From the NCBI GenBank assembly GCA_041657045.1, contig JBBACM010000001.1, positions 13,259 through 77,258 on the forward strand: a stretch of DNA of 64,000 nucleotides, written 5' to 3'. The stretch is from Minisyncoccota bacterium (GTDB taxonomy: Bacteria > Patescibacteriota > Minisyncoccia > Minisyncoccales > Minisyncoccaceae). A model generated the notes under the pieces. That model saw only the letters and a list, made by a program, of their open reading frames with translations, was not told where the DNA came from and did no database searches. The translations under genes were made by a program, and so were the position numbers. Below are positions 1-64,000 of this stretch, piece by piece (the stretch's first letter is position 1; every line of letters starts with the position of its first letter).

Positions 1-419
1 CAAGCGTTATTGGTATAAGTTCCTGTCTTTTTCTGAACATGACCATCGGATGCGCTGTATAATTTCAAAAATGTATCATAAATTCCCGAACAACTGCTTC
101 CCAACCCTGTCAATCCAGAGCAACAGAGACGATTACTATGCACTGTCGAAGCTGGCAAACCGGCATGCCCCCCCGTGGCATCGTATAATTTTAATAAAGT
201 TGTTCCCGAGGTGCAACTTGCAGAAACAGAGCAAGTTAAAGGTATGGTAGCGATACTTTCTTCTGAAGCTACTGACATATTACTTGCACTAGGCCCCTCT
301 GCCGCAGAAACATTGAAATCGCCACCTCTTTGAAGGATTACAAAAAAGCCGAGAATTAAAATTAAAATCGTAAAAGCTCCCATAATGAACTTTTTATTTT
401 TAAATATTTCTCGGTTCAT
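1..419 (-). CDS. N-terminal part (runs off window) of a secreted/anchored surface protein, paralog of the 583..5520 gene
   Basis: Manual minus-strand translation from ATG at 419: MNREIFKNKKFIMGAFTILILILGFFVILQRGG..., nearly the same signal-anchor as the 1645-aa neighbour. Not in the ORF track because it lacks a stop in the window. Confidence 0.5.
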   Translation of the reverse strand, partial: MNREIFKNKKFIMGAFTILILILGFFVILQRGGDFNVSAAEGPSASNMSVASEESIATIPLTCSVSASCTSGTTLLKLYDATGGHAGLPASTVHSNRLCCSGLTGLGSSCSGIYDTFLKLYSASDGHVQKKTGTYTNNA

Positions 420-486
420 GTTTTGATTAATTGTTTTTAAATTACCGATAAATGTAAGATTTCTTATAAAAAACTGATTCTAATTA

Positions 487-575
487 AAGCCAAAAAAGAG
501 AAAATGTTTTTGAATTTTAAAAATTCTTATCTTTAATAACATTTTCCCTGTTTTTAGCGCCCTTGTCAAGAAAAT
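487..575 (-). promoter_or_regulatory. Conserved promoter plus 5' leader (copy A): -35 TTGACA (564-569), 17-nt spacer, -10 GAAAAT (541-546), dyad TGAATTTTAAAAATTC (511-526)
   Basis: About 90 bp nearly identical to 5585..5665, upstream of the paralogous surface-protein gene. Confidence 0.45.
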
Positions 576-582
576 TGATAGT

Positions 583-3500
583 CTAGAGCGGCGATACCTC
601 TCTCCATTTCGGCAACAAGCTACCAGCAGGGCCAATTATTGCTTCATTCCCACAATAAGGAGAACCTTCAATCTCTAGTCCTACCGTTTTAGGAGCCGTT
701 GATGTGAAGTGAATAAATGGATTTGGAGAGTTCATATCGTCGCCTGGAGCAAAAGAATAATCATCGCCAAGAGTCCCAGGAATTTTCCATATGATAATGT
801 TTCCATTAGTAGAGCATGAAACTGGCGTTCCACCATCATAGCAAACGCTACATTTCCAATCCGTTGAACCAACTACGGCAGGGCCTGTTCCTTTCCAACA
901 AGTAGAATAACAAGTAGCTTCCGAATCACTAATATCTGTTCCGCTACAGAGCTGGATATCGCCATCAACGGAGGTAGCAACAGGGACAACCCTTACTGTC
1001 GAAAAGTGCCTTACGGGCGTTGTAAATGTTGCTGTTGCCCAATCAGATTCGGCACTATTGCTTCTAACTTTAACCCACCAATTATATGTCGTTCCATAAG
1101 CTATTTGATCGTCGCCTGGAGATATTTTTACCCATACCCTACCATACAGCTGCTCGTCAGTTGGTAGATGATCTGTTTCAACCCAACCTGTATTTATTTC
1201 TGCCTCACTAACAAGAGAAGAGGTTCCAATAGCAATCATGTAGTCTGTGATGTAGGCGCCAGGAGTATCGTCCTTGTACGTAAACCATAAATGTAAATTA
1301 CCATCATCTCCATCTAATAAATTTGTATGAGTATCCTCGTCGAAATAATGTTCACAATAGGCATAAGGATCCCATTGTCCGGCCGTATACATAGTTTCTG
1401 CACGAGGCCCTGAAGATGTAGATGATTCTCCTCCTAAAGAAGCAGTGGGCTCACTGGAAACATACTTACGGACAATTACATTATCTATCGTAAGATCTCC
1501 CCCTTGATAATGTGTGAAGCCTGTTTTAAACGTTGATGGAGCTGTATCAACATGATCATAGGTAGTCCAAGTAAGCCCACCATCCGAACTGAATTCGGTC
1601 TTCGTGCCAGCCCCATTCTGATTTATTATCTCTCTAGTATCGTATTGAGTATTGGGATAAATATATCCCGCAAACTGATCTACAACAGCACCGGCCTGAA
1701 AAATTTGAAAACGCCAATCCGTTTTAGCCGCTAGGCCAACCATATCGTAAATAAAGCTACTGCTACCAACTCCTGAGCTTGAATCTTTTACTCCAAGTAT
1801 CGTGTAGTCATAAAAGTTCGTTCCTCTTGCCAATGTTGTTTTATATTTACTTTGAACCATAACTCCACTGGTCGTTCTATCAAATGTAGTATTGGTGTGC
1901 ATTTCCGTACTATCCCACGCCTGATTACCATCGCTAATATTTAATGTTTCATTTTGAGTTATAAAATTATTAGCATCTGTTTTAGACCATTTCGTCGTGT
2001 TAATAATTGTTCCAGAAAAATCATCAAAGAAAAGGAATGTATCATCTCCTTTTGATGCAGGAGGCGCAGAACTATTTCCATAATACATATAAAAAGTAGT
2101 CGCGGGACTAGTGGCAATTGAAGGAATCTTAACCCAGACTTTGGCAGTATCAGGAGTAGCGACAGTATCTATTGACTCGATCCAATAAGGATAGATTGTC
2201 CCGTCTGACTTGGCAAATCTTAAATCGCTAAAATCAGCATTCATTTTCCCTGTAACATAGGGTACATCTATCTTCATGGCGTAATTTGTTAATGATGAAC
2301 CACTAGACACTGTTACCAACTTTTTATAACTCCAACCAGATAGAGAAGGTAGGCCTGAAGAAGCATAGGCCATGCAGCTGGAGGATAATCCCCCATAACT
2401 AGCACAGGTCCAATACCATGGGCCGGCACCAGTAACAGTTGGATTTGTAGAAATATCGGAACAAAGGGCGCTTCCCGAAGGGGCCGAAGCAACGAATGTT
2501 CCGTTTGCAGAACCGCAAATATTGATAGTTGATGCTTCTGCACCAAAACTACCTACAGTTGGTTCGGTTGCAGCATATTTACGCTGATATACCCAATCAA
2601 AATCTGCATTTGTTGTTCCTGAAGTATATGCAAGAACATTCAAAGAAATATGAGTTCCTGCAGGGTTAATAGCCCATGAATTCCAGGTTCCAGATTGACC
2701 AACCCGATAATAAAATGTTGAAGAATAGTCATGTCTCAACTCAAAAGTATACCATGTGCCCAAAGAAAATGTCTGTAAATTTGTCCCCCACGCAACATTT
2801 TCATTTAACGGAGCAATATAAAATGCATTGGAGTGTAATGTAAGTTTCGCACCAATATCATTACCAGTCGTTTTGATACCAACCCGAGCATCACAATCAT
2901 TTGATGTCGCAGTATTGCTTCTAAGCTTAGACCCAGTAATCACGGTCGCATTATTCGTATCTGTTTTTGCCGTAATGGTGTTCCAAGATAAAGGCCCAGA
3001 TATGGAGACAGACATTAAGCTGTTTGCAAATGTTCTAACGCCGGACGATGCAGTGCTGGTCCACTTTGTGGTGTCCAGAGATAATCCATTAAAATCATCG
3101 AAAAAAACAAAAGTGCTATTTCCATCAGATGCAGAAGGCGTAGAACTATTTCCATAATACATATAAATTGTATTTGCACCTGCCGAAAGAGATGTCTTAA
3201 CCCAGACTTTGGCAGTACTGCTTGAAGTATATGACTCAATCCAGTAAGGAAGAAGAGTAGATCCTGTAGAATCAGTGAACCTTATATCATCAAAATCAGG
3301 CTGCATGTCTGAGTCATAAGTAACAGTAATTGGCACTTGATAATCAGTTAATGCTCCGCCTGAACTATTAATCGGAATAGATTTTTTGTATCGTCCTATA
3401 AATGTAGACGTTGAACAGTTGGTCGGTATCGTCTCTCCGACACCGGTACATGTCCAAGTCCAGATACCGGCACCATTAGCAACAGGTCCGGTGACTATAT

Positions 3501-5520
3501 TGCCAGTAGCGCAAAGGCCTGTTGTGGGAGCTGAAGTCGGAAAGTATTGGCCGTTAGAAGAACCGCAAACTCCGGTAGGAACCTCTTCTGCAGAAAAGAT
3601 AGTCGTTGGAACGACCGCAGAATATTTGTGTACAATAATCCAATCCCAATAAGCTTCATAATTATAAAAATAATCATCATCATATCTTTCCCCTAAAGCA
3701 ATGGGCATTGACGTAATTGACCTGTTAATATTTGATACACTACCATAAGACGCCCCCGTAGCATAATTAGCGATAGATAGGTCTACGGCCGAACTGCTTT
3801 TCACGGCAATTTTTGTTAATAAGTCTGTTGCCGCTGGCGAACCCGATTCACCGCCAGGAAGCTCTATCCAATCATTATTAAAATACCAGTTAGACGCGAA
3901 AGGGATAGCTCCAAAACCAACATAATATGATGAATAAAATCCTCCGGACATAAAACCCATATCAGCCATAGTAACATAACGATGTTTTGTTTCTAGAACA
4001 AAGGGCGTTGTGGCGACGCTAAAAGTAGATATTGATTTTAATCTATCTTTAGTGTTTGACCCTTTTAATTCTCCACCATAAAGAACCCATTCTGGAGCAA
4101 CAGCTGTTCCACTAGACTGAATCCATTTAGAGAGACCGTTATTAAAATCGTCAAAAAAGATAAAAGTATTGGCTCCACTTGAACCAGGGCCAGTCCAACC
4201 ATTACCATAATACATATAAATTATAGTCGCGGCGGCATTAGAAATCGTCGGAACCTTAACCCAGACTTTGGCAACGTCTGGATTGGAGACAGTATCTATT
4301 GACTCGATCCAATAAGAGAGAAGGGTTGCTCCGGTAGAATCGGTGAATCTTAAATCATCAAAATCAGTTTGCATGTCTGAATCATAGGTAACATTAATGG
4401 GCACTTGATAATCAGTCAGTGCTGTCCCAGTATTAATTATTGTTATTGCCTTTCTGCGATCCCAAGCCTTGCTGGCTGTGGATAGTTGTTGGGCCCACAT
4501 TACATAAGTAGGCTCAGAGGGAGTAGGACCCGTAGACATAACAAATTTACGAACAGCAACCCAATCAACCGAGATAGCCTGTGCGTGTCCATAAAAAGAT
4601 GCGGGTAATTGAGAAATTGTTGTTGGTAAATTGGTAGTGATAGTAGAAACAACTGTATTGTCAACACTATAAATCGCACTTACAGTAGAGTTTCTACTAA
4701 TATCATAAATATGATATCCAGTGGTCGGAGTTAGTTGAACTTCTGTTTTATTCGCCGGATAAGGATTTCTTGAAAGTGCGCCAAAAGAACCGGCAACAGG
4801 ATAATTAACATAAAACATATCTGTATAATAATTGTCCGAAGTTCTAAATCCCCAACCAGCATAAGATGATGCTGAGGCCACGCTGACTCTTGAACGGAAA
4901 GAATATCCATTTCCAAATGTCGATATCGAACTTAACATTGATGTACTTGGAGTTCCGGTCGTAGGAATAGTTGCTATATAAGGAGAAATATTATTTAATG
5001 TTGCTGCTCCTGTCCATTTTGTTACATCAAAACTTGTCCCGATAAAATCATCAAAAAAATCAAAAGTATCTACTCCGCTTGAAAGCGTGCCTGTGGTAGA
5101 ATTTCCATAAAACATATACAGATAGGTTAAACCTGCAGTGGGTATGCTCGGAACCTTAACCCAAAAAGTGGCAACGTCTGGGTTGGGAGCAGTGTCTATA
5201 GATTCCAACCAATAAGGAAGTAAAGTAATCCCATCTATTGAAGTAAACCTTATATCATCAAAATCGGACTGCATTTCAGATACATAAGGAACTGTGATTT
5301 TAATCTGATAATCGGTTAAATTAACTCCGGTCGGATTAGTAATCTCTATTTGTCTCTTGTAAGTAAAGGTTGGCAGACGCTGCATCAGCCAGCTCTCTCC
5401 TGCTGCAGAAACATCAACGGTGGACTGTCTTTTAAAGATAAAAAAAGCTCCAAGAATTAAAATTAAAACTGATAGAGCTCCTATGATAAACTTTTTGTTC
5501 TTAGGTATTTTTGAGTGCAT
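583..5520 (-). CDS. Giant (1645 aa) secreted, N-terminally anchored surface protein with four DUF2341-like repeats, LamG/ConA-like modules and two Cys-rich modules
   Basis: N-terminal TM/signal anchor. Four repeats of ...LTDYQ(I/V)...DSDMQ.DFDD(I/L)RFT...YW(I/L)ES...AKVWVK(V/I)P...YMYYGN...F(F)FDDF. Two copies of a C-x5-C...W.WTC motif. Confidence 0.6.
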   Translation of the reverse strand: MHSKIPKNKKFIIGALSVLILILGAFFIFKRQSTVDVSAAGESWLMQRLPTFTYKRQIEITNPTGVNLTDYQIKITVPYVSEMQSDFDDIRFTSIDGITLLPYWLESIDTAPNPDVATFWVKVPSIPTAGLTYLYMFYGNSTTGTLSSGVDTFDFFDDFIGTSFDVTKWTGAATLNNISPYIATIPTTGTPSTSMLSSISTFGNGYSFRSRVSVASASSYAGWGFRTSDNYYTDMFYVNYPVAGSFGALSRNPYPANKTEVQLTPTTGYHIYDISRNSTVSAIYSVDNTVVSTITTNLPTTISQLPASFYGHAQAISVDWVAVRKFVMSTGPTPSEPTYVMWAQQLSTASKAWDRRKAITIINTGTALTDYQVPINVTYDSDMQTDFDDLRFTDSTGATLLSYWIESIDTVSNPDVAKVWVKVPTISNAAATIIYMYYGNGWTGPGSSGANTFIFFDDFNNGLSKWIQSSGTAVAPEWVLYGGELKGSNTKDRLKSISTFSVATTPFVLETKHRYVTMADMGFMSGGFYSSYYVGFGAIPFASNWYFNNDWIELPGGESGSPAATDLLTKIAVKSSSAVDLSIANYATGASYGSVSNINRSITSMPIALGERYDDDYFYNYEAYWDWIIVHKYSAVVPTTIFSAEEVPTGVCGSSNGQYFPTSAPTTGLCATGNIVTGPVANGAGIWTWTCTGVGETIPTNCSTSTFIGRYKKSIPINSSGGALTDYQVPITVTYDSDMQPDFDDIRFTDSTGSTLLPYWIESYTSSSTAKVWVKTSLSAGANTIYMYYGNSSTPSASDGNSTFVFFDDFNGLSLDTTKWTSTASSGVRTFANSLMSVSISGPLSWNTITAKTDTNNATVITGSKLRSNTATSNDCDARVGIKTTGNDIGAKLTLHSNAFYIAPLNENVAWGTNLQTFSLGTWYTFELRHDYSSTFYYRVGQSGTWNSWAINPAGTHISLNVLAYTSGTTNADFDWVYQRKYAATEPTVGSFGAEASTINICGSANGTFVASAPSGSALCSDISTNPTVTGAGPWYWTCASYGGLSSSCMAYASSGLPSLSGWSYKKLVTVSSGSSLTNYAMKIDVPYVTGKMNADFSDLRFAKSDGTIYPYWIESIDTVATPDTAKVWVKIPSIATSPATTFYMYYGNSSAPPASKGDDTFLFFDDFSGTIINTTKWSKTDANNFITQNETLNISDGNQAWDSTEMHTNTTFDRTTSGVMVQSKYKTTLARGTNFYDYTILGVKDSSSGVGSSSFIYDMVGLAAKTDWRFQIFQAGAVVDQFAGYIYPNTQYDTREIINQNGAGTKTEFSSDGGLTWTTYDHVDTAPSTFKTGFTHYQGGDLTIDNVIVRKYVSSEPTASLGGESSTSSGPRAETMYTAGQWDPYAYCEHYFDEDTHTNLLDGDDGNLHLWFTYKDDTPGAYITDYMIAIGTSSLVSEAEINTGWVETDHLPTDEQLYGRVWVKISPGDDQIAYGTTYNWWVKVRSNSAESDWATATFTTPVRHFSTVRVVPVATSVDGDIQLCSGTDISDSEATCYSTCWKGTGPAVVGSTDWKCSVCYDGGTPVSCSTNGNIIIWKIPGTLGDDYSFAPGDDMNSPNPFIHFTSTAPKTVGLEIEGSPYCGNEAIIGPAGSLLPKWREVSPL

Positions 5521-5561
5521 ATTTTAATTAATATTGAGCTTATAAATTTTTATCCAAAAAT

Positions 5562-5579
5562 TTCGGAATTAATTCCGAA
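5562..5579. repeat. 18-bp perfect palindrome TTCGGAATTAATTCCGAA in the leader of the giant surface-protein gene
   Basis: Read directly from the sequence. Confidence 0.5.
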
Positions 5580-5584
5580 TTAAA

Positions 5585-5665
5585 AAAAGGGAAATGTTTT
5601 TGAATTTTTAAAATTCATGTTTGTTAATAACATTTTCCCCTTTTTCTATTTCCTTGTCAAGAGAA
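5585..5665 (-). promoter_or_regulatory. Conserved promoter plus 5' leader (copy B): -35 TTGACA (5655-5660), 17-nt spacer, -10 GAAAAT (5632-5637), dyad TGAATTTTTAAAATTCA (5601-5617)
   Basis: Duplicate of the 487..575 region. Confidence 0.45.
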
Positions 5666-6265
5666 TTATTTTTTAGAAAGGATGACTTCGTCCACGACTC
5701 CGTATTCTTTGGCCTCTTCAGCTGTTAAATAGAAATCCCTGTCGGTATCTTTGGCAATTTTAGCCAAAGGCTGGCCCGTATGCTTTGACAAAATCTTGTT
5801 TACACTTTCCTTTATTCTTAATATCTGTTTAGCGGTAATTTCTATTTCCGAGGCCTGTCCCCTTACCCCGCCCATAACCTGATGGAGAAGGATTTCTGCA
5901 TTAGGCAAAGCATATCTCTTCCCCTTAGCTCCGGCAGCAAGAAGCATGGCGCCCATTGAAGCTGACATTCCGATTGAAACAGTAGAAACGTCTGGCTTTA
6001 TATACTGCATTGTGTCGTAGATAGCCAATCCCGCGGTCACTGAACCTCCAGGACTATTGATATATAATTGAATATCTTTCTTCGGATCTTTTGAAGTCAA
6101 AAAAAGCATCTGGGCCACAATAGTATTAGCCAAATGGTCGTCAATAACTCCGGCCAAAAAAATAATTCTGTCCTTTAAAAGACGGGAATAAATGTCGTAT
6201 GCCCTCTCCCCGGCTTGTGTTTTTTCGATTACAGTTGGAATTAACATACCTTTATATATTAGCAT
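5666..6265 (-). CDS. clpP: ATP-dependent Clp protease proteolytic subunit. The true start is probably the internal Met (MLIPTV..., about 6247), which would remove the overlap with tig.
   Basis: Strong ClpP family similarity ([24 protein letters not shown]) and the classic tig-clpP order. Confidence 0.9.
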
Positions 6266-7506
6266 CCGAATAATTGGAATATTTTTTCTCTTTTCAGCTC
6301 GTCTTCGATGTGCACTTTCGCATGCTCCATGTCTATTCCCTTCCTTGCTTCTTCCTTATCCGGATATTGATTAATTATTTCTTCTATCTTCTCTTCTATT
6401 TCTTTTTCTTCTACTTGTATTTTCTCATCTTTTACTATTTGGTTCAAGACCAAGAACCCTTTTACTTTTTCTCCGGCAATCTTCTCAAATTCTTTCTTAA
6501 CGTCTTCCTCTGTCTTTTTGATTTGCGATAAGTATTGGTCGTAAGCCATGCCTAATTCGCTTTGAACTCTTGATTTAACGTTTTCAATCATCATTTCAAC
6601 CTCTCTTTCAATTAAAATTTGAGGGACTTCGAACTTGACTTTTTCCAGTATTTTATTTATAGCTTGCTCTCTCTGTTTTTGCTTTTCAGCAATTTCTTTT
6701 TCTTGTTTTATCCCCTTCTTAATATCTTCTTTTAGTGCTGCTATATTCCCAAAATGCCCTAAAGATTTGGCCCACTCGTCGTTTATCTCTGGCAATTCCA
6801 TTTTTTTTACCGAATCAACTTTAACGCGAAGAGTTAATTTCTCTTTTTTTTCTTGAGGATTAACGGTTTCAAATTCCTTTTCTTCTCCCCTCTTCATCCC
6901 CGTAATCACGTCTTCAAGCCCTTCGATATAGTGGCCCTTACCCAAAACAATTCTGTCTTTTTTTACTGCATCATCTTTAATACTCAAGCAACTAAAAGAA
7001 AATTCCACCAAGTCGGTCTTTTCCGCTCCGCTTTCCTTTTCAGAAAACTTAGCCCTTGATTGCTGCAGCCAATTTAAAGTGTCCTCAACTTCTTTATCCT
7101 CCACTTTAACCTCTTCCCTCTTTATACCCTTGCCGATACTTTGCAAATCGGGCAGCTTAATCTCAGGAATAATTTCAAATTCCGCATTAAAAATAAAAGG
7201 ATTCCCCTTGGCAACTTTCACTATTTCTACCTGAGGAGGAGACACAACTTCAATCTTTGTTTCTTTAATAATTTTAATCCAATTATCTCTAATCGCGTGC
7301 TCTGACGCTTCGGATAAAACAGTGGCCGGATTAAGTTTTTCTTCAACTAAATTTTCCGGAGCTTTTCCTTTTCTAAAGCCGGGCAGTTCAACATCTTTAA
7401 CGATTTCTCTCAAGGCCTCAGCGTAATAATTATCAAATTCTTCAGGAGTTACTTCAACTTCCGCCTTTCTTTTAATTGATGATATTTCTTTAATTTCGTA
7501 TTTCAT
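6259..7506 (-). CDS. tig: Trigger factor
   Basis: Trigger-factor-like N-terminal ribosome-binding region, Glu/Lys-rich, directly upstream of clpP. Confidence 0.8.
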
Positions 7507-7517
7507 CTCTTTAAGTA

Positions 7518-8768
7518 TTATTCTTCTGATTCTTCATCAATATGAAGCTCTTCCTCTTCTTTTTTAACCTCATTCATCTGGTCTTCGCTTTTGACGTCTA
7601 TTTTCCAACCGGTTAGTTTAGCAGCTAATCTCACATTTTGACCGTCTTTTCCAATAGCCAAAGATAATTGGTCTTTAGGGACAATAACGATAGCCGTATT
7701 TCTGGGCTGGACTAAAACATCAATAATTTTGGCCGGAGATAAAGCGCTGGCAATAAATTTGGCTGTATCTTCATGGTATTCAATAATATCAATCTTTTCC
7801 CCGCCTAGTTCTGACATAACGGCGGCAACTCTTACTCCCCTCTGGCCAACCATGGCACCGATTGGATCAACTCCTTCGGCCGAAGAAGAAACGGCTATCT
7901 TTGTTCTTGAACCAGCCTCCCTGGCAATTGCTCTAATTTCAACTTGAGCGCCGGATATTTCTGGAACTTCTAGTTCAAATAACTTAGAAATCAATTTCGG
8001 GTAACTTCTTGATAGTAAAATAATAGGTCCTTTTGGAGTAGTATCAACTCTTAAAACATATAGCCTCAATCTCTGCCCTTCTTTATAGAACTCCCCCCTT
8101 ATCTGCTCTTCTTTAGGAAGGATTCCTAGAGATTTACCGATATCAAAATAAATATTCAATCCTTCGATTCTTTGAACTATTCCTGAAACAATTTCACCCT
8201 CCTTTGATTTGTATTCGGCCAAAACATTTTCTTTCTCCGCTTCCCTTATTTTCTGTAAAACAACCTGTTTTGCAGTTTGAGCTGCAATTCTGCCAAAATC
8301 ATCCCTGCTTTCAAGAGGAATAACCAATTCTTCGCCGGCTTTTAATTTCTTGTCTTCTTTAATAGCCTCTTCTATTAATATATGTTTTTCTGGATTGTAC
8401 CTTACCCTTCTCTCTGCATTCTCCCCTTCTTTTTCTATTTCTTCGGTATTTAATTCCGCTTCAGTCGGCCTATAACTATCCTTAAGTTTAATCTTTATTT
8501 CTTCTGTTGGTTCTGCTCCCCCTTCAACTTCTTCTGTCTTTTCGGGGATATAAACCATGGTGTCATCAACAACAGCTCTTACTCTCCAAAAATCAACCTT
8601 TCCGGTCTTGGGGTTTATCTTGGCCTTAATTACCTGCCCCTTCTTGCCATATTCTTTTTTATACGCCGAAGCCAAGGCATGCTCTACCGTATCTAAAACT
8701 TTCTCCGGTGATAGTCCTTTCTCTTCGGATATTTGCGTCATCGCTGATAAAAATGATTGAAAGTCCAT
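7518..8768 (-). CDS. nusA: Transcription termination/antitermination factor NusA
   Basis: N-terminal NusA domain plus S1 and KH regions, with an acidic C-terminus. Confidence 0.85.
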   Translation of the reverse strand: MDFQSFLSAMTQISEEKGLSPEKVLDTVEHALASAYKKEYGKKGQVIKAKINPKTGKVDFWRVRAVVDDTMVYIPEKTEEVEGGAEPTEEIKIKLKDSYRPTEAELNTEEIEKEGENAERRVRYNPEKHILIEEAIKEDKKLKAGEELVIPLESRDDFGRIAAQTAKQVVLQKIREAEKENVLAEYKSKEGEIVSGIVQRIEGLNIYFDIGKSLGILPKEEQIRGEFYKEGQRLRLYVLRVDTTPKGPIILLSRSYPKLISKLFELEVPEISGAQVEIRAIAREAGSRTKIAVSSSAEGVDPIGAMVGQRGVRVAAVMSELGGEKIDIIEYHEDTAKFIASALSPAKIIDVLVQPRNTAIVIVPKDQLSLAIGKDGQNVRLAAKLTGWKIDVKSEDQMNEVKKEEEELHIDEESEE

Positions 8769-8794
8769 ATTTTTAAATTATTATTTAAATTGGT

Positions 8795-8877
8795 AATAAA
8801 AAGGTCGGAACCATCCGACCAATCAAAAATCTACTCTATTCTTAATTACATTTTATCAGAACAAAAGGAGTTGTCAA
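8795..8877 (-). promoter_or_regulatory. nusA promoter and leader attenuator on the minus strand: -35 TTGACA (8872-8877), 16-nt spacer, -10 TAAAAT (8850-8855). Leader hairpin GGTCGGATGGTTCCGACC (8803-8820) followed by a U-run (8795-8802), about 26 nt before the nusA ATG.
   Basis: Read from the sequence. This is an intrinsic-terminator-like structure inside a 5' leader. Confidence 0.5.
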
Positions 8878-8905
8878 GTCTTAAATTTTAATATATTATT
8901 AAATC
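8871..8905 (+). promoter_or_regulatory. Putative cca promoter: -35 TTGTCA (8871-8876), 17-nt spacer, -10 TATTAT (8894-8899). The predicted transcription start is at or next to the ATG, so the mRNA would be leaderless.
   Basis: The hexamers overlap the divergent nusA -35 (near-palindrome CTTGACAAG). Confidence 0.35.
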
Positions 8906-10399
8906 ATGAAAATGGACTTGAAAAAAATTCCTGAAAATGTCTTGTTTTGTATTGAAGCTTTGCAAAAAAATGGATTTGAGGCATATATTGTCGGCGGGTG
9001 CACCAGAGATTTTCTAAGAGGCGTATCCCCGGCTGACTGGGATGTTGCCACCAATGCCATTCCCGAACAAACTCAGAAAATCTTTAAAGATCTAAAAATC
9101 AAGACTTTTTACGAAAATGACTTCGGCACAGTCGGGGTAGCTTTCCCCAAAAAAAATGACGAATTTGAAGTTATCGAGATAACTACATATAGAAACGAAG
9201 CGACTTACACAGACAGTCGCCATCCAGATAAGGTTAGCTGGTCTAAAACCATTGAAGAAGACCTAAAAAGAAGGGATTTTACAGTCAATTCTATAGCAAT
9301 ATCCCTAAAAAATGGCTCCGAAATGGAGATTATCGATATGTTTAACGGAAAAAACGACCTCGAAAAGCATATTCTTAGGGCTGTAGGCATTCCGAGCGAT
9401 AGATTCCAAGAAGACGCCTTGAGAATGATGAGAGCGGTTAGACTAAAGACTACTTTAGGTGATGATTGGACAATTGAAGAAAAAACCAAGCAAGCAATCA
9501 AAGATAACGCTCAATTATTGAACAAGATATCCCAAGAAAGGATTAGAGATGAGCTAATTAAGATAATCGATAGTGAGAATGCGGCTGCTGGAATTGAATC
9601 ATTAAGAAATAAAGGATTATTAACATATATAATGCCGGAATTGGAGGAAGGATACGAAGTCGCCCAAAACAAGCATCATATCTATGATTGCTACAAGCAT
9701 AATCTCGAATGCCTCAATTTCGCAAGTCATAAAGCTTATAAATTCGAGGTTCGCATGGCTGCCCTACTACATGATATAGGAAAACCGAAGACTAAGCGGG
9801 GAGAAGGTAATGACTCTACCTTTTATAACCATGAGATTATCGGAGCTCAAATGGCCGAGAAAATACTCAATCGCTTAAGGTTTCCCAAAAAAGATGTAGA
9901 AAAGATCGTTAATTTGGTAAGATACCATCTATTTTACTACAATGTAGATGAAGTAGGAGAAGCTTCGGTCCGAAGATTGGTTAGAAATGTAGGAGCTGAA
10001 AATATGGAAGATTTGCTGGAGTTAAGAATGGCTGATAGAATCGGGTCCGGATGCCCAAAAGCAGAACCATATAAGCTAAGGCACTTCAAATATATGATTG
10101 AAAAGGTGTCAAAAGACCCTATTTCCGTTAAAATGTTAAAGATTAACGGAGAAGAAGTAATGAAAACACTGAATATCCAGCCGTCCCCAAAGGTAGGCAT
10201 GATATTAGATATATTATTTGAAGATGTGCTAAAAGAACCTAAAAATAACGATAAAGCGTACTTAAGCAAGAGGTTATCGGAACTAGGAAGCTTAAATGAA
10301 GCTGAATTAAAGAATTTAGCTGAAAAAGCTAAGGAAGAAAGGAATAAAGTTATTATTAAGGAAGATGAGATGACTAAAGAAAAATACTGGGTAACATAG
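8906..10399 (+). CDS. cca: CCA-adding tRNA nucleotidyltransferase (Pol-beta-like head domain plus HD domain)
   Basis: GGCTRD...DWD nucleotidyltransferase motif and HD motif (LLHDIGKP). Located immediately before CCA-less tRNAs. Confidence 0.8.
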   Translation: MKMDLKKIPENVLFCIEALQKNGFEAYIVGGCTRDFLRGVSPADWDVATNAIPEQTQKIFKDLKIKTFYENDFGTVGVAFPKKNDEFEVIEITTYRNEATYTDSRHPDKVSWSKTIEEDLKRRDFTVNSIAISLKNGSEMEIIDMFNGKNDLEKHILRAVGIPSDRFQEDALRMMRAVRLKTTLGDDWTIEEKTKQAIKDNAQLLNKISQERIRDELIKIIDSENAAAGIESLRNKGLLTYIMPELEEGYEVAQNKHHIYDCYKHNLECLNFASHKAYKFEVRMAALLHDIGKPKTKRGEGNDSTFYNHEIIGAQMAEKILNRLRFPKKDVEKIVNLVRYHLFYYNVDEVGEASVRRLVRNVGAENMEDLLELRMADRIGSGCPKAEPYKLRHFKYMIEKVSKDPISVKMLKINGEEVMKTLNIQPSPKVGMILDILFEDVLKEPKNNDKAYLSKRLSELGSLNEAELKNLAEKAKEERNKVIIKEDEMTKEKYWVT

Positions 10400-10415
10400 T
10401 GTTTCACGTGAAACA
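10400..10415. repeat. Palindrome TGTTTCACGTGAAACA, copy 1 (directly after the cca stop)
   Basis: Perfect 16-bp palindrome. Confidence 0.9.
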
Positions 10416-10425
10416 CATCTTCAGA

Positions 10426-10441
10426 TGTTTCACGTGAAACA
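10426..10441. repeat. Palindrome TGTTTCACGTGAAACA, copy 2, 6 nt upstream of tRNA-Ala
   Basis: Perfect 16-bp palindrome. Confidence 0.9.
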
Positions 10442-10447
10442 TTGCCC

Positions 10448-10518
10448 GGGCCCGTAGTCCAACGGTAGAATACTGCATTCGCATTGCAGAGATATGAGTT
10501 CAATTCTCATCGGGTCCA
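10448..10518 (+). tRNA. tRNA-Ala (anticodon CGC), no encoded CCA
   Basis: Hand-folded cloverleaf: acceptor GGGCCCG/CGGGTCC with G3:U70 (the Ala identity pair), anticodon loop TTCGCAT, T-arm ATGAG-TTCAATT-CTCAT, discriminator A. Confidence 0.75.
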
Positions 10519-10708
10519 CAGTTTATTAATTAATCATATGATTAAACATAAACAAATAGAAATTATTGATTCGGCTATCGTTGAAAGTCCTAAAAAGAGA
10601 TGTATTGGTTAAATCTTATAAATAGATTACGTCCAGAGGCCATATTGAGCTAAAAGAAAGCTACGACTAAGCAACTGAAGATAACATTAAGTTTAAAAAG
10701 TCCAAAAA

Positions 10709-10724
10709 TGTTTCACGTGAAACA
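10709..10724. repeat. Palindrome TGTTTCACGTGAAACA, copy 3, 5 nt upstream of tRNA-Val
   Basis: Perfect 16-bp palindrome. Confidence 0.9.
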
Positions 10725-10729
10725 TTTGA

Positions 10730-10800
10730 GGACCTGTAGTTTAATGGTAGAACGCCACCTTCACACGGTGGTGGTATAAGTTCGATTCTTATCAGGTCCA
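10730..10800 (+). tRNA. tRNA-Val (anticodon CAC), no encoded CCA
   Basis: Acceptor GGACCTG/CAGGTCC, D-arm GTTT-AATGGTA-GAAC, anticodon loop TTCACAC, T-arm ATAAG-TTCGATT-CTTAT. Confidence 0.8.
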
Positions 10801-10909
10801 CAGTTTGTCCAGAATCGTGTCCAGAATTGTCCCCAATTTGTCCAGAATGTCCACAGTTTGTCCAGAATCGTGTCCAGAATGTCCAGAAAGAATTAAATTT
10901 GTCCAGAAT
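10798..10909 (+). repeat. Degenerate tandem array of GTCCAGAAT-type units (about 7 copies). It includes an exact 30-nt duplication (10798-10827 = 10851-10880) that begins with the last 3 nt of tRNA-Val.
   Basis: Read directly. The 12-mer GGTCCACAGTTT also follows tRNA-Ala. Confidence 0.85.
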
Positions 10910-10926
10910 GAAATAAAATAACAAAA

Positions 10927-10942
10927 TGTTTCACGTGAAACA
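10927..10942. repeat. Palindrome TGTTTCACGTGAAACA, copy 4, 5 nt upstream of tRNA-Pro
   Basis: Perfect 16-bp palindrome. Confidence 0.9.
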
Positions 10943-10947
10943 TCTAT

Positions 10948-11018
10948 CGGGATGTCATATAATGGCATTATGCAGGCTTCGGGAGTCTGTAATCCGGGTT
11001 CAAATCCCGGCATCCCGA
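10948..11018 (+). tRNA. tRNA-Pro (anticodon CGG), no encoded CCA
   Basis: Acceptor CGGGATG/CATCCCG with C1:G72 (typical of bacterial tRNA-Pro), anticodon loop TTCGGGA with G37, T-arm CCGGG-TTCAAAT-CCCGG. Confidence 0.7.
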
Positions 11019-11039
11019 CTATAATTAGTCTTAAAATAT

Positions 11040-11639
11040 ATGGAACAATATATACTGCTAATAATCTTCATTGTCTTGGGTTATTTATTCGGCTCTATCC
11101 CTTTCGGCTATATAATATCAAAGTCAAAAAAAATCGATATCACAAAGCAGGGAAGTGGTAATATCGGAGCGACTAATGTTTCAAGGGTGCTTGGCTTTAA
11201 ATATGCTTTTTTGGTTGGGGCTTTAGATATATTAAAGGCCGTTCTTCCTATATATATAGCAAGTCGCTATATAACCAACGAATGGTATATGGCCTTAGTG
11301 GCTATTTCTCCGATAATTGGCCATATCTTTTCTGTTTGGCTTAATTTTAAAGGAGGAAAGGCCATATCAACAATATTTGCTTCGATTATTTGGATCATCG
11401 GGTGGAAATACGCATTAATATTATTATTAGTTTGGATCGTTGCATTAAGAACAATTAAGATAATGAGTTTAACTAATTTGATAATCATTTGGTTTATACC
11501 TCTATTGTTCTGGTTCCAAACTCATTCTTTTGCCTACTTGACAATTAGTTTATTTTATATTCTTATAGTATACTGGACTCACCGAGAAAATATTCAAAGA
11601 CTAAAAAAGGGAACAGAGAAAAAAATAATTAAAAGCTGA
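11040..11639 (+). CDS. plsY: Glycerol-3-phosphate acyltransferase PlsY (acyl-phosphate dependent)
   Basis: Canonical PlsY motifs GSGNIGATN, FKGGKA and H.EN..RL..G.E, in a multi-TM protein. Confidence 0.8.
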   Translation: MEQYILLIIFIVLGYLFGSIPFGYIISKSKKIDITKQGSGNIGATNVSRVLGFKYAFLVGALDILKAVLPIYIASRYITNEWYMALVAISPIIGHIFSVWLNFKGGKAISTIFASIIWIIGWKYALILLLVWIVALRTIKIMSLTNLIIIWFIPLLFWFQTHSFAYLTISLFYILIVYWTHRENIQRLKKGTEKKIIKS

Positions 11640-11700
11640 TTGATTATAATTAACTTTTAATATATAATTATCTTAATGAATAAATTATCCAATAAATTTT

Positions 11701-12264
11701 GTGGTTAACTACATATATATACTATCCTGCATATATTTCTTCTTTCCGGCCGGGGTTGCCAATGCTTTTCCGCCCCTAGCCAATACTTTCAATATTCTGA
11801 ACGGCTTAAACAAGCCTATTGATGGAGGAAAACAGCTAAATGGAATGCCGATATTGGGCAGCCACAAAACCTGGAGAGGATTATTCTCTGAAATCATTAT
11901 CTGCACTCTTTTAACCCAGCTATTTTTATTTATTCACAAGTACTACAATCTTTCTCTTTATCAAACCATCGGATTTGATTACCAATCTATCAATTCCTGG
12001 CTTTTCGGCATTTTAATGTCTATCGGCATTGTTTTTGGAGACATTTTTTTTGCCTTCATAAAGAGAAGGCTGAGATTGAGACCAGGAGTCGCTTTTGTTC
12101 CTTTTGACCAGACCAATTATGTCATCGGTGCATTTATATTTTTGCAACCACTGATTCACCTATCTATTGAATTTTGGATTACTCTATTTGTCTTGACATT
12201 TTTATTACATGTTTTATCTAATAGGATTGGGTACAACTTAGGGTTGCACAAAGCCAAGTGGTAA
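11701..12264 (+). CDS. Polytopic membrane protein, putatively of the CDP-alcohol/CDP-archaeol synthase (CdsA/CarS-like, DUF46) family
   Basis: About 5 TM helices, a basic KRRLR patch next to an Asp-containing helix, and a phospholipid-gene context. Family assignment is tentative. Confidence 0.35.
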   Translation: MVNYIYILSCIYFFFPAGVANAFPPLANTFNILNGLNKPIDGGKQLNGMPILGSHKTWRGLFSEIIICTLLTQLFLFIHKYYNLSLYQTIGFDYQSINSWLFGILMSIGIVFGDIFFAFIKRRLRLRPGVAFVPFDQTNYVIGAFIFLQPLIHLSIEFWITLFVLTFLLHVLSNRIGYNLGLHKAKW

Positions 12265-12302
12265 TATAAGATTAAAAAGGTTAAAAAATAACCATTATTT
12301 TT

Positions 12303-12953
12303 ATGCAAAACATATTAGATCTATTTTATCAAGAATTATTAGTCCGCGTACCCGACTTGCTCTGGGCGCTGATAACTATATTTTTCGGATGGATTATTGC
12401 CGGAAAAATAAAAAATATCACTATTAATTTTTTAAACAAATTGCGGTTAAACCAGATGCTGAAGTCTTTGGGTTGGGAAACATTTTTCGACAAGTTTGAT
12501 GCTAAAATGAATATTCCTAAGTTCTTCGGTTTGATTGTTGAAATATATTTCTTCCTTCTTTTCCTTATTATCTCGTTCGACATCTTAAAGCTAAATACTA
12601 TAAGCAAACTGATAGGGGACGTTGTCGGATACTATCCTAATATTTTCATTTCAATCCTTATCTTCATTTTTACCGTATTTTTAGCCGATTTCAGTAAAAA
12701 AATAGTTGTCGGCAGCATGGAAAAAGAAAAAATAGTCTACTCTAATTTCTTGGGAGAAATTATTTCTTCTGGTGCCTGGCTTTTGGCAATATTGGCCATT
12801 CTCTACCAATTACAAATAGTCCAAACATTAATTTTAACAATCTTTATTGGAGTGGTAGCTGTTATTGTTATTGCCCTGGGAATTTCTTTCGGCTTGGGAG
12901 GAAAAGACATGGCCAGTAAAATCTTAGAAGACATGGAAAATCGAATGAAATAA
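12303..12953 (+). CDS. Hypothetical polytopic membrane protein
   Basis: Several hydrophobic helices and no recognisable catalytic motif. Confidence 0.4.
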   Translation: MQNILDLFYQELLVRVPDLLWALITIFFGWIIAGKIKNITINFLNKLRLNQMLKSLGWETFFDKFDAKMNIPKFFGLIVEIYFFLLFLIISFDILKLNTISKLIGDVVGYYPNIFISILIFIFTVFLADFSKKIVVGSMEKEKIVYSNFLGEIISSGAWLLAILAILYQLQIVQTLILTIFIGVVAVIVIALGISFGLGGKDMASKILEDMENRMK

Positions 12954-12983
12954 ATAAGATACTACACGTAGATTGTTTTACTT

Positions 12984-14768
12984 ATGGAACAAATATCACA
13001 AAACGAACTTAAAAAAATGCTTCTTTTCTCTTATGAAAGGATAGAAAGAGATAAGGAGCAGGTAAATAAAATAAATGTTTTCCCCGTACCGGACCAGGAC
13101 ACTGGGAATAATCTGGCCGCAACACTGAAGGGAATAAAAGAAGCAATTGAAAATAAAGAATTTGATTCAATCGAAGAACTAAGCAACAGCGCCTTAGACG
13201 GAGCACTGACTGCCGCTCAGGGCAACACTGGAATAATCTATACCGGATTTTTAGCCGGATTTTTTCCTGTAATTGCCAAAGAATCAACTGTTGATGCCAA
13301 AAAATTAGGAGAGGCTCTTACAAAAGGGTACGAAAGAGCCAGAGATTCTATCCAAAATCCCAAAGAGGGAACAATGCTTGATGTTATTGAGGCTTTTGCT
13401 TTAGGGGTCAATGAAAAAGCCAAAGAAGAAAAAGATATTGTTAAAATATTCTATTACGCTTTAGAAAAGGCCAACGCCGCACTATTAGATACCCCGAATA
13501 AAATGGAACTGCTTAAAAAGGCGGGCGTGGTTGATGCTGGAGGATTAGGATTTTTAATGATTATCGAAACATATTTGGATACTTTAAAAGAACAGTCAGA
13601 ACCATTTGTCATCAAGTCATTTGAAAAAGAAGAAATTAACAGGCCAAAAAGATTTGTCCAAATATTATCTAATAGATATGAGGTGGTTTCCTTACTTGAA
13701 GACGGAGACTATTCGGAAAAACAGATTAAAGAAAAACTTCATCATTTGGGCAACTGCCTTGATGTTATCCAAGTAGGAGAAAGGACGAAAATACACATTC
13801 ACACCGACGATCCATACGAAGTAAGGGACATTATTAAAAAGATGGGGAAAATTGAAGACTTGAGAATAGAAGATATGGCCAAAGAAGTAACGGGAGAAAA
13901 ATCGGTTGAAAATGTTTCTGTAGGAATTGTTGTCGATGAAAGAGCTGGCCTCTCGGCTAAAATAGTGGCTCACTACGGAATAGAGGTAATACCCTTAAAA
14001 ATATCCTGGCCGGAAGGGGAAAGTATTATCGGAGAAAATATATGCCAAAGAATTAAAGAGGCTAAAAAACAGGGAATAGTTTCTCAGCCCAAAATAGAAC
14101 CGATTTCGCCTGAATTCTTTATGGAATCATTTAAGAAACAGTTGGAAAATTTTGAAGATATTTTATGCATAATTTCTTCTTCTAGGCTCTCTAAAAACTA
14201 CGAAGCCGCAACCAAGGGAAGGGGAATGCTCAATTATGTCGAACGAGAACACGTCTTTGTAATTGATTCAAGAAACATCAGTGCCGGACAATCTCTTTTA
14301 ACTCTTGAAGCTTTAGAAATGATAACCGAACAAAGAAAAATAAGGGAAGTGCTAAAAAAACTGGATACCGCCATTATTAAAACCAACCTCTATTGCATCG
14401 TAGAAAAATCTGACTGGTGGAATAAAGAAAAAGCAAAACCTTTCTGGTTTAATAAAAAACAAGAAAAACGATATGCTTTAGGAGAAATGAAACACGGGAA
14501 AATTATACCCACCGAAACAATTAAAACAACCGATTTCGCCTCTGCATTGTTTAATAAAATAGAAAAAGAATCGAGGAAGGATATAAAGGAGGGGAAAAAA
14601 TTGAGAGCGGTCATCGTCCACGGAGATAACTTAGAACAAGCCGAAGAATTAAAACAAAAGCTTAAAACAATTAAAAAAACAGACATTTCTTTTGTAAATA
14701 TTACCGATCCGATTACAAGCATTAACGCTTGTCCACAAAGCATACTTGTCGGCTGGATAATCAAGTAG
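12984..14768 (+). CDS. fakA: Fatty acid kinase FakA (DAK2/DhaL-domain protein of the YloV family)
   Basis: N-terminal DhaL/DAK2 signature (PVPDQDTGNNLAATL) and a DegV-like C-terminal half, followed by two DegV (FakB) genes and PlsY paralogs. Confidence 0.7.
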   Translation: MEQISQNELKKMLLFSYERIERDKEQVNKINVFPVPDQDTGNNLAATLKGIKEAIENKEFDSIEELSNSALDGALTAAQGNTGIIYTGFLAGFFPVIAKESTVDAKKLGEALTKGYERARDSIQNPKEGTMLDVIEAFALGVNEKAKEEKDIVKIFYYALEKANAALLDTPNKMELLKKAGVVDAGGLGFLMIIETYLDTLKEQSEPFVIKSFEKEEINRPKRFVQILSNRYEVVSLLEDGDYSEKQIKEKLHHLGNCLDVIQVGERTKIHIHTDDPYEVRDIIKKMGKIEDLRIEDMAKEVTGEKSVENVSVGIVVDERAGLSAKIVAHYGIEVIPLKISWPEGESIIGENICQRIKEAKKQGIVSQPKIEPISPEFFMESFKKQLENFEDILCIISSSRLSKNYEAATKGRGMLNYVEREHVFVIDSRNISAGQSLLTLEALEMITEQRKIREVLKKLDTAIIKTNLYCIVEKSDWWNKEKAKPFWFNKKQEKRYALGEMKHGKIIPTETIKTTDFASALFNKIEKESRKDIKEGKKLRAVIVHGDNLEQAEELKQKLKTIKKTDISFVNITDPITSINACPQSILVGWIIK

Positions 14769-14860
14769 TATAATATTAAATATAATAATTAATCCTTATT
14801 CACAAAGCATACTTGTCGGCTGGATAATCAAGTAGTATAATATTAAATATAATAATTAAT
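14734..14860 (+). repeat. Tandem direct duplication (2 x ~60 nt, period 67) covering the last 12 codons and stop of fakA plus the downstream AT-rich spacer
   Basis: CACAAAGCATACTTGTCGGCTGGATAATCAAGTAGTATAATATTAAATATAATAATTAAT occurs twice. Confidence 0.9.
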
Positions 14861-14880
14861 AATAAAAATAAATAAAAGAT

Positions 14881-15828
14881 ATGTCTTCTATTCTCAAAAA
14901 AGCTTTTACGCTAATTGAGTTGCTAGTCGTAATCGCCATCATCGGTATTCTCTCTGGTCTAATCATAGTCGGAATGAATGGAATGACTAGACAGGCAAGT
15001 ATTGCTAAATCCCAGGTATTCAACAACTCACTAAGAAACTCATTGATGAATGATATGGCAGCAGATATTCCTTTAGACGGAAGCGCCGAAGACATCTGGA
15101 ATCACAATACCGGAACTGGCGTAGGAGGTACTTTTTTAACTCAAGCAAATGGTAATTGTGTTCAAAATACCTGCTATAGTTTCAACGGAGGAGTTGGCGG
15201 TGTCGCAACTACTGATTATGTTTGGCTAGCTGACAATGACAAATACGCCCTCACAAATCAAATGACCGCCATGATATGGGTAAAAGGAAACGCGCCAGCA
15301 ACTACAGACAGAGTCGCTTTCGGTCACTGGGATGCCTCCGGAGCAACAACAGTAAGAGGGGAATGGAAAATTATGTCGGCGATAACTACTGGTGCCCTTA
15401 GGGTAATCGTATCTAATGACGGAGCGGAATCAACTGCTGCTAATTATAAAAACTATGTTACTTCAAGCGCAACCCCCTTTGATGGAAATTGGCACTTAGT
15501 CGGATTCACTTTTAATGCTGGGACCCTAACTTTATATGTCGACGGAGTATCAGCTTTAGTCACCATGACAAACGATGGAGCAAGCGCCACAAGCATATAC
15601 GCTTCAACTTCCCACCTTACTTTAGGCGCCAGCTTAAACGCTAACGCCTTAGTTACTACAACTACTTTTGCCGGACTTTTAGACAGCGCCAGATTCTATG
15701 ACGCACCGATTCCGACATCTCAGATTAAAGAACTGTACTACGCTGGCTTAACTAACCTGTTCGCAAAAGGACAAATAACTGCACAAGAATATTCTGAAAG
15801 AATAAGCTCTGTAGGAATAAACAATTAA
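14881..15828 (+). CDS. Type IV pilin-like protein (prepilin-type N-terminal cleavage/methylation helix) with a large LamG/ConA-like globular domain
   Basis: N-terminus KKA|FTLIELLVVIAIIGIL with Glu at +5, followed by a Gly/Thr/Asn-rich beta domain. Confidence 0.65.
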   Translation: MSSILKKAFTLIELLVVIAIIGILSGLIIVGMNGMTRQASIAKSQVFNNSLRNSLMNDMAADIPLDGSAEDIWNHNTGTGVGGTFLTQANGNCVQNTCYSFNGGVGGVATTDYVWLADNDKYALTNQMTAMIWVKGNAPATTDRVAFGHWDASGATTVRGEWKIMSAITTGALRVIVSNDGAESTAANYKNYVTSSATPFDGNWHLVGFTFNAGTLTLYVDGVSALVTMTNDGASATSIYASTSHLTLGASLNANALVTTTTFAGLLDSARFYDAPIPTSQIKELYYAGLTNLFAKGQITAQEYSERISSVGINN

Positions 15829-15833
15829 TATAA

Positions 15834-16715
15834 ATGGAGTTAGTAAAAGAGAAAATAGGCCTCATCGTCGGCGAAACTTCTGATTTACCGCAAGAAATTG
15901 TCGACATAAATAAAATAACTGTTGTCAGGTTCAAATTAGATTTTCAAGAATTGGCAAATCTACCCGGCAATGTCTACGAAAAAGTAAGGGAAGGGGAAAA
16001 AAGAGGAATAAAAAGCCTAATAAAAACATCCCAACCATCAATTAACGATTTTCTCTCAGTATTCAAGGAAAAACTCAAAGAATTTGAAGAAATTTTATGC
16101 ATAACTTTTTCTTCAAAAATATCGGGAGCATATAATTCTGCGATACAGGCCAAAAAATTTCTAGAAGCTGAATTGCAAAATAAAGTACACGTATTTGATT
16201 CGATGAATGCCAGTGGCTCGGAAGGACTCGTTGCCTTAAAAGCAATTTCTTTGATTAAACAAAAACTTAATCTTAACGAAATTATCGAAAAGCTAAAAAA
16301 AGAATTGCCGAATATAAAACTCATAGGAATGTACAAGAGTCCGAAGTGGATTGAAGCAAGCGGAAGATTTCCAAGGTTTGTTCCCGCGATGATGAATCAG
16401 GCGGAAAGAATGGATATCAAGCCTGTCTTTGGATTAAGAGACGGAAAGTTAACAATTGTCGGGGTTAAAAAAAATATTAAAGACATTGCCACCGCTCTTT
16501 TCGAAGAATTTGAAAAAACAACGAAAAAAATCAGAGAGTCTGGAAAAAATATCGACATTGCCATAACCCACGCCGACAACATAGAACAAGCGAACAAATT
16601 GAAAGATTTAATCCTATCCCTTGAAAATACAAAAATTGCTTTTGTTAGCTTAATCTGTTTTCCAGTCGGGGGGCATATAGGTCCCGGCTCAATGGTTCTT
16701 TCTTGGAATCAATAA
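15834..16715 (+). CDS. DegV-family fatty-acid-binding protein (FakB-like)
   Basis: DegV family architecture; paralog of the next gene. Confidence 0.7.
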   Translation: MELVKEKIGLIVGETSDLPQEIVDINKITVVRFKLDFQELANLPGNVYEKVREGEKRGIKSLIKTSQPSINDFLSVFKEKLKEFEEILCITFSSKISGAYNSAIQAKKFLEAELQNKVHVFDSMNASGSEGLVALKAISLIKQKLNLNEIIEKLKKELPNIKLIGMYKSPKWIEASGRFPRFVPAMMNQAERMDIKPVFGLRDGKLTIVGVKKNIKDIATALFEEFEKTTKKIRESGKNIDIAITHADNIEQANKLKDLILSLENTKIAFVSLICFPVGGHIGPGSMVLSWNQ

Positions 16716-17605
16716 TAATTAAAAATATGAAAAACGCAACAATAATAGTAGGAGAAAGCGCATCTATGACCAAAGACGTTATTGATAAATTTGGAATGAT
16801 TGTCGCTCCTTTTGTTGTCGACTGGCCGGAAGGAATAAATCTTCCCGGTAACAATATTTTTGAAAAAATGAGGGAAGCCGAAAGGCTGGGAATAAAAACA
16901 ACCCCTAAAACTTCTCAACCATCAATAGGCTTATTCAAAAAAATCTTTGAAGAAGCCCTGGAAAACAGCGAAAATATTATTTGCATAACTATAAGTTCAG
17001 CTATCTCTGGAACATACAATTCCGCAGTGCAGGCTAAGAAAATGGTCGAAGAAGAAAAGCAAAAAAGAATCTTTGTTTTTGATTCTTTTAATGCCGACGC
17101 AAGTGAAAGCTTACTTGCAATTAAAGCTGCTGAAATGGCCGAAGAGGGAAAAAGGGGGAATGAAATAATGGTAACCCTGGAAACGCTTTCTCCCAAGACC
17201 TTTCTTTTCGGAATGCTTGAAAGCCCTAAATGGCTTGAAGCAGGAGGAAGAATAAACCATGCTTTATCAATAATTCTTTCTCAGATGCAAAAAATAGGAA
17301 TGAGGCCAATCCTTACCATAAAAGACGGACTGGTTAAGCCGGCTAATCTAAAAATGCAAGCTCAAGATACGGCTAATGCCATATTTAAACAATTAGAAAA
17401 CACCATCAAAAATCCTTTATCAGAAGGAAAAAAATGCCGGGTTGCTATTTCCCATGCCGACAATCTTGAGCAAGCTCAAAGGTTAAGAAGCATGATTGAA
17501 GAAAAATATCCGCAAGTTAAAATAGAATTTATCGGCATAACCAGTATTGTTATCGGCGCCCATGTCGGACCGGGAACATTACTCTGTTGCTCATTAGAAG
17601 GATAA
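16703..17605 (+). CDS. DegV-family fatty-acid-binding protein (FakB-like), second paralog
   Basis: Clear similarity to the preceding DegV gene (KTSQPSI..., CITISSAISGTYNSA..., ISHADNLEQA...). Confidence 0.7.
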   Translation: MESIIIKNMKNATIIVGESASMTKDVIDKFGMIVAPFVVDWPEGINLPGNNIFEKMREAERLGIKTTPKTSQPSIGLFKKIFEEALENSENIICITISSAISGTYNSAVQAKKMVEEEKQKRIFVFDSFNADASESLLAIKAAEMAEEGKRGNEIMVTLETLSPKTFLFGMLESPKWLEAGGRINHALSIILSQMQKIGMRPILTIKDGLVKPANLKMQAQDTANAIFKQLENTIKNPLSEGKKCRVAISHADNLEQAQRLRSMIEEKYPQVKIEFIGITSIVIGAHVGPGTLLCCSLEG

Positions 17606-17615
17606 TTGAAATAAA

Positions 17616-18287
17616 ATGAACATTAACTATCTTTTAATCGCTGCAGCTTCTTATCTAATAGGCTCAATCCCTTTTGCCCTTTTATACATAAAACTTCTAC
17701 TGAATAAAGACATTAGAAGTTTCGGCTCAAAAAATACTGGAGCACTCAATGCCTTAAGAATTGCCTCGCATGAAAAAGGAAGGGCGTGGGGAGTAATTTC
17801 ATTTTTAATAGTTTTTTTCTTTGATGCTTTTAAAGGTGCAATAGCTGTTATCCTGGCAACTAATTTAATGCCGGAGAACACAATACTCTCCATAACTATC
17901 GCAACATTCTTTGCTATCTTGGGACACAATTATTCAATAATTCTTAACTTTAAAGGAGGCAGGGGAGCGGCTACCTTGGGCGGGATATTATTATATCTCA
18001 ATTGGCAGGTATTCCTCGGCTCGGTTATTACCATCCTTTGTTTTATGATTCTCGCCGAAGCGTTAGCGGGAAGAAGAATTTCCAAAAAATTCTTTAAAAA
18101 AGCTGTTTCCGACCAAATAATAGGAAGATTAATCGGAGAAGCATATGCCGTGTGGTGGATATATCTTTTTGACCAGACACTATTTTATCCTGCTCTTTTC
18201 GGAACAATGTTGGTAATTTTTTCCCACAAAGACAGATTAACTGATCAAATTAAAGAGATAAAAAATAAAGCATACTTAAATGGATGA
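17616..18287 (+). CDS. Divergent PlsY-family membrane acyltransferase paralog
   Basis: Motifs GSKNTGALN and FKGGRGAAT; the third PlsY motif is degenerate. Confidence 0.55.
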   Translation: MNINYLLIAAASYLIGSIPFALLYIKLLLNKDIRSFGSKNTGALNALRIASHEKGRAWGVISFLIVFFFDAFKGAIAVILATNLMPENTILSITIATFFAILGHNYSIILNFKGGRGAATLGGILLYLNWQVFLGSVITILCFMILAEALAGRRISKKFFKKAVSDQIIGRLIGEAYAVWWIYLFDQTLFYPALFGTMLVIFSHKDRLTDQIKEIKNKAYLNG

Positions 18288-18933
18288 AGCTATCCTTCCT
18301 ATCTTTCTATTAATCGACGCCTATCTTTTAGGCTCCATTCCTTCCGGGTATTTGATAACCAAATACACAACCAATAAAAACCTGCTGGAAATAGGATGGA
18401 AAAAGAATTCCGGCTCAAATGTTTTTAAAAATGTCGGATTATGGCAGGGAGTATTCACTTTCCTCCTCGATGTAGCAAAAGGATTTCTTGCTGTCTATCT
18501 GGCCAGATATTTCGGTTTCTCCGAATTATTCCAGGTTTTCTGCGGTGTTTTAGCAGTAACCGGGCATAATTGGTCTATCTTCCTCGGATTAAAGGGAGGA
18601 AGAGGTTTAGCCGCCCTGGCAGGAGCACTATTAGTAATCTCTCCCTTAGTTTTAGTTATTTCCTTGATTCCTTTCGTCGTTTTTACTATAATTTGGACAG
18701 GTTCGGTGGGAACCCTTTTATCATTTTTAGCTGCTATTATTTTTTCCTTTTCTTTTAAAGGCTACGAAATGGCCGGATTACTAATGTTAATCTCCTTTAT
18801 CCCCGTGATAATCAAGAGATTGAGCCCGATTAAAGAACTGATAAATAACCCGAAACAAAAGGAGCTGATTGAAAACCGCCTTATTTTTGACCAAGATACT
18901 GTCCCACCAATCAGGCTTAAACTAAAAAAATAA
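18280..18933 (+). CDS. Divergent PlsY-family membrane protein paralog (third copy)
   Basis: LGSIPSGYL..., NSGSNVFKN, LKGGRGLAAL. More diverged than the other two. Confidence 0.45.
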   Translation: MDEAILPIFLLIDAYLLGSIPSGYLITKYTTNKNLLEIGWKKNSGSNVFKNVGLWQGVFTFLLDVAKGFLAVYLARYFGFSELFQVFCGVLAVTGHNWSIFLGLKGGRGLAALAGALLVISPLVLVISLIPFVVFTIIWTGSVGTLLSFLAAIIFSFSFKGYEMAGLLMLISFIPVIIKRLSPIKELINNPKQKELIENRLIFDQDTVPPIRLKLKK

Positions 18934-18939
18934 AGACAA

Positions 18940-19012
18940 GCCCCCGTAGCTCAATCGGATAGAGTGCTGGTCTTCGGAACCAGTGGTGCGAGTTCGAGTC
19001 TTGCCGGGGGCA
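18940..19012 (+). tRNA. tRNA-Arg (anticodon TCG), no encoded CCA
   Basis: Acceptor GCCCCCG/CGGGGGC, D-arm GCTC-AATCGGATA-GAGT, anticodon loop CTTCGGA, T-arm GCGAG-TTCGAGT-CTTGC. Confidence 0.75.
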
Positions 19013-19076
19013 CAAAACAGCTTGATTTTTTATAAAAAACAGGATATACTCCAGACACATAACAAAGTCAATTAAC

Positions 19077-19469
19077 ATGCTTAGAACAAAGACAAAAAGA
19101 CTAATCTTTGCTTCCGTATTGTTTTTTTTGTTTATAAGCTTTATGCCTGCTTTTGCCGCCTTGGTTACCTGCGGCAACGAAGGTCAGCCAGCTTGTACTC
19201 TAGATAACATGTTCGAAACATTGGTTAATGTGATTAATTTTGTTCTGTACGACATTGTTCCTCCATTGGCCGCATTCGGATTCGCCATGGCCGCGGTCAC
19301 TATGATGACTTCTAACGGAGATCCTGGCAAGTTCAAGCAGGGCAAAGACGCTATGATTACCATCGGAATAGGATTAATAATAATCTATCTCGCCTGGTTT
19401 ATAGTAAGCAGCTTCATTGAATTCTTAGGAGGAAAAGAGTGGACATTACAGTTTTTCAACAAGGAGTAA
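19077..19469 (+). CDS. VirB2/TrbC-like pilin (T4SS-type pilin): signal peptide plus two hydrophobic helices separated by a charged GDPGKFKQGKD loop
   Basis: Signal peptide ending AFA|A, the characteristic helix-loop-helix topology, and two N-terminal Cys. Shares its core module with the pilin-fusion genes at 26.2-31.0 kb. Confidence 0.55.
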   Translation: MLRTKTKRLIFASVLFFLFISFMPAFAALVTCGNEGQPACTLDNMFETLVNVINFVLYDIVPPLAAFGFAMAAVTMMTSNGDPGKFKQGKDAMITIGIGLIIIYLAWFIVSSFIEFLGGKEWTLQFFNKE

Positions 19470-19475
19470 AAATTG

Positions 19476-19547
19476 CCCCGTTAGCTCAGTTGGTAGAGCA
19501 GGAAGCTCTTAACTTCAAGGTCGTGGGTTCGAGTCCCTCACGGGGCA
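19476..19547 (+). tRNA. tRNA-Lys (anticodon CTT), no encoded CCA
   Basis: Acceptor GCCCCGT/ACGGGGC, D-arm GCTC-AGTTGGTA-GAGC, anticodon loop CTCTTAA, T-loop TTCGAGT. Confidence 0.7.
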
Positions 19548-19575
19548 CAGAAATATACAGTAATAATATAAACAT

Positions 19576-19842
19576 ATGTTAACAACAGAAGAAAAAACAA
19601 AAATTGTCAGCAAAAACAAGGTTCATGAAACGGATACCGGCTCAGCCGAAGTCCAAGTTGCCTTGTTAAGTGAAGAAATACAAAAACTCTTGGAGCATTT
19701 AAAAAAACAGAAAAAAGATGTGAGCTCAAAGAGGGGGCTGTTAAAAATGGTTTCGAAAAGAAGAAAGCTCTTGAAATTTCTTGAAAGAACAAACGAAAAT
19801 TCATACAAGGAGCTGACTAAGAAGATGGGATTAAAGGCATAA
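19576..19842 (+). CDS. rpsO: 30S ribosomal protein S15
   Basis: S15 family sequence; rpsO-pnp gene order. Confidence 0.9.
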   Translation: MLTTEEKTKIVSKNKVHETDTGSAEVQVALLSEEIQKLLEHLKKQKKDVSSKRGLLKMVSKRRKLLKFLERTNENSYKELTKKMGLKA

Positions 19843-19844
19843 TT

Positions 19845-21959
19845 ATGAAGACAGAATCTTTCAAGCTAAACATAGATAATAAGGTCTTAGAAGTAGAATT
19901 CAAAAATCTCGCCGAAAGAGCGAACAGTTCTGTTTTTATAAAACACGGAGAAACATGCCTCATGGCGACTGTCGTCATGAGCAAGAATGAAATCGAGGGA
20001 ATCGATTTTTTTCCTTTAACTGTTGCTTATGAAGAAAGATACTACGCCGTAGGGAGAATCTTGGGTTCACGCTTTATGAAAAGAGAGGGAAGACCGAGCG
20101 AACAATCCATCCTCACTTCAAGGCTGATTGACAGGGCAATAAGACCCTTGTTTCCTGCCGACTTTAGAAGAGATGTTCAAATTATAATCACCTGCCTATC
20201 TTGGGACAAAGAAAGCGATTTAGCCTGTTTGGGATTAATAGCCGCCTCAATACTTCTTTCGACCTCGGATATCCCCTGGAATGGACCGGTTGCTCCAGTA
20301 AGAATAGGAATGAGAGAAGGTAAAATGGTTGCTTTCCCGACTTTTGCAGAAAGAGAATCCGGCTCTTTAGATTTATTATTGTCAGGATTAAAAACCGAAT
20401 CAAAAAAAGAAATCCTTATTAATATGATTGAAGCCGGGATGAAAGAAGTGACAGAGGAAGATGTGTTAAAGGCCGTTGAACTGGCTGATAAATACCACAA
20501 GGACATTCTTGATTTTGAAGAAGAAATTGCAAGCAAGATGGGAAAAGAAAAAATCGTTCCTGCTATTTCTATAAAAGACGAAGAAGTTGAAAAAGAGGTC
20601 ACCGATTTACTATCAGGCAGAGTTCAAAATATTTTAAAAAAAGACAGCGAAGAGGATTTACATAAAATTAGGGAAGAGCTATCAGAAAATTTAAAAAAAC
20701 ACGAAGACCCTAAAAAAATAAAATACGGATTCTCTTTCTTCGAAAAGGAAACAGAAAAAATTATTCACGAAAGCGTAATTGAGAAGGGGATAAGGTTCGA
20801 CGGAAGAAAATCTGACGAACTCAGAGAAATATCTTGCGACGTTGCCGTAATTCCCAGAGTTCATGGAACAGGATTATTCTGTCGAGGAGAAACAAGAGTC
20901 TTGTCTTTCTTGACTTTAGGTTCCCCCGGAGACCAAAAAATATTTGAAGAAATGGAAATGGAAGGAAAAAAGAGATTTATGCACCACTACAATTTCCCGC
21001 CTTCTTGCGTAGGAGAAACTGGACCGCTAAGAGGACCTGGAAGAAGAGAGATAGGGCATGGAATGCTTGGAGAAAAAGCATTAAAAAATATGATTCCTGA
21101 AGCGGAAAAATTCCCTTATACGATAAGGGTCGTTTCCGAAGTTTTATGCTCTAATGGCTCTTCTTCAATGGCTTCAACCTGTGCTGCATGCTTGGCTTTA
21201 ATGGATGGGGGAGTTCCCATTAAAAACCCCGTTTCCGGAATCGCCATGGGGCTGATGATGGAAATGGACGATTCTAAAAGCACTGAAGATAAAAAATACC
21301 TTATCCTAACCGATGTCCAAGGAGAAGAGGACCATTATGGAGATATGGATTTTAAAGTCACTGGAACCAAAAATGGCATTACTGCCTTACAAATGGACTT
21401 AAAGGTAAGGGGAATAACTAAAAAAATAATTAAAGAATCTTTAGAGCAATCGAAGAAAGCAAGACTTGAAATATTGAAAAAAATGACTGAAGTTTTGCCT
21501 GAGCCGAGAAAAGAATTATCGCCCAATGCTCCAAGAATATATATCATTAAAATCAGGCCTGACCAAATCGGAGATGTTATCGGCACTGGCGGCAAAATCA
21601 TTAACGAAATCATTGATGAATGCGATGTCTTAATAGATATTGAGGACACAGGCGAAGTCTTCATTACCGCCGACAATGAAGAGAAAGCCAAAAAAGCTCT
21701 TGAGTGGATTAACAGCCTCACAAGAGAAATAAAGGTAGGAGAAATATTTGAAGGAAAAATTAAAAGAATCCTAGACTTCGGTGCCTTTGCCGAAATTCTT
21801 CCAGGACAAGAAGGCATGATTCACATATCCCAATTAGCCAATCAGAGAGTTGCAAAAGTTACTGACATTGTAAATCTCGGCGATATTGTTCCAGTTAAGG
21901 TTATATCTATTGACGAACAAGGTAGAATTAATCTATCATTAAAAGAGGCGAAGAAATAA
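19845..21959 (+). CDS. pnp: Polyribonucleotide nucleotidyltransferase (PNPase)
   Basis: Two RNase PH domains plus KH and S1 C-terminal domains. Confidence 0.9.
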   Translation: MKTESFKLNIDNKVLEVEFKNLAERANSSVFIKHGETCLMATVVMSKNEIEGIDFFPLTVAYEERYYAVGRILGSRFMKREGRPSEQSILTSRLIDRAIRPLFPADFRRDVQIIITCLSWDKESDLACLGLIAASILLSTSDIPWNGPVAPVRIGMREGKMVAFPTFAERESGSLDLLLSGLKTESKKEILINMIEAGMKEVTEEDVLKAVELADKYHKDILDFEEEIASKMGKEKIVPAISIKDEEVEKEVTDLLSGRVQNILKKDSEEDLHKIREELSENLKKHEDPKKIKYGFSFFEKETEKIIHESVIEKGIRFDGRKSDELREISCDVAVIPRVHGTGLFCRGETRVLSFLTLGSPGDQKIFEEMEMEGKKRFMHHYNFPPSCVGETGPLRGPGRREIGHGMLGEKALKNMIPEAEKFPYTIRVVSEVLCSNGSSSMASTCAACLALMDGGVPIKNPVSGIAMGLMMEMDDSKSTEDKKYLILTDVQGEEDHYGDMDFKVTGTKNGITALQMDLKVRGITKKIIKESLEQSKKARLEILKKMTEVLPEPRKELSPNAPRIYIIKIRPDQIGDVIGTGGKIINEIIDECDVLIDIEDTGEVFITADNEEKAKKALEWINSLTREIKVGEIFEGKIKRILDFGAFAEILPGQEGMIHISQLANQRVAKVTDIVNLGDIVPVKVISIDEQGRINLSLKEAKK

Positions 21960-22004
21960 TTTCACAAAATTCACCTTTTCATTTAAACATTCATCTCTTA
22001 TATT

Positions 22005-23567
22005 ATGGAAGAACTTCTTTTAGACAAAGAACAAATTAGGACAATGAAAAAAGACATGCGGGAAGCCGAGGGGGTCATGGTTTATCCGGCAGAAAAAGAA
22101 CAAACAATTAACTTGTCTTTAGATATCGGTGACTCTATTGAAAAAAGCAGCCCCAATCTTGACATTAAAAAATCTAAGGCAGAAAAAAATAATCAGAAAC
22201 AAGAAAAGCTGCCACCAGATAATGAACTTATGATTATTAAAGATAAGGTTAATCTTGCAATCGAAAAATCGCCAAAAAATATTGACCCTGCCGTCGAGCA
22301 AGAAAAATTAAAAGCCGAAAATCTCGCCCGCGAACTGGCTCTTTTAAGTAACGAAAGTAAAGACATTATTAAAGAACAAGTCTTACAAGAAGGGTCAGGA
22401 AAATCTCCTATAATAGAAAAAATTGCTACTGAAGAAACTTATCAAGAGCCTGCTCCAAAGCCTGATTTAATCATTCCCGAACCTGCCCCTGAGGTAATCG
22501 AACCAAAAGAACCTCTCGTGGAAGAGCCTGCTCCAAAACCTGATTTAATCATTCCCGAACCTGCCCCTGAGGTAATCGAACCTAAAAAACCCCAAGAAGA
22601 ACTGCCTAGTGCATTAGAATTAGGGCTTGAAGATCCAGAAGAAAAAGAAATCCCGATGGCTAAAGATCTAGAGCTGGAAGAAAAAACCGAAAAACCAGCT
22701 ATTGAAAAAGAAGTGGAAGTAGTTGACGAAAATGAAGCTAAGTTGGAAAGGATAGCCGAACAGAGCCTTGAACTTGAAGAAAAGATGAGAAAAATAAAGG
22801 ATGAAAACGCTCCCTTCGAAAAAAGAAAAAAAGAAATAGAAGAAGAAATAAGTAATATTAAGAAAAAGCTTGATTTAGTCCTCGAAAGAAAAATAAAAAT
22901 AGACGAAATCAAAAAGACTATTGAAGAAAAAGAGGCTTTGGCTAAAACTCCTGAAGAAAAAAGGGCTATTGAAAAAGAAAGGTGGAGAACTGAAGACGAC
23001 AGGAATTCTATCGAAAAAGAAAAGGATGAAAAAGAAGACGAAATAAAATCATTAAGACTCCAGCTAAGAGAGTGCGATTTGAACGCAGAAAAAATAACAG
23101 CTGCCGAAAAAGAAATAGCTCAAGACCTTGAGATACTAAAAAGAGATAGAGATAAAATAATCCTCGGACAAACTAAACAGGATTTAGAAAAAAGACTCAA
23201 GCCTCTTGAAGATGAAATAGAAAATATAAAAAGGGGGATGTTCGAGAACACAAAAATGAAAGACAAGTTAGACAAGACCCTAAATGATGTGCAGCTTAAA
23301 GAAAAATCAACAGAAGAAGAAATAAAATTGCTTGAGAAAAGGCAAAATGAAACCAAAGATGAAGTAATTTTACGCGACATTGAAACCAGAAGAAGAAACA
23401 TAGAAGAAAACAGGAGACAAATGGAAAAAGAAAGGTGGGATATCGAAGATAGAACGGCAGACTTGGAAGAAAAAAGAAAAATAATAAAGAAAAATTACCA
23501 AGAAGTAGCCAGCCAGGCAAGACAAATAAAAGCCGACCTCGTAGAAATAGAAGAAAAACTCAAATAA
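22005..23567 (+). CDS. Glu/Lys-rich coiled-coil protein with a tandemly repeated Pro-rich segment (EPAPKPDLIIPEPAPEVIEPK, 2 copies)
   Basis: 59-nt units at 22446-22504 and 22524-22582 with a 78-nt period. The rest is predicted coiled coil. Confidence 0.5.
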   Translation: MEELLLDKEQIRTMKKDMREAEGVMVYPAEKEQTINLSLDIGDSIEKSSPNLDIKKSKAEKNNQKQEKLPPDNELMIIKDKVNLAIEKSPKNIDPAVEQEKLKAENLARELALLSNESKDIIKEQVLQEGSGKSPIIEKIATEETYQEPAPKPDLIIPEPAPEVIEPKEPLVEEPAPKPDLIIPEPAPEVIEPKKPQEELPSALELGLEDPEEKEIPMAKDLELEEKTEKPAIEKEVEVVDENEAKLERIAEQSLELEEKMRKIKDENAPFEKRKKEIEEEISNIKKKLDLVLERKIKIDEIKKTIEEKEALAKTPEEKRAIEKERWRTEDDRNSIEKEKDEKEDEIKSLRLQLRECDLNAEKITAAEKEIAQDLEILKRDRDKIILGQTKQDLEKRLKPLEDEIENIKRGMFENTKMKDKLDKTLNDVQLKEKSTEEEIKLLEKRQNETKDEVILRDIETRRRNIEENRRQMEKERWDIEDRTADLEEKRKIIKKNYQEVASQARQIKADLVEIEEKLK

Positions 23568-23571
23568 AAAT

Positions 23572-23667
23572 ATGACCAAAAAACCAACTACTCTTTCTAA
23601 GATATTGGTTAGGCTGGCCATAGTCTTGATAATCTTATTTATTATTTTCTTAATTTTTAAAAAATAA
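23572..23667 (+). CDS. Possible 31-aa hydrophobic micro-protein (MTKKPTTLSKILVRLAIVLIILFIIFLIFKK)
   Basis: Manual translation; a single TM helix. Below the ORF-track length cutoff. Confidence 0.25.
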   Translation: MTKKPTTLSKILVRLAIVLIILFIIFLIFKK

Positions 23668-23672
23668 ACTAT

Positions 23673-24059
23673 ATGACTCCAGAATTCATAGCTCAAAGAA
23701 AAGAAGACCTACTAAAAAAGAAAGCTGCCCTTGAAGAAGAATTAAAAACCTTTGCCGACAAGAAAGAAGGGGATAATTGGCAGACTCAGTACCCAAAAAT
23801 GAATGAAAGTGAAGAAGATAAGGTTGACGAGGTTGAGGAATATGTGAATCTTCTTCCAGTCGAACACTCTATGGAAGAAAATCTTAAAAACGTTAATCTC
23901 GCTTTAGAAAAAATAGAAAATGGGACATATGGCAAATGTGAAAACTGCGGATGCGATTGCAATATTCCGGAAGAAAGGTTAATCGCCATTCCAGAAGCAC
24001 AGACTTGTAATAATTGCGAAGAGTGCCATTGTGAAGATTGTAAAAAAGAAGGGGAGTAG
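23673..24059 (+). CDS. DksA/TraR-family C4 zinc-finger protein
   Basis: C-terminal CxxC-x17-CxxC (CENCG...CNNC) after a coiled-coil region. Confidence 0.65.
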   Translation: MTPEFIAQRKEDLLKKKAALEEELKTFADKKEGDNWQTQYPKMNESEEDKVDEVEEYVNLLPVEHSMEENLKNVNLALEKIENGTYGKCENCGCDCNIPEERLIAIPEAQTCNNCEECHCEDCKKEGE

Positions 24060-24087
24060 CCCTTCTTTTTATTTCCCCGTATCTATT

Positions 24088-24118
24088 GAAAAACTGAACC
24101 TTTGTTCAGTTTATTTAG
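24088..24118. terminator. Bidirectional intrinsic terminator between convergent genes: AAACTGAAC-cttt-GTTCAGTTT followed by a T-run
   Basis: 9-bp perfect stem with A/T tracts on both sides. Confidence 0.6.
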
Positions 24119-25116
24119 TATGAAATTTTACTTCCTCTGCCGAATATGGCTGATAAAGGATTAGCAGCTCCTCTAGTTTCGAAGTGAAGATGTGATCCGG
24201 TTCCTCCCGAACCTCTTACCACATGCCCGGTATTCCCCATGTATCCTATAGTCTGGCCCTGAGAGACATTAACGCCCGCCTCTATTCCATTAGCAATAAA
24301 GCTCAAATGAGCATATAGGGTCACAACGCCATTCGGATGAAGAATAGTAATATAGTTACCATAGGGCCATCTATTCTTAGCAATCTGAATTTCTCCGCCG
24401 GCAGCAGCCACGACCGGAGTTCCAATAGCATTAGAAATATCAATAGAAGTATAATAGGCTTTACCGTTTGAACTGTATGAATAATGTGCTCCCTGAGAAA
24501 CGGTTCCTACGGTTGGAACGATAAAGTAAGAATTTGGTAGAGTGACCTGGGCGTAGCTCTGACTTGGAGTTGTTGTCGTAGTGGGAACGGCTTGCTTGGG
24601 CATCTTTCCATTAGGAACAATCAAAACATCTCCGATAAACACGTCTCCGCTTGAAGGCAAATCATTATAACTGACTATCTCATCTTTTTTGGCGCCATAT
24701 TTTTTGGCAATGGCATCTATGCTTTCGCCTTTCTCAACCATATGGATAATCCCGCTGACCGGTAAAATTAAAAGCTCTTGGCCGACTTGAATTTTGGTGT
24801 TATCCAATTCGTTGGCCAAGAGTATGGTGTCTATCGATATATTATATTTATCTGCTATGGTTGATAAAGTTTCCCCTTTTTCAACCGTGTATTTAATAAT
24901 ATCTTTTGATGCCGTTTCTTCATCAAACACTGAGCCCAAAGTCTGTGAAGAAACAAAAAGGGGAGAAGGCAAGGCACTTAAAATATTTCCCTGTTGAATT
25001 ATCAAATTATTAGTAATTGGCTGAAAAGCTGATTCAATGCTTAAAAAGTTATTTTGGAGCTTTAAAATGGCCTGTTTGCCTCTGGATTCTCCGTTACCTA
25101 TAAAGATAATGCTCAA
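24115..25116 (-). CDS. Secreted M23 (lysostaphin-like) peptidase with two LysM domains
   Basis: N-terminal signal peptide, LysM repeats (DTILLANEL..., DEIVSYNDL...), and the M23 HxH / GTGSHLHFE active-site region. Confidence 0.8.
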   Translation of the reverse strand: MSIIFIGNGESRGKQAILKLQNNFLSIESAFQPITNNLIIQQGNILSALPSPLFVSSQTLGSVFDEETASKDIIKYTVEKGETLSTIADKYNISIDTILLANELDNTKIQVGQELLILPVSGIIHMVEKGESIDAIAKKYGAKKDEIVSYNDLPSSGDVFIGDVLIVPNGKMPKQAVPTTTTTPSQSYAQVTLPNSYFIVPTVGTVSQGAHYSYSSNGKAYYTSIDISNAIGTPVVAAAGGEIQIAKNRWPYGNYITILHPNGVVTLYAHLSFIANGIEAGVNVSQGQTIGYMGNTGHVVRGSGGTGSHLHFETRGAANPLSAIFGRGSKISY

Positions 25117-25347
25117 AACGCAGAAAACAGCGAAAAAAGCCCAAAAAAGCCTTTTTTTACCTAATTTATTAATAATATTTGAAATTTTGTTTTTAGTTTT
25201 AATAAGCCAGAGTTACAGGGTTTCTGTTTAAAATCCTGCAGTTTAATCAATCCTTGAAATTCAAGTATTATATACATTTTAGACCCATATATGCATATGT
25301 CAAGGCGGTTCTCCACAGCAAAATGCTAACTCCAAGCACTCGACTTA

Positions 25348-26190
25348 ATGGGTGCATACGGATATAATAAACGGGATATGATTAGATATAAACGAGACGA
25401 AAACAGTCAACAGCCGAGACTCAAAAAAAGCCTTGGACAGAACCTCTTAAAGGATAAAAACCAGATTAGAAAAATCATGGAATTTTCCGGTATCGGTAAG
25501 AAAGATACCATTTTGGAGATAGGGCCGGGAACCGGAGCTTTAACGTTAGAAATGGCCCCAAAAGTCAAAAAGGTTGTTTGTATCGAAAAAGATGAAGGAA
25601 TGGTTTTATCCCTAAAGAACACCATAAAAGAAAAAGGAATTAAAAATGTCGACATTATTAATGAAGATATTCTTTCTTTTTTCAAAAAAGAAAAGCTTGA
25701 TGTCCCAAAGCTTAAAAAATATAAAGTTGTTGCTAATATCCCTTACTATCTGACTTCTTTTCTGATTAGGAATCTTTTGGAAATAAAAAACTTGCCAGAA
25801 GATATCTTTTTAATTATTCAAAAGGAGGTAGGGGAGAGAATCTGCTCCAAGCCAGGAGATATGTCTATACTTTCGGTTGCCGTTCAATATTATGCATCGC
25901 CCAAGATATTATTCGTTATTCCTCGAGGCTGTTTTGTCCCGTCGCCAAAAGTAGACAGTGTTTTGATAAGAATAACCCCAAAAGGAACTGCTAAAAATGA
26001 AAAATTCTTCAAGCTGGTTAGGGCTGGTTTTGCTCACCCTCGAAAACAGTTGATCGGCAACCTCAATAAAGAATTAAAAATAGATAGAGAATTTATTAAA
26101 AAATGGCTCCTTGATAATAATCTGAAGCCAGGAGAGAGAGCTGAGGTTTTATCTTTAGAGCAATGGAAAAATTTATCTTCTTTTTTATAA
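25348..26190 (+). CDS. rsmA: 16S rRNA (adenine1518/1519-N6) dimethyltransferase RsmA/KsgA
   Basis: SLGQNLL..., the SAM-binding EIGPGTGALT motif, and the NIPY motif. Confidence 0.85.
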   Translation: MGAYGYNKRDMIRYKRDENSQQPRLKKSLGQNLLKDKNQIRKIMEFSGIGKKDTILEIGPGTGALTLEMAPKVKKVVCIEKDEGMVLSLKNTIKEKGIKNVDIINEDILSFFKKEKLDVPKLKKYKVVANIPYYLTSFLIRNLLEIKNLPEDIFLIIQKEVGERICSKPGDMSILSVAVQYYASPKILFVIPRGCFVPSPKVDSVLIRITPKGTAKNEKFFKLVRAGFAHPRKQLIGNLNKELKIDREFIKKWLLDNNLKPGERAEVLSLEQWKNLSSFL

Positions 26191-26210
26191 ACAACTATTT
26201 TAAAATACTT

Positions 26211-27251
26211 CTATTCTTCTCTGTATAGAGAAAAAGTCATATATGAAAAGGGCTTAATCGGACTTTTTTCACTTGCATTATAGATGTAGCTATACTTAAT
26301 CGTATTGATACAATTAGAAGCACTTCCAGTAAAAAACTGGCATTGGCCTAACGCATTCTTATCCTTATCCTTAAAAAGAATTGCCGTTCCCGGATTAACC
26401 TCAACAGACAAAACATCTCCGACGAAATCCTTGCAAGAATCTTTAATGTTTGTAAACTCCGACACTGAACTAATCGTACAAACGCTTGTTTTTTCTTCTT
26501 GTTTGCCATATTCATCACTTCTCTTCTTGCAGTTTATATTATTGTACAATTTAACAGCGGGGGAGCCGTCAGCCGTCTCAAAAACGATAATAGAAGAAAG
26601 GGTGTCTTTGCCTATCGGAGGATTATTTTCACCTGCGTTAGAAGCTCCAAGATTATCGCTATTGCTTAAAAGATATGAACAATTTCCTTCCATATCTCCT
26701 TCAGGAAAAAGAACTGCACCGTATCCATAATTTTCCCCGTTGACGAATTCTATCGACTTAACCTTCCTCTCAAAACCCTCATTTATCAAAGAAGCTTTTG
26801 ATGATTTTAAAACCAAGGAATCTCCGTCGTCCTTATAGAGATAAACTCCTGTTGGTTTAACTGTTTCGTATGTTTGGCTTGACTTTGGCTCTTTACTCAA
26901 ATCATCTATTTTTATAATCGCAAGTTCTGGATTTATAGTATTCAATATCATAAAAGAAGCTAAAAGTATGACTGTGCCCAAAAGAGTGTCTTGGATTTTC
27001 TTTTTTGCACCCTCTATTTTGGATGGATCACCTCTTGAATTAACATAATCAATGCCGGCAACTATAATCATTACCGTGGCCACAATCGTTCCGATGGCTA
27101 TGGTTAAATTGAAAAAATAGACGACGAAATCAGATGCGGTTGCATTTTGAGGAATGCCGGCAATAACCGGTATTTTAATTGCGGCATATGCAGGAAAAGA
27201 AACGATTAATCCTGCAACGACCGAAAAAACTATTTTTTTTATTTTATTCAT
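26211..27251 (-). CDS. Pilin-domain fusion protein A (346 aa): signal peptide, VirB2/TrbC-like two-helix module, Cys-containing ectodomain
   Basis: N-terminal module VVYFFNLTIAIG...IIVAGI...RGDPSKIEGAKKKI...LLG...LNTINPEL, shared with the two upstream paralogs and with the 19077 pilin. Confidence 0.55.
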   Translation of the reverse strand: MNKIKKIVFSVVAGLIVSFPAYAAIKIPVIAGIPQNATASDFVVYFFNLTIAIGTIVATVMIIVAGIDYVNSRGDPSKIEGAKKKIQDTLLGTVILLASFMILNTINPELAIIKIDDLSKEPKSSQTYETVKPTGVYLYKDDGDSLVLKSSKASLINEGFERKVKSIEFVNGENYGYGAVLFPEGDMEGNCSYLLSNSDNLGASNAGENNPPIGKDTLSSIIVFETADGSPAVKLYNNINCKKRSDEYGKQEEKTSVCTISSVSEFTNIKDSCKDFVGDVLSVEVNPGTAILFKDKDKNALGQCQFFTGSASNCINTIKYSYIYNASEKSPIKPFSYMTFSLYREE

Positions 27252-27252
27252 T

Positions 27253-28566
27253 TTATCTTTTTTCTACCGGAAACAAAATAAAAGACATCGGCTGGGTTTT
27301 CCCTGGGTCGTAAATCGCGGTCGGTAATTTACTCTGACAAATACCTCCTCCTTCTATAGAATTAATATCGTAATATACGCACTTGCCATTAGCAACGCCT
27401 ACTGCTGCACTGCTTAAAACTACACCGATGGGGCCGCTTATAGAAAGAGACATAATCGCATCGCCCGGATCCAATTTTTCAGTACAAGCTAAATAGCTAT
27501 CGTTATAAATATTATGATGTCCATAGCCCTTCAGGGTGCATTTTTTAACTTCAGCAGATGAATTACTGGTTGATTCAGCGCAGTCTGGAGCAGTATAAAG
27601 GGTAACAACTCCTACGTCCGGCAAATCGGGGACTGGTTGTCTTATAATTATCAAAGAAGAAAGTGTATTATTTTTAATAGGCGTGGGATAGTATCCACCA
27701 ACCCCGCTATTCATGTTAGGAACATTTTGAGCGAGGAAAGAACATGAACCGCTATAATTCGGATCGGTAAATACGATTGCTTGATAATTTATTTTTTCCT
27801 TGCTCTGGTCAGGATTTAATATCTTTATTGAACTAGTTGAATTATCAAAAGACTTTTCGGATAGATTATAAATACCGTCCTCCGTGTAAAGAGGGAAAGG
27901 CTTTGTGTTAATAGTATAATTTAATCCGTCATAAAGATATAGTCCGGCTTTTTTCCATAGGAAAAAGATTGATTTTGCTCCGGATATTTCTCCGCTGGTA
28001 CATCCAGCTTCGCAAGAAAACTCTTGCCGTGTCCCCGTAAAACCCTCTTCGGAATAAGTATAAACTGCCAAAAGAGAATCTGGTTGAAAGTTCCACTCAA
28101 GAGTACCTTGGATATTATATCCTATTTTTGACATCGTGTCGGTAATACAGGCCTGGCTTATTTCATTGCTACCCTCAAGCGGTATCCTCGTCACAATAAT
28201 GCCCTGAGAACATTTCAATTGAGTTATTTTAATGGTCTCCAATTCTGGATTAATTGTATTTAAAACGACATAAGAGCCGATAAGAACTGCTACTCCTAAA
28301 AGAGTATTTTTAATCTTGCTTTTAGCCGACTCTATTTTGCTTGGATTGCCCTCGGCGGTCATCCATTCTATTCCTGCCATTATCACAATAACAATGGCGA
28401 TAAAAGACCCGAAGGCAACAATCAGGTTGAAAAAATAAACAACAAATCCTGCGGCGGTTGCATCCTTCGGAAAACCGGCGAGCAAAGGTATGTCTGCCGC
28501 CATGGCTGGTAGAGCCGTTAATAATATTATTGCTGCAACAACCGATATCTTCGTTTTATTATTCAT
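27253..28566 (-). CDS. Pilin-domain fusion protein B (437 aa), same architecture
   Basis: VVYFFNLIVAFG...IMAGI...EGNPSKIESAKSKIKNTLLG...LNTINPEL, followed by a Cys-containing ~320-aa domain. Confidence 0.55.
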   Translation of the reverse strand: MNNKTKISVVAAIILLTALPAMAADIPLLAGFPKDATAAGFVVYFFNLIVAFGSFIAIVIVIMAGIEWMTAEGNPSKIESAKSKIKNTLLGVAVLIGSYVVLNTINPELETIKITQLKCSQGIIVTRIPLEGSNEISQACITDTMSKIGYNIQGTLEWNFQPDSLLAVYTYSEEGFTGTRQEFSCEAGCTSGEISGAKSIFFLWKKAGLYLYDGLNYTINTKPFPLYTEDGIYNLSEKSFDNSTSSIKILNPDQSKEKINYQAIVFTDPNYSGSCSFLAQNVPNMNSGVGGYYPTPIKNNTLSSLIIIRQPVPDLPDVGVVTLYTAPDCAESTSNSSAEVKKCTLKGYGHHNIYNDSYLACTEKLDPGDAIMSLSISGPIGVVLSSAAVGVANGKCVYYDINSIEGGGICQSKLPTAIYDPGKTQPMSFILFPVEKR

Positions 28567-28578
28567 ATTGATTACATT

Positions 28579-31047
28579 TTACTTACAACAATAATAATTG
28601 TCCATATATTCCTCAACATCCATCTGACATCCTGGATTTGTTCCGTCGCCGACACGATTAATATTCTGAAAACATTTGCTTCTTTGCTCTTTCGTCAAAT
28701 CTAAACTATTATAAGGATAACAATTTTGATATCCTTCATTTTTAGTATTAGGATAGGGAAAATCAGGAAGGATAACTAATTTGTCTAGGGTCACATGATT
28801 AATTCCTTCCAAACAATTAAATATTTGCGTTTGAGATTTATTTTCCTTATAAGACGAACCGTAGCCGGTAATACAAGAGTTCATCTTTCTTCTTGAATCA
28901 AGTAACATTTCTATTAAAACAAACCTATTTTTAATCGTGTTGCCTTCGGTAAGAGAGCTGTTGCATTCGACTTTCTTTTTGTTTTCTATAATTTCTTTAT
29001 TTTCTTCAATGCAAACCTCGTCATCTATGTCGCATATTTTTTCCTTCCTATCTGGTCTCATGTCTTCAGGACAGATAGTGTTAACAAGCTCAATCCCCGC
29101 AGCTGGATCAAATTCTCTGATTTCTTCAAGGCTGTCGACAGAAGATAATGCAAATAATCTTTTTTCTCTTTCTGCCCATCTCTGCAAGGCTCCTGCTTTG
29201 GCTAAATTAGAAATTCTTAAAGTTGCCTCTGCCTCATCTTTTGTGGAGTCATAGCAAGAATCATCTATTTCTCTTACTGCGTATATACTTTTAATTAAAT
29301 CGCAAAAACTCCTGTAGGGGCAAGCCCAATACTGTTCTCGTGGTAAAGGAAAACGAGGCATAGGATCTCCGTGCTCTATACAAAGGTCAGAACATCCAAT
29401 ATATGCACGAGAGTACTCAGGATAAGGATAATCTTCTGCCGCTTCTCCGGGATAACAGGTAGTATAGTAAATGCTCGGGCAAGGGCACGTACTGTTAGAA
29501 TTACATTGCGGACGGACACAGCAATTACTGCTCGCAAGCTTACAATTACTGCCATCGCAATTATTCGGTAATTCAGCGATGCTTAATCCTGAATTATAAA
29601 CTTCTTTAACTTCTTTAATTAAATCTTCTATTCTTTTTACCAATTCTTCTCCATATCGTTCGGTTTCATCGACCGTTTCTCCTATGGGTATGACTCCGGA
29701 ATATTTTTTATCATAGACACTACACGTGTCGTCTTTGCTCGCATCAACGGCTGTCTCTCTTTGTTTTTTATCGTTATATTCTTGACTAAAGTAGAATGTC
29801 GCAGGGTCTCCATCATACAAATATCTTTCTTGGCCGTTCACCATTTTACACATTCTTTCTGCTTCGTTTAAATCATATTTGACGCAAACTTCTATATTAT
29901 TATCATATCCTTTCTGTACACAATAATCATCGCAATATCTGGAAATATCATAATCTTCAAAAGGAGTCGATGCAAGGATAGATGAATTATCTTGATTTTG
30001 AAGGCTATGGAATTCAGCAATACTTAATCTTTCTCCAAACGGCCTTTTAGTGCTAAGTTCTACCTGCTTCAACTTATTTACTTGATTTGTAAAATAATCC
30101 TTAAAGCCGGACAGTCTTTCTGTCCCGTCTTTAAAGGTAACCATATTTGGATATTTAGGAGCATCTTCTTTTATCCATCCTTTTTCGTAGCAAATCTTTT
30201 CGGGATCGCTTCCGTCCATCAATTGCTTTATCTCTTCTCTTTTACAGTCTATTTGCTTTCTGTTGGGACAAGGATCGTAAGGATACTGTTCCAGCTCCGG
30301 TTCTCCTACAAGATTATTTCCAGGAGCCTCTGGACATCCCGTGTGTGAATGACCGCAAAGATTACAGTATGATTCCCCGCAAGTAGGACAAACACAAGTA
30401 CCTGTTGTCATTCCTATTCTTCCTAAAGGATTAGGAGGGAAGGGAGCGGTATAAACTCTAGAACATTCGCATTCCTTCATTAAAACATCTAATTCTTTTA
30501 TTAATCGGCTAAGTTCGACTTCGGCTTTTTTCCTGAGAGCTTCTTCGAGGTCCTTCATGCAATAAAAAATATCCCTATCGAGAATAATATCTTTTTCGTT
30601 TATTTGTCCGTCACTATTTTTATCAATAATATTTCCGTCTTCATTGTATTCGTAACATTCAAGTGCATTTTTGGTTGAAGAATTTCCGGATAGAATACTT
30701 TCTACCAATGTTCCTATTGGCAATTCTTGAAATGTTATTGTCTCTTTTACCTCTTTTTTTACTTCGGGAGTTAGAATGGGAATGTCTACATGAACTCCAA
30801 CCAGAGAAACATTTTTAAGAGCGACTAAATCAGGATTAATTGTTGTTAGAAGAACGTATGAAACAAGAAGAACAGCCAGCCCAAGCAGGGCACTAATTAT
30901 TTTCTTCTTTGCTTCCTGTTTAGCTGAAGGATTTCCAGATGAGCTCAAGATATTTATTCCGCTATAGGCAATAACGATAAAAGCGAGGACGGCTCCCATT
31001 GCCACACCGAGATTGAAAATATATATAATGTAATCGGCAAATGTCAT
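28579..31047 (-). CDS. Pilin-domain fusion protein C (822 aa): VirB2/TrbC-like module plus a very Cys-rich ~740-aa ectodomain. It has no signal peptide of its own.
   Basis: IIYIFNLGVAMG...IAYSGI...SGNPSAKQEAKKKI...LLG...LTTINPDL, followed by CxxC-rich repeats. Confidence 0.55.
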   Translation of the reverse strand: MTFADYIIYIFNLGVAMGAVLAFIVIAYSGINILSSSGNPSAKQEAKKKIISALLGLAVLLVSYVLLTTINPDLVALKNVSLVGVHVDIPILTPEVKKEVKETITFQELPIGTLVESILSGNSSTKNALECYEYNEDGNIIDKNSDGQINEKDIILDRDIFYCMKDLEEALRKKAEVELSRLIKELDVLMKECECSRVYTAPFPPNPLGRIGMTTGTCVCPTCGESYCNLCGHSHTGCPEAPGNNLVGEPELEQYPYDPCPNRKQIDCKREEIKQLMDGSDPEKICYEKGWIKEDAPKYPNMVTFKDGTERLSGFKDYFTNQVNKLKQVELSTKRPFGERLSIAEFHSLQNQDNSSILASTPFEDYDISRYCDDYCVQKGYDNNIEVCVKYDLNEAERMCKMVNGQERYLYDGDPATFYFSQEYNDKKQRETAVDASKDDTCSVYDKKYSGVIPIGETVDETERYGEELVKRIEDLIKEVKEVYNSGLSIAELPNNCDGSNCKLASSNCCVRPQCNSNSTCPCPSIYYTTCYPGEAAEDYPYPEYSRAYIGCSDLCIEHGDPMPRFPLPREQYWACPYRSFCDLIKSIYAVREIDDSCYDSTKDEAEATLRISNLAKAGALQRWAEREKRLFALSSVDSLEEIREFDPAAGIELVNTICPEDMRPDRKEKICDIDDEVCIEENKEIIENKKKVECNSSLTEGNTIKNRFVLIEMLLDSRRKMNSCITGYGSSYKENKSQTQIFNCLEGINHVTLDKLVILPDFPYPNTKNEGYQNCYPYNSLDLTKEQRSKCFQNINRVGDGTNPGCQMDVEEYMDNYYCCK

Positions 31048-31048
31048 T

Positions 31049-31384
31049 TTATTCTGTATCGATTAAATTAAACAAAACAGATAATGTCCAGAAGGGAACA
31101 ACTCCGACATAAGGAATTAATTCTCCAAAAGTAGGAATGGATATTTTTGTCGAATTTCCGGTAAATAATTTACTAAGCTCCTCTAATGCTCCTTTTCGCC
31201 CCCGAGCGTTTCTCGGCTTCTTGTTTCTTATAATCAGCCACATGTTTATAGTAGCAATTCCTATCATGTCTGTCATCCCAAAATCATCCCAACCCAAACA
31301 AAAGAGAACAATTCCAACTGCATCCAATCCTATTGCAAGGGGGAGCATACAAAAAACTTCTGGGGTAAATTTAAGTCCGAGCAT
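31049..31384 (-). CDS. Small membrane protein. Its C-terminus (IPTFGELIPY...SVLFNLIDTE) resembles the leader/first-helix region of the pilin-fusion paralogs; it may be a split-off N-terminus of the 822-aa gene.
   Basis: Manual alignment with the N-termini of 26211 and 27253. It abuts the 822-aa start with a 1-nt gap in a different frame. Confidence 0.4.
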   Translation of the reverse strand: MLGLKFTPEVFCMLPLAIGLDAVGIVLFCLGWDDFGMTDMIGIATINMWLIIRNKKPRNARGRKGALEELSKLFTGNSTKISIPTFGELIPYVGVVPFWTLSVLFNLIDTE

Positions 31385-31479
31385 ATTAATTTAATTATAC
31401 TTTATTGGCCTTGAGACATCAACCCTGCCAAAAAAAAGTTTACAATTTATTAGAAAGTATTGTATAATATTTATAATAT

Positions 31480-33429
31480 ATGAAAATAACAAATTTTTAT
31501 AAAATACTATTAATAGTTGCAGTGGCATTTATTATATTCCCGGCAGCTAACACGTACGCAGCTGATAATGTTGCTGTAATAGCAAACCCTGGATCTTGCG
31601 ATCTTCTTCTGCACCCTCTCGAATGTGTTTCAAGCGGAATAATAAACACTATTATTAATATCGCAGGAATTTTAGCGCCCGCCGCATTAAGGATAGGAGA
31701 ATATTTCCTTAACGCTGCCATTAGCGGTGATGTTTTAGGGGCTGGCTTCACTCCGGACAGCAACGAATATATCGCTACTGGATGGGGAATAGTCAGAAAT
31801 TTGGCCAATGCGGCGCTGGTAATAGGATTAGTTGTTATAGCTGTAGGTATAATTTTAGGATATCAAGAGAATCAAGCTAAAAAAATTCTACTTAATTTTA
31901 TAATTATCGCACTCTTAATTAACTTTACTCCGGTAATCTGCGGCTTTATTATAGATGGCGCAAACATACTTACAAAATCGATGATGACGGGAGGAATAGA
32001 CGATAGTTATTCAAAATCCATATCAAATCTATTCGTTATAATAGGGAATATGAAGGGTGGTTGGATTGATCAGCTTGCTCTCACGATAGTAGTAACATTT
32101 TTTTCATTGTTCGCAACAGTCATATATCTTTTATACGCCCTTCTTTTTTTCGGAAGAATTGTTATTCTTTGGATATTGGTCATTGTTTCTCCAATAGCCT
32201 TTGCCACAAAAGTATTTCCTCAATCAAAATACATAAGGAACTTTTTCCCGAGCGTAACTTATTGGGATGACTGGTGGGAAAGCTTTATCCAATGGTGTGT
32301 TATAGGAATTCCGGCAGGAATGTCGATATACCTTTCAAATACGATGATTGCAAAAATAGCAAGCACATCTAATTCTACAGCAGCAACCGAAGCAAATATA
32401 TTTGGAATATTAATCGGGTATTCGATTCCATTCATCTTCCTGCTTGCCGGATTCTTTATCTCTATTTCTTCAGGCGGAAAAGTTGGAACATTTGTGGGTG
32501 GAGTAGCAACTGGTGCATGGGCCGTTTCAGGAGGAAGGGCGGCAAATTGGGGTAGAGAAAAAATAAAAGCAGGCGGGGAATGGGTAGAGGGAAGAACTGC
32601 TGCTACCGGATCTTATATAAAAGAAGGTGCAGCGGGAATTGCTGGTGTTATAGCAATGGATAAAACAGATCAACCAAGACCACTGTCTGTATTTAATAAA
32701 GAAGATAGAGAAGCAGGAAGACAAGCAATATCGGGATGGAAAAAAAGAGTCGTTCAAGACACTCCTCTTAAATATTTAACCAACCCTCCAGCCTTAGAAA
32801 AAGACAAGGAGGCTGCTATGGAAAATTACAACAAAAATTGGAATCGTTATAATCAAAACGATAGAGATAAAATTGAAAAAATGCTTATCGATAAAGACAC
32901 TTCTTTGTTCTTGAAAGGAGGTATTGATAAAGATAAAACTCCCGAAGAAAATTCTAGAGAATACCAGAGAAGATTGGCTTCTGTTGGGCTACACGGGGGA
33001 GAAAAAACAAAATTTGAAGCTTATCTCCACGCCTCCGGAAATACTCAATTTGCCGGTATGGGAGGAATACAAGCGGTAAATGAATGGGCAACGAAAAATA
33101 AAATTGATGCTCCTAAAAAACTAAGATCAATGAGCGCAAAAGACGCTAGAGAAAAAATAGGTGCTGATGCTATAAGACAAAATCCAGAAATTCTTCGAAA
33201 TATGGGAGAAAAAGCAGCATTTAATATCTTACAGCAAGGATCAGTAGAGCAAAGAAAGGCGATTAAAGAAAAAACTATTGGTAGAGACAATGCGTTATTT
33301 ACAAAATACATGCAAGATCAGCTGAATATATCAACCGACAGGACATTAACCGAAGACCAAAGAGAAGAGGCAGAGATGAACTATAATAGATGTTATAAAA
33401 TAGCAGAAGAAGTACATATTAATACTTAA
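31480..33429 (+). CDS. VirB6/TrbL-like polytopic membrane protein (signal peptide, about 7 TM helices, Trp-rich loop, hydrophilic C-terminal ~300 aa)
   Basis: Topology and locus context. The N-terminal ADNVAVIANPGSCDLL...GIINTIINIAG segment echoes the pilin leader region. Confidence 0.45.
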   Translation: MKITNFYKILLIVAVAFIIFPAANTYAADNVAVIANPGSCDLLLHPLECVSSGIINTIINIAGILAPAALRIGEYFLNAAISGDVLGAGFTPDSNEYIATGWGIVRNLANAALVIGLVVIAVGIILGYQENQAKKILLNFIIIALLINFTPVICGFIIDGANILTKSMMTGGIDDSYSKSISNLFVIIGNMKGGWIDQLALTIVVTFFSLFATVIYLLYALLFFGRIVILWILVIVSPIAFATKVFPQSKYIRNFFPSVTYWDDWWESFIQWCVIGIPAGMSIYLSNTMIAKIASTSNSTAATEANIFGILIGYSIPFIFLLAGFFISISSGGKVGTFVGGVATGAWAVSGGRAANWGREKIKAGGEWVEGRTAATGSYIKEGAAGIAGVIAMDKTDQPRPLSVFNKEDREAGRQAISGWKKRVVQDTPLKYLTNPPALEKDKEAAMENYNKNWNRYNQNDRDKIEKMLIDKDTSLFLKGGIDKDKTPEENSREYQRRLASVGLHGGEKTKFEAYLHASGNTQFAGMGGIQAVNEWATKNKIDAPKKLRSMSAKDAREKIGADAIRQNPEILRNMGEKAAFNILQQGSVEQRKAIKEKTIGRDNALFTKYMQDQLNISTDRTLTEDQREEAEMNYNRCYKIAEEVHINT

Positions 33430-33432
33430 TTT

Positions 33433-33912
33433 ATGCCATTAACCAAACAAACAATTTCTTTCATAGAGGAAATAATGATTAAATATGGCCTTGAGGATAA
33501 GCTTATAGAAAATGACGCTCTATTAAAAAATAAAATATCGGGAGTAGAAGATCTTTCTGAAAGGGCTGTATTAAAATTACTTTTCGGGGAAAAAATAAAA
33601 GAACAAGAGATGGCTGGCAAATCATTGGAAGATATTTTGCCCTCAATGAGGCTTAAAAGAATATTAGAAAAATTAGTAGACAAGAAAATATCATACAAAG
33701 ATTTACCAGGATTAATCAAAAGTGGATTAAGTACCGACCAATCTATGACCGATGAAATAGTGAAATTAATAGAAAACAACACTGAACTTCACGCCGCCAT
33801 AAACAAGCCTGTTGAAAATAAAATTGTAGAAGAAGAAATAACTGAGGAAGAGTCGGCGCAAAAAATAATTACAGAAAATAAAAAAAGTATAGGAAACGAA
33901 TTGTTGAAATAA
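33433..33912 (+). CDS. Hypothetical soluble acidic protein, translationally coupled to the VirB6-like gene
   Basis: ORF only. Confidence 0.35.
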   Translation: MPLTKQTISFIEEIMIKYGLEDKLIENDALLKNKISGVEDLSERAVLKLLFGEKIKEQEMAGKSLEDILPSMRLKRILEKLVDKKISYKDLPGLIKSGLSTDQSMTDEIVKLIENNTELHAAINKPVENKIVEEEITEEESAQKIITENKKSIGNELLK

Positions 33913-33927
33913 AAAAAATAGCTGGTA

Positions 33928-35331
33928 TCATTCATCATTTTTTGGTTTGAATGGTATCCCAGCTTTCTTAAGAGCTTCTCTTGTTTTGTCGGTAATATTT
34001 TTTTTATTACTTTCACCGTCTTCCACAGAAGCTTTTTCGTTTTCTTTCTTTTGGATAGGACTATTGTTAAACGTCTTTTGAAATACTGCGGCAGCGCTCA
34101 AAAGTTCGTTCCCTCCTGTTCCTTTTCCCTCGGTGAAAATTCTAACTCCAGTCCCTTGTCTTATGGCCATGCCGTCCAAGACATCTCTTCTGCATTTATT
34201 GTATATAGGGCCGTAAATCCTTTTGAATTCTTCTGGATTTTTTATTAATGAAGCAAACTCTTCTGGAGTAGTCGCTGTTCTTCTTTGGAATAAAGCATCG
34301 GTCGCTGACATTTCTGTCACTAGCCGTTCCTGATTCATCTGCGCCTGAATGGCGACAGCTTTCTTCTCGAATTCTTGCCTTATTGGCTCATTGGCCGCAT
34401 CGATGATTTCCTTTGGGACGGTCAGCTTAGATATTTGTATTTTTATAATATATATTCCGTACTTTTCTAAACATATTCGGATGGTAGACTTTCCTTTATC
34501 ATCTCCATATTTTTTCTGTTCTTCAAATTTTTTATAAAAATGCATTGCTAATTCTTCATCTTCTTTCTGGAGATCGTTATAGTCTGAATTCCTTATTTCC
34601 TCAAATATTACATTATATACTTCTGATATAAAAGCCTTATACCAATCCTTAATCAAGAATTGAGAAAGAGGCGGGTTAAAAGGCTGTCCCAGTATCCCCA
34701 TATTGAAACTGATTGGAACATTATCCTTACTGTAAATATCTTTTATCTTCAGACCATAATTATATGGAGCAACAACCCAATCCCACATTACATCTTCTTC
34801 CTTTGTAACCTCTTGGGTAGTAGGATTATATTTCTCCCATCTTAAAATACCCTCAAAAGGCTCTTCAAATAATCCAAGGAGTTTAAAAAACCTCAAGTTA
34901 TGGATTACAGGAATTATCCTCGTTGTTTTTATTTTTTCCCCTGGGTCTATCCCAAATTTTTCAGGAATACTTTCTCCCTCCAGGGGAACGATCCATCCTT
35001 TTTCGGTGAGAGTATGACCGTCTAACTGTAGGTCTGATCGAGTATATCCCTCGCCCTCCATAATCAAGAGTAGGTGGCTTTGTCGAACAAAGTAACCAAA
35101 AATTCTTACTGGAGCCAAGATAAAATAAGTCACAAAAAAAATAATTACTGGAAGTAGAATAAATGAAGCTATAGCAGCAACAAATGGATTTTTTAAAAAA
35201 ATCCACAATAAGAAGAAAGCAAGCAAGAATGATACAATAATCATTGTAAATCCTTTTTTCCTGGAATTTCTTCTTTGTTCTTTTGTCTGTTCCAACTTTT
35301 TTTCAATACTTAACCTTTCCATGATTTTCAC
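33928..35331 (-). CDS. Membrane-anchored protein with an SPFH/band-7-like region
   Basis: N-terminal TM helices. C-terminal ...YIIKIQISKLTVPKEIIDAANEPIRQEFEKKAVAIQAQM... resembles the stomatin/HflC helical segment. Confidence 0.4.
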   Translation of the reverse strand: MKIMERLSIEKKLEQTKEQRRNSRKKGFTMIIVSFLLAFFLLWIFLKNPFVAAIASFILLPVIIFFVTYFILAPVRIFGYFVRQSHLLLIMEGEGYTRSDLQLDGHTLTEKGWIVPLEGESIPEKFGIDPGEKIKTTRIIPVIHNLRFFKLLGLFEEPFEGILRWEKYNPTTQEVTKEEDVMWDWVVAPYNYGLKIKDIYSKDNVPISFNMGILGQPFNPPLSQFLIKDWYKAFISEVYNVIFEEIRNSDYNDLQKEDEELAMHFYKKFEEQKKYGDDKGKSTIRICLEKYGIYIIKIQISKLTVPKEIIDAANEPIRQEFEKKAVAIQAQMNQERLVTEMSATDALFQRRTATTPEEFASLIKNPEEFKRIYGPIYNKCRRDVLDGMAIRQGTGVRIFTEGKGTGGNELLSAAAVFQKTFNNSPIQKKENEKASVEDGESNKKNITDKTREALKKAGIPFKPKNDE

Positions 35332-35502
35332 CTTTCCTTTTCTGTTTTAAAGTTTCACATTACATAATCGTAATATCCCTTGGCTTAGCCAAAGAACACT
35401 ATTATTATGTACTATATTAACACTTTTGTCAAGCTACCACGCATATCTTAATAGCGCACCCATTGAATCTCAAAAAATATATGGTAAAATACTTATATAC
35501 AT

Positions 35503-35958
35503 ATGGAAGAACAAAAAGACTCCAAAGATTTATTTTGGAAAACATACGAAACACTGCCGGACAATATTAAAGAAGCTCTTTTCTCAGAAGAGAATTTTAA
35601 TATTGTTTCTGAAATATGCGAAAAAAACGGAATAAGCGATGAAGAAATAAAATCTCAACTAATGAAGTACATAGGAAAAACATTAATGGGATTGCTGCCG
35701 ATAAAAGAATTTTCTATAATCCTTGAATTAGAATTAAATCTTGAAACCGAAAAAGCAAGAGATATAAGCTGGGACATCGACCGAAGAATTTTCAGCCATT
35801 TAAGAATTTCTTTAAACAAACTTTATTCTCCAAGTGTTGCAGAGAATAAAGAAGTAAGCGATAATACTAAGAAAGAGGGGGTACCAGAAACTAAAGAAGT
35901 GGTAAAGCCTAAAGTATTCGTTAATCCAAAAGACCCTTACAAAGAACCGCTAATCTAA
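35503..35958 (+). CDS. Hypothetical protein, first gene of the VirB3/VirB4 operon
   Basis: ORF with an upstream extended -10 (TGGTAAAAT at about 35478). Confidence 0.35.
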   Translation: MEEQKDSKDLFWKTYETLPDNIKEALFSEENFNIVSEICEKNGISDEEIKSQLMKYIGKTLMGLLPIKEFSIILELELNLETEKARDISWDIDRRIFSHLRISLNKLYSPSVAENKEVSDNTKKEGVPETKEVVKPKVFVNPKDPYKEPLI

Positions 35959-35960
35959 AT

Positions 35961-36386
35961 ATGCAATACAGAGTTCCTCAATTCATAGAGCACGAGGCTA
36001 AAATATTGGGCCCGCTCAATATAAAGCAAAGTTTGATGGTCGGAGGATCTCTCGCCGCCTGTTTTTTTCTTTACTTTATGGTCGGCCAGACAAACTTTTT
36101 TCTTTTTCTCATAATCGCTGCTTTTATAACCGGAGGAGCCTTGGCCATATCCTTCACAAAAATAGAAGGGCTGGAGCTTCCAACAGTAATTAAGAACTGG
36201 ATAAATTATAACGTTAATCCAAAAATATTCCTCTGGAGAAGAAAGCAATCTCCTGTATACTTATCAACCGAAAGAATAAGAAGAGAGATAGTCGCAAAAG
36301 AAAAAAAATCGCCCCTTAAAGTAAAGCAGGAAGGAAAAATAGGGGATTTAATTAAAAGAATTGATTTTGAAAGAAAAGGAGAATAA
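35961..36386 (+). CDS. VirB3/PrgI-like small membrane protein (two adjacent TM helices)
   Basis: About 25-aa hydrophilic N-terminus, then two hydrophobic helices. Sits immediately upstream of VirB4. Confidence 0.4.
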   Translation: MQYRVPQFIEHEAKILGPLNIKQSLMVGGSLAACFFLYFMVGQTNFFLFLIIAAFITGGALAISFTKIEGLELPTVIKNWINYNVNPKIFLWRRKQSPVYLSTERIRREIVAKEKKSPLKVKQEGKIGDLIKRIDFERKGE

Positions 36387-36388
36387 TT

Positions 36389-37024
36389 ATGGTAAATGTC
36401 CCGTCACAACAATTTATGCCCGTGGAACAAATAAGAGAGGGCGTAATGGTAATGAAAGATAAATCATTAAAATCTGTTCTTTTGGTGTCTTCGCTAAACT
36501 TCGCTTTGAAGTCTGAAGATGAACAGATGGCTATTATTTATCAATTTCAAAACTTCTTAAATTCTCTTGATTTCAGCTGCCAAATTATCGTAAATTCAAG
36601 AAAGGTGAACATAACAGGATATATTGATAAAATAAAAGACTTAGAAAATAAACAAAAGAACGAACTTTTAAAAATACAAACAGCTGAATACAGAACCTTC
36701 ATTGAAGAAATAGTTGCCGGCGGAAGCATCATGAGTAAGAACTTCTACATTGTTGTCCCTTACTTTCCGATGACCGAATTAGCGAACATCACCGGAATCG
36801 GACCAAAAGAAGATAAAAATAATTTGACTGAAAAAAAATTCCAAACAGGCAAATACCAATTATTACAAAGGATGGAATATGTTTCTTTAGGAATAAGAAG
36901 GTGCGGATTAAAATCGGCCGCGCTCGGCTCTGAAGAATTGATTGAATTACTATGGGGGTTGCATCACCCGAAGCAGGCCGAATTGGGATATTACCCTGAT
37001 TTGCCTCCGGAAGTTATAATGTAA
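36389..37024 (+). CDS. VirB4/TrbE N-terminal domain, encoded as a separate ORF
   Basis: The EQIREGVMVMKDKSLKSVLLVSSLNF...SEDE... pattern is typical of the VirB4 N-terminus. Combined length with the next ORF is about 800 aa. Confidence 0.45.
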   Translation: MVNVPSQQFMPVEQIREGVMVMKDKSLKSVLLVSSLNFALKSEDEQMAIIYQFQNFLNSLDFSCQIIVNSRKVNITGYIDKIKDLENKQKNELLKIQTAEYRTFIEEIVAGGSIMSKNFYIVVPYFPMTELANITGIGPKEDKNNLTEKKFQTGKYQLLQRMEYVSLGIRRCGLKSAALGSEELIELLWGLHHPKQAELGYYPDLPPEVIM

Positions 37025-37028
37025 AAAT

Positions 37029-38804
37029 ATGAGCTTATTCGGAAAAAAACCAAAACAAGAAAAATTCTTAGAAAAAGAGATGACGACGGCTCTGGATATT
37101 ATCGCACCCGCTTCAATTGAAGTAAACCAGAACTATGTCCAGATGGAAGAAAAATTAGCTAAAACTTACTTTGTTTTTTCCTATCCAAGATATTTAACTA
37201 CCGGTTGGCTTTCTCCGATTATTAATATGGATATTCCCTTAGATATTTCTTTCTTTTTCCATCCGATTGAAACAGGAAGCATTTTAAGACAATTGAGAAA
37301 AAGCGTTACCGAAGTTCAGGCGGAAATTATGGAAAGAGAAGAAAAGGGTCTTATCAGAGACCCTGCCTTGGAAACGGCCTATCAAGACCTGGAAGACTTA
37401 AGAAGTAGACTACAAACAGCTCAGGAAAAAATGTTCAAGTTTGGACTATATATTACGATATATGCGGATAGCGCAAAAGAATTAGAAACAATCGAAACAA
37501 CGTTAAGGTCAATCCTTGAGTCAAGATTAATTTACATTAAACCGGCATTATACCAGCAAAAAGAAGGCTTGATTTCTTCTTTCCCTTATGGAAGCGATTT
37601 GTTGCAAATACACAACACCTTAAACACAACTCCTTTATCGAGTATTTTCCCATTTATTTCTTTTGATTTAAGTTCAAACGAGGGGATACTCTACGGGATA
37701 AACAAACACAACAACTCTTTGGTTCTATTTGACCGTTTCAGCATGGAAAACGCCAATATGGTAATATTTGCCAAGTCTGGCTCCGGTAAATCATATGCGG
37801 TCAAATTAGAGATATTAAGGTCCCTTATGATGGGAACCGAGTGTATAATTCTCGACCCTGAAAACGAATACAAAACATTGTCAGAGGCAGTGGATGGCTC
37901 ATTCTTTAAAATATCTTTGAGCTCGGATAGCCACATCAATCCTTTTGACTTGCCTGAACCGAGAGAAGACGAAACCCCGGAAGATGTTTTAAGATCGAAC
38001 ATAATCAACTTAGTCGGATTGATGAGGATAATGCTTGGAGGATTAAGCCCGGAAGAAGATGCTATTATGGACAGAGCGCTTTCCGAAACATATGCCGCTA
38101 AAGACATTACTGCCAACTCAGACCCGAAGGCCTGGGGCACCAGCGTTCCCATCATGTCTGATCTGGAATCTGTTTTAGACACTATGGATGGAGCAGAGTC
38201 CTTAGTTGAAAGGTTGAGAAAATTCACCAAAGGAACGTTCGCTTCTTTCTTTAATCAAAAGTCAAATATTTCAATGGATAAATCTCTTGTTGTTTTTGGC
38301 ATCAGAGACATGGAAGACGAATTAAGACCTATGGCTATGTTTATAATCATGAGATATATATGGAATACGGCCAGGGCTGAATTGAAAAAAAGAATTCTGG
38401 TAATTGATGAAGCCTGGTGGATGATGAAAACCGACGATGGAGCTTCTTTCTTGTTCGGCATCTGTAAAAGAGCGAGAAAATACTGGCTTGGAGTTACAAC
38501 CATTACCCAGGATGTTTCCGACTTTATGCGTTCCGAATATGGAAAACCTATTATTACAAACTCTTCAATTCAATTACTATTAAAGCAAAGCCCGGCAACG
38601 ATTGATTTAATCCAACAGACGTTTACCTTGACCGAACAAGAAAAATTCCTCCTGCTCGAAACTCCGGTAGGGGAAGGCATTTTCTTCGCTGGACAAAAAC
38701 ACGTTGCTATCAGGATAGTAGCCTCATACACCGAGGACCAGATAATAACTACCAGTCCGGAAGAAATAATGAAAATAAAAAAAGCAAAAGAAAACTTGCT
38801 ATAA
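37029..38804 (+). CDS. VirB4/TraC-family conjugation-type ATPase (C-terminal two thirds)
   Basis: Walker A FAKSGSGKSYA, Walker B ILVIDEAWWMM, and a CagE/TrbE/VirB4-like region (FVFSYPRYLTTGW...). Confidence 0.65.
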   Translation: MSLFGKKPKQEKFLEKEMTTALDIIAPASIEVNQNYVQMEEKLAKTYFVFSYPRYLTTGWLSPIINMDIPLDISFFFHPIETGSILRQLRKSVTEVQAEIMEREEKGLIRDPALETAYQDLEDLRSRLQTAQEKMFKFGLYITIYADSAKELETIETTLRSILESRLIYIKPALYQQKEGLISSFPYGSDLLQIHNTLNTTPLSSIFPFISFDLSSNEGILYGINKHNNSLVLFDRFSMENANMVIFAKSGSGKSYAVKLEILRSLMMGTECIILDPENEYKTLSEAVDGSFFKISLSSDSHINPFDLPEPREDETPEDVLRSNIINLVGLMRIMLGGLSPEEDAIMDRALSETYAAKDITANSDPKAWGTSVPIMSDLESVLDTMDGAESLVERLRKFTKGTFASFFNQKSNISMDKSLVVFGIRDMEDELRPMAMFIIMRYIWNTARAELKKRILVIDEAWWMMKTDDGASFLFGICKRARKYWLGVTTITQDVSDFMRSEYGKPIITNSSIQLLLKQSPATIDLIQQTFTLTEQEKFLLLETPVGEGIFFAGQKHVAIRIVASYTEDQIITTSPEEIMKIKKAKENLL

Positions 38805-38835
38805 TTTAAAACCGGGTCGTCTACCCGGTTTTTAG

Positions 38836-39306
38836 TTAAATTTTAGGTTTGACAATTACTTTCCTTTCTTCTCCTTCTCCGACGCTTTCGGTCGTCACAT
38901 CTTTTCTGTCCGCCAATTCCATGTGGACTATCCTCCTGTCAAAAGAAGAAGTAAAAGGGAGTTCTTTCTCTCTGCCTGTTCTTGATACTTCATCGGCCAC
39001 ACTCTGGGCTACATCTCTTAAATAATTTTCTTTATTCTTTTTGTAATTATCTATGTCTAAACTTAAATAAAAATCTTTATCAGTTTTCTTCTTTATTACC
39101 TTTCTTAAAAGTAATTGTATATCGGCCAAAACTAATCCCTGTTTTCCGATAAGAGCTTGAGCTTCAACTGTTTTAATGTTTATATCCAATACATCTTCGC
39201 CGTCCCTTTCTTCGGCTTTTCCTTCGACCTCAACCACAAAACCAACTTGAACAAAAAAGTCTTTAATAATTTCTTTAATGTTTTCCAGTTGTTCCTGGTC
39301 AATCAT
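38836..39306 (-). CDS. Jag/KhpB-like RNA-binding protein (KH plus R3H)
   Basis: KH-like N-terminus, R3H-like C-terminus, and position downstream of yidC. Confidence 0.65.
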   Translation of the reverse strand: MIDQEQLENIKEIIKDFFVQVGFVVEVEGKAEERDGEDVLDINIKTVEAQALIGKQGLVLADIQLLLRKVIKKKTDKDFYLSLDIDNYKKNKENYLRDVAQSVADEVSRTGREKELPFTSSFDRRIVHMELADRKDVTTESVGEGEERKVIVKPKI

Positions 39307-40013
39307 ATTCCTTTCTTATTAAATATTTTTCTCTGTTGGAAAATTGTAAAGACTGTTGTTATCAACCAATACAATCCTAAGGCTGCGGGAAGATTGTATA
39401 GAACGAAGAAGGTTATTAGGGGAATAAAGAAAACCATTTGCTTTGTTACCATTTCAGAAACTTGCGAAGCAGTATCCTTTGTGTCTGACTTCGGAGTAGT
39501 CGGTGTCCCAGTTTTAGCTTGGAAGAATTGAGCAACAGCGGTTATTACGGCTAGAATAATATTAGGCTTAGACAAATCTACAGTCAAAAAATATGTATTG
39601 ATGTTTTGAGGAAGAGAAATGAAAGAATAGATAAGGCTGGGGTCGGATATCTTTCCCCCTTCTTTAAATACGTAAAACAAGGCCCAGAGAATCGGTATTT
39701 GAATAAAGAGTAAGAATATTCCCGAAAAAGGATTGAATTTCTTTTCTTTATACAAAGCCATCATTTCTTCGGCCTGCTTTTGTTGATTATCTTTATTTCT
39801 TTTTTGTATTTCTTGAAGTCTTGGCTGTATTTCCGCCATAGCCTTCTGCGACTTTAAAGCCTTATCGTTTAAAGGGTTAGTTAAAAATTTAATTAAAAGT
39901 GTTAAGGCGATTACGGCTATGCCGAAATTATTTGTATAGACATATACCAGCACCAAAAAATTCAGCATCGGCTGATAAAGAATCGTATTGAAGATTAATG
40001 AAAAAATATTCAC
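39303..40013 (-). CDS. yidC: Membrane protein insertase YidC (short form)
   Basis: YidC/Oxa1 conserved TM core; rnpA-yidC-jag order. Confidence 0.8.
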   Translation of the reverse strand: MNIFSLIFNTILYQPMLNFLVLVYVYTNNFGIAVIALTLLIKFLTNPLNDKALKSQKAMAEIQPRLQEIQKRNKDNQQKQAEEMMALYKEKKFNPFSGIFLLFIQIPILWALFYVFKEGGKISDPSLIYSFISLPQNINTYFLTVDLSKPNIILAVITAVAQFFQAKTGTPTTPKSDTKDTASQVSEMVTKQMVFFIPLITFFVLYNLPAALGLYWLITTVFTIFQQRKIFNKKGI

Positions 40014-40019
40014 AATAGT

Positions 40020-40352
40020 TTATTTTATCTTTTCTAAAAGATTGGCGATGTCTTTCTCTATTTCCTCGTAGCCGGCGTCTTTAATGGGGGATAGGGCGAT
40101 AATGATTATTCTCATTCCATCTTTAATCTCTTTTTTTCTTAGTCTGACAATCTCCCTCATTCTTCTTTTCGCTTTGTTTCTAATAACGGCCAGTTTGGAA
40201 ACTTTTTTACTGACCACAAATCCTATCTTTGTCTTCTCATCTTCTTCCTTAGAATACTTTAAAAAAACGTAATTGCCTTTAAGTGTTTTTCCTTCCTTAA
40301 AAACCGCCTCGAATTCTTTCTTTCTTTTTAACCTGTTTTCTTTAGGCAACAT
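40020..40352 (-). CDS. rnpA: RNase P protein component
   Basis: Basic ~110-aa protein (KENRLKRKKEF...) located between rpmH and yidC. Confidence 0.8.
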   Translation of the reverse strand: MLPKENRLKRKKEFEAVFKEGKTLKGNYVFLKYSKEEDEKTKIGFVVSKKVSKLAVIRNKAKRRMREIVRLRKKEIKDGMRIIIIALSPIKDAGYEEIEKDIANLLEKIK

Positions 40353-40359
40353 ACAAAAA

Positions 40360-40494
40360 CTAAACGCTTAATTTGGCTCTACCTTTTCTTCTTCTTTTGG
40401 CCAAAATAGTTTTTCCGCTCTTGGTTTTGCTTCTTTCTAAGAATCCGTGAGCCCTGACTCTTTTCTTTTTTTTCGGTTGATATGTTTGACTCAT
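40360..40494 (-). CDS. rpmH: 50S ribosomal protein L34 (44 aa: [44 protein letters not shown])
   Basis: Manual translation; not in the ORF track because it is below 60 aa. Canonical L34 ending. Confidence 0.85.
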
Positions 40495-40708
40495 ATTGTT
40501 ATTTTTTTATTCTGTTTTATATATAGAACTATATCAAAAAAACAGGCTCTGGTCAATCAATTTTAACACTAAAAATAGGACAATTTTTATTAACCCTTTG
40601 TCCACAAATTATCCACACAGACTATATAAACCATTGATAATACTACTCCTTTTGCTTTCTTGACAATATGTAAGGTATAATAATAGTAATATTATTAAAC
40701 GGGGTATT
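40495..40708. other. Putative oriC part 1: DnaA boxes TTGTCCACA (40598-40606) and TTATCCACA (40609-40617) between rpmH and dnaA
   Basis: Perfect consensus DnaA box and conserved origin synteny. Confidence 0.55.
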
Positions 40709-42067
40709 ATGACTAACGAAGAACTCTGGCAGACAGTATCGTCTCAAATCCAATTAAATATCTCTCCGGCGAATTTCGCCACATGGTTTGCAAACACCAA
40801 AATATCTTCGGTCGAAGATAATGTCGTGACTGTTTCTGTCCCTAACTCTTTTTCAAAAGAATGGATGGAACAGAAATACCATAAAGATATTTTCAAAATA
40901 CTAAAATCTCTGGATGAAAACATTAAAGACATACAATATGTGGTTAATCCCGTTAATATAAAAATTAATGTCGGTGGAAAAAAAGGACTTAAAAAAGAAA
41001 ACTCTATTGAGCAGATGGGATTTTCAGAATTGGAAGTAAGCAAAGAAACAAACCTTAATCCTAAATATACTTTTGATAATTTTATAACCGGACCATTTAA
41101 TGAAATAGCTTACGCCGCTGCGATGGCCGTAGTCGAAGAGCCGGGGAAAAGCTACAACCCCTTATTCATATATGGAGATGTCGGGCTAGGTAAAACTCAT
41201 TTAATCCAGGCCATAGGGAATAAAATAAAAGAAAACGACCCAGATAAAAAAGTTAAATACATCCCAGCCGAAAAACTTATCTCCACCATAGTTAATGCCA
41301 TAAGAGGCCAAAGCGTTGAAGAATTAAAAAAGAATTTACGCAACATTGATGTATTAATAGTTGACGACATTCAATTTCTCGCCGGCAAGGACAAAACTCA
41401 GGAAGAATTTTTCCACACCTTTAATTCTCTTTACCAAAAAAATAAACAAATAATTCTTTCTTCAGATAGACATCCTAATAACATTCCTGCCATAACCGAA
41501 AGATTAAAATCAAGATTCGGCGGGGGGATGATTGCTGATATAAATATCCCTGACTATGAAACTAGAATGGCCATTTTAAAACAAAAGGCTGAAGAAAAAG
41601 GCGTTGTTGTCCCTGCTGATGTTTTAGAGTATATCGCCAATAATATCCAAAAAAATGTAAGAGAGTTGGAGGGAGCTATAAGCCGTTTGATTATATACAA
41701 AAAAACAAATGGAAAAACTGTAACAATCGAAGACGCCAAAAAGCTCTTAAAGAATATCATTGTTTCGCCGGCGAAAGTAACAAATTATAAAAAAATAATT
41801 GAGGCAATTACTGAATTTTACGATATTCCCTTCGGAAACATGTTCTTCAGCTCAAGGAAAAAAGAGTTCGCTAGACCAAGACAATTAGCCATGTTTTTAC
41901 TAAAAAAAGAGTTAAAAATGTCATACTCTGAAATCGGTAGAAAATTCGGAGGAAAAGACCACACGACAGTCATTCACTCTTGTCAGTTAATAGAAAAAGA
42001 AGACGAAGAAAACGAAAAAATACACCAAGAAATAGAATTAATCCTTCAAAGAATATACAGTAAATAG
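40709..42067 (+). CDS. dnaA: Chromosomal replication initiator DnaA
   Basis: AAA+ Walker A GDVGLGKTHL and the C-terminal DNA-binding domain. Confidence 0.95.
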   Translation: MTNEELWQTVSSQIQLNISPANFATWFANTKISSVEDNVVTVSVPNSFSKEWMEQKYHKDIFKILKSLDENIKDIQYVVNPVNIKINVGGKKGLKKENSIEQMGFSELEVSKETNLNPKYTFDNFITGPFNEIAYAAAMAVVEEPGKSYNPLFIYGDVGLGKTHLIQAIGNKIKENDPDKKVKYIPAEKLISTIVNAIRGQSVEELKKNLRNIDVLIVDDIQFLAGKDKTQEEFFHTFNSLYQKNKQIILSSDRHPNNIPAITERLKSRFGGGMIADINIPDYETRMAILKQKAEEKGVVVPADVLEYIANNIQKNVRELEGAISRLIIYKKTNGKTVTIEDAKKLLKNIIVSPAKVTNYKKIIEAITEFYDIPFGNMFFSSRKKEFARPRQLAMFLLKKELKMSYSEIGRKFGGKDHTTVIHSCQLIEKEDEENEKIHQEIELILQRIYSK

Positions 42068-42297
42068 TGTGGAAAACATGAGGGAATAGAAGGTAAGGGG
42101 TGCTGACAAAATCGAGCACAAAAAAGTTATCAGACTAACCACGCAGAAATAGTCCCCAAGATGTCCCGAGTTATCCACAAAACAATTATTTCAAAAATCA
42201 TTTAAAACAAAAGAAAAACAATCATTAATAAATATTATCCACAAAAATACAATAATTAATAGTAATAATAAAAAATAAATCTTATTTTTAAAAACAT
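42068..42297. other. Putative oriC part 2: DnaA boxes TGTGGAAAA (42068-42076, reverse orientation), TTATCCACA (42170-42178) and TTATCCACA (42234-42242) in the AT-rich dnaA-dnaN spacer
   Basis: Read directly from the sequence. Confidence 0.55.
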
Positions 42298-43425
42298 ATG
42301 AATTTTACAATGCTTACCAAAGAATTAAAAAAGGGTGTAGGGGTAGTTGAAAAAATAACAGGAAAAAATTTAACTCTTCCTATTTTGGATAATTTATTAA
42401 TTGAGGCCACTCCTAATTTTTTGAAAATATCTTCAACTGACCTTGAGGTTGGAATGCAGTGGTGGGGATTATGTAAAACAGAAAAAGAAGGGAAAATAGC
42501 AGTCCCAGCAAGATTTATTAACCAGCTTATCGGGTCTTTGCCCGATGACAAGGTTACCATCAAAGAAAAGAGCAACTCCTTAATAATAGAGTCGAAAAAT
42601 CTCAAAACACAAATTAAAGGATTTTCCGCTGAAGATTTTCCAATTATACCTTCTTTTTTGAAAGAAATATACATTGAGGTAGACGGAAAGAAACTGAAAG
42701 ACGGATTAATGAGCGTTGTGGACATTGCAAGCCTTTCTCAAATCAGGCCGGAGATATCAGGAATATATCTATCTTTTGGAAAAGATTCGGTTAAATTAGT
42801 AGCTACGGACAGCTTCAGGTTGGCTGAAAAAATAATTAATTTGAAGTCCGGATTTAAAAATTTATTTAATAGAGAAGTGAATTTTATATTGCCTCAAAAA
42901 ACAATTAAAGAATTAATCAATATTTTGCCTGAAGAAGAAAAGGGAATAAGAATTTATCTTTCAGAATCTCAAGTTTTGTTCGAAACATTTTTACCTAATT
43001 CTGAGCATCCGGAAATAAATCTCATTTCTCGCCAAATAGAAGGAGAGTATCCCTCCTATCAGGAAATTATTCCCAAGGCCAGTAAAACAAAAATTATTTT
43101 AAACAAAGAAGAATTTGCTAAGCAAATTAAAACAGCCGGGCTGTTCGGAGGAAGGACAAATGAGGTTGTCTTGAATGTGAGCGCAAAAGAATTGGAAATA
43201 AAAAGCCAGGATTCTGAAATAGGAGAGAGCGAGTCGGTTGTGGCAGCAAAGATTGAAGGAGAATCTTTAAAGGTATCTTTTAATTGGAAATTTATTATTG
43301 ACGGATTATCAAATATTAAAAGTTCGGAAATAAGTTTTGAGCTTCAGGGAGGAGACGGCCCGGCAGTAATTAGACCGACGGGCGATGCGAGCTATCTGTA
43401 CGTGATTATGCCGATAAAGATATAA
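42298..43425 (+). CDS. dnaN: DNA polymerase III beta sliding clamp
   Basis: Three-domain clamp architecture, directly after dnaA. Confidence 0.9.
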   Translation: MNFTMLTKELKKGVGVVEKITGKNLTLPILDNLLIEATPNFLKISSTDLEVGMQWWGLCKTEKEGKIAVPARFINQLIGSLPDDKVTIKEKSNSLIIESKNLKTQIKGFSAEDFPIIPSFLKEIYIEVDGKKLKDGLMSVVDIASLSQIRPEISGIYLSFGKDSVKLVATDSFRLAEKIINLKSGFKNLFNREVNFILPQKTIKELINILPEEEKGIRIYLSESQVLFETFLPNSEHPEINLISRQIEGEYPSYQEIIPKASKTKIILNKEEFAKQIKTAGLFGGRTNEVVLNVSAKELEIKSQDSEIGESESVVAAKIEGESLKVSFNWKFIIDGLSNIKSSEISFELQGGDGPAVIRPTGDASYLYVIMPIKI

Positions 43426-43426
43426 G

Positions 43427-43454
43427 AAAAAACGCGGACTATTCCGCGTTTTTT
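43427..43454. terminator. Bidirectional intrinsic terminator AAAAAACGCGGA-ctat-TCCGCGTTTTTT between dnaN and the convergent PBP gene (the PBP stop codon lies in the loop)
   Basis: 8-bp GC-rich stem flanked by an A-run and a T-run. Confidence 0.7.
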
Positions 43455-45319
43455 AACTCCACACTTTTTTCAATTATTTTTCTCCAGGCCGGACCCGATG
43501 CTGATTCTCCAACTCCTCCAGTCATAGGGGAGTTGTTATTATTACCCGACCAAACTCCGACACAAGTATCTTCGGTGCACCCGAGAACCCATCCGTCAAC
43601 GTTCTTCTGGGTTGTTCCCGTTTTGGCAAAAACTTTATAACTATCAAATCTTAAATTTGAGTTTTGTCCGAAGATCGGAGCCCTGGCATCGTTGTCAGAT
43701 AAAATACTTGTAATTGTTTCACAGACGCTGCTTTCGATAACTTTTCTCGGGGTATTATTGTTCTCGTAAATTATACTCCCGTTTGCATCTTCTATTTTAA
43801 TTATCGAAGATGGTTCTATTTTGTAGCCGTTGTTAGCAAAAACTCCGTAGGCCGAAACCATATCTAAAAGATGGACTTCTCCACCTCCTAAGACTAAAGA
43901 TAGCCCATAATATCCGGGTTCCCGGTTTAGTGTGGTAATGCCCATTTTTTTAGCAAGGGCGATGCTATCATTTAGCCCGGCCAGGTCTCTCAATACTTTT
44001 ACGGCAGGGACGTTTAATGACTGCGCTAAGGCGTTTCTCAAGGTCACTGGACCTCTGAATCGTCCATCGTAGTTTTGAGGCTCGTAGGGCTTTCCTCCCC
44101 ACATTCCGAAGTTTGTCGGTTCGTCGACTACTATGGTTTTGTCTGTTGCGCCTTTTATAAAAGCTTCGGCGTAAACAAAGGGCTTGAAAGACGATCCTGG
44201 CTGTCTCCCTAGTCCGTCGGTAGCTACGTTAAAGCTCGGCACAAATTTACAAGTAGTGGCTGGGTCGCAGCCTTTGGGCAATGATTCTCCCCAAGGGTCG
44301 GCAGAACCGACCATAGACAGAATTTCTCCTGTTTTTGGGTCAAGAGAAACGAGGGCCGAATTATATGCTCCGAACCTAGCTATGTTGTTTTTAACGTTTT
44401 CTGTGATTGCTATTTCGGAAGCCTGCTGTAAATCCCAATTCAAGGTCGTATATATTTTTAATCCTTTAGTTTCCAAAAATTCCGGGCCGTAATTTTTTTC
44501 TATTTCCTTTTTAACATATTCAACAAAATGAATCGCCATTGTTTTGGGGAGTTTATTAAAAGTCAATTCTACCTTTTGAGCGTTGTCTCTTTCTTCGGCA
44601 GTAATGTAGTGTTCTTGTTCCATTCTCTTTAGGACGTAATCTTTTCTTCCCAGCAATTCTTCGAGATGGTTGCCGTAGGGAGAGTAGTAGCTTGGGATTT
44701 GGATGATTGCAGCCAATAACGCCGCTTCGGGCAAAGTTAGATCTTGAGCTGATTTTTGGAAGTAAGTAAGAGATGCTTCTTCTACCCCGTAAATATTAAT
44801 ACCAAAAGGAACTTGGTTTAAATACCATTCAAGAATTTGGTCTTTACTATATTTTCTGTCTAACTCTACAGAAAGGACAATCTCTTTTACCTTTCTGCTG
44901 ATTGTTTTGTCAGGAGTTAAGAAAGTGCTTCTGATTAATTGCTGGGTTATGGTCGAAGCACCGTGAGACCTGCTTCGAGTCGTAATGTCTATTTTTATAG
45001 CTCTAAATAATGCAGGAATATCTATTCCAAAATGGCTATAAAAATTAGAATCTTCAGTCGCGATAACAGCTTTTTTCATTACGTCAGGAATTTTGTCCAG
45101 CGGGATGTATGTTCTTTTTTCTTCTCCGTAAACGCTTGAAAGCAGTATTTTTCCAGTTCGGTCATATATTTTAGTCGACTGGTTTATTTGGGCCTCGGTA
45201 AAGACTTCCGGCCTCGGCAAGTCTTTAAGAAAAAGAAAAAACATGGCGATTATTAATAAAAAGACGGACAGAGTGGCATATCCTAGTGTTTTAAGCAGGT
45301 TTTTGTTGTTTTTTGTCAT
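43439..45319 (-). CDS. Class A penicillin-binding protein (GT51 transglycosylase plus transpeptidase)
   Basis: N-terminal TM; GT51 motifs (ATEDSNFYSHFGID, RSHGASTITQQL); transpeptidase SxxK/SxN-like region. Confidence 0.85.
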   Translation of the reverse strand: MTKNNKNLLKTLGYATLSVFLLIIAMFFLFLKDLPRPEVFTEAQINQSTKIYDRTGKILLSSVYGEEKRTYIPLDKIPDVMKKAVIATEDSNFYSHFGIDIPALFRAIKIDITTRSRSHGASTITQQLIRSTFLTPDKTISRKVKEIVLSVELDRKYSKDQILEWYLNQVPFGINIYGVEEASLTYFQKSAQDLTLPEAALLAAIIQIPSYYSPYGNHLEELLGRKDYVLKRMEQEHYITAEERDNAQKVELTFNKLPKTMAIHFVEYVKKEIEKNYGPEFLETKGLKIYTTLNWDLQQASEIAITENVKNNIARFGAYNSALVSLDPKTGEILSMVGSADPWGESLPKGCDPATTCKFVPSFNVATDGLGRQPGSSFKPFVYAEAFIKGATDKTIVVDEPTNFGMWGGKPYEPQNYDGRFRGPVTLRNALAQSLNVPAVKVLRDLAGLNDSIALAKKMGITTLNREPGYYGLSLVLGGGEVHLLDMVSAYGVFANNGYKIEPSSIIKIEDANGSIIYENNNTPRKVIESSVCETITSILSDNDARAPIFGQNSNLRFDSYKVFAKTGTTQKNVDGWVLGCTEDTCVGVWSGNNNNSPMTGGVGESASGPAWRKIIEKSVELKNAE

Positions 45320-45416
45320 GACTTAATACTATCAAATAACATATTTACAGACAAGGGATTTTTATCTACAATATATACAAGATGAATAGGGAGTATATTG
45401 CACTTAACTTATATAC

Positions 45417-46625
45417 ATGAAAATAATAACAGACGAAAACAAAATAGACGAGATATTAAACAGGGGGACAGAAGACATTATTGATAAAGAAAATCTTAAA
45501 AAGAAGTTAATGTCGGGCAAGCAACTGAATATCAAATTCGGCATTGACCCGACCGGGCCAAGGATCCATTTGGGCAGGGCTACCGCCTTAATGAAATTAA
45601 GGGATTTTCAAGACCTGGGGCATAGAATTACTTTAATCATCGGAGATTTTACCGCTTTAATCGGTGATGCTTCAGACAAAGATTCGATTAGAAAGCCCTT
45701 AACCGAAAAAGAAATTAGAAATAATTTAAAAGATTATCTCAGTCAAATAGGGAAGATTTTGGATTTAAAAAAAGTAGACGTTAGGCATAATAAGGATTGG
45801 TTCGGTAAAATGAAAATCGAAGAGTTGATTAAGCTTTCTATGAGCTTTACTGCTCAGCAGATGATACAAAGAAGAAACTTTAAAGAAAGATGGGACAGTG
45901 CAAAGCCAATCGGAGTTCATGAATTATTGTATCCAATATTGCAAGGATATGATTCGGTTGTCATCAAATCCGATTTAGAAATAGGAGGATTTGATCAGCT
46001 ATTTAATTTAAAGGCTGGAAGAGAGTTGCAAAAAATATTCAATCAAGAGCCGCAAGACGTGATGACCTTAAGAATGATATATGGATTAGATGGCAGGAAA
46101 ATGTCTACTTCTTGGGGCAACGTTATTAATATTTTAGACGAACCTAAAGATATGTTCGGAAAATTGATGAGCTTAAGAGACGAGCTGATTATCGGATACT
46201 TTGAATCTTGCACCAGGGTTCCTATGATACAAATAAACGAATTCAAAAACAGCTTAGAAAGTAAAACAGTCAACCCAAAGGAAGTTAAAAAGATTTTGGC
46301 CAAAGAAATAATATCTTTTTTCTACGGGGCAAAGCTATCCGAAGCAGCGGAAGAAGAATTTGAACAAGTGTTTGAAGAAAAAAAACTTCCATCGGAAGTA
46401 GAGGAAGTCAGAATTGAAGAAGAAAAAATAAATGTCCAAGAATTTTTAGTAAAATTGGGGCTATCCACTTCAAAAGGAGAAGCTAAAAGGTTGATAGGGC
46501 AAGGAGGGGTAAGATTAATTAAAGGAGAAAACATTCAAGAAATTAATGATTGGCAATTAGAAATACAAATAGAAAAGGGAATGATTGTCCAGGTTGGGAA
46601 AAGGAACTTCAGAAAAATAGTTTAA
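45417..46625 (+). CDS. tyrS: Tyrosyl-tRNA synthetase
   Basis: Class I HIGH-type motif (PRIHLG), KMSKS-type motif (KMSTS) and a C-terminal S4 domain. Confidence 0.8.
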   Translation: MKIITDENKIDEILNRGTEDIIDKENLKKKLMSGKQLNIKFGIDPTGPRIHLGRATALMKLRDFQDLGHRITLIIGDFTALIGDASDKDSIRKPLTEKEIRNNLKDYLSQIGKILDLKKVDVRHNKDWFGKMKIEELIKLSMSFTAQQMIQRRNFKERWDSAKPIGVHELLYPILQGYDSVVIKSDLEIGGFDQLFNLKAGRELQKIFNQEPQDVMTLRMIYGLDGRKMSTSWGNVINILDEPKDMFGKLMSLRDELIIGYFESCTRVPMIQINEFKNSLESKTVNPKEVKKILAKEIISFFYGAKLSEAAEEEFEQVFEEKKLPSEVEEVRIEEEKINVQEFLVKLGLSTSKGEAKRLIGQGGVRLIKGENIQEINDWQLEIQIEKGMIVQVGKRNFRKIV

Positions 46626-47098
46626 TTGAACTTGCATTTATCGGCACAGCAAATAGCTACAGCTAAAGCATCGGCCGCGTCATCAGGCTTAGGAATTTTG
46701 TCCAGGCTTAAGAGTTTTTTGACCATTTCTTGAACCTGGTTTTTTGTTGCTTTACCGTATCCTGTTACCGCTGTTTTGGCCTGCATAGGAGTGAGTTCAA
46801 GTATGGGAACATTCTTTTTAGCTAAAGTAAAAATAATAACGCCTCGAGCTTGGCTTACTGGCATGGCTGTTTTTAAGTTTTTAAAAAAGAAAAGGCTTTC
46901 CACGGCAGCCATTTCCGGTTTGTGTTTTTTAATGACTTGGCTTAAATCAAAATTGAGTTGTTTTAATCTTTCTCCCGGGTTAAGCTTCGGAGATGTTTCA
47001 ATCACTCCGTAATCAAGGCACGTCATTTTTTTCTTTTTGTAGTCGATTACCCCGAAGCCGGTAGTGGCCGTGCCCGGGTCAATGCCTAAAATTATCAT
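46622..47098 (-). CDS. ruvC: Holliday junction resolvase RuvC
   Basis: The ILGIDPGTATTGFGV motif. Confidence 0.9.
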   Translation of the reverse strand: MIILGIDPGTATTGFGVIDYKKKKMTCLDYGVIETSPKLNPGERLKQLNFDLSQVIKKHKPEMAAVESLFFFKNLKTAMPVSQARGVIIFTLAKKNVPILELTPMQAKTAVTGYGKATKNQVQEMVKKLLSLDKIPKPDDAADALAVAICCADKCKFN

Positions 47099-47808
47099 AT
47101 ATTGGTATATATGTTTTGCACATCATCATTTTCGTCCAGGGATTCAAATAACTTTTGATTTTTTTCTTTTACGTCTTCGTCGATAGAAGTATTTTCTTTT
47201 GGAACCCATTCTAAATTAGATGATTCTATTTTCAGTTTTCTTTCTTCCAGTGCTTTTTTTGTTTTTTCTAATTCTTCTAGTTTAATGTAGATATAGAGAG
47301 TGTTTTCTTGCCAGTCAATATCTTCTGCTCCGGCTTCAATTGCAATCAATTCCATTTCTTCTTTGTCTTTATTCGAAGCGTCTATTGAGATAACACCCTT
47401 TTTTTCGAACATCCATTTAATTCCTCCTTCGTTAACATACTTTCCCCCTCTTTGGGTTAGAATTAATTTTATCTCTCCTAAAGTCCTGTTTTTATTATCA
47501 GTTATGCCTTCAATTATGAAAGCGGTTCCTCCAGGTCCATAGGCTTCCATTAAAAATTCTTCATATGAAAAACCTTCCAGCTCTCCCGAACCTTTTTTAA
47601 TGGCTTTTTCAATGCTGTCAGCCGGCATATTCATTGATTTGGCTTTTTCTACGGCTGACCTTAATTTAGGGTTGAATACTATGTCAGAGCCTCCGTCCTT
47701 GGCGGCAACCGAGATTTCTTTTGAAAGCTTGGAGAAGGTTTTACTTCTCTTTGCATCTTCGGCGCCTTTTTTTATTTTAATGTTGTGGAAATGGGAATGT
47801 CCGCTCAT
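47095..47808 (-). CDS. YebC/PmpR-family transcriptional regulator
   Basis: YebC family sequence (MSGHSHFHNIK...). Confidence 0.85.
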   Translation of the reverse strand: MSGHSHFHNIKIKKGAEDAKRSKTFSKLSKEISVAAKDGGSDIVFNPKLRSAVEKAKSMNMPADSIEKAIKKGSGELEGFSYEEFLMEAYGPGGTAFIIEGITDNKNRTLGEIKLILTQRGGKYVNEGGIKWMFEKKGVISIDASNKDKEEMELIAIEAGAEDIDWQENTLYIYIKLEELEKTKKALEERKLKIESSNLEWVPKENTSIDEDVKEKNQKLFESLDENDDVQNIYTNI

Positions 47809-47884
47809 ATGTTTATTTCTTTACTATATGTTTGCATATTAGCTTAAAAAGTGAAAATATTCAATTTATATAATCTTAGTCAAG

Positions 47885-47910
47885 GAAAACCCCGCTATTT
47901 GCGGGGGCTT
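47885..47910 (-). terminator. Intrinsic terminator downstream of the FBP aldolase/phosphatase gene (minus-strand reading GCCCCCGC-aaata-GCGGGG-UUUU)
   Basis: 6-bp GC stem plus U-run on the minus strand. Confidence 0.65.
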
Positions 47911-47913
47911 TGT

Positions 47914-49026
47914 TTATTTCCTGATTTCAAATCTTTTTTCCAGCTTTTCCATTTTACTTACTATCCCGCCGTACTCCAATTCGCTGTAGGGGAGCATGGC
48001 GTTTCCAAAGAATCCTTGTCTTCTAATTTCTATGGCTTTTTTGGAAATATTATCTCTGACGTGATCCCAGAACGGATGGTCAAAGGCATCAACAGCTTCG
48101 GTTAATTTTCCGTGGTGAACACAATAAGCGGCGCAGGAAACTAAGGGAGGACCGTCAAAGAAAGAAGTGGGGCAGTTTTGCTTGACCGGCATCAATGGTC
48201 CGGTATGGCTTCCGCGCATAAAGCCGGCGACATATGGTCCGATTGGATAAGGAGAAAGAATTTCTCCGGTTGCGGGAAAAGCTCCTTGAGTTCTAACCAA
48301 TTGAATGGGGTCGTCTTTCCCTGTATATTTTCCGGCGATATTTCTTAGTCTGGTTGTGGAAACGGCAGCAGCTTTTTCTCCAGTCTCCCTCGAAACTATT
48401 TTTTCAATAACGAATCTTTCCGGGTCTCTTAAAAGTGCGGCGATATCGTAAGATTCTTCGGGAGCATTTAAAGAGATAACTCTGTCGGCTTCAACATATG
48501 CTACATCCATAATATCAAAGCGGAATCCCTTAGCCATATTAGGAGAGAGGATTAGTCCGGAACAATACATTGGGTCTGTAAAAGCGAGATAAAGGGGAAG
48601 GTTATATGCTCCCGGGTCTGTTTTGTCGGCAGCGAAGAAAAGAATCGGCTCGTTTGGCCTTTCTTCAAATTCCATTTCACAGACGGCTGGTCCAAGCCCC
48701 TTCACGTTTCCCGAGAAGGCGTCTTTTAATAAGTCTTGGCCTGCTCCGTATAGCCCCTGGTCTTTGGCCGCTTCAGTTCCGGCCTTAAAAGCGTCCCAAG
48801 CTAAATGATGAATTTCGTCGTTGTTTTCTCCCTTAGTATGGGTGCAGAGAATAGCAATATCGTCTCCCGTGTAGGTGATGCGCCAATCGATAAGCATTCC
48901 TTTGTGGTTCTGTTCAATATATTCTTTTACGGTTTTGACGACTCTTTCGCTCGGCTTAATATGTCCTCCAATACTTCCAATATCGGCCTTAATTGCTGTG
49001 ACTGTTATTTTATCTCCTTTTTCCAT
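47914..49026 (-). CDS. fbp: Fructose-1,6-bisphosphate aldolase/phosphatase (class V FBPase, archaeal type)
   Basis: N-terminal VTAIKADIGSIGGH and overall similarity to bifunctional FBPA/P. Confidence 0.75.
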   Translation of the reverse strand: MEKGDKITVTAIKADIGSIGGHIKPSERVVKTVKEYIEQNHKGMLIDWRITYTGDDIAILCTHTKGENNDEIHHLAWDAFKAGTEAAKDQGLYGAGQDLLKDAFSGNVKGLGPAVCEMEFEERPNEPILFFAADKTDPGAYNLPLYLAFTDPMYCSGLILSPNMAKGFRFDIMDVAYVEADRVISLNAPEESYDIAALLRDPERFVIEKIVSRETGEKAAAVSTTRLRNIAGKYTGKDDPIQLVRTQGAFPATGEILSPYPIGPYVAGFMRGSHTGPLMPVKQNCPTSFFDGPPLVSCAAYCVHHGKLTEAVDAFDHPFWDHVRDNISKKAIEIRRQGFFGNAMLPYSELEYGGIVSKMEKLEKRFEIRK

Positions 49027-49090
49027 ATATTTTAATTTTATTTTTATATTTTAATTATATACCTTTTTTTATAGGAGAAAAGTCAAATTA

Positions 49091-50107
49091 TTAAAAAAGC
49101 TTCTTTTGGTTTTTAGGCAAGGGGATATTTAAGTGTTCATATGCCAGCTTAGTTGCATTCCTGCCTTGAGAGGTTCTTTTTATCAAGCCAAGCTGGATTA
49201 AATACGGTTCATAGATATCAAGAATAGCATTCTTTTCTTCCGAGGTTGCGGCGGAAAGAGATTGTAGTCCGGCTGGCCCGCCTTCGAATTTGTTAATAAT
49301 TACTTCGAGTATTTTTCTATCGGCCGGTTCAAGACCCATGCCGTCGACTTCCAAAAAATCAAGAGCCTTTTTTGCAATCTCTTCGGTTATTTTTCCTTGT
49401 CCTTCTATTTCGGCAAAGTCTCTCAGCCTTTTTAAAAGTTTATTGGCTATTCTCGGAGTGCATCTTGCGCGTTTGGCTATTTCTTCTATTGCTCCTTTTT
49501 CAATTTCAATATTTAATATTTTAGCCGAACGCTTTATTATCTCTTCTATTTCTTTAACATTGTAATAATTCAATTGGAAGATTGCTCCGAACCTGCTTCT
49601 CAGTGGAGAAGAGATCAAATCTAATCTTGTTGTTGCTCCGACCAAAGTAAAGCGGGGAATTTGTATATCAATATTTTTAGCCATCGGACCTTTTCCTAAA
49701 ATCAGATTTAGCCTGAAGTCTTCCATGGCTGAGTATAGATATTCTTCGACAAACCTATTTAATCTATGGCATTCGTCGATGAAAAGAAAATCTCCTTCGT
49801 TCAAGTTTGTTAGGAGGGCGATGAGGTCTCCCGATTTTTCAATTACCGGACCTGTCGTGATTTTAATATTCGCTCCTGATTCTTTTGCAATCAAGTGAGC
49901 AAGGGTTGTTTTCCCTAAACCGGCCGGTCCGTAGAAAAGAATATGGTCCGGAGCTTCTTTTCTTTGTTTCGCCGCGTCAATCATAACTCGGAGATTTTTT
50001 TTGACCCTGTCTTGCCCGATATAATCCATCCAATCTCTGGGTCTCAGAGCAGAATTGATGAATTCCTCGTCCGGATTAGGTTGTGGGGGAAAGCTCTTGA
50101 CAGGCAT
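49091..50107 (-). CDS. ruvB: Holliday junction DNA helicase RuvB
   Basis: AAA+ GPAGLGKTTLA motif and a winged-helix C-terminus. Confidence 0.95.
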   Translation of the reverse strand: MPVKSFPPQPNPDEEFINSALRPRDWMDYIGQDRVKKNLRVMIDAAKQRKEAPDHILFYGPAGLGKTTLAHLIAKESGANIKITTGPVIEKSGDLIALLTNLNEGDFLFIDECHRLNRFVEEYLYSAMEDFRLNLILGKGPMAKNIDIQIPRFTLVGATTRLDLISSPLRSRFGAIFQLNYYNVKEIEEIIKRSAKILNIEIEKGAIEEIAKRARCTPRIANKLLKRLRDFAEIEGQGKITEEIAKKALDFLEVDGMGLEPADRKILEVIINKFEGGPAGLQSLSAATSEEKNAILDIYEPYLIQLGLIKRTSQGRNATKLAYEHLNIPLPKNQKKLF

Positions 50108-50151
50108 TTTGATGTGTGTTATGTTATTTAGGCTTCCAAAAATGAACGATT

Positions 50152-50280
50152 ATTGAACTGGGGGGAAGGAAATTTCTTTAGTTAACGGATAATTTGGCTC
50201 GCGCTGGGTTACTCCTCGGGAAATTTCTTTAGCTTAGCCCTAACGCTAACAAGGACCCCCAGTTCAGGAATCGTTTTTTT
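50152..50280 (+). ncRNA. Candidate structured element or small RNA. Terminal 11-bp inverted repeat GAACTGGGGGG / CCCCCAGTTC (50155-50165 and 50256-50265) encloses two direct repeats GGAAATTTCTTTAG(T/C)TTA(A/G)C and is followed by a T7 run.
   Basis: Read directly. Located between pilB-like and ruvB (both minus-strand) with no ORF. Function and strand are uncertain. Confidence 0.3.
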
Positions 50281-50281
50281 G

Positions 50282-51586
50282 TTACCCGACGACTCTTTTT
50301 ACTTCTTCCATTGTCGTTACTCCTTTTAATATTTTAATCAGTCCGTCTTGTTTCATCAGAGTCATTCCTTTTTTAATCGCAAGTTTTTCCATGGCCGAGG
50401 TTGAAGGGGAAGTGAGGATAAAGTCTTGCATTTCATCGTCGATGGTCATAGCTTCAAAGATTCCGATTCTGCCTTTGTATCCAGTGAAATTACAATATTC
50501 ACAACCCTTAATATTTGCTACGAGGATATCTGGTTTTAGTTCTGGCATGTCTACGCCTTGAGGAAGTTCTTCAAGGTCTTTTTTAATCTCTTCAAAAAGT
50601 TCGCTTGTGATGGGCTTCATTTCGGCGCATTTGGAGCAGACTTTTCTTACCAGTCTTTGGGCGATACAGACATTGATTGCCGGAGCGATATTTACCGCCT
50701 TTTCTCCCAAAGCTTGCAGACGGGCGATTGTTCCAGCGGCGTCATTAGTATGAAGGGTGGATAAAACGAGGTGTCCGGTTAAAGCCGCTTGAAGCGCGAT
50801 TGAAGCGGTTTCCAGATCTCTTATTTCTCCGACAAGAATAGCATCGGGGTCTTGTCTGACAATTGATTTTAGGCCGGCAGCGAAATCATACCCTTTTTTA
50901 GGATTAACCTGGGTCTGGGAAATTCCATCCAAGCGATATTCAATAGGATCTTCAATTGTAACAACTTTTATTTCAGGATTTCTTATTTTTTTTAAAAAAG
51001 CGTACAGGGTTGTTGTTTTACCAGAACCGGTAGGACCGGTGACGATAATCATACCGTTAGGTTTTTCGGCCTGGACATTAAATATTTCGTAAAGATCTTT
51101 TCTTAATCCTAAATCTTCAAGGCTGATAAGGTTTTTTGGATTAAGAACCCTCATAACAATAGTTTCTCCGTATTCGGTAGGAAGAGTCGAAACCCTGATT
51201 TCTACTTCTTCAACTTTGTCGTTTCTGTTTAATATTATGGAAAATCTGCCATCCTGTGGCTTGTCTTCAATATTCAGTTTTAATCCGGAAAGGAGTTTTA
51301 TTCTTGAAACTATACTTTGATGCTTTTGCAAATCAAAAGAAACGACTTCCTGCAAGACTCCGTCTACTCTCACTCTTAAGGTTGAGCCACTTTCGATAGC
51401 CTCAATGTGCATATCTGAACTATCAAGGATGATGGAGCCGAACATCAGCGCTTTTAAAAGGATAGAAACGTCTTTTGTTGAAAGCTCCTCCGCTTTAATT
51501 TTTAAAGAAGGAATGTTCGTTATCTCTTTTTCGAACTTTTCACTTAGCTCCTTTTCGATTTCTATTTTTTCAGTTATTGTTTCCAT
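50282..51586 (-). CDS. PilB/GspE-family type II/IV secretion ATPase (short form, no N-terminal GSPII domain)
   Basis: Walker A GPTGSGKTTT, Asp/His boxes, and the C-terminal tetracysteine CxxC...CxxC. Confidence 0.8.
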   Translation of the reverse strand: METITEKIEIEKELSEKFEKEITNIPSLKIKAEELSTKDVSILLKALMFGSIILDSSDMHIEAIESGSTLRVRVDGVLQEVVSFDLQKHQSIVSRIKLLSGLKLNIEDKPQDGRFSIILNRNDKVEEVEIRVSTLPTEYGETIVMRVLNPKNLISLEDLGLRKDLYEIFNVQAEKPNGMIIVTGPTGSGKTTTLYAFLKKIRNPEIKVVTIEDPIEYRLDGISQTQVNPKKGYDFAAGLKSIVRQDPDAILVGEIRDLETASIALQAALTGHLVLSTLHTNDAAGTIARLQALGEKAVNIAPAINVCIAQRLVRKVCSKCAEMKPITSELFEEIKKDLEELPQGVDMPELKPDILVANIKGCEYCNFTGYKGRIGIFEAMTIDDEMQDFILTSPSTSAMEKLAIKKGMTLMKQDGLIKILKGVTTMEEVKRVVG

Positions 51587-51590
51587 ATTT

Positions 51591-52670
51591 TTATTTTAAG
51601 CAAGAAAATATTTTATCTCTTGCCGTGTTTATAGATGTTTCTTCTGTTAAAAAGAGAGCGCCGTTGCCTTTGGAAACTCCTTTAAAGCTGTTTACTATTT
51701 TTTCGATTGAAGACTTATTGTCGGAATAGAAGATTCCCTTAACCGAAAGAGGAGAAGTTCTGCTCTCCCACAAAAGAAGGAAAGAGGGTATTTTAAAGAA
51801 GTTTTTAACTTTTTCTACAGTAAAGGCCAAATCTTTTGAAGTGGCATTACTGTCAATCATGTTTTTTTCAGAAAGGGCCGAGACGTATACATTTTCTTTT
51901 TCGACAAAGTTGATGTTTTTTAAAACCAATTCAAGAATTTTATTCTGCGGTCCGCTTGATTCTAAAAGACTTAAATCTCCTCCGTGTTCGAAAAGCCACT
52001 TTATAGTCGGTAGGTTTTTTTTGTTTTTAATATTTTTCGGAGAGGAGGTAAGTCCGTATAAGAGAAAGTTGGCGACATCTTTATTTAAATATTCGTTGCC
52101 CATTTGTTTTAACAGACAGGAAATCTTTTGTGATAAAGATTGTTCGTCTTCGATAAGATTATATTCGCCGTAGTTTTGATTATTCAAATCATTGTCGATA
52201 TTAACTACTGTGCAGGCATATAGCTGATCCAGGCTGTCGCTCAGCAAACCTTCGACTTCTTGGAATTCTTCAATGCCGATAGTTATTAAGATATCATAAT
52301 TAGGAGATGTATCAGACAAAAGATGTTCCATCCCCGAGATTATTTTATAGGAAAAACTTTCATTATTTACTTCTCCGTTTTTGGGAGTTAGATATAAGTC
52401 GATGCCATCGTCATTTTTCTCATAATAAACCTCGGAGACATCTTCTTTGAAAGAGATATGGAACTTTTTGTGTTCCTTATTTTTTATCAAATTAGCTATT
52501 TTTTCGGGAATTTTTTCAACGGGGAAGAAAATTCTTTTATTGGTGTTTTTAAGTGCAAAAAAAAGAGCCAAAGTCGCTCCTATGGCATCGTCGCTTGCAT
52601 TAGTTTTAGTTAAAATACCGATGTTTTTGGCATTTTCTATAATGTTTTTTAAGCCTAATATTTCCTCCAT
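51591..52670 (-). CDS. DHH/DHHA1-family phosphoesterase-like protein (NrnA-like) with a degenerate DHH motif
   Basis: Motif I-like SDDAIGATLAL. Motif III reads NIDND rather than IDHH. Confidence 0.45.
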   Translation of the reverse strand: MEEILGLKNIIENAKNIGILTKTNASDDAIGATLALFFALKNTNKRIFFPVEKIPEKIANLIKNKEHKKFHISFKEDVSEVYYEKNDDGIDLYLTPKNGEVNNESFSYKIISGMEHLLSDTSPNYDILITIGIEEFQEVEGLLSDSLDQLYACTVVNIDNDLNNQNYGEYNLIEDEQSLSQKISCLLKQMGNEYLNKDVANFLLYGLTSSPKNIKNKKNLPTIKWLFEHGGDLSLLESSGPQNKILELVLKNINFVEKENVYVSALSEKNMIDSNATSKDLAFTVEKVKNFFKIPSFLLLWESRTSPLSVKGIFYSDNKSSIEKIVNSFKGVSKGNGALFLTEETSINTARDKIFSCLK

Positions 52671-52753
52671 ATTCTTGCCTTAACCTTACTTTATTTAACA
52701 TCAAAAGTCAACCATTTCCTTTTTAGTTTAAAAATAGTATAATCTATGAATAT

Positions 52754-53194
52754 ATGGAGTATTTGACTGAAAATTCAGCAGAAACAAAAGAAGTGGGAAT
52801 TGGGCTTTCCCAACAATTAAAGCTTAAAAAAGGAGCTCTTATTTTTGGCCTTAAGGGTGATTTAGGCGCGGGCAAGACAACCTTTTTGCAAGGGTTCGCC
52901 AAAGGCCTCGGAATTAAGGATAAAATAACAAGTCCGACCTTTGTAATAATGAATAGATTCCCGATTAAAAAAGGGAAATTCAGGAACTTTTATCACCTTG
53001 ATTGTTATAGAGTAGAAAATTATAAAGAGATAGAAAATATAGGAATTAAAGAAATCATTTCCGATTCAAAAAATATAGTTTGCATCGAGTGGCCGGAGAA
53101 AATAAAAAGAATCATCCCGAAAGACGTACCCTTCATCAGGTTTGATATTCTGGAGGGCGATAAGAGAAAAATAACAATTGACTATGGAGAATAA
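52754..53194 (+). CDS. tsaE: tRNA threonylcarbamoyladenosine biosynthesis protein TsaE
   Basis: P-loop GDLGAGKTTF and TsaE family size. Confidence 0.8.
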   Translation: MEYLTENSAETKEVGIGLSQQLKLKKGALIFGLKGDLGAGKTTFLQGFAKGLGIKDKITSPTFVIMNRFPIKKGKFRNFYHLDCYRVENYKEIENIGIKEIISDSKNIVCIEWPEKIKRIIPKDVPFIRFDILEGDKRKITIDYGE

Positions 53195-54095
53195 AGAAAA
53201 TTTTGTAATTATTGACAGTAACTCGGTAATCCATCGAGCTTTCCATGCTCTGCCACCTCTTACGTCCAAGGACGGAAAAGTGGTTAATGCCGTTTACGGC
53301 TTTCTCTTGGTTTTGTTTAAACTAATTAAAGAACTTAAGCCTAAATATCTTGTGGCCTGTTTTGATTTACCGGAGCCGACGTTAAGAAAACAGGCTTTTG
53401 CCGAATACAAAGCTCACCGTAAAAAAGCTCCCGACGAATTGTATGATCAAATTCCTGTGGTTAAAGAAGTTTTAAGGAAATTCAATGTCCCTATTTTTGA
53501 AAAAGCAGGATATGAAGGGGACGATCTAATTGGAACTTTGGCTCAAAAAAGCAAGAAGAATAACATTATTGTCTCGGGAGATTTAGATAATTTACAATTA
53601 ATCAATCAAAATACTTTTGTTTATTATCTAAATAAAGGAGTGAAGAATGCTTTATTGTATGATGAAAAAGCCGTAGGAGAAAAATACGAAGGATTATCTC
53701 CCAATCAACTTGTCGACCTCAAAGGTTTACGTGGCGATGCTTCAGATAATATCCCGGGAGTAAAGGGTATTGGAGAAAAAACAGCTTTGAAATTAATAAA
53801 AGAATTCGACAGTATTGACAATTTGTATTTCAAATTAGAAAAAGGAGAAGTTAGCTTACCGCAAAAGATAAAGGAAAAACTATTTAATGACAAGGAAAAA
53901 GCTTTTTTAAGTAGGTCTTTAGGAGAGATAAAGAAAGATGTTCCTGTCGAAGTTAATCTAAAAGCCTGCGAGTGGGGAGGCTACGACGAAAAAGAGATAG
54001 TCGATATGCTTAAAGATTTCGGATTTAATAGTTTGATTAAAAATATCATTTCTGAAGAAGAAAAATTGGTTGGTCAAAACTTGAAGTTGTGGTAA
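53178..54095 (+). CDS. 5'-3' exonuclease / flap endonuclease (Pol I N-terminal-domain homolog)
   Basis: PIN-like and H3TH motifs (IDSNSVIHRAFHA, GYEGDDLIGT, LRGDASDNIPGVKGIG). Confidence 0.85.
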   Translation: MTMENKENFVIIDSNSVIHRAFHALPPLTSKDGKVVNAVYGFLLVLFKLIKELKPKYLVACFDLPEPTLRKQAFAEYKAHRKKAPDELYDQIPVVKEVLRKFNVPIFEKAGYEGDDLIGTLAQKSKKNNIIVSGDLDNLQLINQNTFVYYLNKGVKNALLYDEKAVGEKYEGLSPNQLVDLKGLRGDASDNIPGVKGIGEKTALKLIKEFDSIDNLYFKLEKGEVSLPQKIKEKLFNDKEKAFLSRSLGEIKKDVPVEVNLKACEWGGYDEKEIVDMLKDFGFNSLIKNIISEEEKLVGQNLKLW

Positions 54096-54109
54096 AGTAA
54101 AAGAAAGAA

Positions 54110-55273
54110 ATGTACGAAGAAAAAGCAAACTTCAAAGAAGGCACGGATGAAACGTTCCGCAGAGTGAGGGGGGCGCTTTTAAATGTGCTTGAAGATACTG
54201 ATGAAGCTAGAAAAGAAGCTGTCAATGAAAAAAACAAGACGATGGCTATCGTCGAAAATCTAACCGACGGAATTTTACTTTTGAATAATAAGAATGTAGT
54301 GGAAATTATTAGTCATCCTGTTGTTGATTTTTTTAAGAAAGATGAAAAAGATATCGTAGGTCAAGATATAAGAGAGCTTTTAAAAGGGGAAGATTTTAAA
54401 GCTTTGAGAGAATTATTAATGAGCGAAGAAGACAAGAATATAAAAATTGTTCACAAGCAGGAAGTTTCTGTTGCGAAGAACATGGATTTAGAGTTAACCA
54501 CTGTTTTTTTAAGCAAAGAAGGAGAGGTTTTGATAATTTTTCATGATATTACTGGAGACAAATTAGTGGAGAAAATGAAGACAGAATTCGTTTCTATCGC
54601 TGCTCACCAGCTAAGGACTCCGCTTTCGGCAATCAAATGGACATTGAGAATGGTTCTTGACGGAGACGTCGGAGAGTTAGAGGATGACCAAAAAGAACTT
54701 TTAGAAAAAACATATATTAGCAATGAGAGGATGATTAGTTTAATTAACGACCTTCTCAACATTTCGAGAATTGAAGAGGGGAAATTTTTGTATAGGCAGG
54801 AGCCGGGACAATTGGAAGATGTTGTCAAGGCAATAGTTGAAGGTTCTCAGGAATTATTAAAAATGAAGAAGATGAAATTAAGTGTGGATATTCCTAAGGA
54901 AAAGTTGCCCGATTTAAATATTGATAAAGAGAAAGTAGGGATAGCCGTACAGAATCTATTAGAAAACGCGGTTAAATATACTCCTGAGGGCGGGAGCATT
55001 CACATATCTTTGGAGAAAATAGGGAGAGAAATTATTTTTAAGATAAAGGATACGGGAGTGGGAATACCTGGTTCGGACCACAAAAGGATATTTACCAAGT
55101 TTTTTAGAGGCGATAATATTATTAAAATGGAAACTGAGGGCTCTGGTTTGGGACTTTATACTACGAAAAACATTATTGAAGCCCATCAGGGGAAAATTTG
55201 GTTTGAGTCAAAAGAAGGGGAAGGAACCACTTTCTATTTTTCCATACCCATAGATATTGACCGTTTAGTGTAA
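54110..55273 (+). CDS. Cytoplasmic sensor histidine kinase (PAS-like, HisKA, HATPase)
   Basis: H-box HQLRTPLSAI and N/G1/G2 boxes; no TM segment. Confidence 0.85.
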   Translation: MYEEKANFKEGTDETFRRVRGALLNVLEDTDEARKEAVNEKNKTMAIVENLTDGILLLNNKNVVEIISHPVVDFFKKDEKDIVGQDIRELLKGEDFKALRELLMSEEDKNIKIVHKQEVSVAKNMDLELTTVFLSKEGEVLIIFHDITGDKLVEKMKTEFVSIAAHQLRTPLSAIKWTLRMVLDGDVGELEDDQKELLEKTYISNERMISLINDLLNISRIEEGKFLYRQEPGQLEDVVKAIVEGSQELLKMKKMKLSVDIPKEKLPDLNIDKEKVGIAVQNLLENAVKYTPEGGSIHISLEKIGREIIFKIKDTGVGIPGSDHKRIFTKFFRGDNIIKMETEGSGLGLYTTKNIIEAHQGKIWFESKEGEGTTFYFSIPIDIDRLV

Positions 55274-55296
55274 TAAGTTTAAAATATAAAAAACAT

Positions 55297-55665
55297 ATGT
55301 TTAAAAAAATATTAATAATCGAAGATGATAAGTTCCTAAGGGAATTAATGAGCAAGAAACTTTTAAGTATGGGCTACGATGTAGTTTCTGCTGCTGATGG
55401 GGAAAGCGGTCTGGTTATGATCAAAGAATCAAAGCCTGACGTTGTTCTTCTGGACTTGATACTTCCTGGGATTAACGGATTCGAGGTTTTAGAAATGGCT
55501 AAGAAAGATCCTGAAACTGCTAACGTGCCGATTGTTATTCTTTCCAACCTGGGGCAAGGAGAAGATATCGAAAAAGGGCTGAAGCTTGGCGCTAAAGATT
55601 TTTTAGTCAAAGCTCATTTTACTCCTCAGGAAATTATTAATAAACTTAAAATTATTTTAGACTAA
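55297..55665 (+). CDS. Single-domain response regulator (CheY-like receiver)
   Basis: Receiver Asp (DVVLLDLILPG) and a conserved Lys. Confidence 0.85.
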   Translation: MFKKILIIEDDKFLRELMSKKLLSMGYDVVSAADGESGLVMIKESKPDVVLLDLILPGINGFEVLEMAKKDPETANVPIVILSNLGQGEDIEKGLKLGAKDFLVKAHFTPQEIINKLKIILD

Positions 55666-56543
55666 TGCCCGAGCTTCCTGAAGTAGAAACAATAGTCAGA
55701 GATTTAGACAGAGAAGTCCGCAACAGGACTTTTCTTGACATTTGGACCGATGCCAGGAATTTGATAAAAAGAGATACCTTTGAAAGTTTTAAGAAAAAAC
55801 TTATCGGGAAAAAGATATTAAGAGTAAGAAGAAGAGCTAAAAATATTTTAATAGATTTATCAGAAGGTTACGTTCTTTTAATCCATCAAAAAATGACAGG
55901 ACACCTTCTTTTGGGGAAATGGAAGTTTGAAAAAGAAAAATGGGTTGCGGAAAAAGAAGGACCGCTTTCTCTCGACCCCATGAACAGATTTCTTCATGTA
56001 GTTTTTCTTTTAGATGATAAAAGACAGTTGGCCTTGTCTGACGCCAGAAAGTTTGCAAAAATTGAGTTGTGGGAAAAAGAAGAATTGGGAAAGTCGGAAG
56101 AATTTTTGAGGATCGGTCCCGAGCCGCTGGAAGAAGATTTTACTTTTGAAAAATTTGAAAAGCTATTCGAAAAGAAGAGGGGGAAGATAAAGCAAGTTTT
56201 GATGGACCAGAGCATTATTGCCGGCATAGGTAACATTTATGCTTCGGAAATTCTTTTTGAGTCGAAAATTCATCCTGAAGACGATGTTTCCAAATTAACA
56301 AAAGAAGATTTGAAAAAAATATATAAGGCGATGAGAAGAATCCTTGAGAAATCAATTGAGCTCAGGGGAGACAGTTTTTCAGATTTTCGCACTATCTATG
56401 GAGAAAAAGGGAGGACTCAAGAAATTGTCAGGGTCTATCAAAAAGAAGGGGAAAAATGTTATCATTGTAGCGGAGTAGTTAAAAGAATAGTTCAAGGGCA
56501 GAGAAGTTCTTTCTTTTGTCCCAAATGTCAGGTAAAAAAATGA
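55665..56543 (+). CDS. mutM: Formamidopyrimidine-DNA glycosylase
   Basis: N-terminal MPELPEVE and a C-terminal zinc finger (CYHC...CPKC). Confidence 0.9.
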   Translation: MPELPEVETIVRDLDREVRNRTFLDIWTDARNLIKRDTFESFKKKLIGKKILRVRRRAKNILIDLSEGYVLLIHQKMTGHLLLGKWKFEKEKWVAEKEGPLSLDPMNRFLHVVFLLDDKRQLALSDARKFAKIELWEKEELGKSEEFLRIGPEPLEEDFTFEKFEKLFEKKRGKIKQVLMDQSIIAGIGNIYASEILFESKIHPEDDVSKLTKEDLKKIYKAMRRILEKSIELRGDSFSDFRTIYGEKGRTQEIVRVYQKEGEKCYHCSGVVKRIVQGQRSSFFCPKCQVKK

Positions 56544-57439
56544 TAATACTATTACACGGAGAAGATATATATAGAATGAAGATGAAAGTCTCGGAAATCA
56601 TGGAAGAGCATAAGCAAAAGCACAAAAGCGGGCTTAATTTAAGATGCTTAGAAGCAAAGAATATCAGTTTTGATGATTTAAGGAATGAAATGCTTGGAGT
56701 ATCAATGTTTAAAGAAAAGAAGCTTATAGTCGTTTCCGACCTTTTTTCTAATTCAAAGCTTAAGGAAGATATGCTCGAAAAAGGCAAAGTTTTTGTTGAT
56801 TCAGACAATGTTCTTCTTTTGACCGAAAGGACGAGCATCCTCAAAAAAGAAAAACTGCTTTCTTTTTTGGAAAAAGAGGGAAAGATTCAAGAGTTTGAGC
56901 CCTTGAAAGGAGTTAAGCTGAACAGTTGGGTTAAAAAAGAAGTTGAAGAGCTAAAAGGAGAAATTGAAGAAAGGGCCTTGGAAAAATTAACAGAATATGT
57001 TGGAGGTGATTTATGGCAGATGGAAAACGAAATTAAAAAGCTGGTTAGTTATTCAAGGAAAATTTCAGAAAAAGATGTTGATGATATGGTCAGGCCTAAA
57101 TACGAAAGCAACATATTCGATACGATTGATGCTATCGCGATTAAAGACAGGAAAAAAGCGATAAAGCTTTTAAAGGAGCACATACAGAAAGGTGATTCAG
57201 TTTTGTTTCTTCTATCAATGATAGCATCGCAGATAAGGAATATGATTTCAGTTAAAGCCGATTCGGGAGTGACGGGAATGCACCCTTTTGTTTTAAGAAA
57301 AGCCACTTTTCAGGCCAAGAATTTTTCTATAGAAGACTTGAAAAGAATATACAGAAAAATCGTTGACTTGGATTCGGAGATAAAAGTTGGTAAGATAGAA
57401 CAGGATATTGCATTGGATGTTTTAATTTCTGAAATATGA
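56516..57439 (+). CDS. holA: DNA polymerase III delta subunit (the true start is probably the internal MIILLHG)
   Basis: HolA-like N-terminus and size. Confidence 0.6.
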   Translation: MSQMSGKKMIILLHGEDIYRMKMKVSEIMEEHKQKHKSGLNLRCLEAKNISFDDLRNEMLGVSMFKEKKLIVVSDLFSNSKLKEDMLEKGKVFVDSDNVLLLTERTSILKKEKLLSFLEKEGKIQEFEPLKGVKLNSWVKKEVEELKGEIEERALEKLTEYVGGDLWQMENEIKKLVSYSRKISEKDVDDMVRPKYESNIFDTIDAIAIKDRKKAIKLLKEHIQKGDSVLFLLSMIASQIRNMISVKADSGVTGMHPFVLRKATFQAKNFSIEDLKRIYRKIVDLDSEIKVGKIEQDIALDVLISEI

Positions 57440-58077
57440 ACAAAATAATTTGCTTTGATGTCAATGGGACCTTGGTAAAAGAAAATTCTTGGGAGATTTT
57501 TACTTATGGGAAGAAAGACGTAGAAAAAGAGATTGAGGAAGTTTTTTTGAGTTACTATAAAAAAGAAATACCTATAGATGAGATGTGGAAAAGAATGGTT
57601 GTTTCATTAAAAAATACCGGAAGAGCCAATAGAAGGTTTATAGAAAATTGTTGGGATGTAACCAGCACCTTTAAAGAGGGGGCGGAAGAAATTATCAAAT
57701 ACTTGAAAGGAAAAGAATATAAGATATATTTAATATCGTGCTCGATTGATGCTTACCTTGATTGTCTTGTTCAAAAACTTAATCTCGACGGATTTTACGC
57801 TGGGAGTCATTTGATTTTCGACGGGAAAGGCGAACTTGAGAACATCACGAGCGAGTGCATTAAGAGTAGGGAATACAAGGAATTAAGGTTGAGGGAGCTG
57901 GCTGATAAAGAAGGAGTTAATATTAATGATATTATTTTTGTGGGAGACGGAGATAATGACATAGGTGCTTTTAAGCTGGTAAAGCGGGGAATTGCCATAG
58001 ATACCAATAACGAAGAATTATTAAGATGTGCCTGGAAGAAGATTGATAGCTTGTGGCAGATACAGGATATATTATAA
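57436..58077 (+). CDS. HAD-superfamily phosphatase (subfamily IB-like)
   Basis: Motif I FDVNGTL and motif IV GDGDND. Confidence 0.7.
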   Translation: MNKIICFDVNGTLVKENSWEIFTYGKKDVEKEIEEVFLSYYKKEIPIDEMWKRMVVSLKNTGRANRRFIENCWDVTSTFKEGAEEIIKYLKGKEYKIYLISCSIDAYLDCLVQKLNLDGFYAGSHLIFDGKGELENITSECIKSREYKELRLRELADKEGVNINDIIFVGDGDNDIGAFKLVKRGIAIDTNNEELLRCAWKKIDSLWQIQDIL

Positions 58078-58105
58078 AAAAACCGGGGAGACCCGATTTT
58101 TTATT
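58071..58105. terminator. Probable bidirectional terminator (A7-CGGG-gaga-CCCG-T6) between the HAD gene and the convergent rpsT
   Basis: Short GC stem with flanking A-run and T-run. Weak. Confidence 0.35.
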
Positions 58106-58367
58106 TCTTTAATTTGTTTACCTTTTTCATTATTCTCGATTTTCTTCTCGAGGCCGCATTTTTCTTAATAACTCCTCTTTTAGCAGCTTTATCAATCGCT
58201 TTGTATATCCTGGGAAGCATTTTTTCAACTTCTTCAATATTATTTAAGGACAATAAAGTATTAGCTTCTTTGATAAGCTTTCTCATTTCCAAAATTCTTT
58301 TGGTGTTAACAGCTCTGCGTCTTTCAATTTGAGCAGGGCGTCTTTTAGTTGTTTTTGTAACTGGCAT
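58101..58367 (-). CDS. rpsT: 30S ribosomal protein S20
   Basis: S20 family basic helical protein. Confidence 0.85.
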   Translation of the reverse strand: MPVTKTTKRRPAQIERRRAVNTKRILEMRKLIKEANTLLSLNNIEEVEKMLPRIYKAIDKAAKRGVIKKNAASRRKSRIMKKVNKLKK

Positions 58368-58413
58368 ATAACTATATATACACTAATTTGTAGAAATATG
58401 CAAGTTTGGTATA

Positions 58414-58986
58414 ATGAAATCAATGATAAGTCATATCTACGGTAAAATCATATATAAGGATGACAAAAAAGCTATTCTTGATAAGAGCGGGATAGGCTTT
58501 GAGGTCTTTTTAGCCCCTTCTGACTTAAGAAATTTGAAGGTTGGAGACGAGAGAGACGTTTATACCTTTCTATTTTTAGGAGAAAAAGTACTTGAATTAT
58601 ATGGTTTTTTGACTCCGGAAAGATTGGAATTGTTTAAAATATTAAAAGGGGTTTCGGGGGTAGGTCCCAAAACAGCCATGGGACTATCAGTGGCTGGTTC
58701 TTTGGAAAAGTTAAAAGATTCTTTGGAGCAGGGAGAGCTACCCGAAGACGTTAAGGGGGTAGGGGTGAAAAGATTACAGAAGATACTTTTAGAAATTACG
58801 GGGAAGATAAAAGAAGTTAAAAAGATTTCTCCGAAGAAGAAAATAACCAAAGACGATGTTTTTGATGCCCTGGTTTCTTTAGGATTTAACAAGCAAGACG
58901 TGGCCGATGCTGTTGCCCAGGTTCCTGAAGAAATCGTCGGAGCGGAAAATAGATTAAAAGAAGCGTTAAAATATTTAGGGAGATGA
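58414..58986 (+). CDS. ruvA: Holliday junction DNA helicase RuvA
   Basis: OB-fold N-terminus (MISHIYGKI) and HhH motifs (GVSGVGPKTA). Confidence 0.9.
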   Translation: MKSMISHIYGKIIYKDDKKAILDKSGIGFEVFLAPSDLRNLKVGDERDVYTFLFLGEKVLELYGFLTPERLELFKILKGVSGVGPKTAMGLSVAGSLEKLKDSLEQGELPEDVKGVGVKRLQKILLEITGKIKEVKKISPKKKITKDDVFDALVSLGFNKQDVADAVAQVPEEIVGAENRLKEALKYLGR

Positions 58987-60233
58987 GCTTGAAGACAATA
59001 ATTAGAAAATTGATTCCGAAAAGTGCTATTAATTTTTATCATTTCGGTATGGCTTTTTTTTCAGCCTTGTTCTACGGATTTCCTTCAAGAAAGATAAAGG
59101 TTATAGGCATTACAGGTACTAACGGTAAATCTACGACCTTAAATATTGCTGCCAAGATTTTAGAAGAAGCGGGTTATAAGGTGGCAGCTTTAACCTCTAT
59201 TGTCTTTAAGGTAGGAGAAAAGGAAGAAGAAAATAAGCTTAAAATGACTATGCCTGGCAGGTTTGTGATTAATAAGTTTTTGAGTGATGCTGTCAAAGCT
59301 AAATGTGATTATGCTTTGGTAGAAACAACCTCCGAAGGCGTAGCTCAGAATCGTCACAAATTCATTGATTTTAAAACAGCAGTTATTACTAATTTGAATC
59401 CAGAACACATTGAGTCTCATGGTGGATTTGAAAATTATAAACACGCTAAGGGGAAATTTTTTAATGATGTTAAGGGAACCCACATTGTTAATATTGATGA
59501 TAAGCATTCGGACTACTTTTTGTCTTTTTTTGCAAATAAAATAATTACCTATGGGATTAAAAACGAAAAATCAGATATTAGAGGGGAGAATATTGTTGCT
59601 ACTTCTGATGGTTCTAAATTTTCCGTCGAAGGAATTAATTTTGATTTGAAGATTCTGTGCGATTTTAATATTTACAATGCTTTAGCTGCGATTTCCATTG
59701 CTATTTCCGAAGGGGTTGATTTGAATACTTGTCAGAAAGGAATTGCTAAGGTTAATCAGATAGCTGGTAGAATGGAAAAAATAATAGAAAAACCTTTTCA
59801 AGTTTTTGTTGATTATGCATTTGTTCCAGAAGCTTTGGATAAAGTTTATCAATTTGTAAAACCGAAAGACGGAAAATTAATTTGTGTTTTAGGGTCCTGC
59901 GGAGGGGGAAGAGATAAGTGGAAAAGATCGGTTTTAGGAGGATTGGCTAATAACTACGGTGATTTAGTTATAGTTACCAACGAAGACCCTTACGATGAAA
60001 AGCCGGAAGATATTATTGATCAGGTTAGTGTCGGAGTAAAAAATAAGGAGAAATTGATTAAGATTTTAGATAGAAGGGAGGCTATACGAAAAGCTCTGTT
60101 TTCGGCCAAGGAAGGGGACGTTGTTGTTATAACCGGAAAGGGATGCGAGCCCTGGATTTGTTGGGAAGACGGGAGAAAAGAACCATGGGATGATAGGAGA
60201 ATAGTAAAAGAAGAGTTAGGGAGACTTTCTTGA
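58983..60233 (+). CDS. Mur ligase family protein, MurE-like (short N-terminus)
   Basis: GITGTNGKSTT P-loop, NLNPEHIESHGGFENYKHAK, DYAFVPEAL, GSCGGGRDKWKR. Confidence 0.6.
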   Translation: MSLKTIIRKLIPKSAINFYHFGMAFFSALFYGFPSRKIKVIGITGTNGKSTTLNIAAKILEEAGYKVAALTSIVFKVGEKEEENKLKMTMPGRFVINKFLSDAVKAKCDYALVETTSEGVAQNRHKFIDFKTAVITNLNPEHIESHGGFENYKHAKGKFFNDVKGTHIVNIDDKHSDYFLSFFANKIITYGIKNEKSDIRGENIVATSDGSKFSVEGINFDLKILCDFNIYNALAAISIAISEGVDLNTCQKGIAKVNQIAGRMEKIIEKPFQVFVDYAFVPEALDKVYQFVKPKDGKLICVLGSCGGGRDKWKRSVLGGLANNYGDLVIVTNEDPYDEKPEDIIDQVSVGVKNKEKLIKILDRREAIRKALFSAKEGDVVVITGKGCEPWICWEDGRKEPWDDRRIVKEELGRLS

Positions 60234-60262
60234 CATAAGAGGTTTTTCCAGTAAAATGAGAC

Positions 60263-60976
60263 TTGTTGGATATGAACATACATATAGCCCTTACGGGGGA
60301 GCCAGTTTTTAATTTTTTAGGAATAGAATTTACCAATACTTTCATATTGGCTATTGTTTGTGCATTTTTAATCATGATTGCGTTTTCGTTTGCTTTAAGA
60401 AAAAAAGAGATTGTTCCCGATAAAGTGCAGAATTTTTTTGAATTTATTTTAGAGACCATATTCGGAATTTTCGACAGTATGACGGGAAATAGAAAAAAAA
60501 CGGAAGAAATTTTTCCTTTGTCAGCTACTTTGTTTATTTTTATTTTACTTAATAATTTGATAGAAATAATCCCCGGTTTGGGGGTTTTTAAATTTTTAAG
60601 ATCACCCAGCTCAGATTTACATTTCACTTTAGCCTTAGCCATTTTTTCAATGGTTTTTATTCATTTTTCCGCTATTAAAAAATTGGGTGGAGTTAATTAT
60701 TTAAAAAAGTTTGTTAGACTAGAAAGTCCTATTATGTTTTTTGTAGGAGCATTAGAAGTAATGGGAGAGGTAACTAAGACGGCCTCCTTAGGCATTAGGT
60801 TGTTCGGAAATTTATTTGCCGGAGAGATTCTTTTAATGATAGTTTCATTTATGGTTCCATACATAGCGCCGTTACCGTTCTTAGGACTTGAATTGTTTGT
60901 CGGATTTATTCAGGCATTAGTTTTTTCATCATTAATAACAGTTTTTTATGTCTTTACAACCGCAGAAGAACATTAA
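60263..60976 (+). CDS. atpB: F0F1 ATP synthase subunit a
   Basis: Conserved LGIRLFGNLFAGE with the essential Arg. Confidence 0.85.
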   Translation: MLDMNIHIALTGEPVFNFLGIEFTNTFILAIVCAFLIMIAFSFALRKKEIVPDKVQNFFEFILETIFGIFDSMTGNRKKTEEIFPLSATLFIFILLNNLIEIIPGLGVFKFLRSPSSDLHFTLALAIFSMVFIHFSAIKKLGGVNYLKKFVRLESPIMFFVGALEVMGEVTKTASLGIRLFGNLFAGEILLMIVSFMVPYIAPLPFLGLELFVGFIQALVFSSLITVFYVFTTAEEH

Positions 60977-61202
60977 TTTAGGGCAGATTATCACTTTGGG
61001 TAGCGAATTAGGTTTTCTGATAGCGCTTCCTATAGTAATTTGCATTTTTCTGGGATTGTGGATAGATAAAAAATTGAATACGTTTCCTTTGGTATTGTTA
61101 GCGTCGATTTTAGTGGGAATAGTTCTAACTATTGTAAACGTATATAAAATAGTAATTCCGTTTTTGGAAAAAAGGTCGGATAATAATAAGATAATTAAAT
61201 AA
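60948..61202 (+). CDS. AtpZ/AtpI-like small two-TM protein; overlaps the atpB 3' end by 29 nt
   Basis: LGSELGFLIALPIVICIFLGLWIDKKLNTFP... resembles the AtpZ family. Its position between atpB and atpE is atypical. Confidence 0.4.
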   Translation: MSLQPQKNINLGQIITLGSELGFLIALPIVICIFLGLWIDKKLNTFPLVLLASILVGIVLTIVNVYKIVIPFLEKRSDNNKIIK

Positions 61203-61433
<231 letters not shown>

Positions 61434-61443
61434 TTAAACTAAA

Positions 61444-61932
61444 ATGAGTGCTTTAGAAATAGACTGGAAAGTATTAATAGGACAGATAGTCAACTTCGCT
61501 ATCCTTTTTTTCGTGCTCAAAATTTTTGTTTATAAACCCTTTTTAAGTCTATTAAAAACAAGAAGAGATAAAATAGAAGAAGGGATAAATAAGTCGGCTG
61601 AGGCGGAAGAGCGTCTTTCTAGGATGGAAGAGATGAAAAAGAAGATGGAAGAAAAAAATGAAGACGAGAAAAAGAAGGTTTTAATCGCCGCTGAATCAGA
61701 GGCGAAAAAGAGAATCGCCGAATCAATGCAAAAAGCAGAAGAAGAAAAGTCTCAACTTTTGGTTAAAGCCAGAAAAGAGGCGGAAGAGATTAAAGAAAAG
61801 GAAAGCGAAGAAGTTAAAAAAAGAACAATTGAAAATGTTTTTGCTCTAACGGAGAAACTCTTAAAGGAAAAAATTGACGAAAAGGAAGGGAAGAAAATTG
61901 CCAACGAATTTTTAAGTAAATTAAAGGTATGA
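61444..61932 (+). CDS. atpF: F0F1 ATP synthase subunit b
   Basis: N-terminal TM followed by a long charged helix. Confidence 0.8.
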   Translation: MSALEIDWKVLIGQIVNFAILFFVLKIFVYKPFLSLLKTRRDKIEEGINKSAEAEERLSRMEEMKKKMEEKNEDEKKKVLIAAESEAKKRIAESMQKAEEEKSQLLVKARKEAEEIKEKESEEVKKRTIENVFALTEKLLKEKIDEKEGKKIANEFLSKLKV

Positions 61933-62321
61933 AGATAGAGAAAGAAATTTCTTCTTGGGCTCGCGCCCTTTATCTAGCTTTTGAAGAAAATCCCGATAAG
62001 GTCGAGAGTATTTTGGTTAACTTTAAAAAATCATTAGGGAAGAAACAGGTTATTATTGTTTCTATTTTTAAAAAATTGGAAAGGATTTATTTAAAAGAGA
62101 AGAGAGCGGAGCTTTCTTTGGCTCAAGAGTTTAGCGAACACGATAAAAAAGAGTTTAAAGAAAAAATCAAAGGCATAGTTCCAGGAATTGAAAAAGTCGA
62201 CGATGTTTTAGACGAATCACTTTTGGCGGGATTTCGTTTAAAAACAAAAGATGTGTTAGTTAGAGCTTCTTTAAAAGATGTTTTATTGAAGCTAAAAAAC
62301 AAAATATATGGACATAATTGA
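61929..62321 (+). CDS. atpH: F0F1 ATP synthase subunit delta (short)
   Basis: Operon position and OSCP-like helical protein. Confidence 0.6.
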   Translation: MKIEKEISSWARALYLAFEENPDKVESILVNFKKSLGKKQVIIVSIFKKLERIYLKEKRAELSLAQEFSEHDKKEFKEKIKGIVPGIEKVDDVLDESLLAGFRLKTKDVLVRASLKDVLLKLKNKIYGHN

Positions 62322-63810
62322 ACAATTTAAAAAACAATTGGAAGGACTGGATGTTTCTCCGGAAATGGAAGAGGTGGGGGAAGTTGTCGAGGTGAAAGAT
62401 GGCGTAGTTAAAATATCTGGACTTAGAAATGTTGAGAATTTTGAGATGATAGAGTTTGAAGAAGCTGGAGTGATGGGACTGGTTTTAAACCTAGAAGAGT
62501 ATGAAGTCGGTGCCGTAATTTTGGGCAGCGACAAAAATATTAAACAGGGAACGACAGTTAAAAGGACCAAGAAGGTTTTCTCCGTGCCGGTGGGTGAGGG
62601 TCTTTTAGGTCGTGTTGTCGATCCTTTAGGAAGGCCGCTTGATGGAAAGGGAGAAATTAAAGCTAAAGAATATCTTCCTTTGGAAAGAAAGGGTCCTTCG
62701 GTTATTGAAAGGAAGCCCATAACTAAGCCTCTGCATACGGGAATTAAAATGGTTGATGCTTTAATTCCGATTGGCCGAGGACAAAGAGAGTTAATTATTG
62801 GAGATAGGGGTCTTGGAAAAACAGCCATTGCCCTAGATGCAATTATTAATCAAAAGACTGAAAAGAACAGGCCTTACTGTGTTTACGTTGCTTGCGGACA
62901 GAAAAAAAGCAAAGTAAGGAGATTAATCGCCACCTTAGAAAAAGAAGGAGCAATGGAGTACACAACTGTGGTTTGTGCTTTTCCAGACGACCCAACCAGT
63001 TTTGTTTATCTGGCTCCTTTCGCCGGAGCAACAATCGGAGAATATTTTAGAGATAACAAGCAGGATGCTTTGGTTGTTTACGACGATTTAACCAGGCAAG
63101 CTTGGGCGTGGAGAGAAATATCTTTGATTTTAAGGCGTCCGCCAGGCAGAGAAGCCTATCCGGGAGACGTCTTCTATCTTCATTCAAGATTGCTTGAAAG
63201 AGCGGCTATGATGAGCGATGAAATGGGAGGAGGTTCTTTAACCGCTTTGCCCATTATTGAAACTCAAGCCGGAGATATTTCCGGATATATTCCGACCAAT
63301 GTGATTTCTATCACTGACGGTCAGATATTCTTGGATTCAACTTTATTTAGAAAAGAACAGAAGCCAGCAATCAATATCGGAACTTCAGTATCGAGAGTCG
63401 GTTCTTCGGCTCAAATGAAAGCAACCAAAAAAGTTGCCGGAAGATTGAAGCTTGATTTGGCCCAGTTCCAAGAATTGGAAAGATTCTCCGAGTTTACGGA
63501 AGAACTTGATCCTCAAACCAAAAAAACCATTGAAAGAGGAAAAAGAATGAGGGTACTTTTAAGACAGCCAGATTTGATTCCTCTCCCAATTGAAAAAGAA
63601 GTTATCGTTATTTTCACCGGAGTTAATAGCGATATAGAAGAGGTTCCGATGGAGAAAATAAAGGATTTTGAGGTAGATGTTCTAAGAAGTGTTGAATTGG
63701 AAAGTCCTGATATTTTAAAAGAAATTAAAGAAACGGGAGACATGAGCGACGGCAGCAAGAGCAAGCTTCTAGAAATTATTAAGAAGATTAAGAATAGCTA
63801 TGGATCTTAA
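62308..63810 (+). CDS. atpA: F0F1 ATP synthase subunit alpha
   Basis: P-loop GDRGLGKT and strong alpha-subunit similarity. Confidence 0.95.
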   Translation: MDIIEQFKKQLEGLDVSPEMEEVGEVVEVKDGVVKISGLRNVENFEMIEFEEAGVMGLVLNLEEYEVGAVILGSDKNIKQGTTVKRTKKVFSVPVGEGLLGRVVDPLGRPLDGKGEIKAKEYLPLERKGPSVIERKPITKPLHTGIKMVDALIPIGRGQRELIIGDRGLGKTAIALDAIINQKTEKNRPYCVYVACGQKKSKVRRLIATLEKEGAMEYTTVVCAFPDDPTSFVYLAPFAGATIGEYFRDNKQDALVVYDDLTRQAWAWREISLILRRPPGREAYPGDVFYLHSRLLERAAMMSDEMGGGSLTALPIIETQAGDISGYIPTNVISITDGQIFLDSTLFRKEQKPAINIGTSVSRVGSSAQMKATKKVAGRLKLDLAQFQELERFSEFTEELDPQTKKTIERGKRMRVLLRQPDLIPLPIEKEVIVIFTGVNSDIEEVPMEKIKDFEVDVLRSVELESPDILKEIKETGDMSDGSKSKLLEIIKKIKNSYGS

Positions 63811-64000
63811 AGAAGTAAAAGCTAAAATAGGTTCTGTTAAGAATATTTCCGAGCTGACAAGTGCTCTTGAGACTTTTTCAGCCTTAAAAATGAAGAAGAC
63901 CCAGAAAGTATTTTCCGAATCAAAGCCTTTTGCAGAAGAAATGGCGAAGATGTTAAGGAAGATGAAAAAGTCGCTTAAAGACGGCAAGTCAGTTTTCTTA
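63800..64000 (+). CDS. atpG: F0F1 ATP synthase subunit gamma, N-terminal fragment (runs off window)
   Basis: MDLKEVKAKIGSVKNISELTSALETFSALKMKK matches the gamma N-terminus. Confidence 0.75.
   Translation, partial: MDLKEVKAKIGSVKNISELTSALETFSALKMKKTQKVFSESKPFAEEMAKMLRKMKKSLKDGKSVFL

Follow-up and report, generated by a model that had tools for sequence, protein, structure and literature searches.

Introduction

Several described systems bear on the locus analysed here. Housekeeping promoters of the sigma-70 type combine a -35 element TTGACA with a -10 element TATAAT across a 17-bp spacer. Repressor operators of the lacO1 type are palindromes that lie downstream of the start site. The Correia elements of Neisseria are intergenic palindromes that carry promoters and that form, in read-through RNA, hairpins cleaved by RNase III. 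To our knowledge, almost no experimental work has addressed transcription signals in Patescibacteria/CPR, and in the literature on overlapping terminator-promoters or on transcription start sites of Patescibacteria we found nothing relevant. The giant DUF2341 (MJ1470-like) surface proteins of Patescibacteria are putative adhesion or host-interaction factors (PMC11809585).

Here we analyse a stretch of 64,000 nt (the window) from an uncultured Paceibacteria (CPR) bacterium, in which two neighbouring genes for secreted surface proteins, both on the minus strand, are each preceded by a copy of an 85-nt control block (Table 1). The locus gives a clearly conserved promoter, TTGACA-17-GAnAAT, and presents a testable case of transcription-unit separation in a very compact genome by means of a hairpin that shares bases with a promoter.

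Table 1. Coordinates of genes, promoter elements and inverted repeats in the window.
Feature	Position	Strand	Basis or remark
Gene 1	583..5520	minus	ORF; 1645-aa secreted surface protein
Gene 2, 5' part	1..419	minus	gene cut by the left end of the window
clpP	5666..6265	minus	Pfam CLP_protease in contig annotation; last gene of nusA-tig-clpP
Gene 1 -35 TTGACA	5655..5660	minus	5 nt past clpP stop codon
Gene 1 -10 GAAAAT	5632..5637	minus	17-nt spacer
Gene 2 -35 TTGACA	564..569	minus	13 nt past gene 1 stop codon
Gene 2 -10 GAAAAT	541..546	minus	17-nt spacer
Transcription start, gene 1	about 5624-5626		predicted
Transcription start, gene 2	about 533-535		predicted
Control block, gene 1	5583-5667		85 nt
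Control block, gene 2	492-576		85 nt
Long hairpin, gene 1 copy	5577..5652	minus	folding; apex is the inner dyad
Long hairpin, gene 2 copy	486..558	minus	folding; apex is the dyad GAATTTT-T-AAAATTC at 512-526
Inverted repeat, gene 1	5582-5601/5626-5645		
Inverted repeat, gene 2	492-514/532-554		
Inner dyad TGAATTTT-A-AAAATTCA	5601..5617	minus	'operator' of the first-pass annotation; tip of the long hairpin
7-1-7 palindrome GAATTTTNAAAATTC	5602-5616 and 512-526		
12-codon uORF MNFKNSKTFPFF, then stop	5580..5618	minus	in gene 1 block; sequence reading
Small second hairpin TTCGGAATTAATTCCGAA, then ATTTTT	5562..5579	minus	gene 1 leader; terminator-like scan
Promoter-like site of nusA-tig-clpP	8877..8850		
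Band-7 gene promoter	35432..35404		

Results and discussion

Two paralogous genes in a hypervariable slot

A first-pass annotation of this DNA had described two tandem giant genes. The genes are indeed tandem paralogues, but gene 1 alone is giant; full-length gene 2, read from the same contig (L001:15102-16505), encodes only 467 aa. In the gene 1 protein, a signal peptide ending ..VSAA before GE accompanies four DUF2341-containing modules of about 300-350 aa each, two four-Cys modules that can be read in the translation, and a C-terminal domain of ~270 aa with the terminal residues LLPKWREVSPL; the gene itself contains internal DNA repeats (families D1-D3). Pfam DUF2341 (PF10102) matches this protein in four stretches, with 317 bits against a cut-off of 23.4 (E 2e-96); the four repeats and the two Cys-rich modules originally reported are both borne out. 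Of the proposed assignment of both products to DUF2341/LamG proteins, the DUF2341 part stands for gene 1. No Pfam domain is recorded for the full 467-aa product of gene 2 or for the 139 aa encoded in the window, and gene 1 matched none of the LamG families in Pfam at E <= 0.01. Laminin_G_3 (PF13385) is present in homologues of gene 1 (for example P0004 and P0009), and a divergent LamG-like fold in the gene 1 protein is possible. The gene 1 protein is 100% identical to a protein of a Candidatus Paceibacterota MAG.

Gene 2 is composed of a signal peptide homologous to that of gene 1, a unique Cys-rich middle, and a C-terminal domain of the family found in gene 1. BLASTP of gene 2 against gene 1 aligned both the C-terminal part (E 4e-76) and the N-terminal part (E 3e-10). 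The C-terminal domains share 51% amino-acid identity, that of gene 2 ending LLPRWREISPF, and the N-termini, correctly recognized as paralogous at the outset, share 58% over 40 aa and are encoded by a 105-nt repeat of 75% identity (family D6). Orthologues of gene 2 were found at 84%, 43% and 41% identity. The C-terminal domain, with its ending LPxW(R/K)E(V/I)SP(F/L), corresponds to no Pfam family; its AF2 model has a mean pLDDT of 69.6, and its structure matches were confined to generic FnIII-like beta-sandwiches (best E 2.5e-4, TM about 0.3), none of which is specific.

Gene 1 is a member of the giant DUF2341 proteins of Patescibacteria by virtue of its four DUF2341 domains, its signal peptide and its large size. 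Here it sits in the slot between clpP and rny, next to a short paralogue with which it has only the head and the C-terminal domain in common. The slot is a conserved genomic location with hypervariable content, an island of surface-protein genes: its complement of secreted proteins (DUF2341, Gly-rich or Cys-rich) is wholly different between strains about 91% ANI apart, and the C-terminal domain of the slot proteins is only about 50% identical from strain to strain. The last gene of the slot has a normal terminator downstream. In these episymbionts the slot proteins are candidate factors of host attachment or of variation in phage receptors. (Recombination between C-terminal domains as the origin of the arrangement in the related locus L005 is unsupported, the L005 domain being equally distant, at 46-49%, from gene 1 and gene 2.)

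A duplicated block with a sigma-70-type promoter

The two copies of the control block are 73% identical when aligned without gaps (family D9) and 80% identical (64/80) with gaps over an 80-nt core. The upstream ~90 bp had been called nearly identical, which overstates the similarity; the block itself is real, and its identity is modular. The -35 block (94%), the A-tract/-10/GTTATTAA module (91%), the inner dyad (93%) and AAAAACATTT (100%) are closely alike, the low-identity parts being a 6-nt stretch of the spacer (0/6) and a linker (43%). The claim of a conserved leader holds for AAAAACATTT, but the leader outside the block is only 40% identical; alignment of the two upstream regions thus confirmed the core and revealed divergence of the rest of the leader. 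Similarity between the paralogues sets in no more than about 8 nt before the -35 element. At its other end the block stops short of the start codons, with 62 nt left to the ATG in gene 1 and 73 nt in gene 2. The inner dyad and AAAAACATTT together are identical at 24 of 25 positions between the paralogues, a sequence conservation for which a protein-binding site would also account.

Orthologous blocks are closer to each other than are paralogous blocks, which indicates that the duplication is older than the split of three genomes of ~91% ANI and, as the orthologous blocks cluster together, that gene conversion has not acted recently. Both copies would stem from an ancient duplication of the 'head' of the gene, comprising promoter, hairpin and signal peptide. 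The 92% identity between orthologous blocks was rejected as a sign of constraint, because the housekeeping genes are already ~91-93% identical.

The promoter elements and the dyad are exactly as first described in both copies, and TTGACA-17-GAAAAT matches the consensus at 10 of 12 positions, with a perfect -35 element and a -10 element that keeps the critical A2 and T6. In its 17-nt spacer, and in a position and spacing kept in relatives, the site is like other sigma-70 promoters; it departs from the consensus in that its -10 element matches at only 4 of 6 positions and that this element and the A-rich spacer double as an arm of an inverted repeat, the start site being a predicted one. Across eight aligned junctions of related genomes the -35 hexamer is invariant and the -10 element is GAAAAT or GATAAT at the same spacing. 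Eight junctions, drawn from at least six lineages, invariably carry the pattern TTGAC(A/T)-16/17-GA(A/T)AAT right after clpP or before the homologous gene, and the flanking sequence diverges. Besides the window, six related junctions have it behind the stop codon of clpP. TTGACA-16/17-TAAAAT(G) is the form of other strong promoter-like sites in this genome. This comparative evidence gives good support to the conclusion that the block holds a housekeeping sigma-70-type promoter, which is predicted to drive each surface gene. Because the promoter is common to two paralogous secreted proteins, shared transcriptional control is plausible, and to that extent the suggestion of co-regulation survives; we saw no sign, however, of a repressor regulon. 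A promoter further upstream, TGGACG-18-AATAAT within clpP, which would transcribe the whole hairpin described below, is a possible candidate for gene 1 and for the related locus L020, but has no counterpart at the gene 2 copies or at L041.

A long sense-strand hairpin shares bases with the promoter

A sense-strand stem-loop of ~75 nt that shares bases with the promoter is well supported as a structure. Its 5' arm consists of the A-tract and the -10 box, and its 3' arm of AACATTTyCC, a run of six or seven T and a few further bases. In the gene 1 copy, the spacer A-tract and GGGGAAAATGTT (which includes the -10 element) face AACATTTCCC, T7 and AATTC; in the gene 2 copy the arms are GCTAAAAACAGGGAAAATGTT (5') and AACATTTTCTCTTTTTTGGC (3'). 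The gene 1 hairpin has a folding energy of -17.5 kcal/mol on the sense strand versus -15.0 on the antisense strand (z -3.74; none of 200 shuffles folds as well), and that of gene 2 has -20.6 versus -12.5 (z -5.29). Four close copies, each ~75 nt, range from -17.5 to -21.6 kcal/mol (z -3.7, -5.3, -5.2 and -5.9), and dinucleotide shuffles never match the observed energy. Hairpins with a different primary sequence occur at the related loci L020, L019 and L041 (z -5.0, -4.3 and -4.05, respectively). Each of these seven hairpins contains 1-4 G.U pairs and is more stable on the sense than on the antisense strand, the difference being 0.9-9.1 kcal/mol. RNAalifold predicted 33 pairs, of which three basal ones are changed on both sides and several more are changed on one side from G-C to G.U, in an alignment of four sequences that amount to two close pairs. 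The spacer stretch that differs at every position between the paralogues nonetheless retains its complementarity to the bases after the T-run.

Could this inverted repeat be a mere by-product? If the hexamers alone were functional, the remaining similarity and the inverted repeat would be leftovers of duplication or gene conversion in AT-rich DNA, where inverted repeats arise easily; moreover, in genomes about 91% identical in their housekeeping genes, the identity of orthologous blocks carries no weight by itself. We nevertheless consider this unlikely, because discrete modules outside the hexamers are 91-100% identical against 40% for the rest of the leader and 51% (amino acids) for the C-terminal domain, because the clustering of orthologous blocks speaks against recent gene conversion, because no shuffle reached the folding energy, and because analogous hairpins of different sequence are found in two other lineages.

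Nor does the structure look like a switch at the level of DNA. The near-continuous, AT-rich palindrome of 70-75 bp includes the -10 element, and under negative supercoiling it might form a cruciform that buries this element, making the promoter supercoiling-sensitive; a variant of this idea makes it a site of recombination or inversion for phase variation. Both are very improbable, given that the stability is biased to the sense strand (G.U pairs become A.C mismatches on the other strand), that the outer arms lie 17-27 nt apart, that four assemblies contain no sequence variants, and that no recombinase gene was seen in the annotated neighbourhood. The phase-variable expression raised in the first-pass annotation likewise finds no support: over 221 nt around both blocks the window does not differ from four independent assemblies of the species, the homopolymers are only 6-7 nt long, and no inverted variant was seen.

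A scan with a consensus terminator did not call the hairpin, Rfam 15 gave no match at E <= 1 in window positions 1-9000, and a covariance model of the block, run over 414 kb (the window plus 22 loci), recovered only the known copies and a weak match at the homologous L020 junction. A downstream inverted copy of the -10 element is no general promoter feature: over 54 promoter-like sites, the best run of complementarity had a mean length of 5.4 nt on the downstream side and of 5.2 nt in the upstream control. The only exceptions were the surface-slot promoters and one Band-7 promoter.

The inner dyad as a candidate operator or leader element

At the apex of each hairpin lies the perfect 7-1-7 palindrome, at about +9 to +23 of the predicted starts; its 17-nt form TGAATTTTNAAAATTCA, for which 0.00 chance matches are expected in the window, would span about +9 to +25 in gene 1. 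As in lacO1-type operators, a perfect palindrome at a classical operator position is common to two co-located paralogous genes, and it could, perhaps together with the outer arms, bind a dimeric repressor that co-regulates both. In keeping with this, 14 of its 15 positions are identical between the paralogues against 40% for the remainder of the leader, and L020 has a different inverted repeat that spans the -10 element and the predicted start. Other observations point away from an operator. The dyad has no further copy in the 64-kb window or in the 414 kb of related loci. A scan of 185,579 species genomes for AAAATGTTATTAA-N4-9-GAATTTTNAAAATTC gave 0 matches, and a metagenome scan for GAAAATGTT-N9-18-GAATTTTNAAAATTC, in a collection incomplete enough to miss contig Ga0172380_10007896, which bears the pattern, gave 11 loci, of which only L017 (an L005-type orthologue) is homologous and ten are chance matches in unrelated contexts. 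Thus, only an orthologous site was recovered. The half-site sequence differs in L020, L019 and L041, which keep the promoter, and in L018 an A->G change breaks the DNA palindrome but retains a U.G pair in RNA, in line with the sense-biased folding and the G.U type of the variation. Within one genome the paralogues show covariation of their outermost arms, a feature not required for binding by a single sequence-specific protein, and no cognate regulator gene was identified nearby and no regulon found. Control by a repressor, as first proposed, is accordingly improbable: the dyad looks instead like the apex of a larger, sense-biased hairpin that includes the -10 element.

Alternatively, the part of the block downstream of the -10 element might act in the mRNA 5' leader, as a 5'-proximal stabilising hairpin or as a uORF leader-peptide element of a highly expressed mRNA. 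The inner hairpin lies near the predicted 5' end, a strong hairpin specific to the sense strand also follows the Band-7 gene promoter, at the 5' end predicted there, and the gene 1 block contains a 12-codon uORF. However, the inner hairpin alone is worth only -1.8 to -2.7 kcal/mol (-2.7 in the gene 1 copy), leaders folded from the predicted start are no stabler than shuffles (z -0.84 and +0.66), the ATG of the uORF is lost in both gene 2 copies, and the pairing of the -10 element and spacer with the downstream arm would be left unexplained. We regard a leader function of this kind as decidedly unlikely.

A possible insulating role for the block

The reading that we tentatively place first, though it falls somewhat short of being probable, is that the duplicated block is a composite piece of transcription punctuation: a promoter set within a terminator or processing hairpin, which insulates each surface gene. 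RNA reading through from clpP into gene 1, or from gene 1 into gene 2, would carry both arms, and its folding would create a stem with a U-tract behind it, at which the transcript would be terminated or cleaved. RNA born at the promoter, starting about 7 nt past the -10 box, would lack the 5' arm, form no stem and continue into the gene. In this way each surface gene would be shielded from the neighbouring gene and depend for expression on its own copy of the shared promoter. As no separate terminator lies between the clpP stop codon and the -35 element of gene 1, clpP is the presumed source of read-through; the intervals between stop codon and -35 element leave no space for a second terminator in either copy.

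The distribution of signals among related loci is consistent with such a role. Genes 1 and 2 of the window, L005, L018, L041 and L020 have the hairpin and no canonical terminator, whereas in L043, L044 and L045 a canonical GC-rich terminator separates clpP from the -35 element, and no hairpin engulfs the -10 element (z +1.2, -0.6 and +1.6, respectively) or is otherwise seen close to the promoter. Two loci speak against this role: L019 has, upstream, a GC-rich inverted repeat and T-run that look terminator-like by eye, plus a weaker hairpin, and L041 has its 3' arm within coding sequence and its U-run taken up in the stem.

With intrinsic (Rho-independent) terminators the block shares a layout of A-tract, stem and U6-7 tract (GGGGAAAAUGUU...AACAUUUCCC + U7 in gene 1, AGGGAAAAUGUU...AACAUUUUCUC + U6 in gene 2), a position directly after a stop codon with no other terminator, and a similar energy of the core stem up to the U-tract (-8.5 to -11.7 kcal/mol versus -6.9 to -10.5 for canonical terminators of these genomes). 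It differs from compact GC-rich terminators, which have a loop of 3-8 nt, in its mostly A-U stem, its interior of 17-27 nt with a nested second hairpin, its pairing beyond the U-tract, and the inclusion of the whole promoter in the 5' arm. Because the compensatory pairs lie 3' of the U-tract and would be absent from terminated RNA, a processing site (for example, for RNase III) or another role fits better than simple termination. The stem of at least 20 bp is long enough for a double-strand-specific RNase, and the block resembles Correia elements in being an imperfect long inverted repeat with promoter hexamers between co-directional genes. Unlike those elements, it is neither dispersed nor mobile: there are two copies only, at one locus and in one gene family, and no terminal target duplications were seen.

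A more specific form of the insulation reading, possible but on balance doubtful, is that the promoter is self-insulating, its -10 element and spacer being built into the 5' arm so that upstream transcripts are terminated or cleaved and promoter-born ones are immune. If so, such a promoter would replace the pair of terminator and promoter in tiny genomes where a stop codon and a -35 element are 5-13 nt apart, and selection would keep it at the entry to the clpP-rny island in at least three Paceibacteria lineages with different primary sequences. Should the insulation reading be wrong, the locus would still show two paralogous surface-protein genes with a duplicated promoter of an ordinary kind.

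Two minor elements lie in or next to the gene 1 block. By alignment, the small second hairpin of the gene 1 leader has no conserved counterpart in L005 or at gene 2. Since the gene 2 copies lack its ATG, the uORF is unlikely to encode a functional leader peptide; over its first 17 nt it matches the true start of the first slot gene in the relative L041 (MNFKKLRIFF..), and from this match it is probably a relic of the start of a lost gene of the 223-aa type.

A duplicated promoter block precedes two unequal surface-protein genes

Upstream of each of gene 1 and gene 2, two minus-strand surface-protein genes in the order nusA-tig-clpP-gene 1-gene 2-rny-HU, lies a copy of a control segment of ~85 nt (the block), the two forming a direct repeat. 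The 80-column aligned core is identical at 64/80 positions in a modular pattern, with 94% identity in the -35 block, 91% across the A-tract, -10 and GTTATTAA, 93% in the inner dyad (a 7-1-7 palindrome) and 100% in AAAAACATTT, against 0/6 in a 6-nt spacer stretch, 43% in the linker and 40% in the remaining leader. Together with a zero chance expectation of the extended dyad within the window, this modularity indicates that the likeness exceeds AT-rich low complexity, as the first-pass annotation had held. Constraint on the block can be read only from the paralogues and more distant relatives; in L005, a related locus whose orthologue of gene 1 is 67% identical in amino acids, the block is 92% identical, which is uninformative because housekeeping genes are equally conserved (90–93%).

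The first-pass annotation had also described two giant genes with paralogous N termini. The duplication of the heads is real (58% identity over the N-terminal 40 residues), but the title was wrong for gene 2, which encodes merely 467 aa and has a ~155-aa Cys-rich segment in place of the four DUF2341 modules of gene 1; no Pfam domain was found in its full-length product. Besides the upstream block, the two genes have in common their N-terminal 40 residues and a C-terminal stretch of ~270 aa (51% identity, E 4e-76). A protein 100% identical to that of gene 1 is annotated in a Candidatus Paceibacterota MAG, and giant DUF2341 proteins of Patescibacteria have been described as putative adhesins (PMC11809585). 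The lack of a Shine-Dalgarno sequence before either gene is normal, because the genome is essentially free of them (a lenient motif occurs in 9 of the 57 genes whose starts lie in the window). At many of these 57 starts a TATAAT-like hexamer stands 10–15 nt ahead of the ATG, an arrangement suggestive of leaderless mRNAs or of leaders that are very short.

The predicted promoter of each surface-protein gene, TTGACA-17-GAAAAT, is well supported. It scores 10/12, and the likeness of the two window copies begins ~8 nt upstream of the -35. Using gene 2 homologues and ClpP homologues as anchors, we fetched related junctions (L018, L019, L020/21, L041/42, L043, L044 and L045), and in all of them TTGAC(A/T)-16/17-GA(A/T)AAT directly precedes the first gene in the slot, the clpP–rny interval that houses the surface-protein genes. 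In an eight-sequence junction alignment nothing is invariant except the hexamer columns and their spacing. The promoter itself is ordinary; elsewhere in the window, strong promoter-like sites reading TTGACA-16/17-TAAAAT(G) occur at nusA (8877), 25303 and 60230.

Features of the window and related loci
Feature	Location	Strand	Details
Block, gene 2 copy	492-576
Block, gene 1 copy	5583-5667
Gene 1	583-5520	minus	1645-aa ORF; four DUF2341 matches, E 2e-96
Gene 2	start at 419, runs out of window	minus	full length 467 aa on L001 (same contig)
C-terminal domain (~270 aa), gene 1	583-1380	minus
C-terminal domain, other alleles	L001:15690-16505; L005:14170-14965; L018:1-822
nusA-tig-clpP promoter-like site and leader hairpin	8803-8877	minus	TTGACA-16-TAAAAT
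GTTTCACGTGAAAC copies	10401-10414, 10427-10440, 10710-10723, 10928-10941	plus
67-nt tandem duplication	14714-14847	plus	90% identical; contains TAGTATAAT
78-nt tandem coding repeat	22444-22599	plus	90% identical
SPFH/Band-7 promoter-like site and hairpin	35356-35435	minus	TTGACA-17-CATAAT
MNT-HepT pair	L041:6203-7032; L042:6167-6996

The inner dyad as the predicted apex of a longer stem-loop

Folding of the segment from the promoter spacer to just beyond the T-run gave a long stem-loop in each close copy and in two further lineages of different sequence, with energies (kcal/mol) of -17.5 for gene 1 (z -3.7), -20.6 for gene 2 (z -5.3), -21.6 for L005 (z -5.2), -21.5 for L018 (z -5.9), -18.7 for L020 (z -5.0), -10.3 for L019 (z -4.3) and -15.3 for L041 (z -4.05). 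The 5' arm comprises the spacer A-tract and GGGGAAAATGTT, with the -10 box inside, and the 3' arm comprises AACATTTyCC, a T6-7 run and 3–5 bases more; the inner dyad would be the tip of this structure. Folding favors the sense over the antisense strand in 7/7 sequences, with 1–4 G.U pairs apiece. RNAalifold found 33 pairs in the four close copies, with both sides changed in three basal pairs and several pairs swapping G-C for G.U through one-sided change. The spacer stretch that is 0/6 identical between the paralogues nevertheless keeps its complementarity to bases past the T-run, and the sole dyad change in L018, A to G, retains a U.G pair. The sense-strand bias, G.U pairs and paired changes point to selection on single-stranded pairing of the sense strand, unlike the pattern of a DNA palindrome recognized by protein.

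That pattern bears on the earlier proposal that the dyad is a repressor operator. Although the inner dyad and AAAAACATTT are 24/25 identical between the paralogues, as a protein-binding site might be, no regulon was found (there is no further dyad in the 64-kb window, and a covariance model gave no further copy of the block in 414 kb of window and related loci beyond a weak hit at the homologous L020 junction), the half-site is not kept in relatives and no regulator gene was found nearby; we therefore regard an operator as unlikely. Phase-variable expression likewise found no support, as 4/4 assemblies are identical to the window. Overall, both the earlier observation and its interpretation stand in part.

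A possible role of the hairpin in termination or processing around its own promoter

An RNA containing both arms must start upstream of the -10 and would therefore be read-through from clpP or gene 1. The gaps from the clpP stop and the gene 1 stop to the -35, just 5 nt and 13 nt, leave no space for another terminator, and the stem, taken as far as the U-tract, has an energy (-8.5 to -11.7 kcal/mol) comparable to that of canonical terminators in these genomes (-6.9 to -10.5 kcal/mol). The hairpin occurs in 6/6 junctions without a canonical terminator (window genes 1 and 2, L005, L018, L041 and L020), whereas in L043, L044 and L045, where a canonical GC-rich terminator separates clpP from the -35, no hairpin engulfs the -10 (z +1.2, -0.6 and +1.6). 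A normal terminator follows the last slot gene in the window genome and in L005. From the tight gaps, stem energy and alternation with canonical terminators, we tentatively favor, at slightly below even likelihood, an insulator in which read-through RNA would form the hairpin and be terminated or processed, while transcripts born at the embedded promoter, without the 5' arm, would escape it.

The weak points of this reading are the non-canonical hairpin shape, the small sample of junctions, L019, in which a terminator-like GC-rich inverted repeat and T-run (read by eye) accompany a weak hairpin, and L041, whose 3' arm falls within coding sequence. A further weak point is that the compensatory pairs lie past the U-tract, which fits a processing site better. 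A function of the conserved segment as 5' leader of the promoter-born mRNA is a weak alternative, since the inner hairpin alone reaches merely about -2 to -3 kcal/mol and folds from the predicted start are unremarkable. The gene 1 block also holds a 12-codon upstream ORF, probably a relic because its ATG is lost in gene 2 copies and its first 17 nt match the authentic start of the first slot gene of L041 (MNFKK..).

A promoter fused to a conserved sense-strand hairpin combines known parts in an unusual way, one that is particular to this locus and related ones; an inverted -10 copy was not found as a general feature among 54 promoter-like sites.

The clpP–rny slot is a hypervariable island

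The slot encodes proteins of 1645 and 467 aa in the window genome, 1654 aa only in L005, 461 aa only in L020, 223, 1307 (LamG/DUF2341), 367 and at least 966 aa in L041/42, 703 (Gly_rich_2), 127 and 367 aa (Peptidase_S74) in L043, and 977, 130 and 387 aa in L045. Gene 1 and its L005 orthologue are 73% identical in DNA, against ~91% for flanking genes; their last ~400 aa are 34–53% identical and the upstream part 64–83%. The C-terminal domains of gene 1, gene 2, L005 and L018 share just 46–52% identity in genomes otherwise ~91% identical, which suggests strong diversification or allele exchange. The domain ends in LPxW(R/K)E(V/I)SP(F/L), is widespread in Paceibacteria, often as tandem arrays, and is modeled as an FnIII-like sandwich with a poorly predicted Cys-rich part. 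The same family occurs in a 2211-aa protein of cultured Minisyncoccus archaeiphilus PMX.108 (chromosome L032), making it open to experimental study in culture. An adjoining gene there has the same terminal motif; Minisyncoccus is a cultured archaeon parasite, and the observation covers L037 (Microsyncoccus archaeolyticus) as well as L032. In one related lineage, tig and clpP are separated by an inserted toxin-antitoxin pair, nucleotidyltransferase/HepT-like (MNT-HepT).

Other elements in the window

A terminator-like hairpin, GGTCGGATGGTTCCGACC followed by TTTTTA, lies 3' of the nusA promoter-like site; it is kept in L005, L020, L041, L043–L045, L027 and L030 and resembles an attenuator in the leader of the nusA operon. 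The Band-7 hairpin is strongly sense-specific (-26 kcal/mol vs -11 antisense), with a 14-bp inner stem at the predicted mRNA 5' end and an outer perfect 8-bp repeat, TACATAAT/ATTATGTA, that takes in the -10; it is no terminator of an upstream gene because the intergenic region is divergent. The 67-nt duplication, just 5' of a gene at 14881-15828 (pilin-like N_methyl/Laminin_G_3 by contig annotation), may be a duplicated promoter, and the 78-nt repeat lies within a Pfam-less, Glu/Lys/Pro-rich 520-aa ORF (22005-23567). The 14-bp palindrome GTTTCACGTGAAAC occurs four times without mismatch (chance expectation 0.02), each time just 5' of a tRNA gene (Ala 10448, Val 10730, Pro 10948), and could mark a regulatory or processing site of the tRNA cluster.

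What the first reader, a model, noticed from the sequence alone, without database searches (positions are those of the whole stretch)
10400..10942. 16-bp perfect palindrome TGTTTCACGTGAAACA placed 5-6 nt upstream of each of three consecutive tRNA genes (4 copies)
Copies lie at 10400-10415 and 10426-10441 (tandem, before tRNA-Ala), 10709-10724 (before tRNA-Val) and 10927-10942 (before tRNA-Pro). The fixed spacing to the mature 5' end suggests an operator for a dimeric regulator controlling tRNA transcription, a processing/anchoring signal, or a mobile palindromic unit. tRNA-Arg and tRNA-Lys at 18.9-19.5 kb lack it.
Basis: seen in the sequence. Interest (0 to 1): 0.7.

Follow-up and report, generated by a model that had tools for sequence, protein, structure and literature searches.

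The report
Chromosome-partition (parS) sites beside tRNA genes
The four palindromes are perfect copies of parS, the well-known bacterial "centromere" sequence bound by the partition protein ParB; their position just ahead of three tRNA genes is a habit of one small clade, not a tRNA control signal.

Summary
Four exact copies of TGTTTCACGTGAAACA lie 6, 5 and 5 nt before tRNA-Ala(CGC), tRNA-Val(CAC) and tRNA-Pro(CGG). No other copy with up to 3 mismatches exists in the 64 kb window.

The 16-mer is the perfect-palindrome form of chromosomal parS (consensus TGTTNCACGTGAAACA), the ParB/Spo0J binding site. The same string occurs in many phyla. ParB genes lie in 44 of 120 sampled genome blocks that carry it.

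The cluster lies about 31 kb from the predicted origin, the dnaA-dnaN spacer, as expected for parS. The host is a Patescibacterium (Paceibacteria/Minisyncoccales-like).

Relatives with 77-90% identical CCA-adding enzyme (cca) keep the same layout. More distant relatives keep the same tRNAs without an adjacent parS. One has four copies of a symmetric variant elsewhere in the same spacer. One relative lost tRNA-Val but kept its parS. A dedicated tRNA operator is therefore not supported.

A side effect of ParB on tRNA transcription remains possible. Unrelated lineages also place parS 3-8 nt before a tRNA, and a -10-like hexamer precedes some sites.

ParB itself was not found in the roughly 95 kb I could examine. 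A conserved array of ten TGTCCAGAA-type repeats in the same spacer is unexplained.

Verdict: a known kind of element, of low to moderate interest.

The parts
10400..10415 (.). parS-1. Perfect consensus parS that starts directly after the stop codon of the CCA-adding enzyme gene (cca). It is the distal copy of a tandem pair.
   Evidence: Conserved in L244, L141, L208 and L175.
10426..10441 (.). parS-2. Lies 10 nt after parS-1 and 6 nt before tRNA-Ala.
10448..10519 (+). tRNA-Ala(CGC), 72 nt, no encoded CCA.
10709..10724 (.). parS-3. Lies 5 nt before tRNA-Val.
   Evidence: Retained in L175 although tRNA-Val is lost there.
10730..10801 (+). tRNA-Val(CAC), 72 nt, no encoded CCA.
10795..10908 (+). 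Array of ten same-strand 9-mers (seven TGTCCAGAA, plus GGTCCACAG, TGTCCCCAA and TGTCCACAG). Mean spacing is about 10.6 bp. The first unit overlaps the 3' end of tRNA-Val. Function is unknown; the units resemble DnaA boxes.
   Evidence: Nearly invariant in four relatives. L246 carries TGTCCAC(A/T)/TGTGGACA boxes at this place. L250 carries the reverse complement TTCTGGACA.
10914..10919 (+). TAAAAT, a -10-like hexamer 7 nt before parS-4. This is an inferred promoter element, not a shown one.
   Evidence: Read from the sequence. The same hexamer lies 8 nt before the parS in L244 and L175 and overlaps its first base in L141 and L208.
10927..10942 (.). parS-4. Lies 5 nt before tRNA-Pro.
10948..11019 (+). 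tRNA-Pro(CGG), 72 nt, no encoded CCA.
8906..10399 (+). cca, the CCA-adding enzyme gene. Left border of the non-coding stretch (the hub).
   Evidence: Pfam PolyA_pol, PolyA_pol_RNAbd and HD.
11040..11639 (+). plsY. Right border of the hub.
   Evidence: Pfam G3P_acyltransf.
42068..42297 (.). Predicted oriC in the dnaA-dnaN spacer: AT-rich, with TTATCCACA boxes at 42171 and 42235. It sets the roughly 31 kb distance to the parS cluster.
   Evidence: The GC3-skew switch is at 42 kb.

Best explanation
The four palindromes are chromosomal parS sites, the centromere-like sequences on which dimers of the partition protein ParB (Spo0J) nucleate. From established knowledge of the ParABS system, ParB then spreads as CTP-dependent clamps, is moved by ParA and loads SMC, so that newly replicated origin regions separate.

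In this Patescibacterium the parS sites form one cluster about 31 kb from the origin. They sit in the only sizeable non-coding stretch nearby, the cca-plsY spacer, which also holds three tRNA genes and a repeat array.

In one clade each tRNA-proximal parS sits 4-6 nt before the mature 5' end of a tRNA. I read this as inherited close packing of parS into tRNA leaders, a place that tolerates a hairpin-forming palindrome, and not as tRNA-specific control.

Shown: sequence identity to the consensus, clustering, origin proximity, conservation in relatives, and the general link of this string with parB genes. Inferred: binding by a ParB encoded elsewhere in this genome, and the reason for the spacing.
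For: 1. The 16-mer equals the perfect-palindrome form of the parS consensus TGTTNCACGTGAAACA. All 20 listed of the 27 papers holding the exact string appear, from their titles, to concern ParB/parS, its paralogue Noc, or origin and chromosome organisation. The review PMC7022226 lists this consensus for Bacillus, Corynebacterium, Burkholderia and others, and the exact string for Hyphomonas.

The hits include Streptomyces, Alphaproteobacteria, Clostridia, Saccharibacteria and Nomurabacteria, often in clusters.

3. A ParB profile found ParB ORFs in 44 of 120 genome blocks and 37 of 120 metagenome loci that carry the motif. Six of these ORFs were confirmed as ParB_N plus HTH_ParB by Pfam.

4. The cluster is origin-proximal. 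The gene order yidC-rnpA-rpmH | dnaA-dnaN lies at 39.3-43.4 kb. Canonical DnaA boxes flank dnaA. GC3 skew, with gene strand factored out, switches at 42 kb and not at the hub.

5. It is the only cluster in the window and its flanks.

6. Selection is visible. In five orthologous hubs the parS sites, the tRNAs and the array are invariant, while the spacers differ in sequence and length, for example 26 to 312 nt between tRNA-Ala and the next parS.

7. A more distant relative carries four copies of TGTTCCACGTGGAACA at the same locus. The change is symmetric in both half-sites, as expected for a site read by a dimer.
Against: No ParB, ParA or SMC gene was found. I examined the 64 kb window, 10 kb beyond its start, and about 10 kb beyond its right end on a sister contig (L251). 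The orthologous loci also lack them. The presence of the cognate protein in this genome is therefore assumed, not shown.

The symmetric variant in L246 would equally preserve an RNA hairpin.

The narrow spacing of 3-8 nt before a tRNA in several apparently unrelated lineages (L027, L146, L211, L225, L243) suggests a constraint that 'close packing' only partly explains.
Confidence: 0.9

Rival explanations
1. Dual use. The sites are parS, but their position between a -10-like hexamer and the tRNA 5' end makes ParB a roadblock or repressor of these three tRNA genes. Alternatively, tRNA transcription clears or pushes ParB and SMC. Either way, partition and expression of three C34 tRNAs would be coupled.
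For: - TAAAAT lies 7 nt before parS-4. The same hexamer lies 8 nt before the parS in L244 and L175 and overlaps its first base in L141 and L208.
- In a Saccharibacterium, TATAAT lies 10 nt before AGTTTCACGTGAAACA, which is 3 nt before tRNA-Gly.
- Every parS found upstream and within 14 nt of a tRNA lies 3-8 nt from it. The metagenome pattern allowed 0-14 nt.
- ParB is reported to repress promoters next to parS3 and parS4 in Pseudomonas aeruginosa (title of PMC5521831). It is also reported to influence competence development in Streptococcus pneumoniae (PMC4488948).
Against: - Orthologous tRNAs in L246/L247 and L248 work without an adjacent parS.
- L175 keeps the parS without the tRNA.
- No consistent -10 or -35 element precedes the Ala and Val copies. 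In L244 only 26 nt separate tRNA-Ala from the next parS, so co-transcription from upstream is likely.
- In L211 the parS sits between two tRNAs only about 23-25 nt apart, which leaves no room for a promoter.
- None of 179 exact sites in the unbiased genome sample lay within 50 nt of a tRNA. One 1-mismatch site in that sample, in L027, does lie 3 nt before a tRNA.
Confidence: 0.15
2. A dedicated operator for a tRNA-specific dimeric transcription factor unrelated to ParB.
For: Within this window the motif occurs only before tRNA genes, at near-fixed spacing.
Against: - The string is the universal parS consensus and co-occurs with parB genes across phyla.
- It is absent from the orthologous tRNAs in more distant relatives.
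- It is present without a tRNA in L175 and L250.
- tRNA-Arg and tRNA-Lys lack it.
Confidence: 0.02
3. An RNA-level signal. Once transcribed, the palindrome forms a leader hairpin that guides or times RNase P or another processing step.
For: - The 22-nt segment folds at -6.8 kcal/mol (z = -3.8). In the predicted precursors the hairpin ends 2-3 nt before the acceptor stem.
- The L246 variant keeps the pairing.
- rnpA is present in the window.
Against: - Any palindrome folds, so the fold alone says little.
- The sequence is conserved to the base, not just in pairing. One-sided mismatches occur without compensation in CGTTTCACGTGAAACA (L141) and AGTTTCACGTGAAACA (L146).
- The distal tandem copies and the copies away from any tRNA (L246, L250, L175) have no tRNA to process.
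- From general knowledge, the bacterial RNase P protein prefers a single-stranded leader of 4 or more nt, so a hairpin this close is more likely tolerated than required.
Confidence: 0.04
4. A small mobile or recombination-derived palindromic repeat (REP- or MITE-like), or a terminator of the upstream gene.
For: It is a short perfect palindrome in intergenic DNA, and one copy starts right after the cca stop codon.
Against: - There are only four copies in about 84 kb.
- The consensus scan found no terminator-like site (G+C-rich stem followed by a T run) in 10200-11200.
- The sequence is identical across phyla, which mobile repeats are not.
Confidence: 0.01

Closest known systems
Chromosomal parS of the ParABS system (Bacillus subtilis Spo0J sites; consensus tGTTNCACGTGAAACa; comparative survey by Livny, Yamaichi and Waldor 2007, cited in PMC7022226)
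   Same: The 16-bp palindrome is identical. There are several copies in one cluster, close to the origin and rare elsewhere. The site is conserved in relatives.
   Different: The host is an uncultivated Patescibacterium. The cluster is not next to parAB. All four sites fall within 543 bp, in the leaders of three tRNA genes. From my own recollection, not checked here, B. subtilis sites lie mostly inside protein-coding genes and are spread over the origin-proximal part of the chromosome. The review table records 8 of 10 B. subtilis sites in the ori domain.
Pseudomonas aeruginosa parS3/parS4 and Streptococcus pneumoniae parS near comCDE (ParB affecting neighbouring promoters; PMC5521831, PMC4488948)
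   Same: parS lies next to promoters, so ParB occupancy can alter expression of adjacent genes.
   Different: In those species the affected genes encode proteins and the effect was measured. Here the neighbours are tRNA genes and no expression data exist.
Caulobacter crescentus parS region with DnaA boxes (Mera et al. 2014, as described in PMC6399470)
   Same: A parS cluster sits a short distance from the origin, accompanied by DnaA-box-like motifs.
   Different: The repeats here (TGTCCAGAA) differ from the organism's own origin boxes (TTATCCACA, TTGTCCACA), including in the conserved CACA part. Binding by DnaA is untested.
Noc binding site NBS (ATTTCCCGGGAAAT), the site of a ParB paralogue
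   Same: A 14-16 bp palindrome read by a ParB-family dimer.
   Different: The sequence is different. From general knowledge, NBS sites are spread over the chromosome and avoid the terminus. Not applicable here.

Membership tests
Chromosomal parS (ParABS centromere) | 16-bp inverted repeat matching tGTTNCACGTGAAACa | tested here: met
   Four copies match 16 of 16. The consensus comes from PMC7022226.
Chromosomal parS (ParABS centromere) | Located in the origin-proximal part of the chromosome | tested here: met
   About 31 kb from the dnaA-dnaN spacer, which carries DnaA boxes and the GC3-skew switch.
Chromosomal parS (ParABS centromere) | Few copies, strongly over-represented against chance and absent from the bulk of the sequence | tested here: met
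   Four copies in one 543-bp stretch. No other copy with up to 3 mismatches in 64 kb, nor in the flanking loci L122 and L251. The whole genome was not available.
Chromosomal parS (ParABS centromere) | Conserved in related genomes while flanking non-coding DNA diverges | tested here: met
   Alignment A1 of five hubs. There is a symmetric variant at the same locus in L246 and perfect copies in L250.
Chromosomal parS (ParABS centromere) | A cognate ParB (ParB_N plus HTH_ParB) encoded in the same genome | not testable with these tools
   A ParB profile gave no hit among the ORFs of the window, L122, L251 or the orthologous loci. About 120 kb of the 198 kb source contig, and the rest of the genome, could not be read.
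Chromosomal parS (ParABS centromere) | Specific ParB binding and spreading at the sites | not testable with these tools
   Needs ChIP-seq or DAP-seq, or a gel-shift assay with CTP.
Operator of a tRNA-specific regulator | The motif accompanies the regulated tRNA genes in related genomes and is not a generic site | tested here: not met
   Orthologous tRNAs in L246/L247 and L248 lack it. L175 has the motif without the tRNA. The motif is universal in non-tRNA contexts.
DnaA-box cluster (for the TGTCCAGAA array only) | 9-mers matching TTATCCACA or TTGTCCACA with at most 1-2 mismatches | tested here: inconclusive
   Only the GTCCACAG units fit, or ATCCACAG in L141 and L208. The seven TGTCCAGAA units differ within the CACA part. 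L246 has clear TGTCCACA/TGTGGACA boxes at the same place.
Sigma-70-type promoter overlapping the palindrome | -35 and -10 hexamers at 16-18 bp spacing that place the start at or just before the tRNA | tested here: not met
   The consensus scan found no more sites than in shuffles, and none usable. Only a -10-like TAAAAT upstream of parS-4 is conserved, and that was read by eye.

The most novel reading that the evidence does not exclude
In Patescibacteria, and sporadically elsewhere, parS sites are built into tRNA leaders at a fixed 3-8 nt from the mature 5' end, just downstream of the promoter's -10 element. ParB loading and tRNA transcription would then be mechanically coupled. Together with the conserved 10.6-bp-periodic TGTCCAGAA array, possibly bound by DnaA, the cca-plsY spacer would be a composite hub that links replication, segregation and translation capacity in a minimal genome.
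Probability: 0.12. Interest if true: 0.6.

Novelty: new member of a known kind. Interest (0 to 1): 0.25.

Why it matters
It marks the chromosome's partition site in an uncultivated, ultra-small bacterium for which I found nothing on chromosome segregation in the papers searched. It also gives a compact, testable locus: four parS sites, three tRNA genes and a repeat array in about 640 bp.

For annotation it is a caution. A striking palindrome before tRNA genes is not necessarily a tRNA signal.

The recurrent 3-8 nt placement before tRNA genes in several lineages is a small open question about how ParB complexes and transcription coexist.

Tried and rejected
- **Palindrome as promoter.** The half-site GAAACA(T) is a poor -10 element. 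The 4-6 nt to the tRNA is shorter than the usual distance from a -10 hexamer to the start site, about 7 nt from general knowledge. The consensus scan gave nothing above shuffles.
- **Origin at the hub.** Raw cumulative GC skew has its minimum near 10 kb. That minimum is a gene-strand effect. With strand as a covariate the switch is at 42 kb.
- **Duplication of a parS-tRNA module.** tRNA-Ala and tRNA-Val are 71% identical, against 50-67% for the other tRNA pairs, so there is no clear signal.
- **General parS-tRNA link.** None of 179 exact sites in the genome sample lay within 50 nt of a tRNA.
- **Known RNA family in the hub.** Rfam found only the tRNAs.
- **ParB or ParA in the window and flanks.** None found.
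- **Literature on parS before tRNA genes, or on ParB in Patescibacteria.** Nothing relevant.
- **The lone extra TGTCCAGAA at 31085.** It appears to lie inside a small minus-strand gene (a 111-aa gene is called at the matching place in L123) and is most likely chance.
- **Failed or uninformative look-ups.** The look-up for 50282-51586 failed. The look-up for 28579-31047 returned only a 4 kb contig.

Full report
**Observation**

The sequence shows exact TGTTTCACGTGAAACA at 10400, 10426, 10709 and 10927. ARAGORN and Rfam place tRNA-Ala(CGC) at 10448-10519, tRNA-Val(CAC) at 10730-10801 and tRNA-Pro(CGG) at 10948-11019. The proximal palindromes therefore end 6, 5 and 5 nt before the mature 5' ends. 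No other copy with up to 3 mismatches exists in the window, against a shuffle mean of 0.32. tRNA-Arg and tRNA-Lys near 19 kb have none.

**Identity**

The 16-mer is the perfect-palindrome form of chromosomal parS.
- Twenty-seven papers in the library contain the exact string. All 20 that were listed appear, from their titles, to concern ParB/parS, its paralogue Noc, or origin and chromosome organisation.
- The review PMC7022226 gives TGTTNCACGTGAAACA as the conserved chromosomal centromere in Bacillus, Corynebacterium, Burkholderia and others, and the exact string for Hyphomonas.
These include Streptomyces, Alphaproteobacteria, Clostridia, Bacillales, Saccharibacteria and Nomurabacteria, often with several copies per 8 kb block.
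- A ParB profile built from ORFs in those blocks found ParB in 44 of 120 genome blocks and 37 of 120 metagenome loci carrying the motif. Pfam confirmed ParB_N plus HTH_ParB in all six ORFs I checked.

**Setting**

The host is a Patescibacterium. The closest named homologues of the neighbouring CCA-adding enzyme are from Minisyncoccales and Paceibacterota metagenome-assembled genomes. The window comes from a 198 kb JGI metagenome contig.

The palindromes lie in the spacer between cca (8906-10399) and plsY (11040-11639).

The origin is about 31 kb away.
- The gene order yidC-rnpA-rpmH | dnaA-dnaN occupies 39.3-43.4 kb.
- Canonical DnaA boxes flank dnaA, at 40598 and 40609 upstream and at 42171 and 42235 downstream.
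- A regression of third-codon-position GC skew that includes gene strand places the replication switch at 42 kb. The residual sum of squares is 717 there, 1882 with no break and about 1600 for a break at the hub.

The raw skew minimum near 10 kb is therefore a gene-orientation effect. An origin-proximal cluster that is unique within about 84 kb is what parS sites look like.

**Relatives**

A metagenome scan for the motif followed by a tRNA-like 5' part, and look-ups of cca homologues, recovered orthologous cca-plsY spacers.
- Relatives with 77% or more cca identity (L244/L245), and L141, L208 and L175, share the layout. It runs: tandem parS, tRNA-Ala, parS, tRNA-Val, repeat array, one or two parS, tRNA-Pro. 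The proximal gaps are 4-6 nt.
- In the five-way alignment the parS sites, the tRNAs and the array are invariant. The spacers differ freely; for example 26 to 312 nt separate tRNA-Ala from the next parS.
- L175 has lost tRNA-Val but kept its parS.
- At 66% cca identity (L246/L247) the same three tRNAs are present with no adjacent parS. Four copies of TGTTCCACGTGGAACA, changed symmetrically in both half-sites, lie in a 1.2 kb AT-rich stretch further on.
- L248 (64%) has no parS at the locus.
- L250 (60%) has three perfect copies after cca with no tRNA beside them.

The parS cluster at this locus is therefore older than its attachment to tRNA genes, and the tRNAs function without it.

**Why beside tRNA genes?**

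In the unbiased genome sample none of 179 exact sites lay within 50 nt of a tRNA. The association is not general.

Where parS does lie upstream and within 14 nt of a tRNA, it is always 3-8 nt from the 5' end.
- The three tRNAs of this clade.
- tRNA-Gly of a Saccharibacterium (L027, 3 nt). This site came from the genome scan that did not select for tRNAs.
- tRNA-Ala in L146 (8 nt), tRNA-Phe in a 70% GC contig L211 (4 nt), tRNA-Leu in L225 (5 nt) and tRNA-Gln in L243 (6 nt). The metagenome pattern allowed 0-14 nt.

My reading, which is inference, is that tRNA leaders and spacers tolerate hairpin-forming palindromes. A few unpaired nucleotides are needed before the RNase P site; rnpA is present. 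The closest permitted packing therefore recurs.

The predicted RNA hairpin is -6.8 kcal/mol and ends 2-3 nt before the acceptor stem.

The palindrome itself is a poor promoter, and the consensus scan found nothing above shuffles. However, a -10-like TAAAAT lies 7 nt before parS-4. It recurs in all four relatives. A TATAAT lies 10 nt before the Saccharibacterial site. This would put parS in the initially transcribed region.

A side effect of ParB on these tRNAs thus cannot be excluded. ParB is reported to repress promoters next to parS in Pseudomonas aeruginosa (title of PMC5521831). I give this dual-use reading about 15%.

**What is missing**

I found no ParB, ParA or SMC gene in the window, in 10 kb beyond its start, in about 10 kb beyond its right end on a sister contig, or in the orthologous loci. 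About 120 kb of the source contig and the rest of the genome were out of reach. No paper in the library addresses ParB in this group. Perfect conservation of several 16-bp sites argues strongly that a ParB exists, but this step is inferred.

**The repeat array**

Ten same-strand 9-mers lie at 10795-10908, with a mean spacing of 10.6 bp. Seven are TGTCCAGAA; the others are GGTCCACAG, TGTCCCCAA and TGTCCACAG. The first unit overlaps the 3' end of tRNA-Val.

The array is as conserved as the tRNAs in four relatives. In L246 the same place holds many TGTCCAC(A/T) and TGTGGACA boxes in both orientations. L250 holds the reverse complement TTCTGGACA.

The units resemble DnaA boxes but differ within the CACA part. 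Caulobacter offers a precedent for DnaA boxes in a parS region (PMC6399470). I leave the array unexplained. A DnaA-binding array or some other helical-repeat binder is the best guess.

**Verdict**

The finding is real, but the element is a textbook one: consensus parS sites in a lineage where they had not been pointed out. I rate it a new member of a known kind, with interest 0.25. The residual curiosity is the recurrent tRNA-leader placement and the neighbouring repeat array.

Noticed in passing
window 10795-10908 (+): Ten direct 9-mers (seven TGTCCAGAA, plus GGTCCACAG, TGTCCCCAA and TGTCCACAG) at about 10.6-bp spacing. The array starts inside the 3' end of tRNA-Val. It is nearly invariant in four relatives and is replaced by TGTCCACA/TGTGGACA boxes in L246. 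The units resemble DnaA boxes; the function is unknown.
   Followed up: partly
window 40598-40617 and 42068-42297: The predicted oriC sits in the classic yidC-rnpA-rpmH | dnaA-dnaN setting, with TTGTCCACA and TTATCCACA boxes. The third-codon-position GC skew switches sign at 42 kb.
   Followed up: yes
window 8906-23567: A block of about 15 plus-strand genes and all five tRNA genes is transcribed towards the predicted origin, that is, head-on to replication. This is unusual for tRNA genes and may reflect an old inversion.
   Followed up: no
window 8906-10399 with 10448-11019, 18940-19013, 19475-19548: All five tRNA genes lack an encoded CCA end. The CCA-adding enzyme gene sits directly upstream of the three-tRNA cluster and may be co-transcribed with it.
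   Followed up: no
window 10448-11019; L175 3264-3330: The three hub tRNAs all have C at the wobble position (CGC, CAC, CGG), so they read G-ending codons. Relative L175 has lost tRNA-Val(CAC) while keeping its parS.
   Followed up: partly
L246/L247 6880-7191 and 7386-7909: A more distant relative has a GIY-YIG ORF inserted in the hub. It also has four copies of the symmetric parS variant TGTTCCACGTGGAACA in a 1.2 kb AT-rich non-coding stretch rich in DnaA-type boxes, which could be an origin-like region.
   Followed up: partly
L027 6043-6078: In a Saccharibacteria contig, TATAAT is followed 10 nt later by AGTTTCACGTGAAACA, which lies 3 nt before tRNA-Gly(GCC). This is an independent case of parS in a tRNA leader.
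   Followed up: partly
window 583-5520 (-), 19077-19469 (+), 28579-31047 (-): A 1645-aa DUF2341 protein, and two genes with type IV secretion pilin-like domains. One of the two is an 822-aa protein with a weak T4SS_pilin hit.
   Followed up: no

Follow-up and report, generated by a model that had tools for sequence, protein, structure and literature searches.

The window, a 64-kb stretch of DNA, belongs to a member of the Patescibacteria near Minisyncoccales, a group whose cultivated representatives live as parasites of methanogens. Positions 11040-18933 of the window hold a single gene block, all on the plus strand between tRNA-Pro and tRNA-Arg, in the order plsY1, carS-like, MscTM, fakA-degV, a pilin gene, degVa, degVb, plsY2 and plsY3 (Table 1). 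A sequence-only reading had previously named every gene but MscTM, the ninth gene of the block; the ORFs that it named were all found in place on the plus strand, and each was supported by HMM assignment. Among 80 species-level genomes, the order PlsY1-CarS-MscTM-FakA/DegV-DegV-DegV-PlsY2-PlsY3 was repeated in ~40 and the core CarS-MscTM-FakA/DegV in most, indicating that the co-location is not due to chance. With the full DegV-type domain of the kinase included, the block contains three DegV-type modules, namely the kinase C-terminal domain, degVa and degVb. As had been reported from the sequence, no fatty-acid synthesis genes were in view: fab, acpP, plsX, plsC, cdsA and pgsA were not seen in the window or in 10 kb on each side, and statements of gene absence here refer to these ~84 kb.

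Table 1. Features of the gene block and its edges (positions in the window).
Feature	Position	Strand	Length	Evidence or remark
tRNA-Pro(CGG)	10948..11019	+		ARAGORN; upstream edge of block
plsY1, canonical acyl-phosphate:glycerol-3-phosphate acyltransferase	11040..11639	+	199 aa	PF02660 158 bits; TIGR00023 equivalog 174.1 > cutoff 137.2
carS-like membrane cytidylyltransferase	11701..12264	+	187 aa	PF01864 96 bits; GTG start
MscTM, conserved helical membrane protein	12303..12953	+	216 aa	PF05552 44 bits, two stretches
fakA-degV fusion	12984..14768	+	594 aa	Pfam, NCBIfam, PDB phmmer, Foldseek
Perfect 67-bp tandem duplication, 1.9 copies	14734..14860	+		TRF, 100% matches; direct read of sequence
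Type IV pilin-like protein, LamG/ConA-like domain	14881..15828	+	315 aa	N_methyl prepilin motif; Laminin_G_3
degVa, FakB-type fatty-acid-binding protein	15834..16715	+	293 aa	PF02645 136 bits; TIGR00762 157.6 > cutoff 99.7
degVb, FakB-type fatty-acid-binding protein	16703..17605	+		PF02645 182 bits; TIGR00762 197.8
plsY2, PlsY-family paralog, altered acceptor pocket	17616..18287	+	223 aa	PF02660 115 bits; TIGR00023 105 < cutoff 137
plsY3, PlsY-family paralog, strongly remodelled acceptor pocket	18280..18933	+	217 aa	PF02660 113 bits; TIGR00023 110.5 < cutoff 137
tRNA-Arg(TCG)	18940..19013	+		ARAGORN; downstream edge of block

The fakA-degV product is composed of a DhaL/Dak2 ATP domain (aa 34-198), a FakA middle domain (aa 231-302) and a DegV-like domain (aa ~311-594), with Pfam scores of 109 bits for Dak2, 54 bits for FakA-like_M and 103 bits for DegV. 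In PDB phmmer searches, the N-terminal and middle parts matched residues 3-322 of S. suis FakA (7W7H), and the C-terminal part matched DegV/FakB chains, not FakA_C. Foldseek placed the predicted N-domain on S. aureus FakA_N with a TM of 0.93 and an rmsd of 1.4 Å over 203 residues, confirming the DhaL-fold similarity on which the sequence-only reading depended, and the predicted C-domain on whole FakB chains with a TM of about 0.7. Alignment of the N-domain with S. aureus FakA_N over ~200 residues contained the motif VFPVPDxDTGxN and paired QGNTG with ARGNSG and GVVDAGG with GVVDSGG. The invariant H271-x-H273 of the middle domain corresponds to the catalytic residues His282/His284 of SaFakA (PMC9136124). 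No equivalent of the catalytic Cys240 was found in the kinase, where the invariant E233 probably occupies this position, and the protein scored below the curated cutoffs for FakA (153 vs 975) and YloV (254.8 vs 396.1). The C-domain has I instead of T62 (K-T-S-Q-P to K-I-E-P-I) and N instead of H270, lacks R173 and retains S95. The fatty-acid carboxylate residues of this domain are gone in the window's clade but retained in distant relatives, and its pocket motifs are invariant yet non-canonical. Because a DegV-type domain sits in place of FakA_C, the kinase is a non-canonical FakA; its earlier description as fakA, a DAK2-domain kinase, holds for a DhaL-type fatty-acid kinase but not for canonical FakA. 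A similar arrangement is known from dihydroxyacetone kinase DhaK/DhaL, which is related to the Fak family (PMC9136124) and in which the substrate sits on an EDD-fold partner and is phosphorylated by a DhaL-type nucleotide domain; matches of the window's kinase to DhaL models were weak, its substrate module is instead DegV-type (lipid-binding) and covalently fused, and neither DhaK nor DhaM is present.

Both stand-alone DegV proteins, whose DegV matches agree with the two DegV/FakB binding proteins proposed earlier, keep the carboxylate-binding residues T62, S95, R173 and H270. In DegVa, K-T-S-Q-P, S95, G-R173, H270 and G-P are conserved among 60 orthologs, and DegVb aligns with S. aureus FakB1 over its full length, with TSQPS, SSxISGTY, GGR and GAHVGPG kept. 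Translation of degVb probably starts at ATG 16727 (292 aa) rather than at TTG 16703 (300 aa), and public gene calls give 292 aa. Together with the DhaL-type ATP domain, the His-x-His middle domain and a canonical PlsY gene in the operon, these separate binding proteins resemble the Firmicute fatty acid kinase pathway of Staphylococcus aureus and Streptococcus suis, in which FakA and FakB1/FakB2 provide acyl-phosphate to PlsY (PDB 7RM7, 7W7H, 5WOO). In contrast to the stripped Firmicute FakA_C, which binds FakB, the C-terminus of the window's kinase is a full-length DegV that retains the three tunnel-forming segments. The window further differs from the Firmicute pathway in the missing Cys240 equivalent, in scores under the curated FakA and FakB equivalog cutoffs, in having no PlsX or ACP context, and in a unit enlarged by two further PlsY paralogs, the conserved membrane protein and a CarS-like gene.

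All three PlsY proteins belong to PF02660, not to an unrelated transporter family, and align with Aquifex aeolicus PlsY (PDB 5XJ5-5XJ9). The single canonical plsY of the sequence-only reading was borne out by plsY1, the product of which exceeds the TIGR00023 cutoff, aligns with 5XJ5 over residues 9-195 and keeps the substrate-binding residues known from the Aquifex structures, including the G3P clamp S35/R45/K104/N180 as well as H177, T41 and H92, with S142 changed to N. The plsY1 gene is missing, without remnant, from the syntenic slot in the close relatives L004, L006 and L008, in which PlsY2 and PlsY3 remain. In both PlsY2 and PlsY3, the phosphate-hole loop GG[KR]G is retained together with H92, N42 and D59, whereas fixed alternative residues take the place of the G3P clamp. 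Compared with the Aquifex enzyme, PlsY2 carries T41L, K104R, S142R and N180R, and PlsY3 carries S35W, G36K, N37K, R45K, K104R, S142T, H177R and N180P; the changed positions are those of the Aquifex G3P phosphate clamp and 2-OH site. The PlsY2 orthogroup signature is S35, K36, N37, L41, N42, R45, D59, H92, R104, R142, H177 and R180, and that of PlsY3, nearly invariant, is W35, K36, K37, S41, N42, K45, D59, H92, N93, R104, T142, R177 and P180. These substitutions are fixed across 40 or more species, among which identity of the neighbouring kinase spans 41-85%. The dN of PlsY3 was the lowest in the cluster (0.09-0.15; PlsY1, 0.18; PNPase, 0.10-0.11), and that of PlsY2 was 0.19-0.27 with an omega of about 0.12. 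Matches to PlsY3 at <= 1e-30 comprised only 21 representative clusters among 1.84 billion proteins, with PlsY3-Dak2-FakA_M-DegV fusions among them. In other lineages, a PlsY3-type module is joined to Dak2, FakA_M and a canonical DegV in a single polypeptide (P0242, P0253 and P0254), with no other PlsY nearby. The plsY2 and plsY3 genes overlap by 8 nt and are translationally coupled. Judged by their sequences, PlsY2 and PlsY3 form two conserved orthogroups rather than degenerate copies; in each of them the glycerol-3-phosphate pocket has been rebuilt and the acyl-phosphate site left intact.

The CarS-like protein had been described as CdsA/CarS-like; its CarS-type character was upheld by PF01864, and a CdsA identity was rejected, as its PF01148 score of 21.1 lies under the gathering cutoff of 24. 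Its score for CDP-archaeol synthase (NF003114) is 120.7, below the cutoff of 148. Two blocks, residues 7-63 and 106-187, align with Aeropyrum pernix CarS (5GUF) and include both protein ends, and D41, K56, G113-D114, K121-R122-R123 and D136-Q137 are >= 90% conserved in 66 orthologs. The two proteins are of similar size and have the P-x-D-x-G, G-x-x-K-T/W-x-x-G, G-D...K-R-R and D-Q motifs in common, but the window's protein is bacterial and has no neighbouring GGGP or DGGGP synthases. Almost every locus that covers the interval from carS to fakA has MscTM there; its AF2 model is all-helical (pLDDT 82), and it matched nothing in the PDB by sequence or by fold.

On these grounds, we consider it probable that the block is a Patescibacteria (Paceibacteria/Minisyncoccales-type) operon for making membrane lipid independently of ACP, from scavenged fatty acids via acyl-phosphate. 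The domain assignments and the lack of fatty-acid synthesis genes in the region support the same core idea in the sequence-only reading, that FakA/FakB supply PlsY with acyl-phosphate in a scavenging lifestyle. DegVa and DegVb are predicted to be FakB-like binders of free fatty acid, because their carboxylate-binding residues are intact. The FakA-type kinase, through its DhaL ATP and His-x-His middle domains, would convert the bound fatty acid to acyl-phosphate, replacing the PlsX step, and PlsY1 would move the acyl group onto glycerol-3-phosphate to give lysophosphatidic acid. These three steps follow from the sequence or from well-characterised homologs, and the three below are ones that we only infer. 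PlsY3, and probably PlsY2, may also use acyl-phosphate with a different acceptor, since both keep an intact site for acyl-phosphate and other lineages have PlsY3 fused to the kinase. That acceptor would most likely be a one-chain (lyso) glycerophospholipid, yielding a two-chain lipid phosphate, which the CarS-like enzyme could convert with CTP to a CDP-lipid for head-group attachment. For the kinase-fused DegV-like domain of this clade, the likeliest role is FakA_C-like docking of the stand-alone FakBs or binding of another lipid. Archaeal CarS is selective for isoprenoid archaetidic acid, which makes it less certain that the CarS-like enzyme accepts a diacyl substrate. Nor is a PlsY-type second acylation strictly required in the cultured relative M. 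archaeiphilus, since PlsC and an acyl-CoA synthetase are encoded there. Nealsonbacteria have PlsY and PlsC but neither PlsX nor ACP-dependent enzymes, and their source of acyl-phosphate is in question (PMC7242380); if our proposal is true, the fatty-acid kinase block is the source missing in published CPR studies.

A possible but unlikely alternative is that the cluster serves archaeal-type (isoprenoid ether) or mixed lipids, not purely bacterial ones. The CarS-like protein would then be a true CDP-archaeol synthase using archaetidic acid obtained or derived from an archaeal host, hybrid ether/ester lipids would arise from acylation of a prenyl-glyceryl phosphate (GGGP-like) or of glycerol-1-phosphate by PlsY2 and PlsY3, and the altered DegV-like domain of the kinase, with its invariant non-canonical pocket, might carry a lipid other than free fatty acid. 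Indeed, distant relatives in which the CarS-MscTM-FakA core is orthologous have genes for a GGPP synthase-like protein, a GGGP synthase (TIGR01769 200.7 > cutoff 161.6), a UbiA with DGGGP synthase as best match and a geranylgeranyl reductase (GGR) between plsY2 and plsY3, with start and stop codons overlapping by 4 nt, and their PlsY3 signature is identical to the window's. In 22 loci, a CDP-alcohol transferase with archaetidylinositol-phosphate synthase as best match adjoins carS. PlsY can use glycerol-1-phosphate (PMC13400652), and the window's reduced cluster is shared by the cultured relatives M. archaeiphilus (L039) and Ca. Microsyncoccus archaeolyticus (L025), both of them parasites of methanogens. 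Archaeal-type ether-lipid gene clusters occur in Ca. Cloacimonetes, other FCB bacteria and one Parcubacteria genome, the last with GGGP and DGGGP synthase homologs, and CarS is missing from Cloacimonetes MAGs (Villanueva et al., PMC7852524). The relatives' clusters hold the same kinds of gene as these bacterial clusters but, unlike those of Cloacimonetes, interleave them with the fatty-acid kinase and PlsY paralogs and include CarS. However, no isoprenoid genes were found in the window, its 10-kb flanks or any locus of its clade; the window either lost them or always lacked them. Both stand-alone DegVs are canonical fatty-acid binders, only acylglycerol lipids were detected in CPR small-cell fractions in the single lipidomic study found (PMC7242380), and growth of Nealsonbacteria on E. 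coli lysate was interpreted, by the authors who observed it, as excluding any need for archaeal lipids.

The two paralogs might instead be ordinary glycerol-3-phosphate acyltransferase isozymes, distinct solely in regulation or in the acyl chains that they prefer. Several PlsY copies exist in some Firmicutes, all three proteins match PF02660 at E <= 1e-32, PlsY2 or PlsY3 might cover G3P acylation in the three relatives without PlsY1, and the triple fusions likewise have no second PlsY at hand. We nevertheless find this rather doubtful. In Aquifex PlsY, alanine at any clamp residue (S35, R45, K104 or N180) removes >92% of the activity and makes the Km for G3P 5- to 36-fold higher, R45K loses >90%, N180H is almost inactive and H177 is irreplaceable by any side chain (PMC5700162), whereas PlsY3 combines W35, K45, R177 and P180, PlsY2 has L41, R142 and R180, and both fall under the PlsY equivalog cutoff. 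Their degenerate third motifs had led to the suggestion of altered acceptor specificity or loss of catalysis. The motif alignment confirmed the third-motif changes, with H/R in PlsY2 and R/P in PlsY3 at the Aquifex His177/Asn180 positions, and showed that canonical motif-1 and motif-3 residues are missing, but that the two are decaying or non-catalytic duplicates is strongly disfavoured and very improbable. Altered acceptor specificity is favoured because the substitutions are fixed, the dN of PlsY3 equals that of PNPase and is below that of PlsY1, and PlsY3-type modules are fused to complete FakA-DegV kinases; moreover, the plsY2 and plsY3 frames, with their coupled overlap, are intact in most covering loci, and the few shortened ones are mostly at contig ends.

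The pilin-like protein with a LamG domain, already recognised as embedded in the cluster, is a lineage-specific insertion unrelated to the lipid block. No loci other than L007-L012 and those of the window's own contigs have its gene at this site; elsewhere fakA and degV abut, and pilin paralog arrays were found at other sites in L030 and L059. The 67-bp duplication upstream of it spans the fakA stop codon, and the near-identical contig L001 is without one copy.

Nine ORFs, all on the plus strand with short gaps or overlaps between them, were found at 11040-18933. Pfam and NCBIfam assignments bore out the co-located FakA, DegV, PlsY, CarS-like and pilin genes that the sequence-only reading had described, with one architecture corrected; the ORFs it named were all present, but the membrane gene at 12303-12953 had been omitted from its list. 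The AlphaFold2 model of the encoded protein, MscTM, had a pLDDT of 82, and neither a sequence search nor a fold comparison (lowest Foldseek E about 1) found a PDB relative. No fab, acpP, plsX, plsC, cdsA or pgsA gene was found in the 64-kb window or within 10 kb past each end, in line with the earlier remark that no fatty-acid synthesis genes are in view. Elsewhere the window carries housekeeping genes (NusA, Tig, ClpP, PNPase, DnaA/DnaN, Ruv and ATP synthase) and type-IV-secretion-like genes. Since a promoter and terminator scan was uninformative, yielding sites no more numerous than in shuffled sequence, operon structure was taken from strand, spacing and overlaps alone.

Genes of the block and its flanks (window positions), and archaeal-type lipid genes in relatives' loci (locus positions)
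Feature	Position	Evidence
tRNA-Pro	10948-11019	upstream flank of block
PlsY (plsY1)	11040-11639	TIGR00023 174.1 > cutoff 137.2
CarS-like (carS)	11701-12264	PF01864 96 bits vs 22; NF003114 equivalog 120.7 < 148; CdsA PF01148 21.1, below gathering score 24, 71 residues only
Membrane protein (MscTM), 216 aa	12303-12953	two PF05552 stretches, 44 bits
Dak2 + FakA-like_M + DegV (kinase)	12984-14768	109, 54 and 103 bits
Prepilin motif + Laminin_G_3 (LamG pilin)	14881-15828	Pfam/NCBIfam; N-terminal residues 6-28, PF07963 27.7 vs 21.2, TIGR02532 30.3 vs 16.3
DegV (degVa)	15834-16715	136 bits
DegV (degVb)	16703-17605	182 bits; ATG 16727 is the start in public calls
PlsY-like (plsY2)	17616-18287	PF02660 115 bits; TIGR00023 105.4, under PlsY equivalog cutoff
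PlsY-like (plsY3)	18280-18933	PF02660 113 bits; TIGR00023 110.5, under PlsY equivalog cutoff
tRNA-Arg	18940-19013	downstream flank of block
Archaeal-type gene stretch, L078	11680-16855	
Archaeal-type gene stretch, L051	3159-8607	
Archaeal-type gene stretch, L076	9275-14607	
Geranylgeranyl reductase (L051/L076/L078)		TIGR02032 188.5 > 158.8
UbiA prenyltransferase (L051/L076/L078)		DGGGP synthase best match, 235 < 296
Short-chain prenyl/GGPP-synthase-like enzyme (L051/L076/L078)		
GGGP synthase (L051/L076/L078)		TIGR01769 200.7 > 161.6; NF003198 300.6 > 247

The N-terminus of the 12984-14768 product carries a DhaL/Dak2 ATP-binding domain (PF02734, 109 bits). Its first 200 residues align to S. 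aureus FakA_N, nucleotide-binding motifs included, and the N-domain model matched FakA_N with a Foldseek TM of 0.93 and an rmsd of 1.4 Å; the AlphaFold2 model of the whole kinase, from a 14-sequence alignment, was weak (mean pLDDT 65, pTM 0.44) and was used for domain-level fold matches only. In the middle domain (PF21645, 54 bits) H271 and H273 are invariant, and this H-x-H pair matches the catalytic His282/His284 of SaFakA (PMC9136124). There is no Cys at the spacing expected for Cys240, where an invariant E233 stands, and C258 aligns to a Ser in S. suis FakA. The FakA assignment held for the Dak2 domain and, less clearly, for the FakA-like_M domain, but not for the C-terminus, where FakA_C (PF13684) gave no match and a DegV domain was found instead: the last ~285 residues match PF02645 DegV and full-length DegV/FakB proteins by sequence and fold, with a Foldseek TM of about 0.7 across entire FakB chains. 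Canonical FakA_C has a FakB-like fold without three fatty-acid-tunnel segments and docks FakB (PMC9136124); in the kinase C-domain all three tunnel-segment regions are occupied. The protein also scored below the curated whole-protein cutoffs (NF038248 153.4 vs 975; TIGR03599 254.8 vs 396.1). It probably works like FakA, yet departs from that family in two defining features, FakA_C and the curated cutoffs.

The stand-alone DegVa and DegVb scored above the TIGR00762 cutoff (157.6 and 197.8 vs 99.7) and under the FakB1 equivalog NF038249 (89 and 128 vs 350). Of the residues that bind the carboxylate or serve catalysis (S. aureus FakB1 numbering), T62 and S95 are each present in 61/61 DegVa and 54/54 DegVb orthologs, R173 in 60/61 and 54/54, and H270 in 48/61 and 48/54. 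Judged by domain and residue content, both are DegV-domain proteins with FakB residues. The kinase-fused domain of the window clade does not retain the carboxylate residues (I62, no R173, N270). Alignment of 78 kinase orthologs to S. aureus FakB1 separated classes of fused domain. In a distant class of 28 orthologs (41-50% identity), the FakB signature of K-T-S-Q, S95 and G-R173 is kept, H270 is present in 16/28, and 0 or 1 stand-alone degV lies nearby in 26/28 loci (three in the other 2/28). The window-clade class has K-I-[E/N/D]-[P/S]-I, S95, no R173, N270 and C272, a clade-invariant pattern (ITDPxTSINACPxS), and two or three stand-alone DegVs then nearly always follow. A third, small class shows F95, K173 and K270. 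Read most simply, the ancestor would have been a single-chain FakA-FakB kinase, and in the window clade the fused module would have given up fatty-acid carboxylate binding, separate FakB-type proteins taking the role. The invariant motifs at its pocket positions argue that the fused domain still binds something; docking of FakB, as by FakA_C, and binding of another lipid are candidate roles.

All three PlsY-type proteins exceed the PF02660 gathering score, and PlsY1 alone reaches the TIGR00023 cutoff. In Aquifex aeolicus PlsY, the phosphate of G3P is clamped by S35, R45, K104 and N180, its 2-OH is liganded by S142 and H177, and acyl-phosphate is contacted by T41, by H92 and, through their backbone, by residues 104-107 (PMC5700162). 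We aligned 45, 44 and 41 orthologs of PlsY1, PlsY2 and PlsY3 from relatives' loci, each set with the window copy, and compared signature positions.

Signature residues of the three PlsY groups (aaPlsY numbering)
Protein	35	36	37	41	42	45	59	92	93	104	142	177	180
Aquifex PlsY	S	G	N	T	N	R	D	H	M	K	S	H	N
PlsY1	S	G	N	T	N	R	D	H	I	K	N	H	N
PlsY2	S	K	N	L	N	R	D	H	N	R	R	H	R
PlsY3	W	K	K	S	N	K	D	H	N	R	T	R	P

All three proteins retain H92, the GG[KR]G loop, D59 and N42 as acyl-phosphate elements; H92 occurs in 41/46 PlsY1, 45/45 PlsY2 and 42/42 PlsY3, and G102-G103-[KR]104-G105 is retained in every group. The G3P pocket is complete in PlsY1 save for N142, and judged by family score and pocket PlsY1 is a PlsY. 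The pocket residues are replaced in PlsY2 (R104, R142 and R180, plus L41) and in PlsY3 (W35, K45, R104, T142, R177 and P180), and these replacements are fixed rather than scattered. In the Aquifex enzyme, changing any phosphate-clamp residue to alanine caused an activity loss of >92%, R45K lost >90%, N180H was near-inactive and H177 could not be replaced by any tested side chain (PMC5700162). These losses at positions substituted in PlsY3 make efficient G3P acylation by this protein unlikely. Public records call PlsY2 and PlsY3 glycerol-3-phosphate acyltransferases; since both belong to the PF02660 superfamily but do not retain the G3P pocket, this label is unwarranted.

Constraint on the paralogs was compared by dN against five relatives, using dN rankings alone because dS was saturated (>1.3) and omega, at about 0.04-0.2, was rough. 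The values were 0.09-0.15 for PlsY3, 0.09-0.14 for the kinase, 0.10-0.11 for PNPase, 0.18 for PlsY1 and 0.19-0.27 for PlsY2, and the constraint on PlsY3 is at least that on the canonical enzyme. In three close relatives (L004, L006 and L008) plsY1 is gone without a tblastn-detectable remnant from its slot, which the gene of the CCA-adding enzyme and carS flank, and plsY2 and plsY3 are retained. A C-terminal extension of 60-150 aa was seen on PlsY3 of M. archaeiphilus (L039 14316-15371), on the homolog P0243 and at the loci L052, L029, L032, L033 and L035; in P0243 (352 aa) and another homolog, P0241 (271 aa), the two sequences read, it is Lys/Pro/Thr-rich and apparently of low complexity.

An exhaustive phmmer search, with PlsY3 as the query against 1.84 billion representative proteins, returned only 21 clusters at E <=1e-30, and several of these are long proteins. 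In P0242 (868 aa), P0253 (838 aa) and P0254 (866 aa), four modules are joined in one polypeptide: a PlsY3-type membrane module (GWKKTSGSNV, GHNWS, GGRG, IKRLSP), Dak2, FakA_M and a canonical DegV (TTSAP, GGR, GTHTGPG). Their loci (L086 for P0242, L088/L089 for P0253 and L087 for P0254) have CPR-like contexts with no other nearby lipid genes save one stand-alone degV directly upstream of P0242. The fusions give the PlsY3 type a physical link to the production of acyl-phosphate and are the strongest argument for PlsY3 as an active acyl-phosphate-using enzyme. No description of a PlsY-FakA-FakB fusion was found in the literature searched.

The cytidylyltransferase, previously left as CdsA/CarS-like, is assigned by its scores to the CarS family rather than the CdsA family, and shares the D, K, GD, KRR and DQ motifs with 5GUF. 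The reaction that defines CarS, the CDP-archaeol synthase, is one of archaetidic acid (DGGGP) with CTP. In three distant Paceibacteria relatives (L051, L076 and L078), four genes with start/stop overlaps of 4 nt lie between plsY2 and plsY3, encoding the archaeal-type enzymes listed in the table. At 22 loci, a CDP-alcohol transferase (best match archaetidylinositol-phosphate synthase, 130 < 180) and a PHP phosphatase adjoin carS divergently. These neighborhoods indicate that the CarS-like gene ancestrally belonged to a complete archaeal-type pathway interleaved with the kinase and PlsY paralogs, an evolutionary link that was unexpected. None of these isoprenoid genes was found in the window, its flanks or any locus of its clade. 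GGGP and DGGGP synthase homologs have been noted earlier in one Parcubacteria genome (PMC7852524).

The kinase shares 84-85% identity with proteins of 'Candidatus Paceibacterota' and 'Minisyncoccales' MAGs, 64% with Ca. Microsyncoccus archaeolyticus and 60% with Minisyncoccus archaeiphilus PMX.108, which its species paper describes as an obligate parasite in cross-domain symbiosis with Archaea; a 198-kb JGI metagenome contig carries the same sequence. Among 80 loci (one genome per species, ORFs classed by phmmer against the window proteins), the order CCA-PlsY1-CarS-MscTM-FakA/DegV-DegV-DegV-PlsY2-PlsY3-T4SS pilin-S15-PNPase recurred across some 40 genomes whose kinases are at least 59% identical, both named archaeal parasites included, and the CarS-MscTM-FakA/DegV triad in most of the loci, down to 41% kinase identity. 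The LamG pilin occupies the slot between the kinase and the first degV in the closest relatives only (L007-L012), indicating that the pilin, although present in the cluster as first described, is a lineage-specific insertion outside the functional unit. Just upstream of it, a perfect 67-bp tandem duplication (1.9 copies, 14734-14860) takes in the final 35 nt of fakA-degV, stop codon included, and the spacer that follows; the near-identical contig L001 has a single copy. In some relatives LamG-type pilin paralogs also form tandem arrays of up to nine immediately upstream of the lipid cluster (L030 117-8615; L059, upstream of plsY1), which suggests that these genes are a mobile or fast-expanding family in the cluster region. 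At L040 (CAWECB010000003.1) the whole cluster is present with CCA, carS and fakA each split into short ORFs, through either frameshift-type assembly errors or pseudogenisation.

In the pathway that we propose, DegVa and DegVb would bind scavenged fatty acid, the kinase would turn it into acyl-phosphate and PlsY1 would produce lysophosphatidate, steps for which the motifs are intact and well characterised. PlsY3, and probably PlsY2, may pass the acyl group of acyl-phosphate to an acceptor other than G3P, and the CarS-like enzyme might then yield a CDP-activated lipid. A one-chain glycerophospholipid is the favoured acceptor because the site for the acyl donor is preserved and the clamp for the small molecule G3P has been lost, and because CPR cells are reportedly rich in lysolipids and without ACP-dependent enzymes (PMC7242380). 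Tentatively, and with less than even confidence, we propose that PlsY3 and probably PlsY2 are new acyl-phosphate-dependent acyltransferases acting on a lipid with one chain (lysophosphatidate, a lysophospholipid obtained by scavenging, or prenyl-glyceryl phosphate in relatives with GGGP synthase by plsY3); that, combined with a bacterial CarS and a fatty-acid kinase that is single-chain or fused, they would give Patescibacteria an ACP-independent path to lipids with two chains, perhaps ether/ester hybrids; and that the FakA-DegV fusion is a surviving intermediate on the way from a FakA-FakB single-chain kinase to canonical FakA, whose C-domain is a stripped FakB. M. archaeiphilus encodes PlsC and an acyl-CoA synthetase, so that a PlsY-type second acylation is not obligatory in every member; its PlsC weakens the idea of PlsY2/PlsY3 as a necessary PlsC replacement. 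Fak-PlsY fatty-acid incorporation is a known system of the same kind, but several components of the block are uncharacterised. Fak-type signalling was rejected as the chief role, since close linkage with three acyltransferases and a cytidylyltransferase points to lipid synthesis.

Alternatively, the block could make archaeal or hybrid lipids, with archaetidic acid from the host as the CarS substrate and GGGP or G1P as the acceptors acylated by PlsY2 and PlsY3. The archaeal-type lipid genes in relatives' neighborhoods, the archaeal hosts of the cultured relatives and the fact that PlsY can accept G1P (PMC13400652) speak for this, but isoprenoid genes are missing from the window clade, acylglycerols were the only lipids found in the one lipidomic study of CPR (PMC7242380) and Nealsonbacteria grew on E. 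coli lysate; we regard it as doubtful. That PlsY2 and PlsY3 are plain G3P acyltransferase isozymes would fit with PlsY1 having been lost in some relatives, yet conflicts with the mutagenesis data at the substituted positions and seems quite unlikely. Decayed or non-catalytic copies, an alternative that the sequence-only reading had raised for the extra PlsYs, are effectively excluded by the conservation of PlsY2 and PlsY3 and by the PlsY3 fusions.

The operon bears on how membranes are built in the very large Patescibacteria/CPR radiation, where fatty-acid synthesis, ACP and PlsX are all absent. Published CPR work noted PlsY without any acyl-phosphate source (PMC7242380), and lipid uptake mechanisms of Patescibacteria have been stated as not identified (PMC11665869). 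A fatty-acid kinase adjoining plsY offers a concrete, testable answer to the missing source and bears on lipid uptake; the presence of the operon in M. archaeiphilus, the only cultured Minisyncoccales, makes an experimental test possible. The literature searched yielded no paper in which CPR bacteria are linked to fatty acid kinase or DegV, and described neither a FakA with a complete DegV domain, nor a pair of PlsY subfamilies that are deeply conserved yet have a rebuilt acceptor pocket (in some lineages one is kinase-fused), nor a bacterial CarS. The interleaving with archaeal-type ether-lipid genes in relatives bears on the 'lipid divide' and on lipid acquisition and remodelling by parasites of archaea.

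Past the cluster lies a TrbC/VirB2-like T4SS pilin gene (19077-19469), syntenic in most loci, and 26211-38804 encodes three large proteins, each with a T4SS-pilin domain at its N-terminus, along with a PrgI-like protein and an ATPase of the VirB4/TraG type; these genes look like the type IV secretion-like system known from Patescibacteria. Exact-sequence look-ups of the proteins at 33928-35331 and 37029-38804 gave no match, and both were annotated by Pfam. A giant DUF2341 protein of 1645 aa (583-5520, minus strand), encoded just upstream of ClpP, Tig and NusA, may be surface-exposed. On the contig of a 98%-identical strain (L085 15473-17756, about 4-6 kb past the 3' end of the window), a radical SAM protein gene adjoins that of a methyltransferase which matches, among other methyltransferase families, the cyclopropane/mycolic-acid synthase family PF02353 and could be lipid-modifying.
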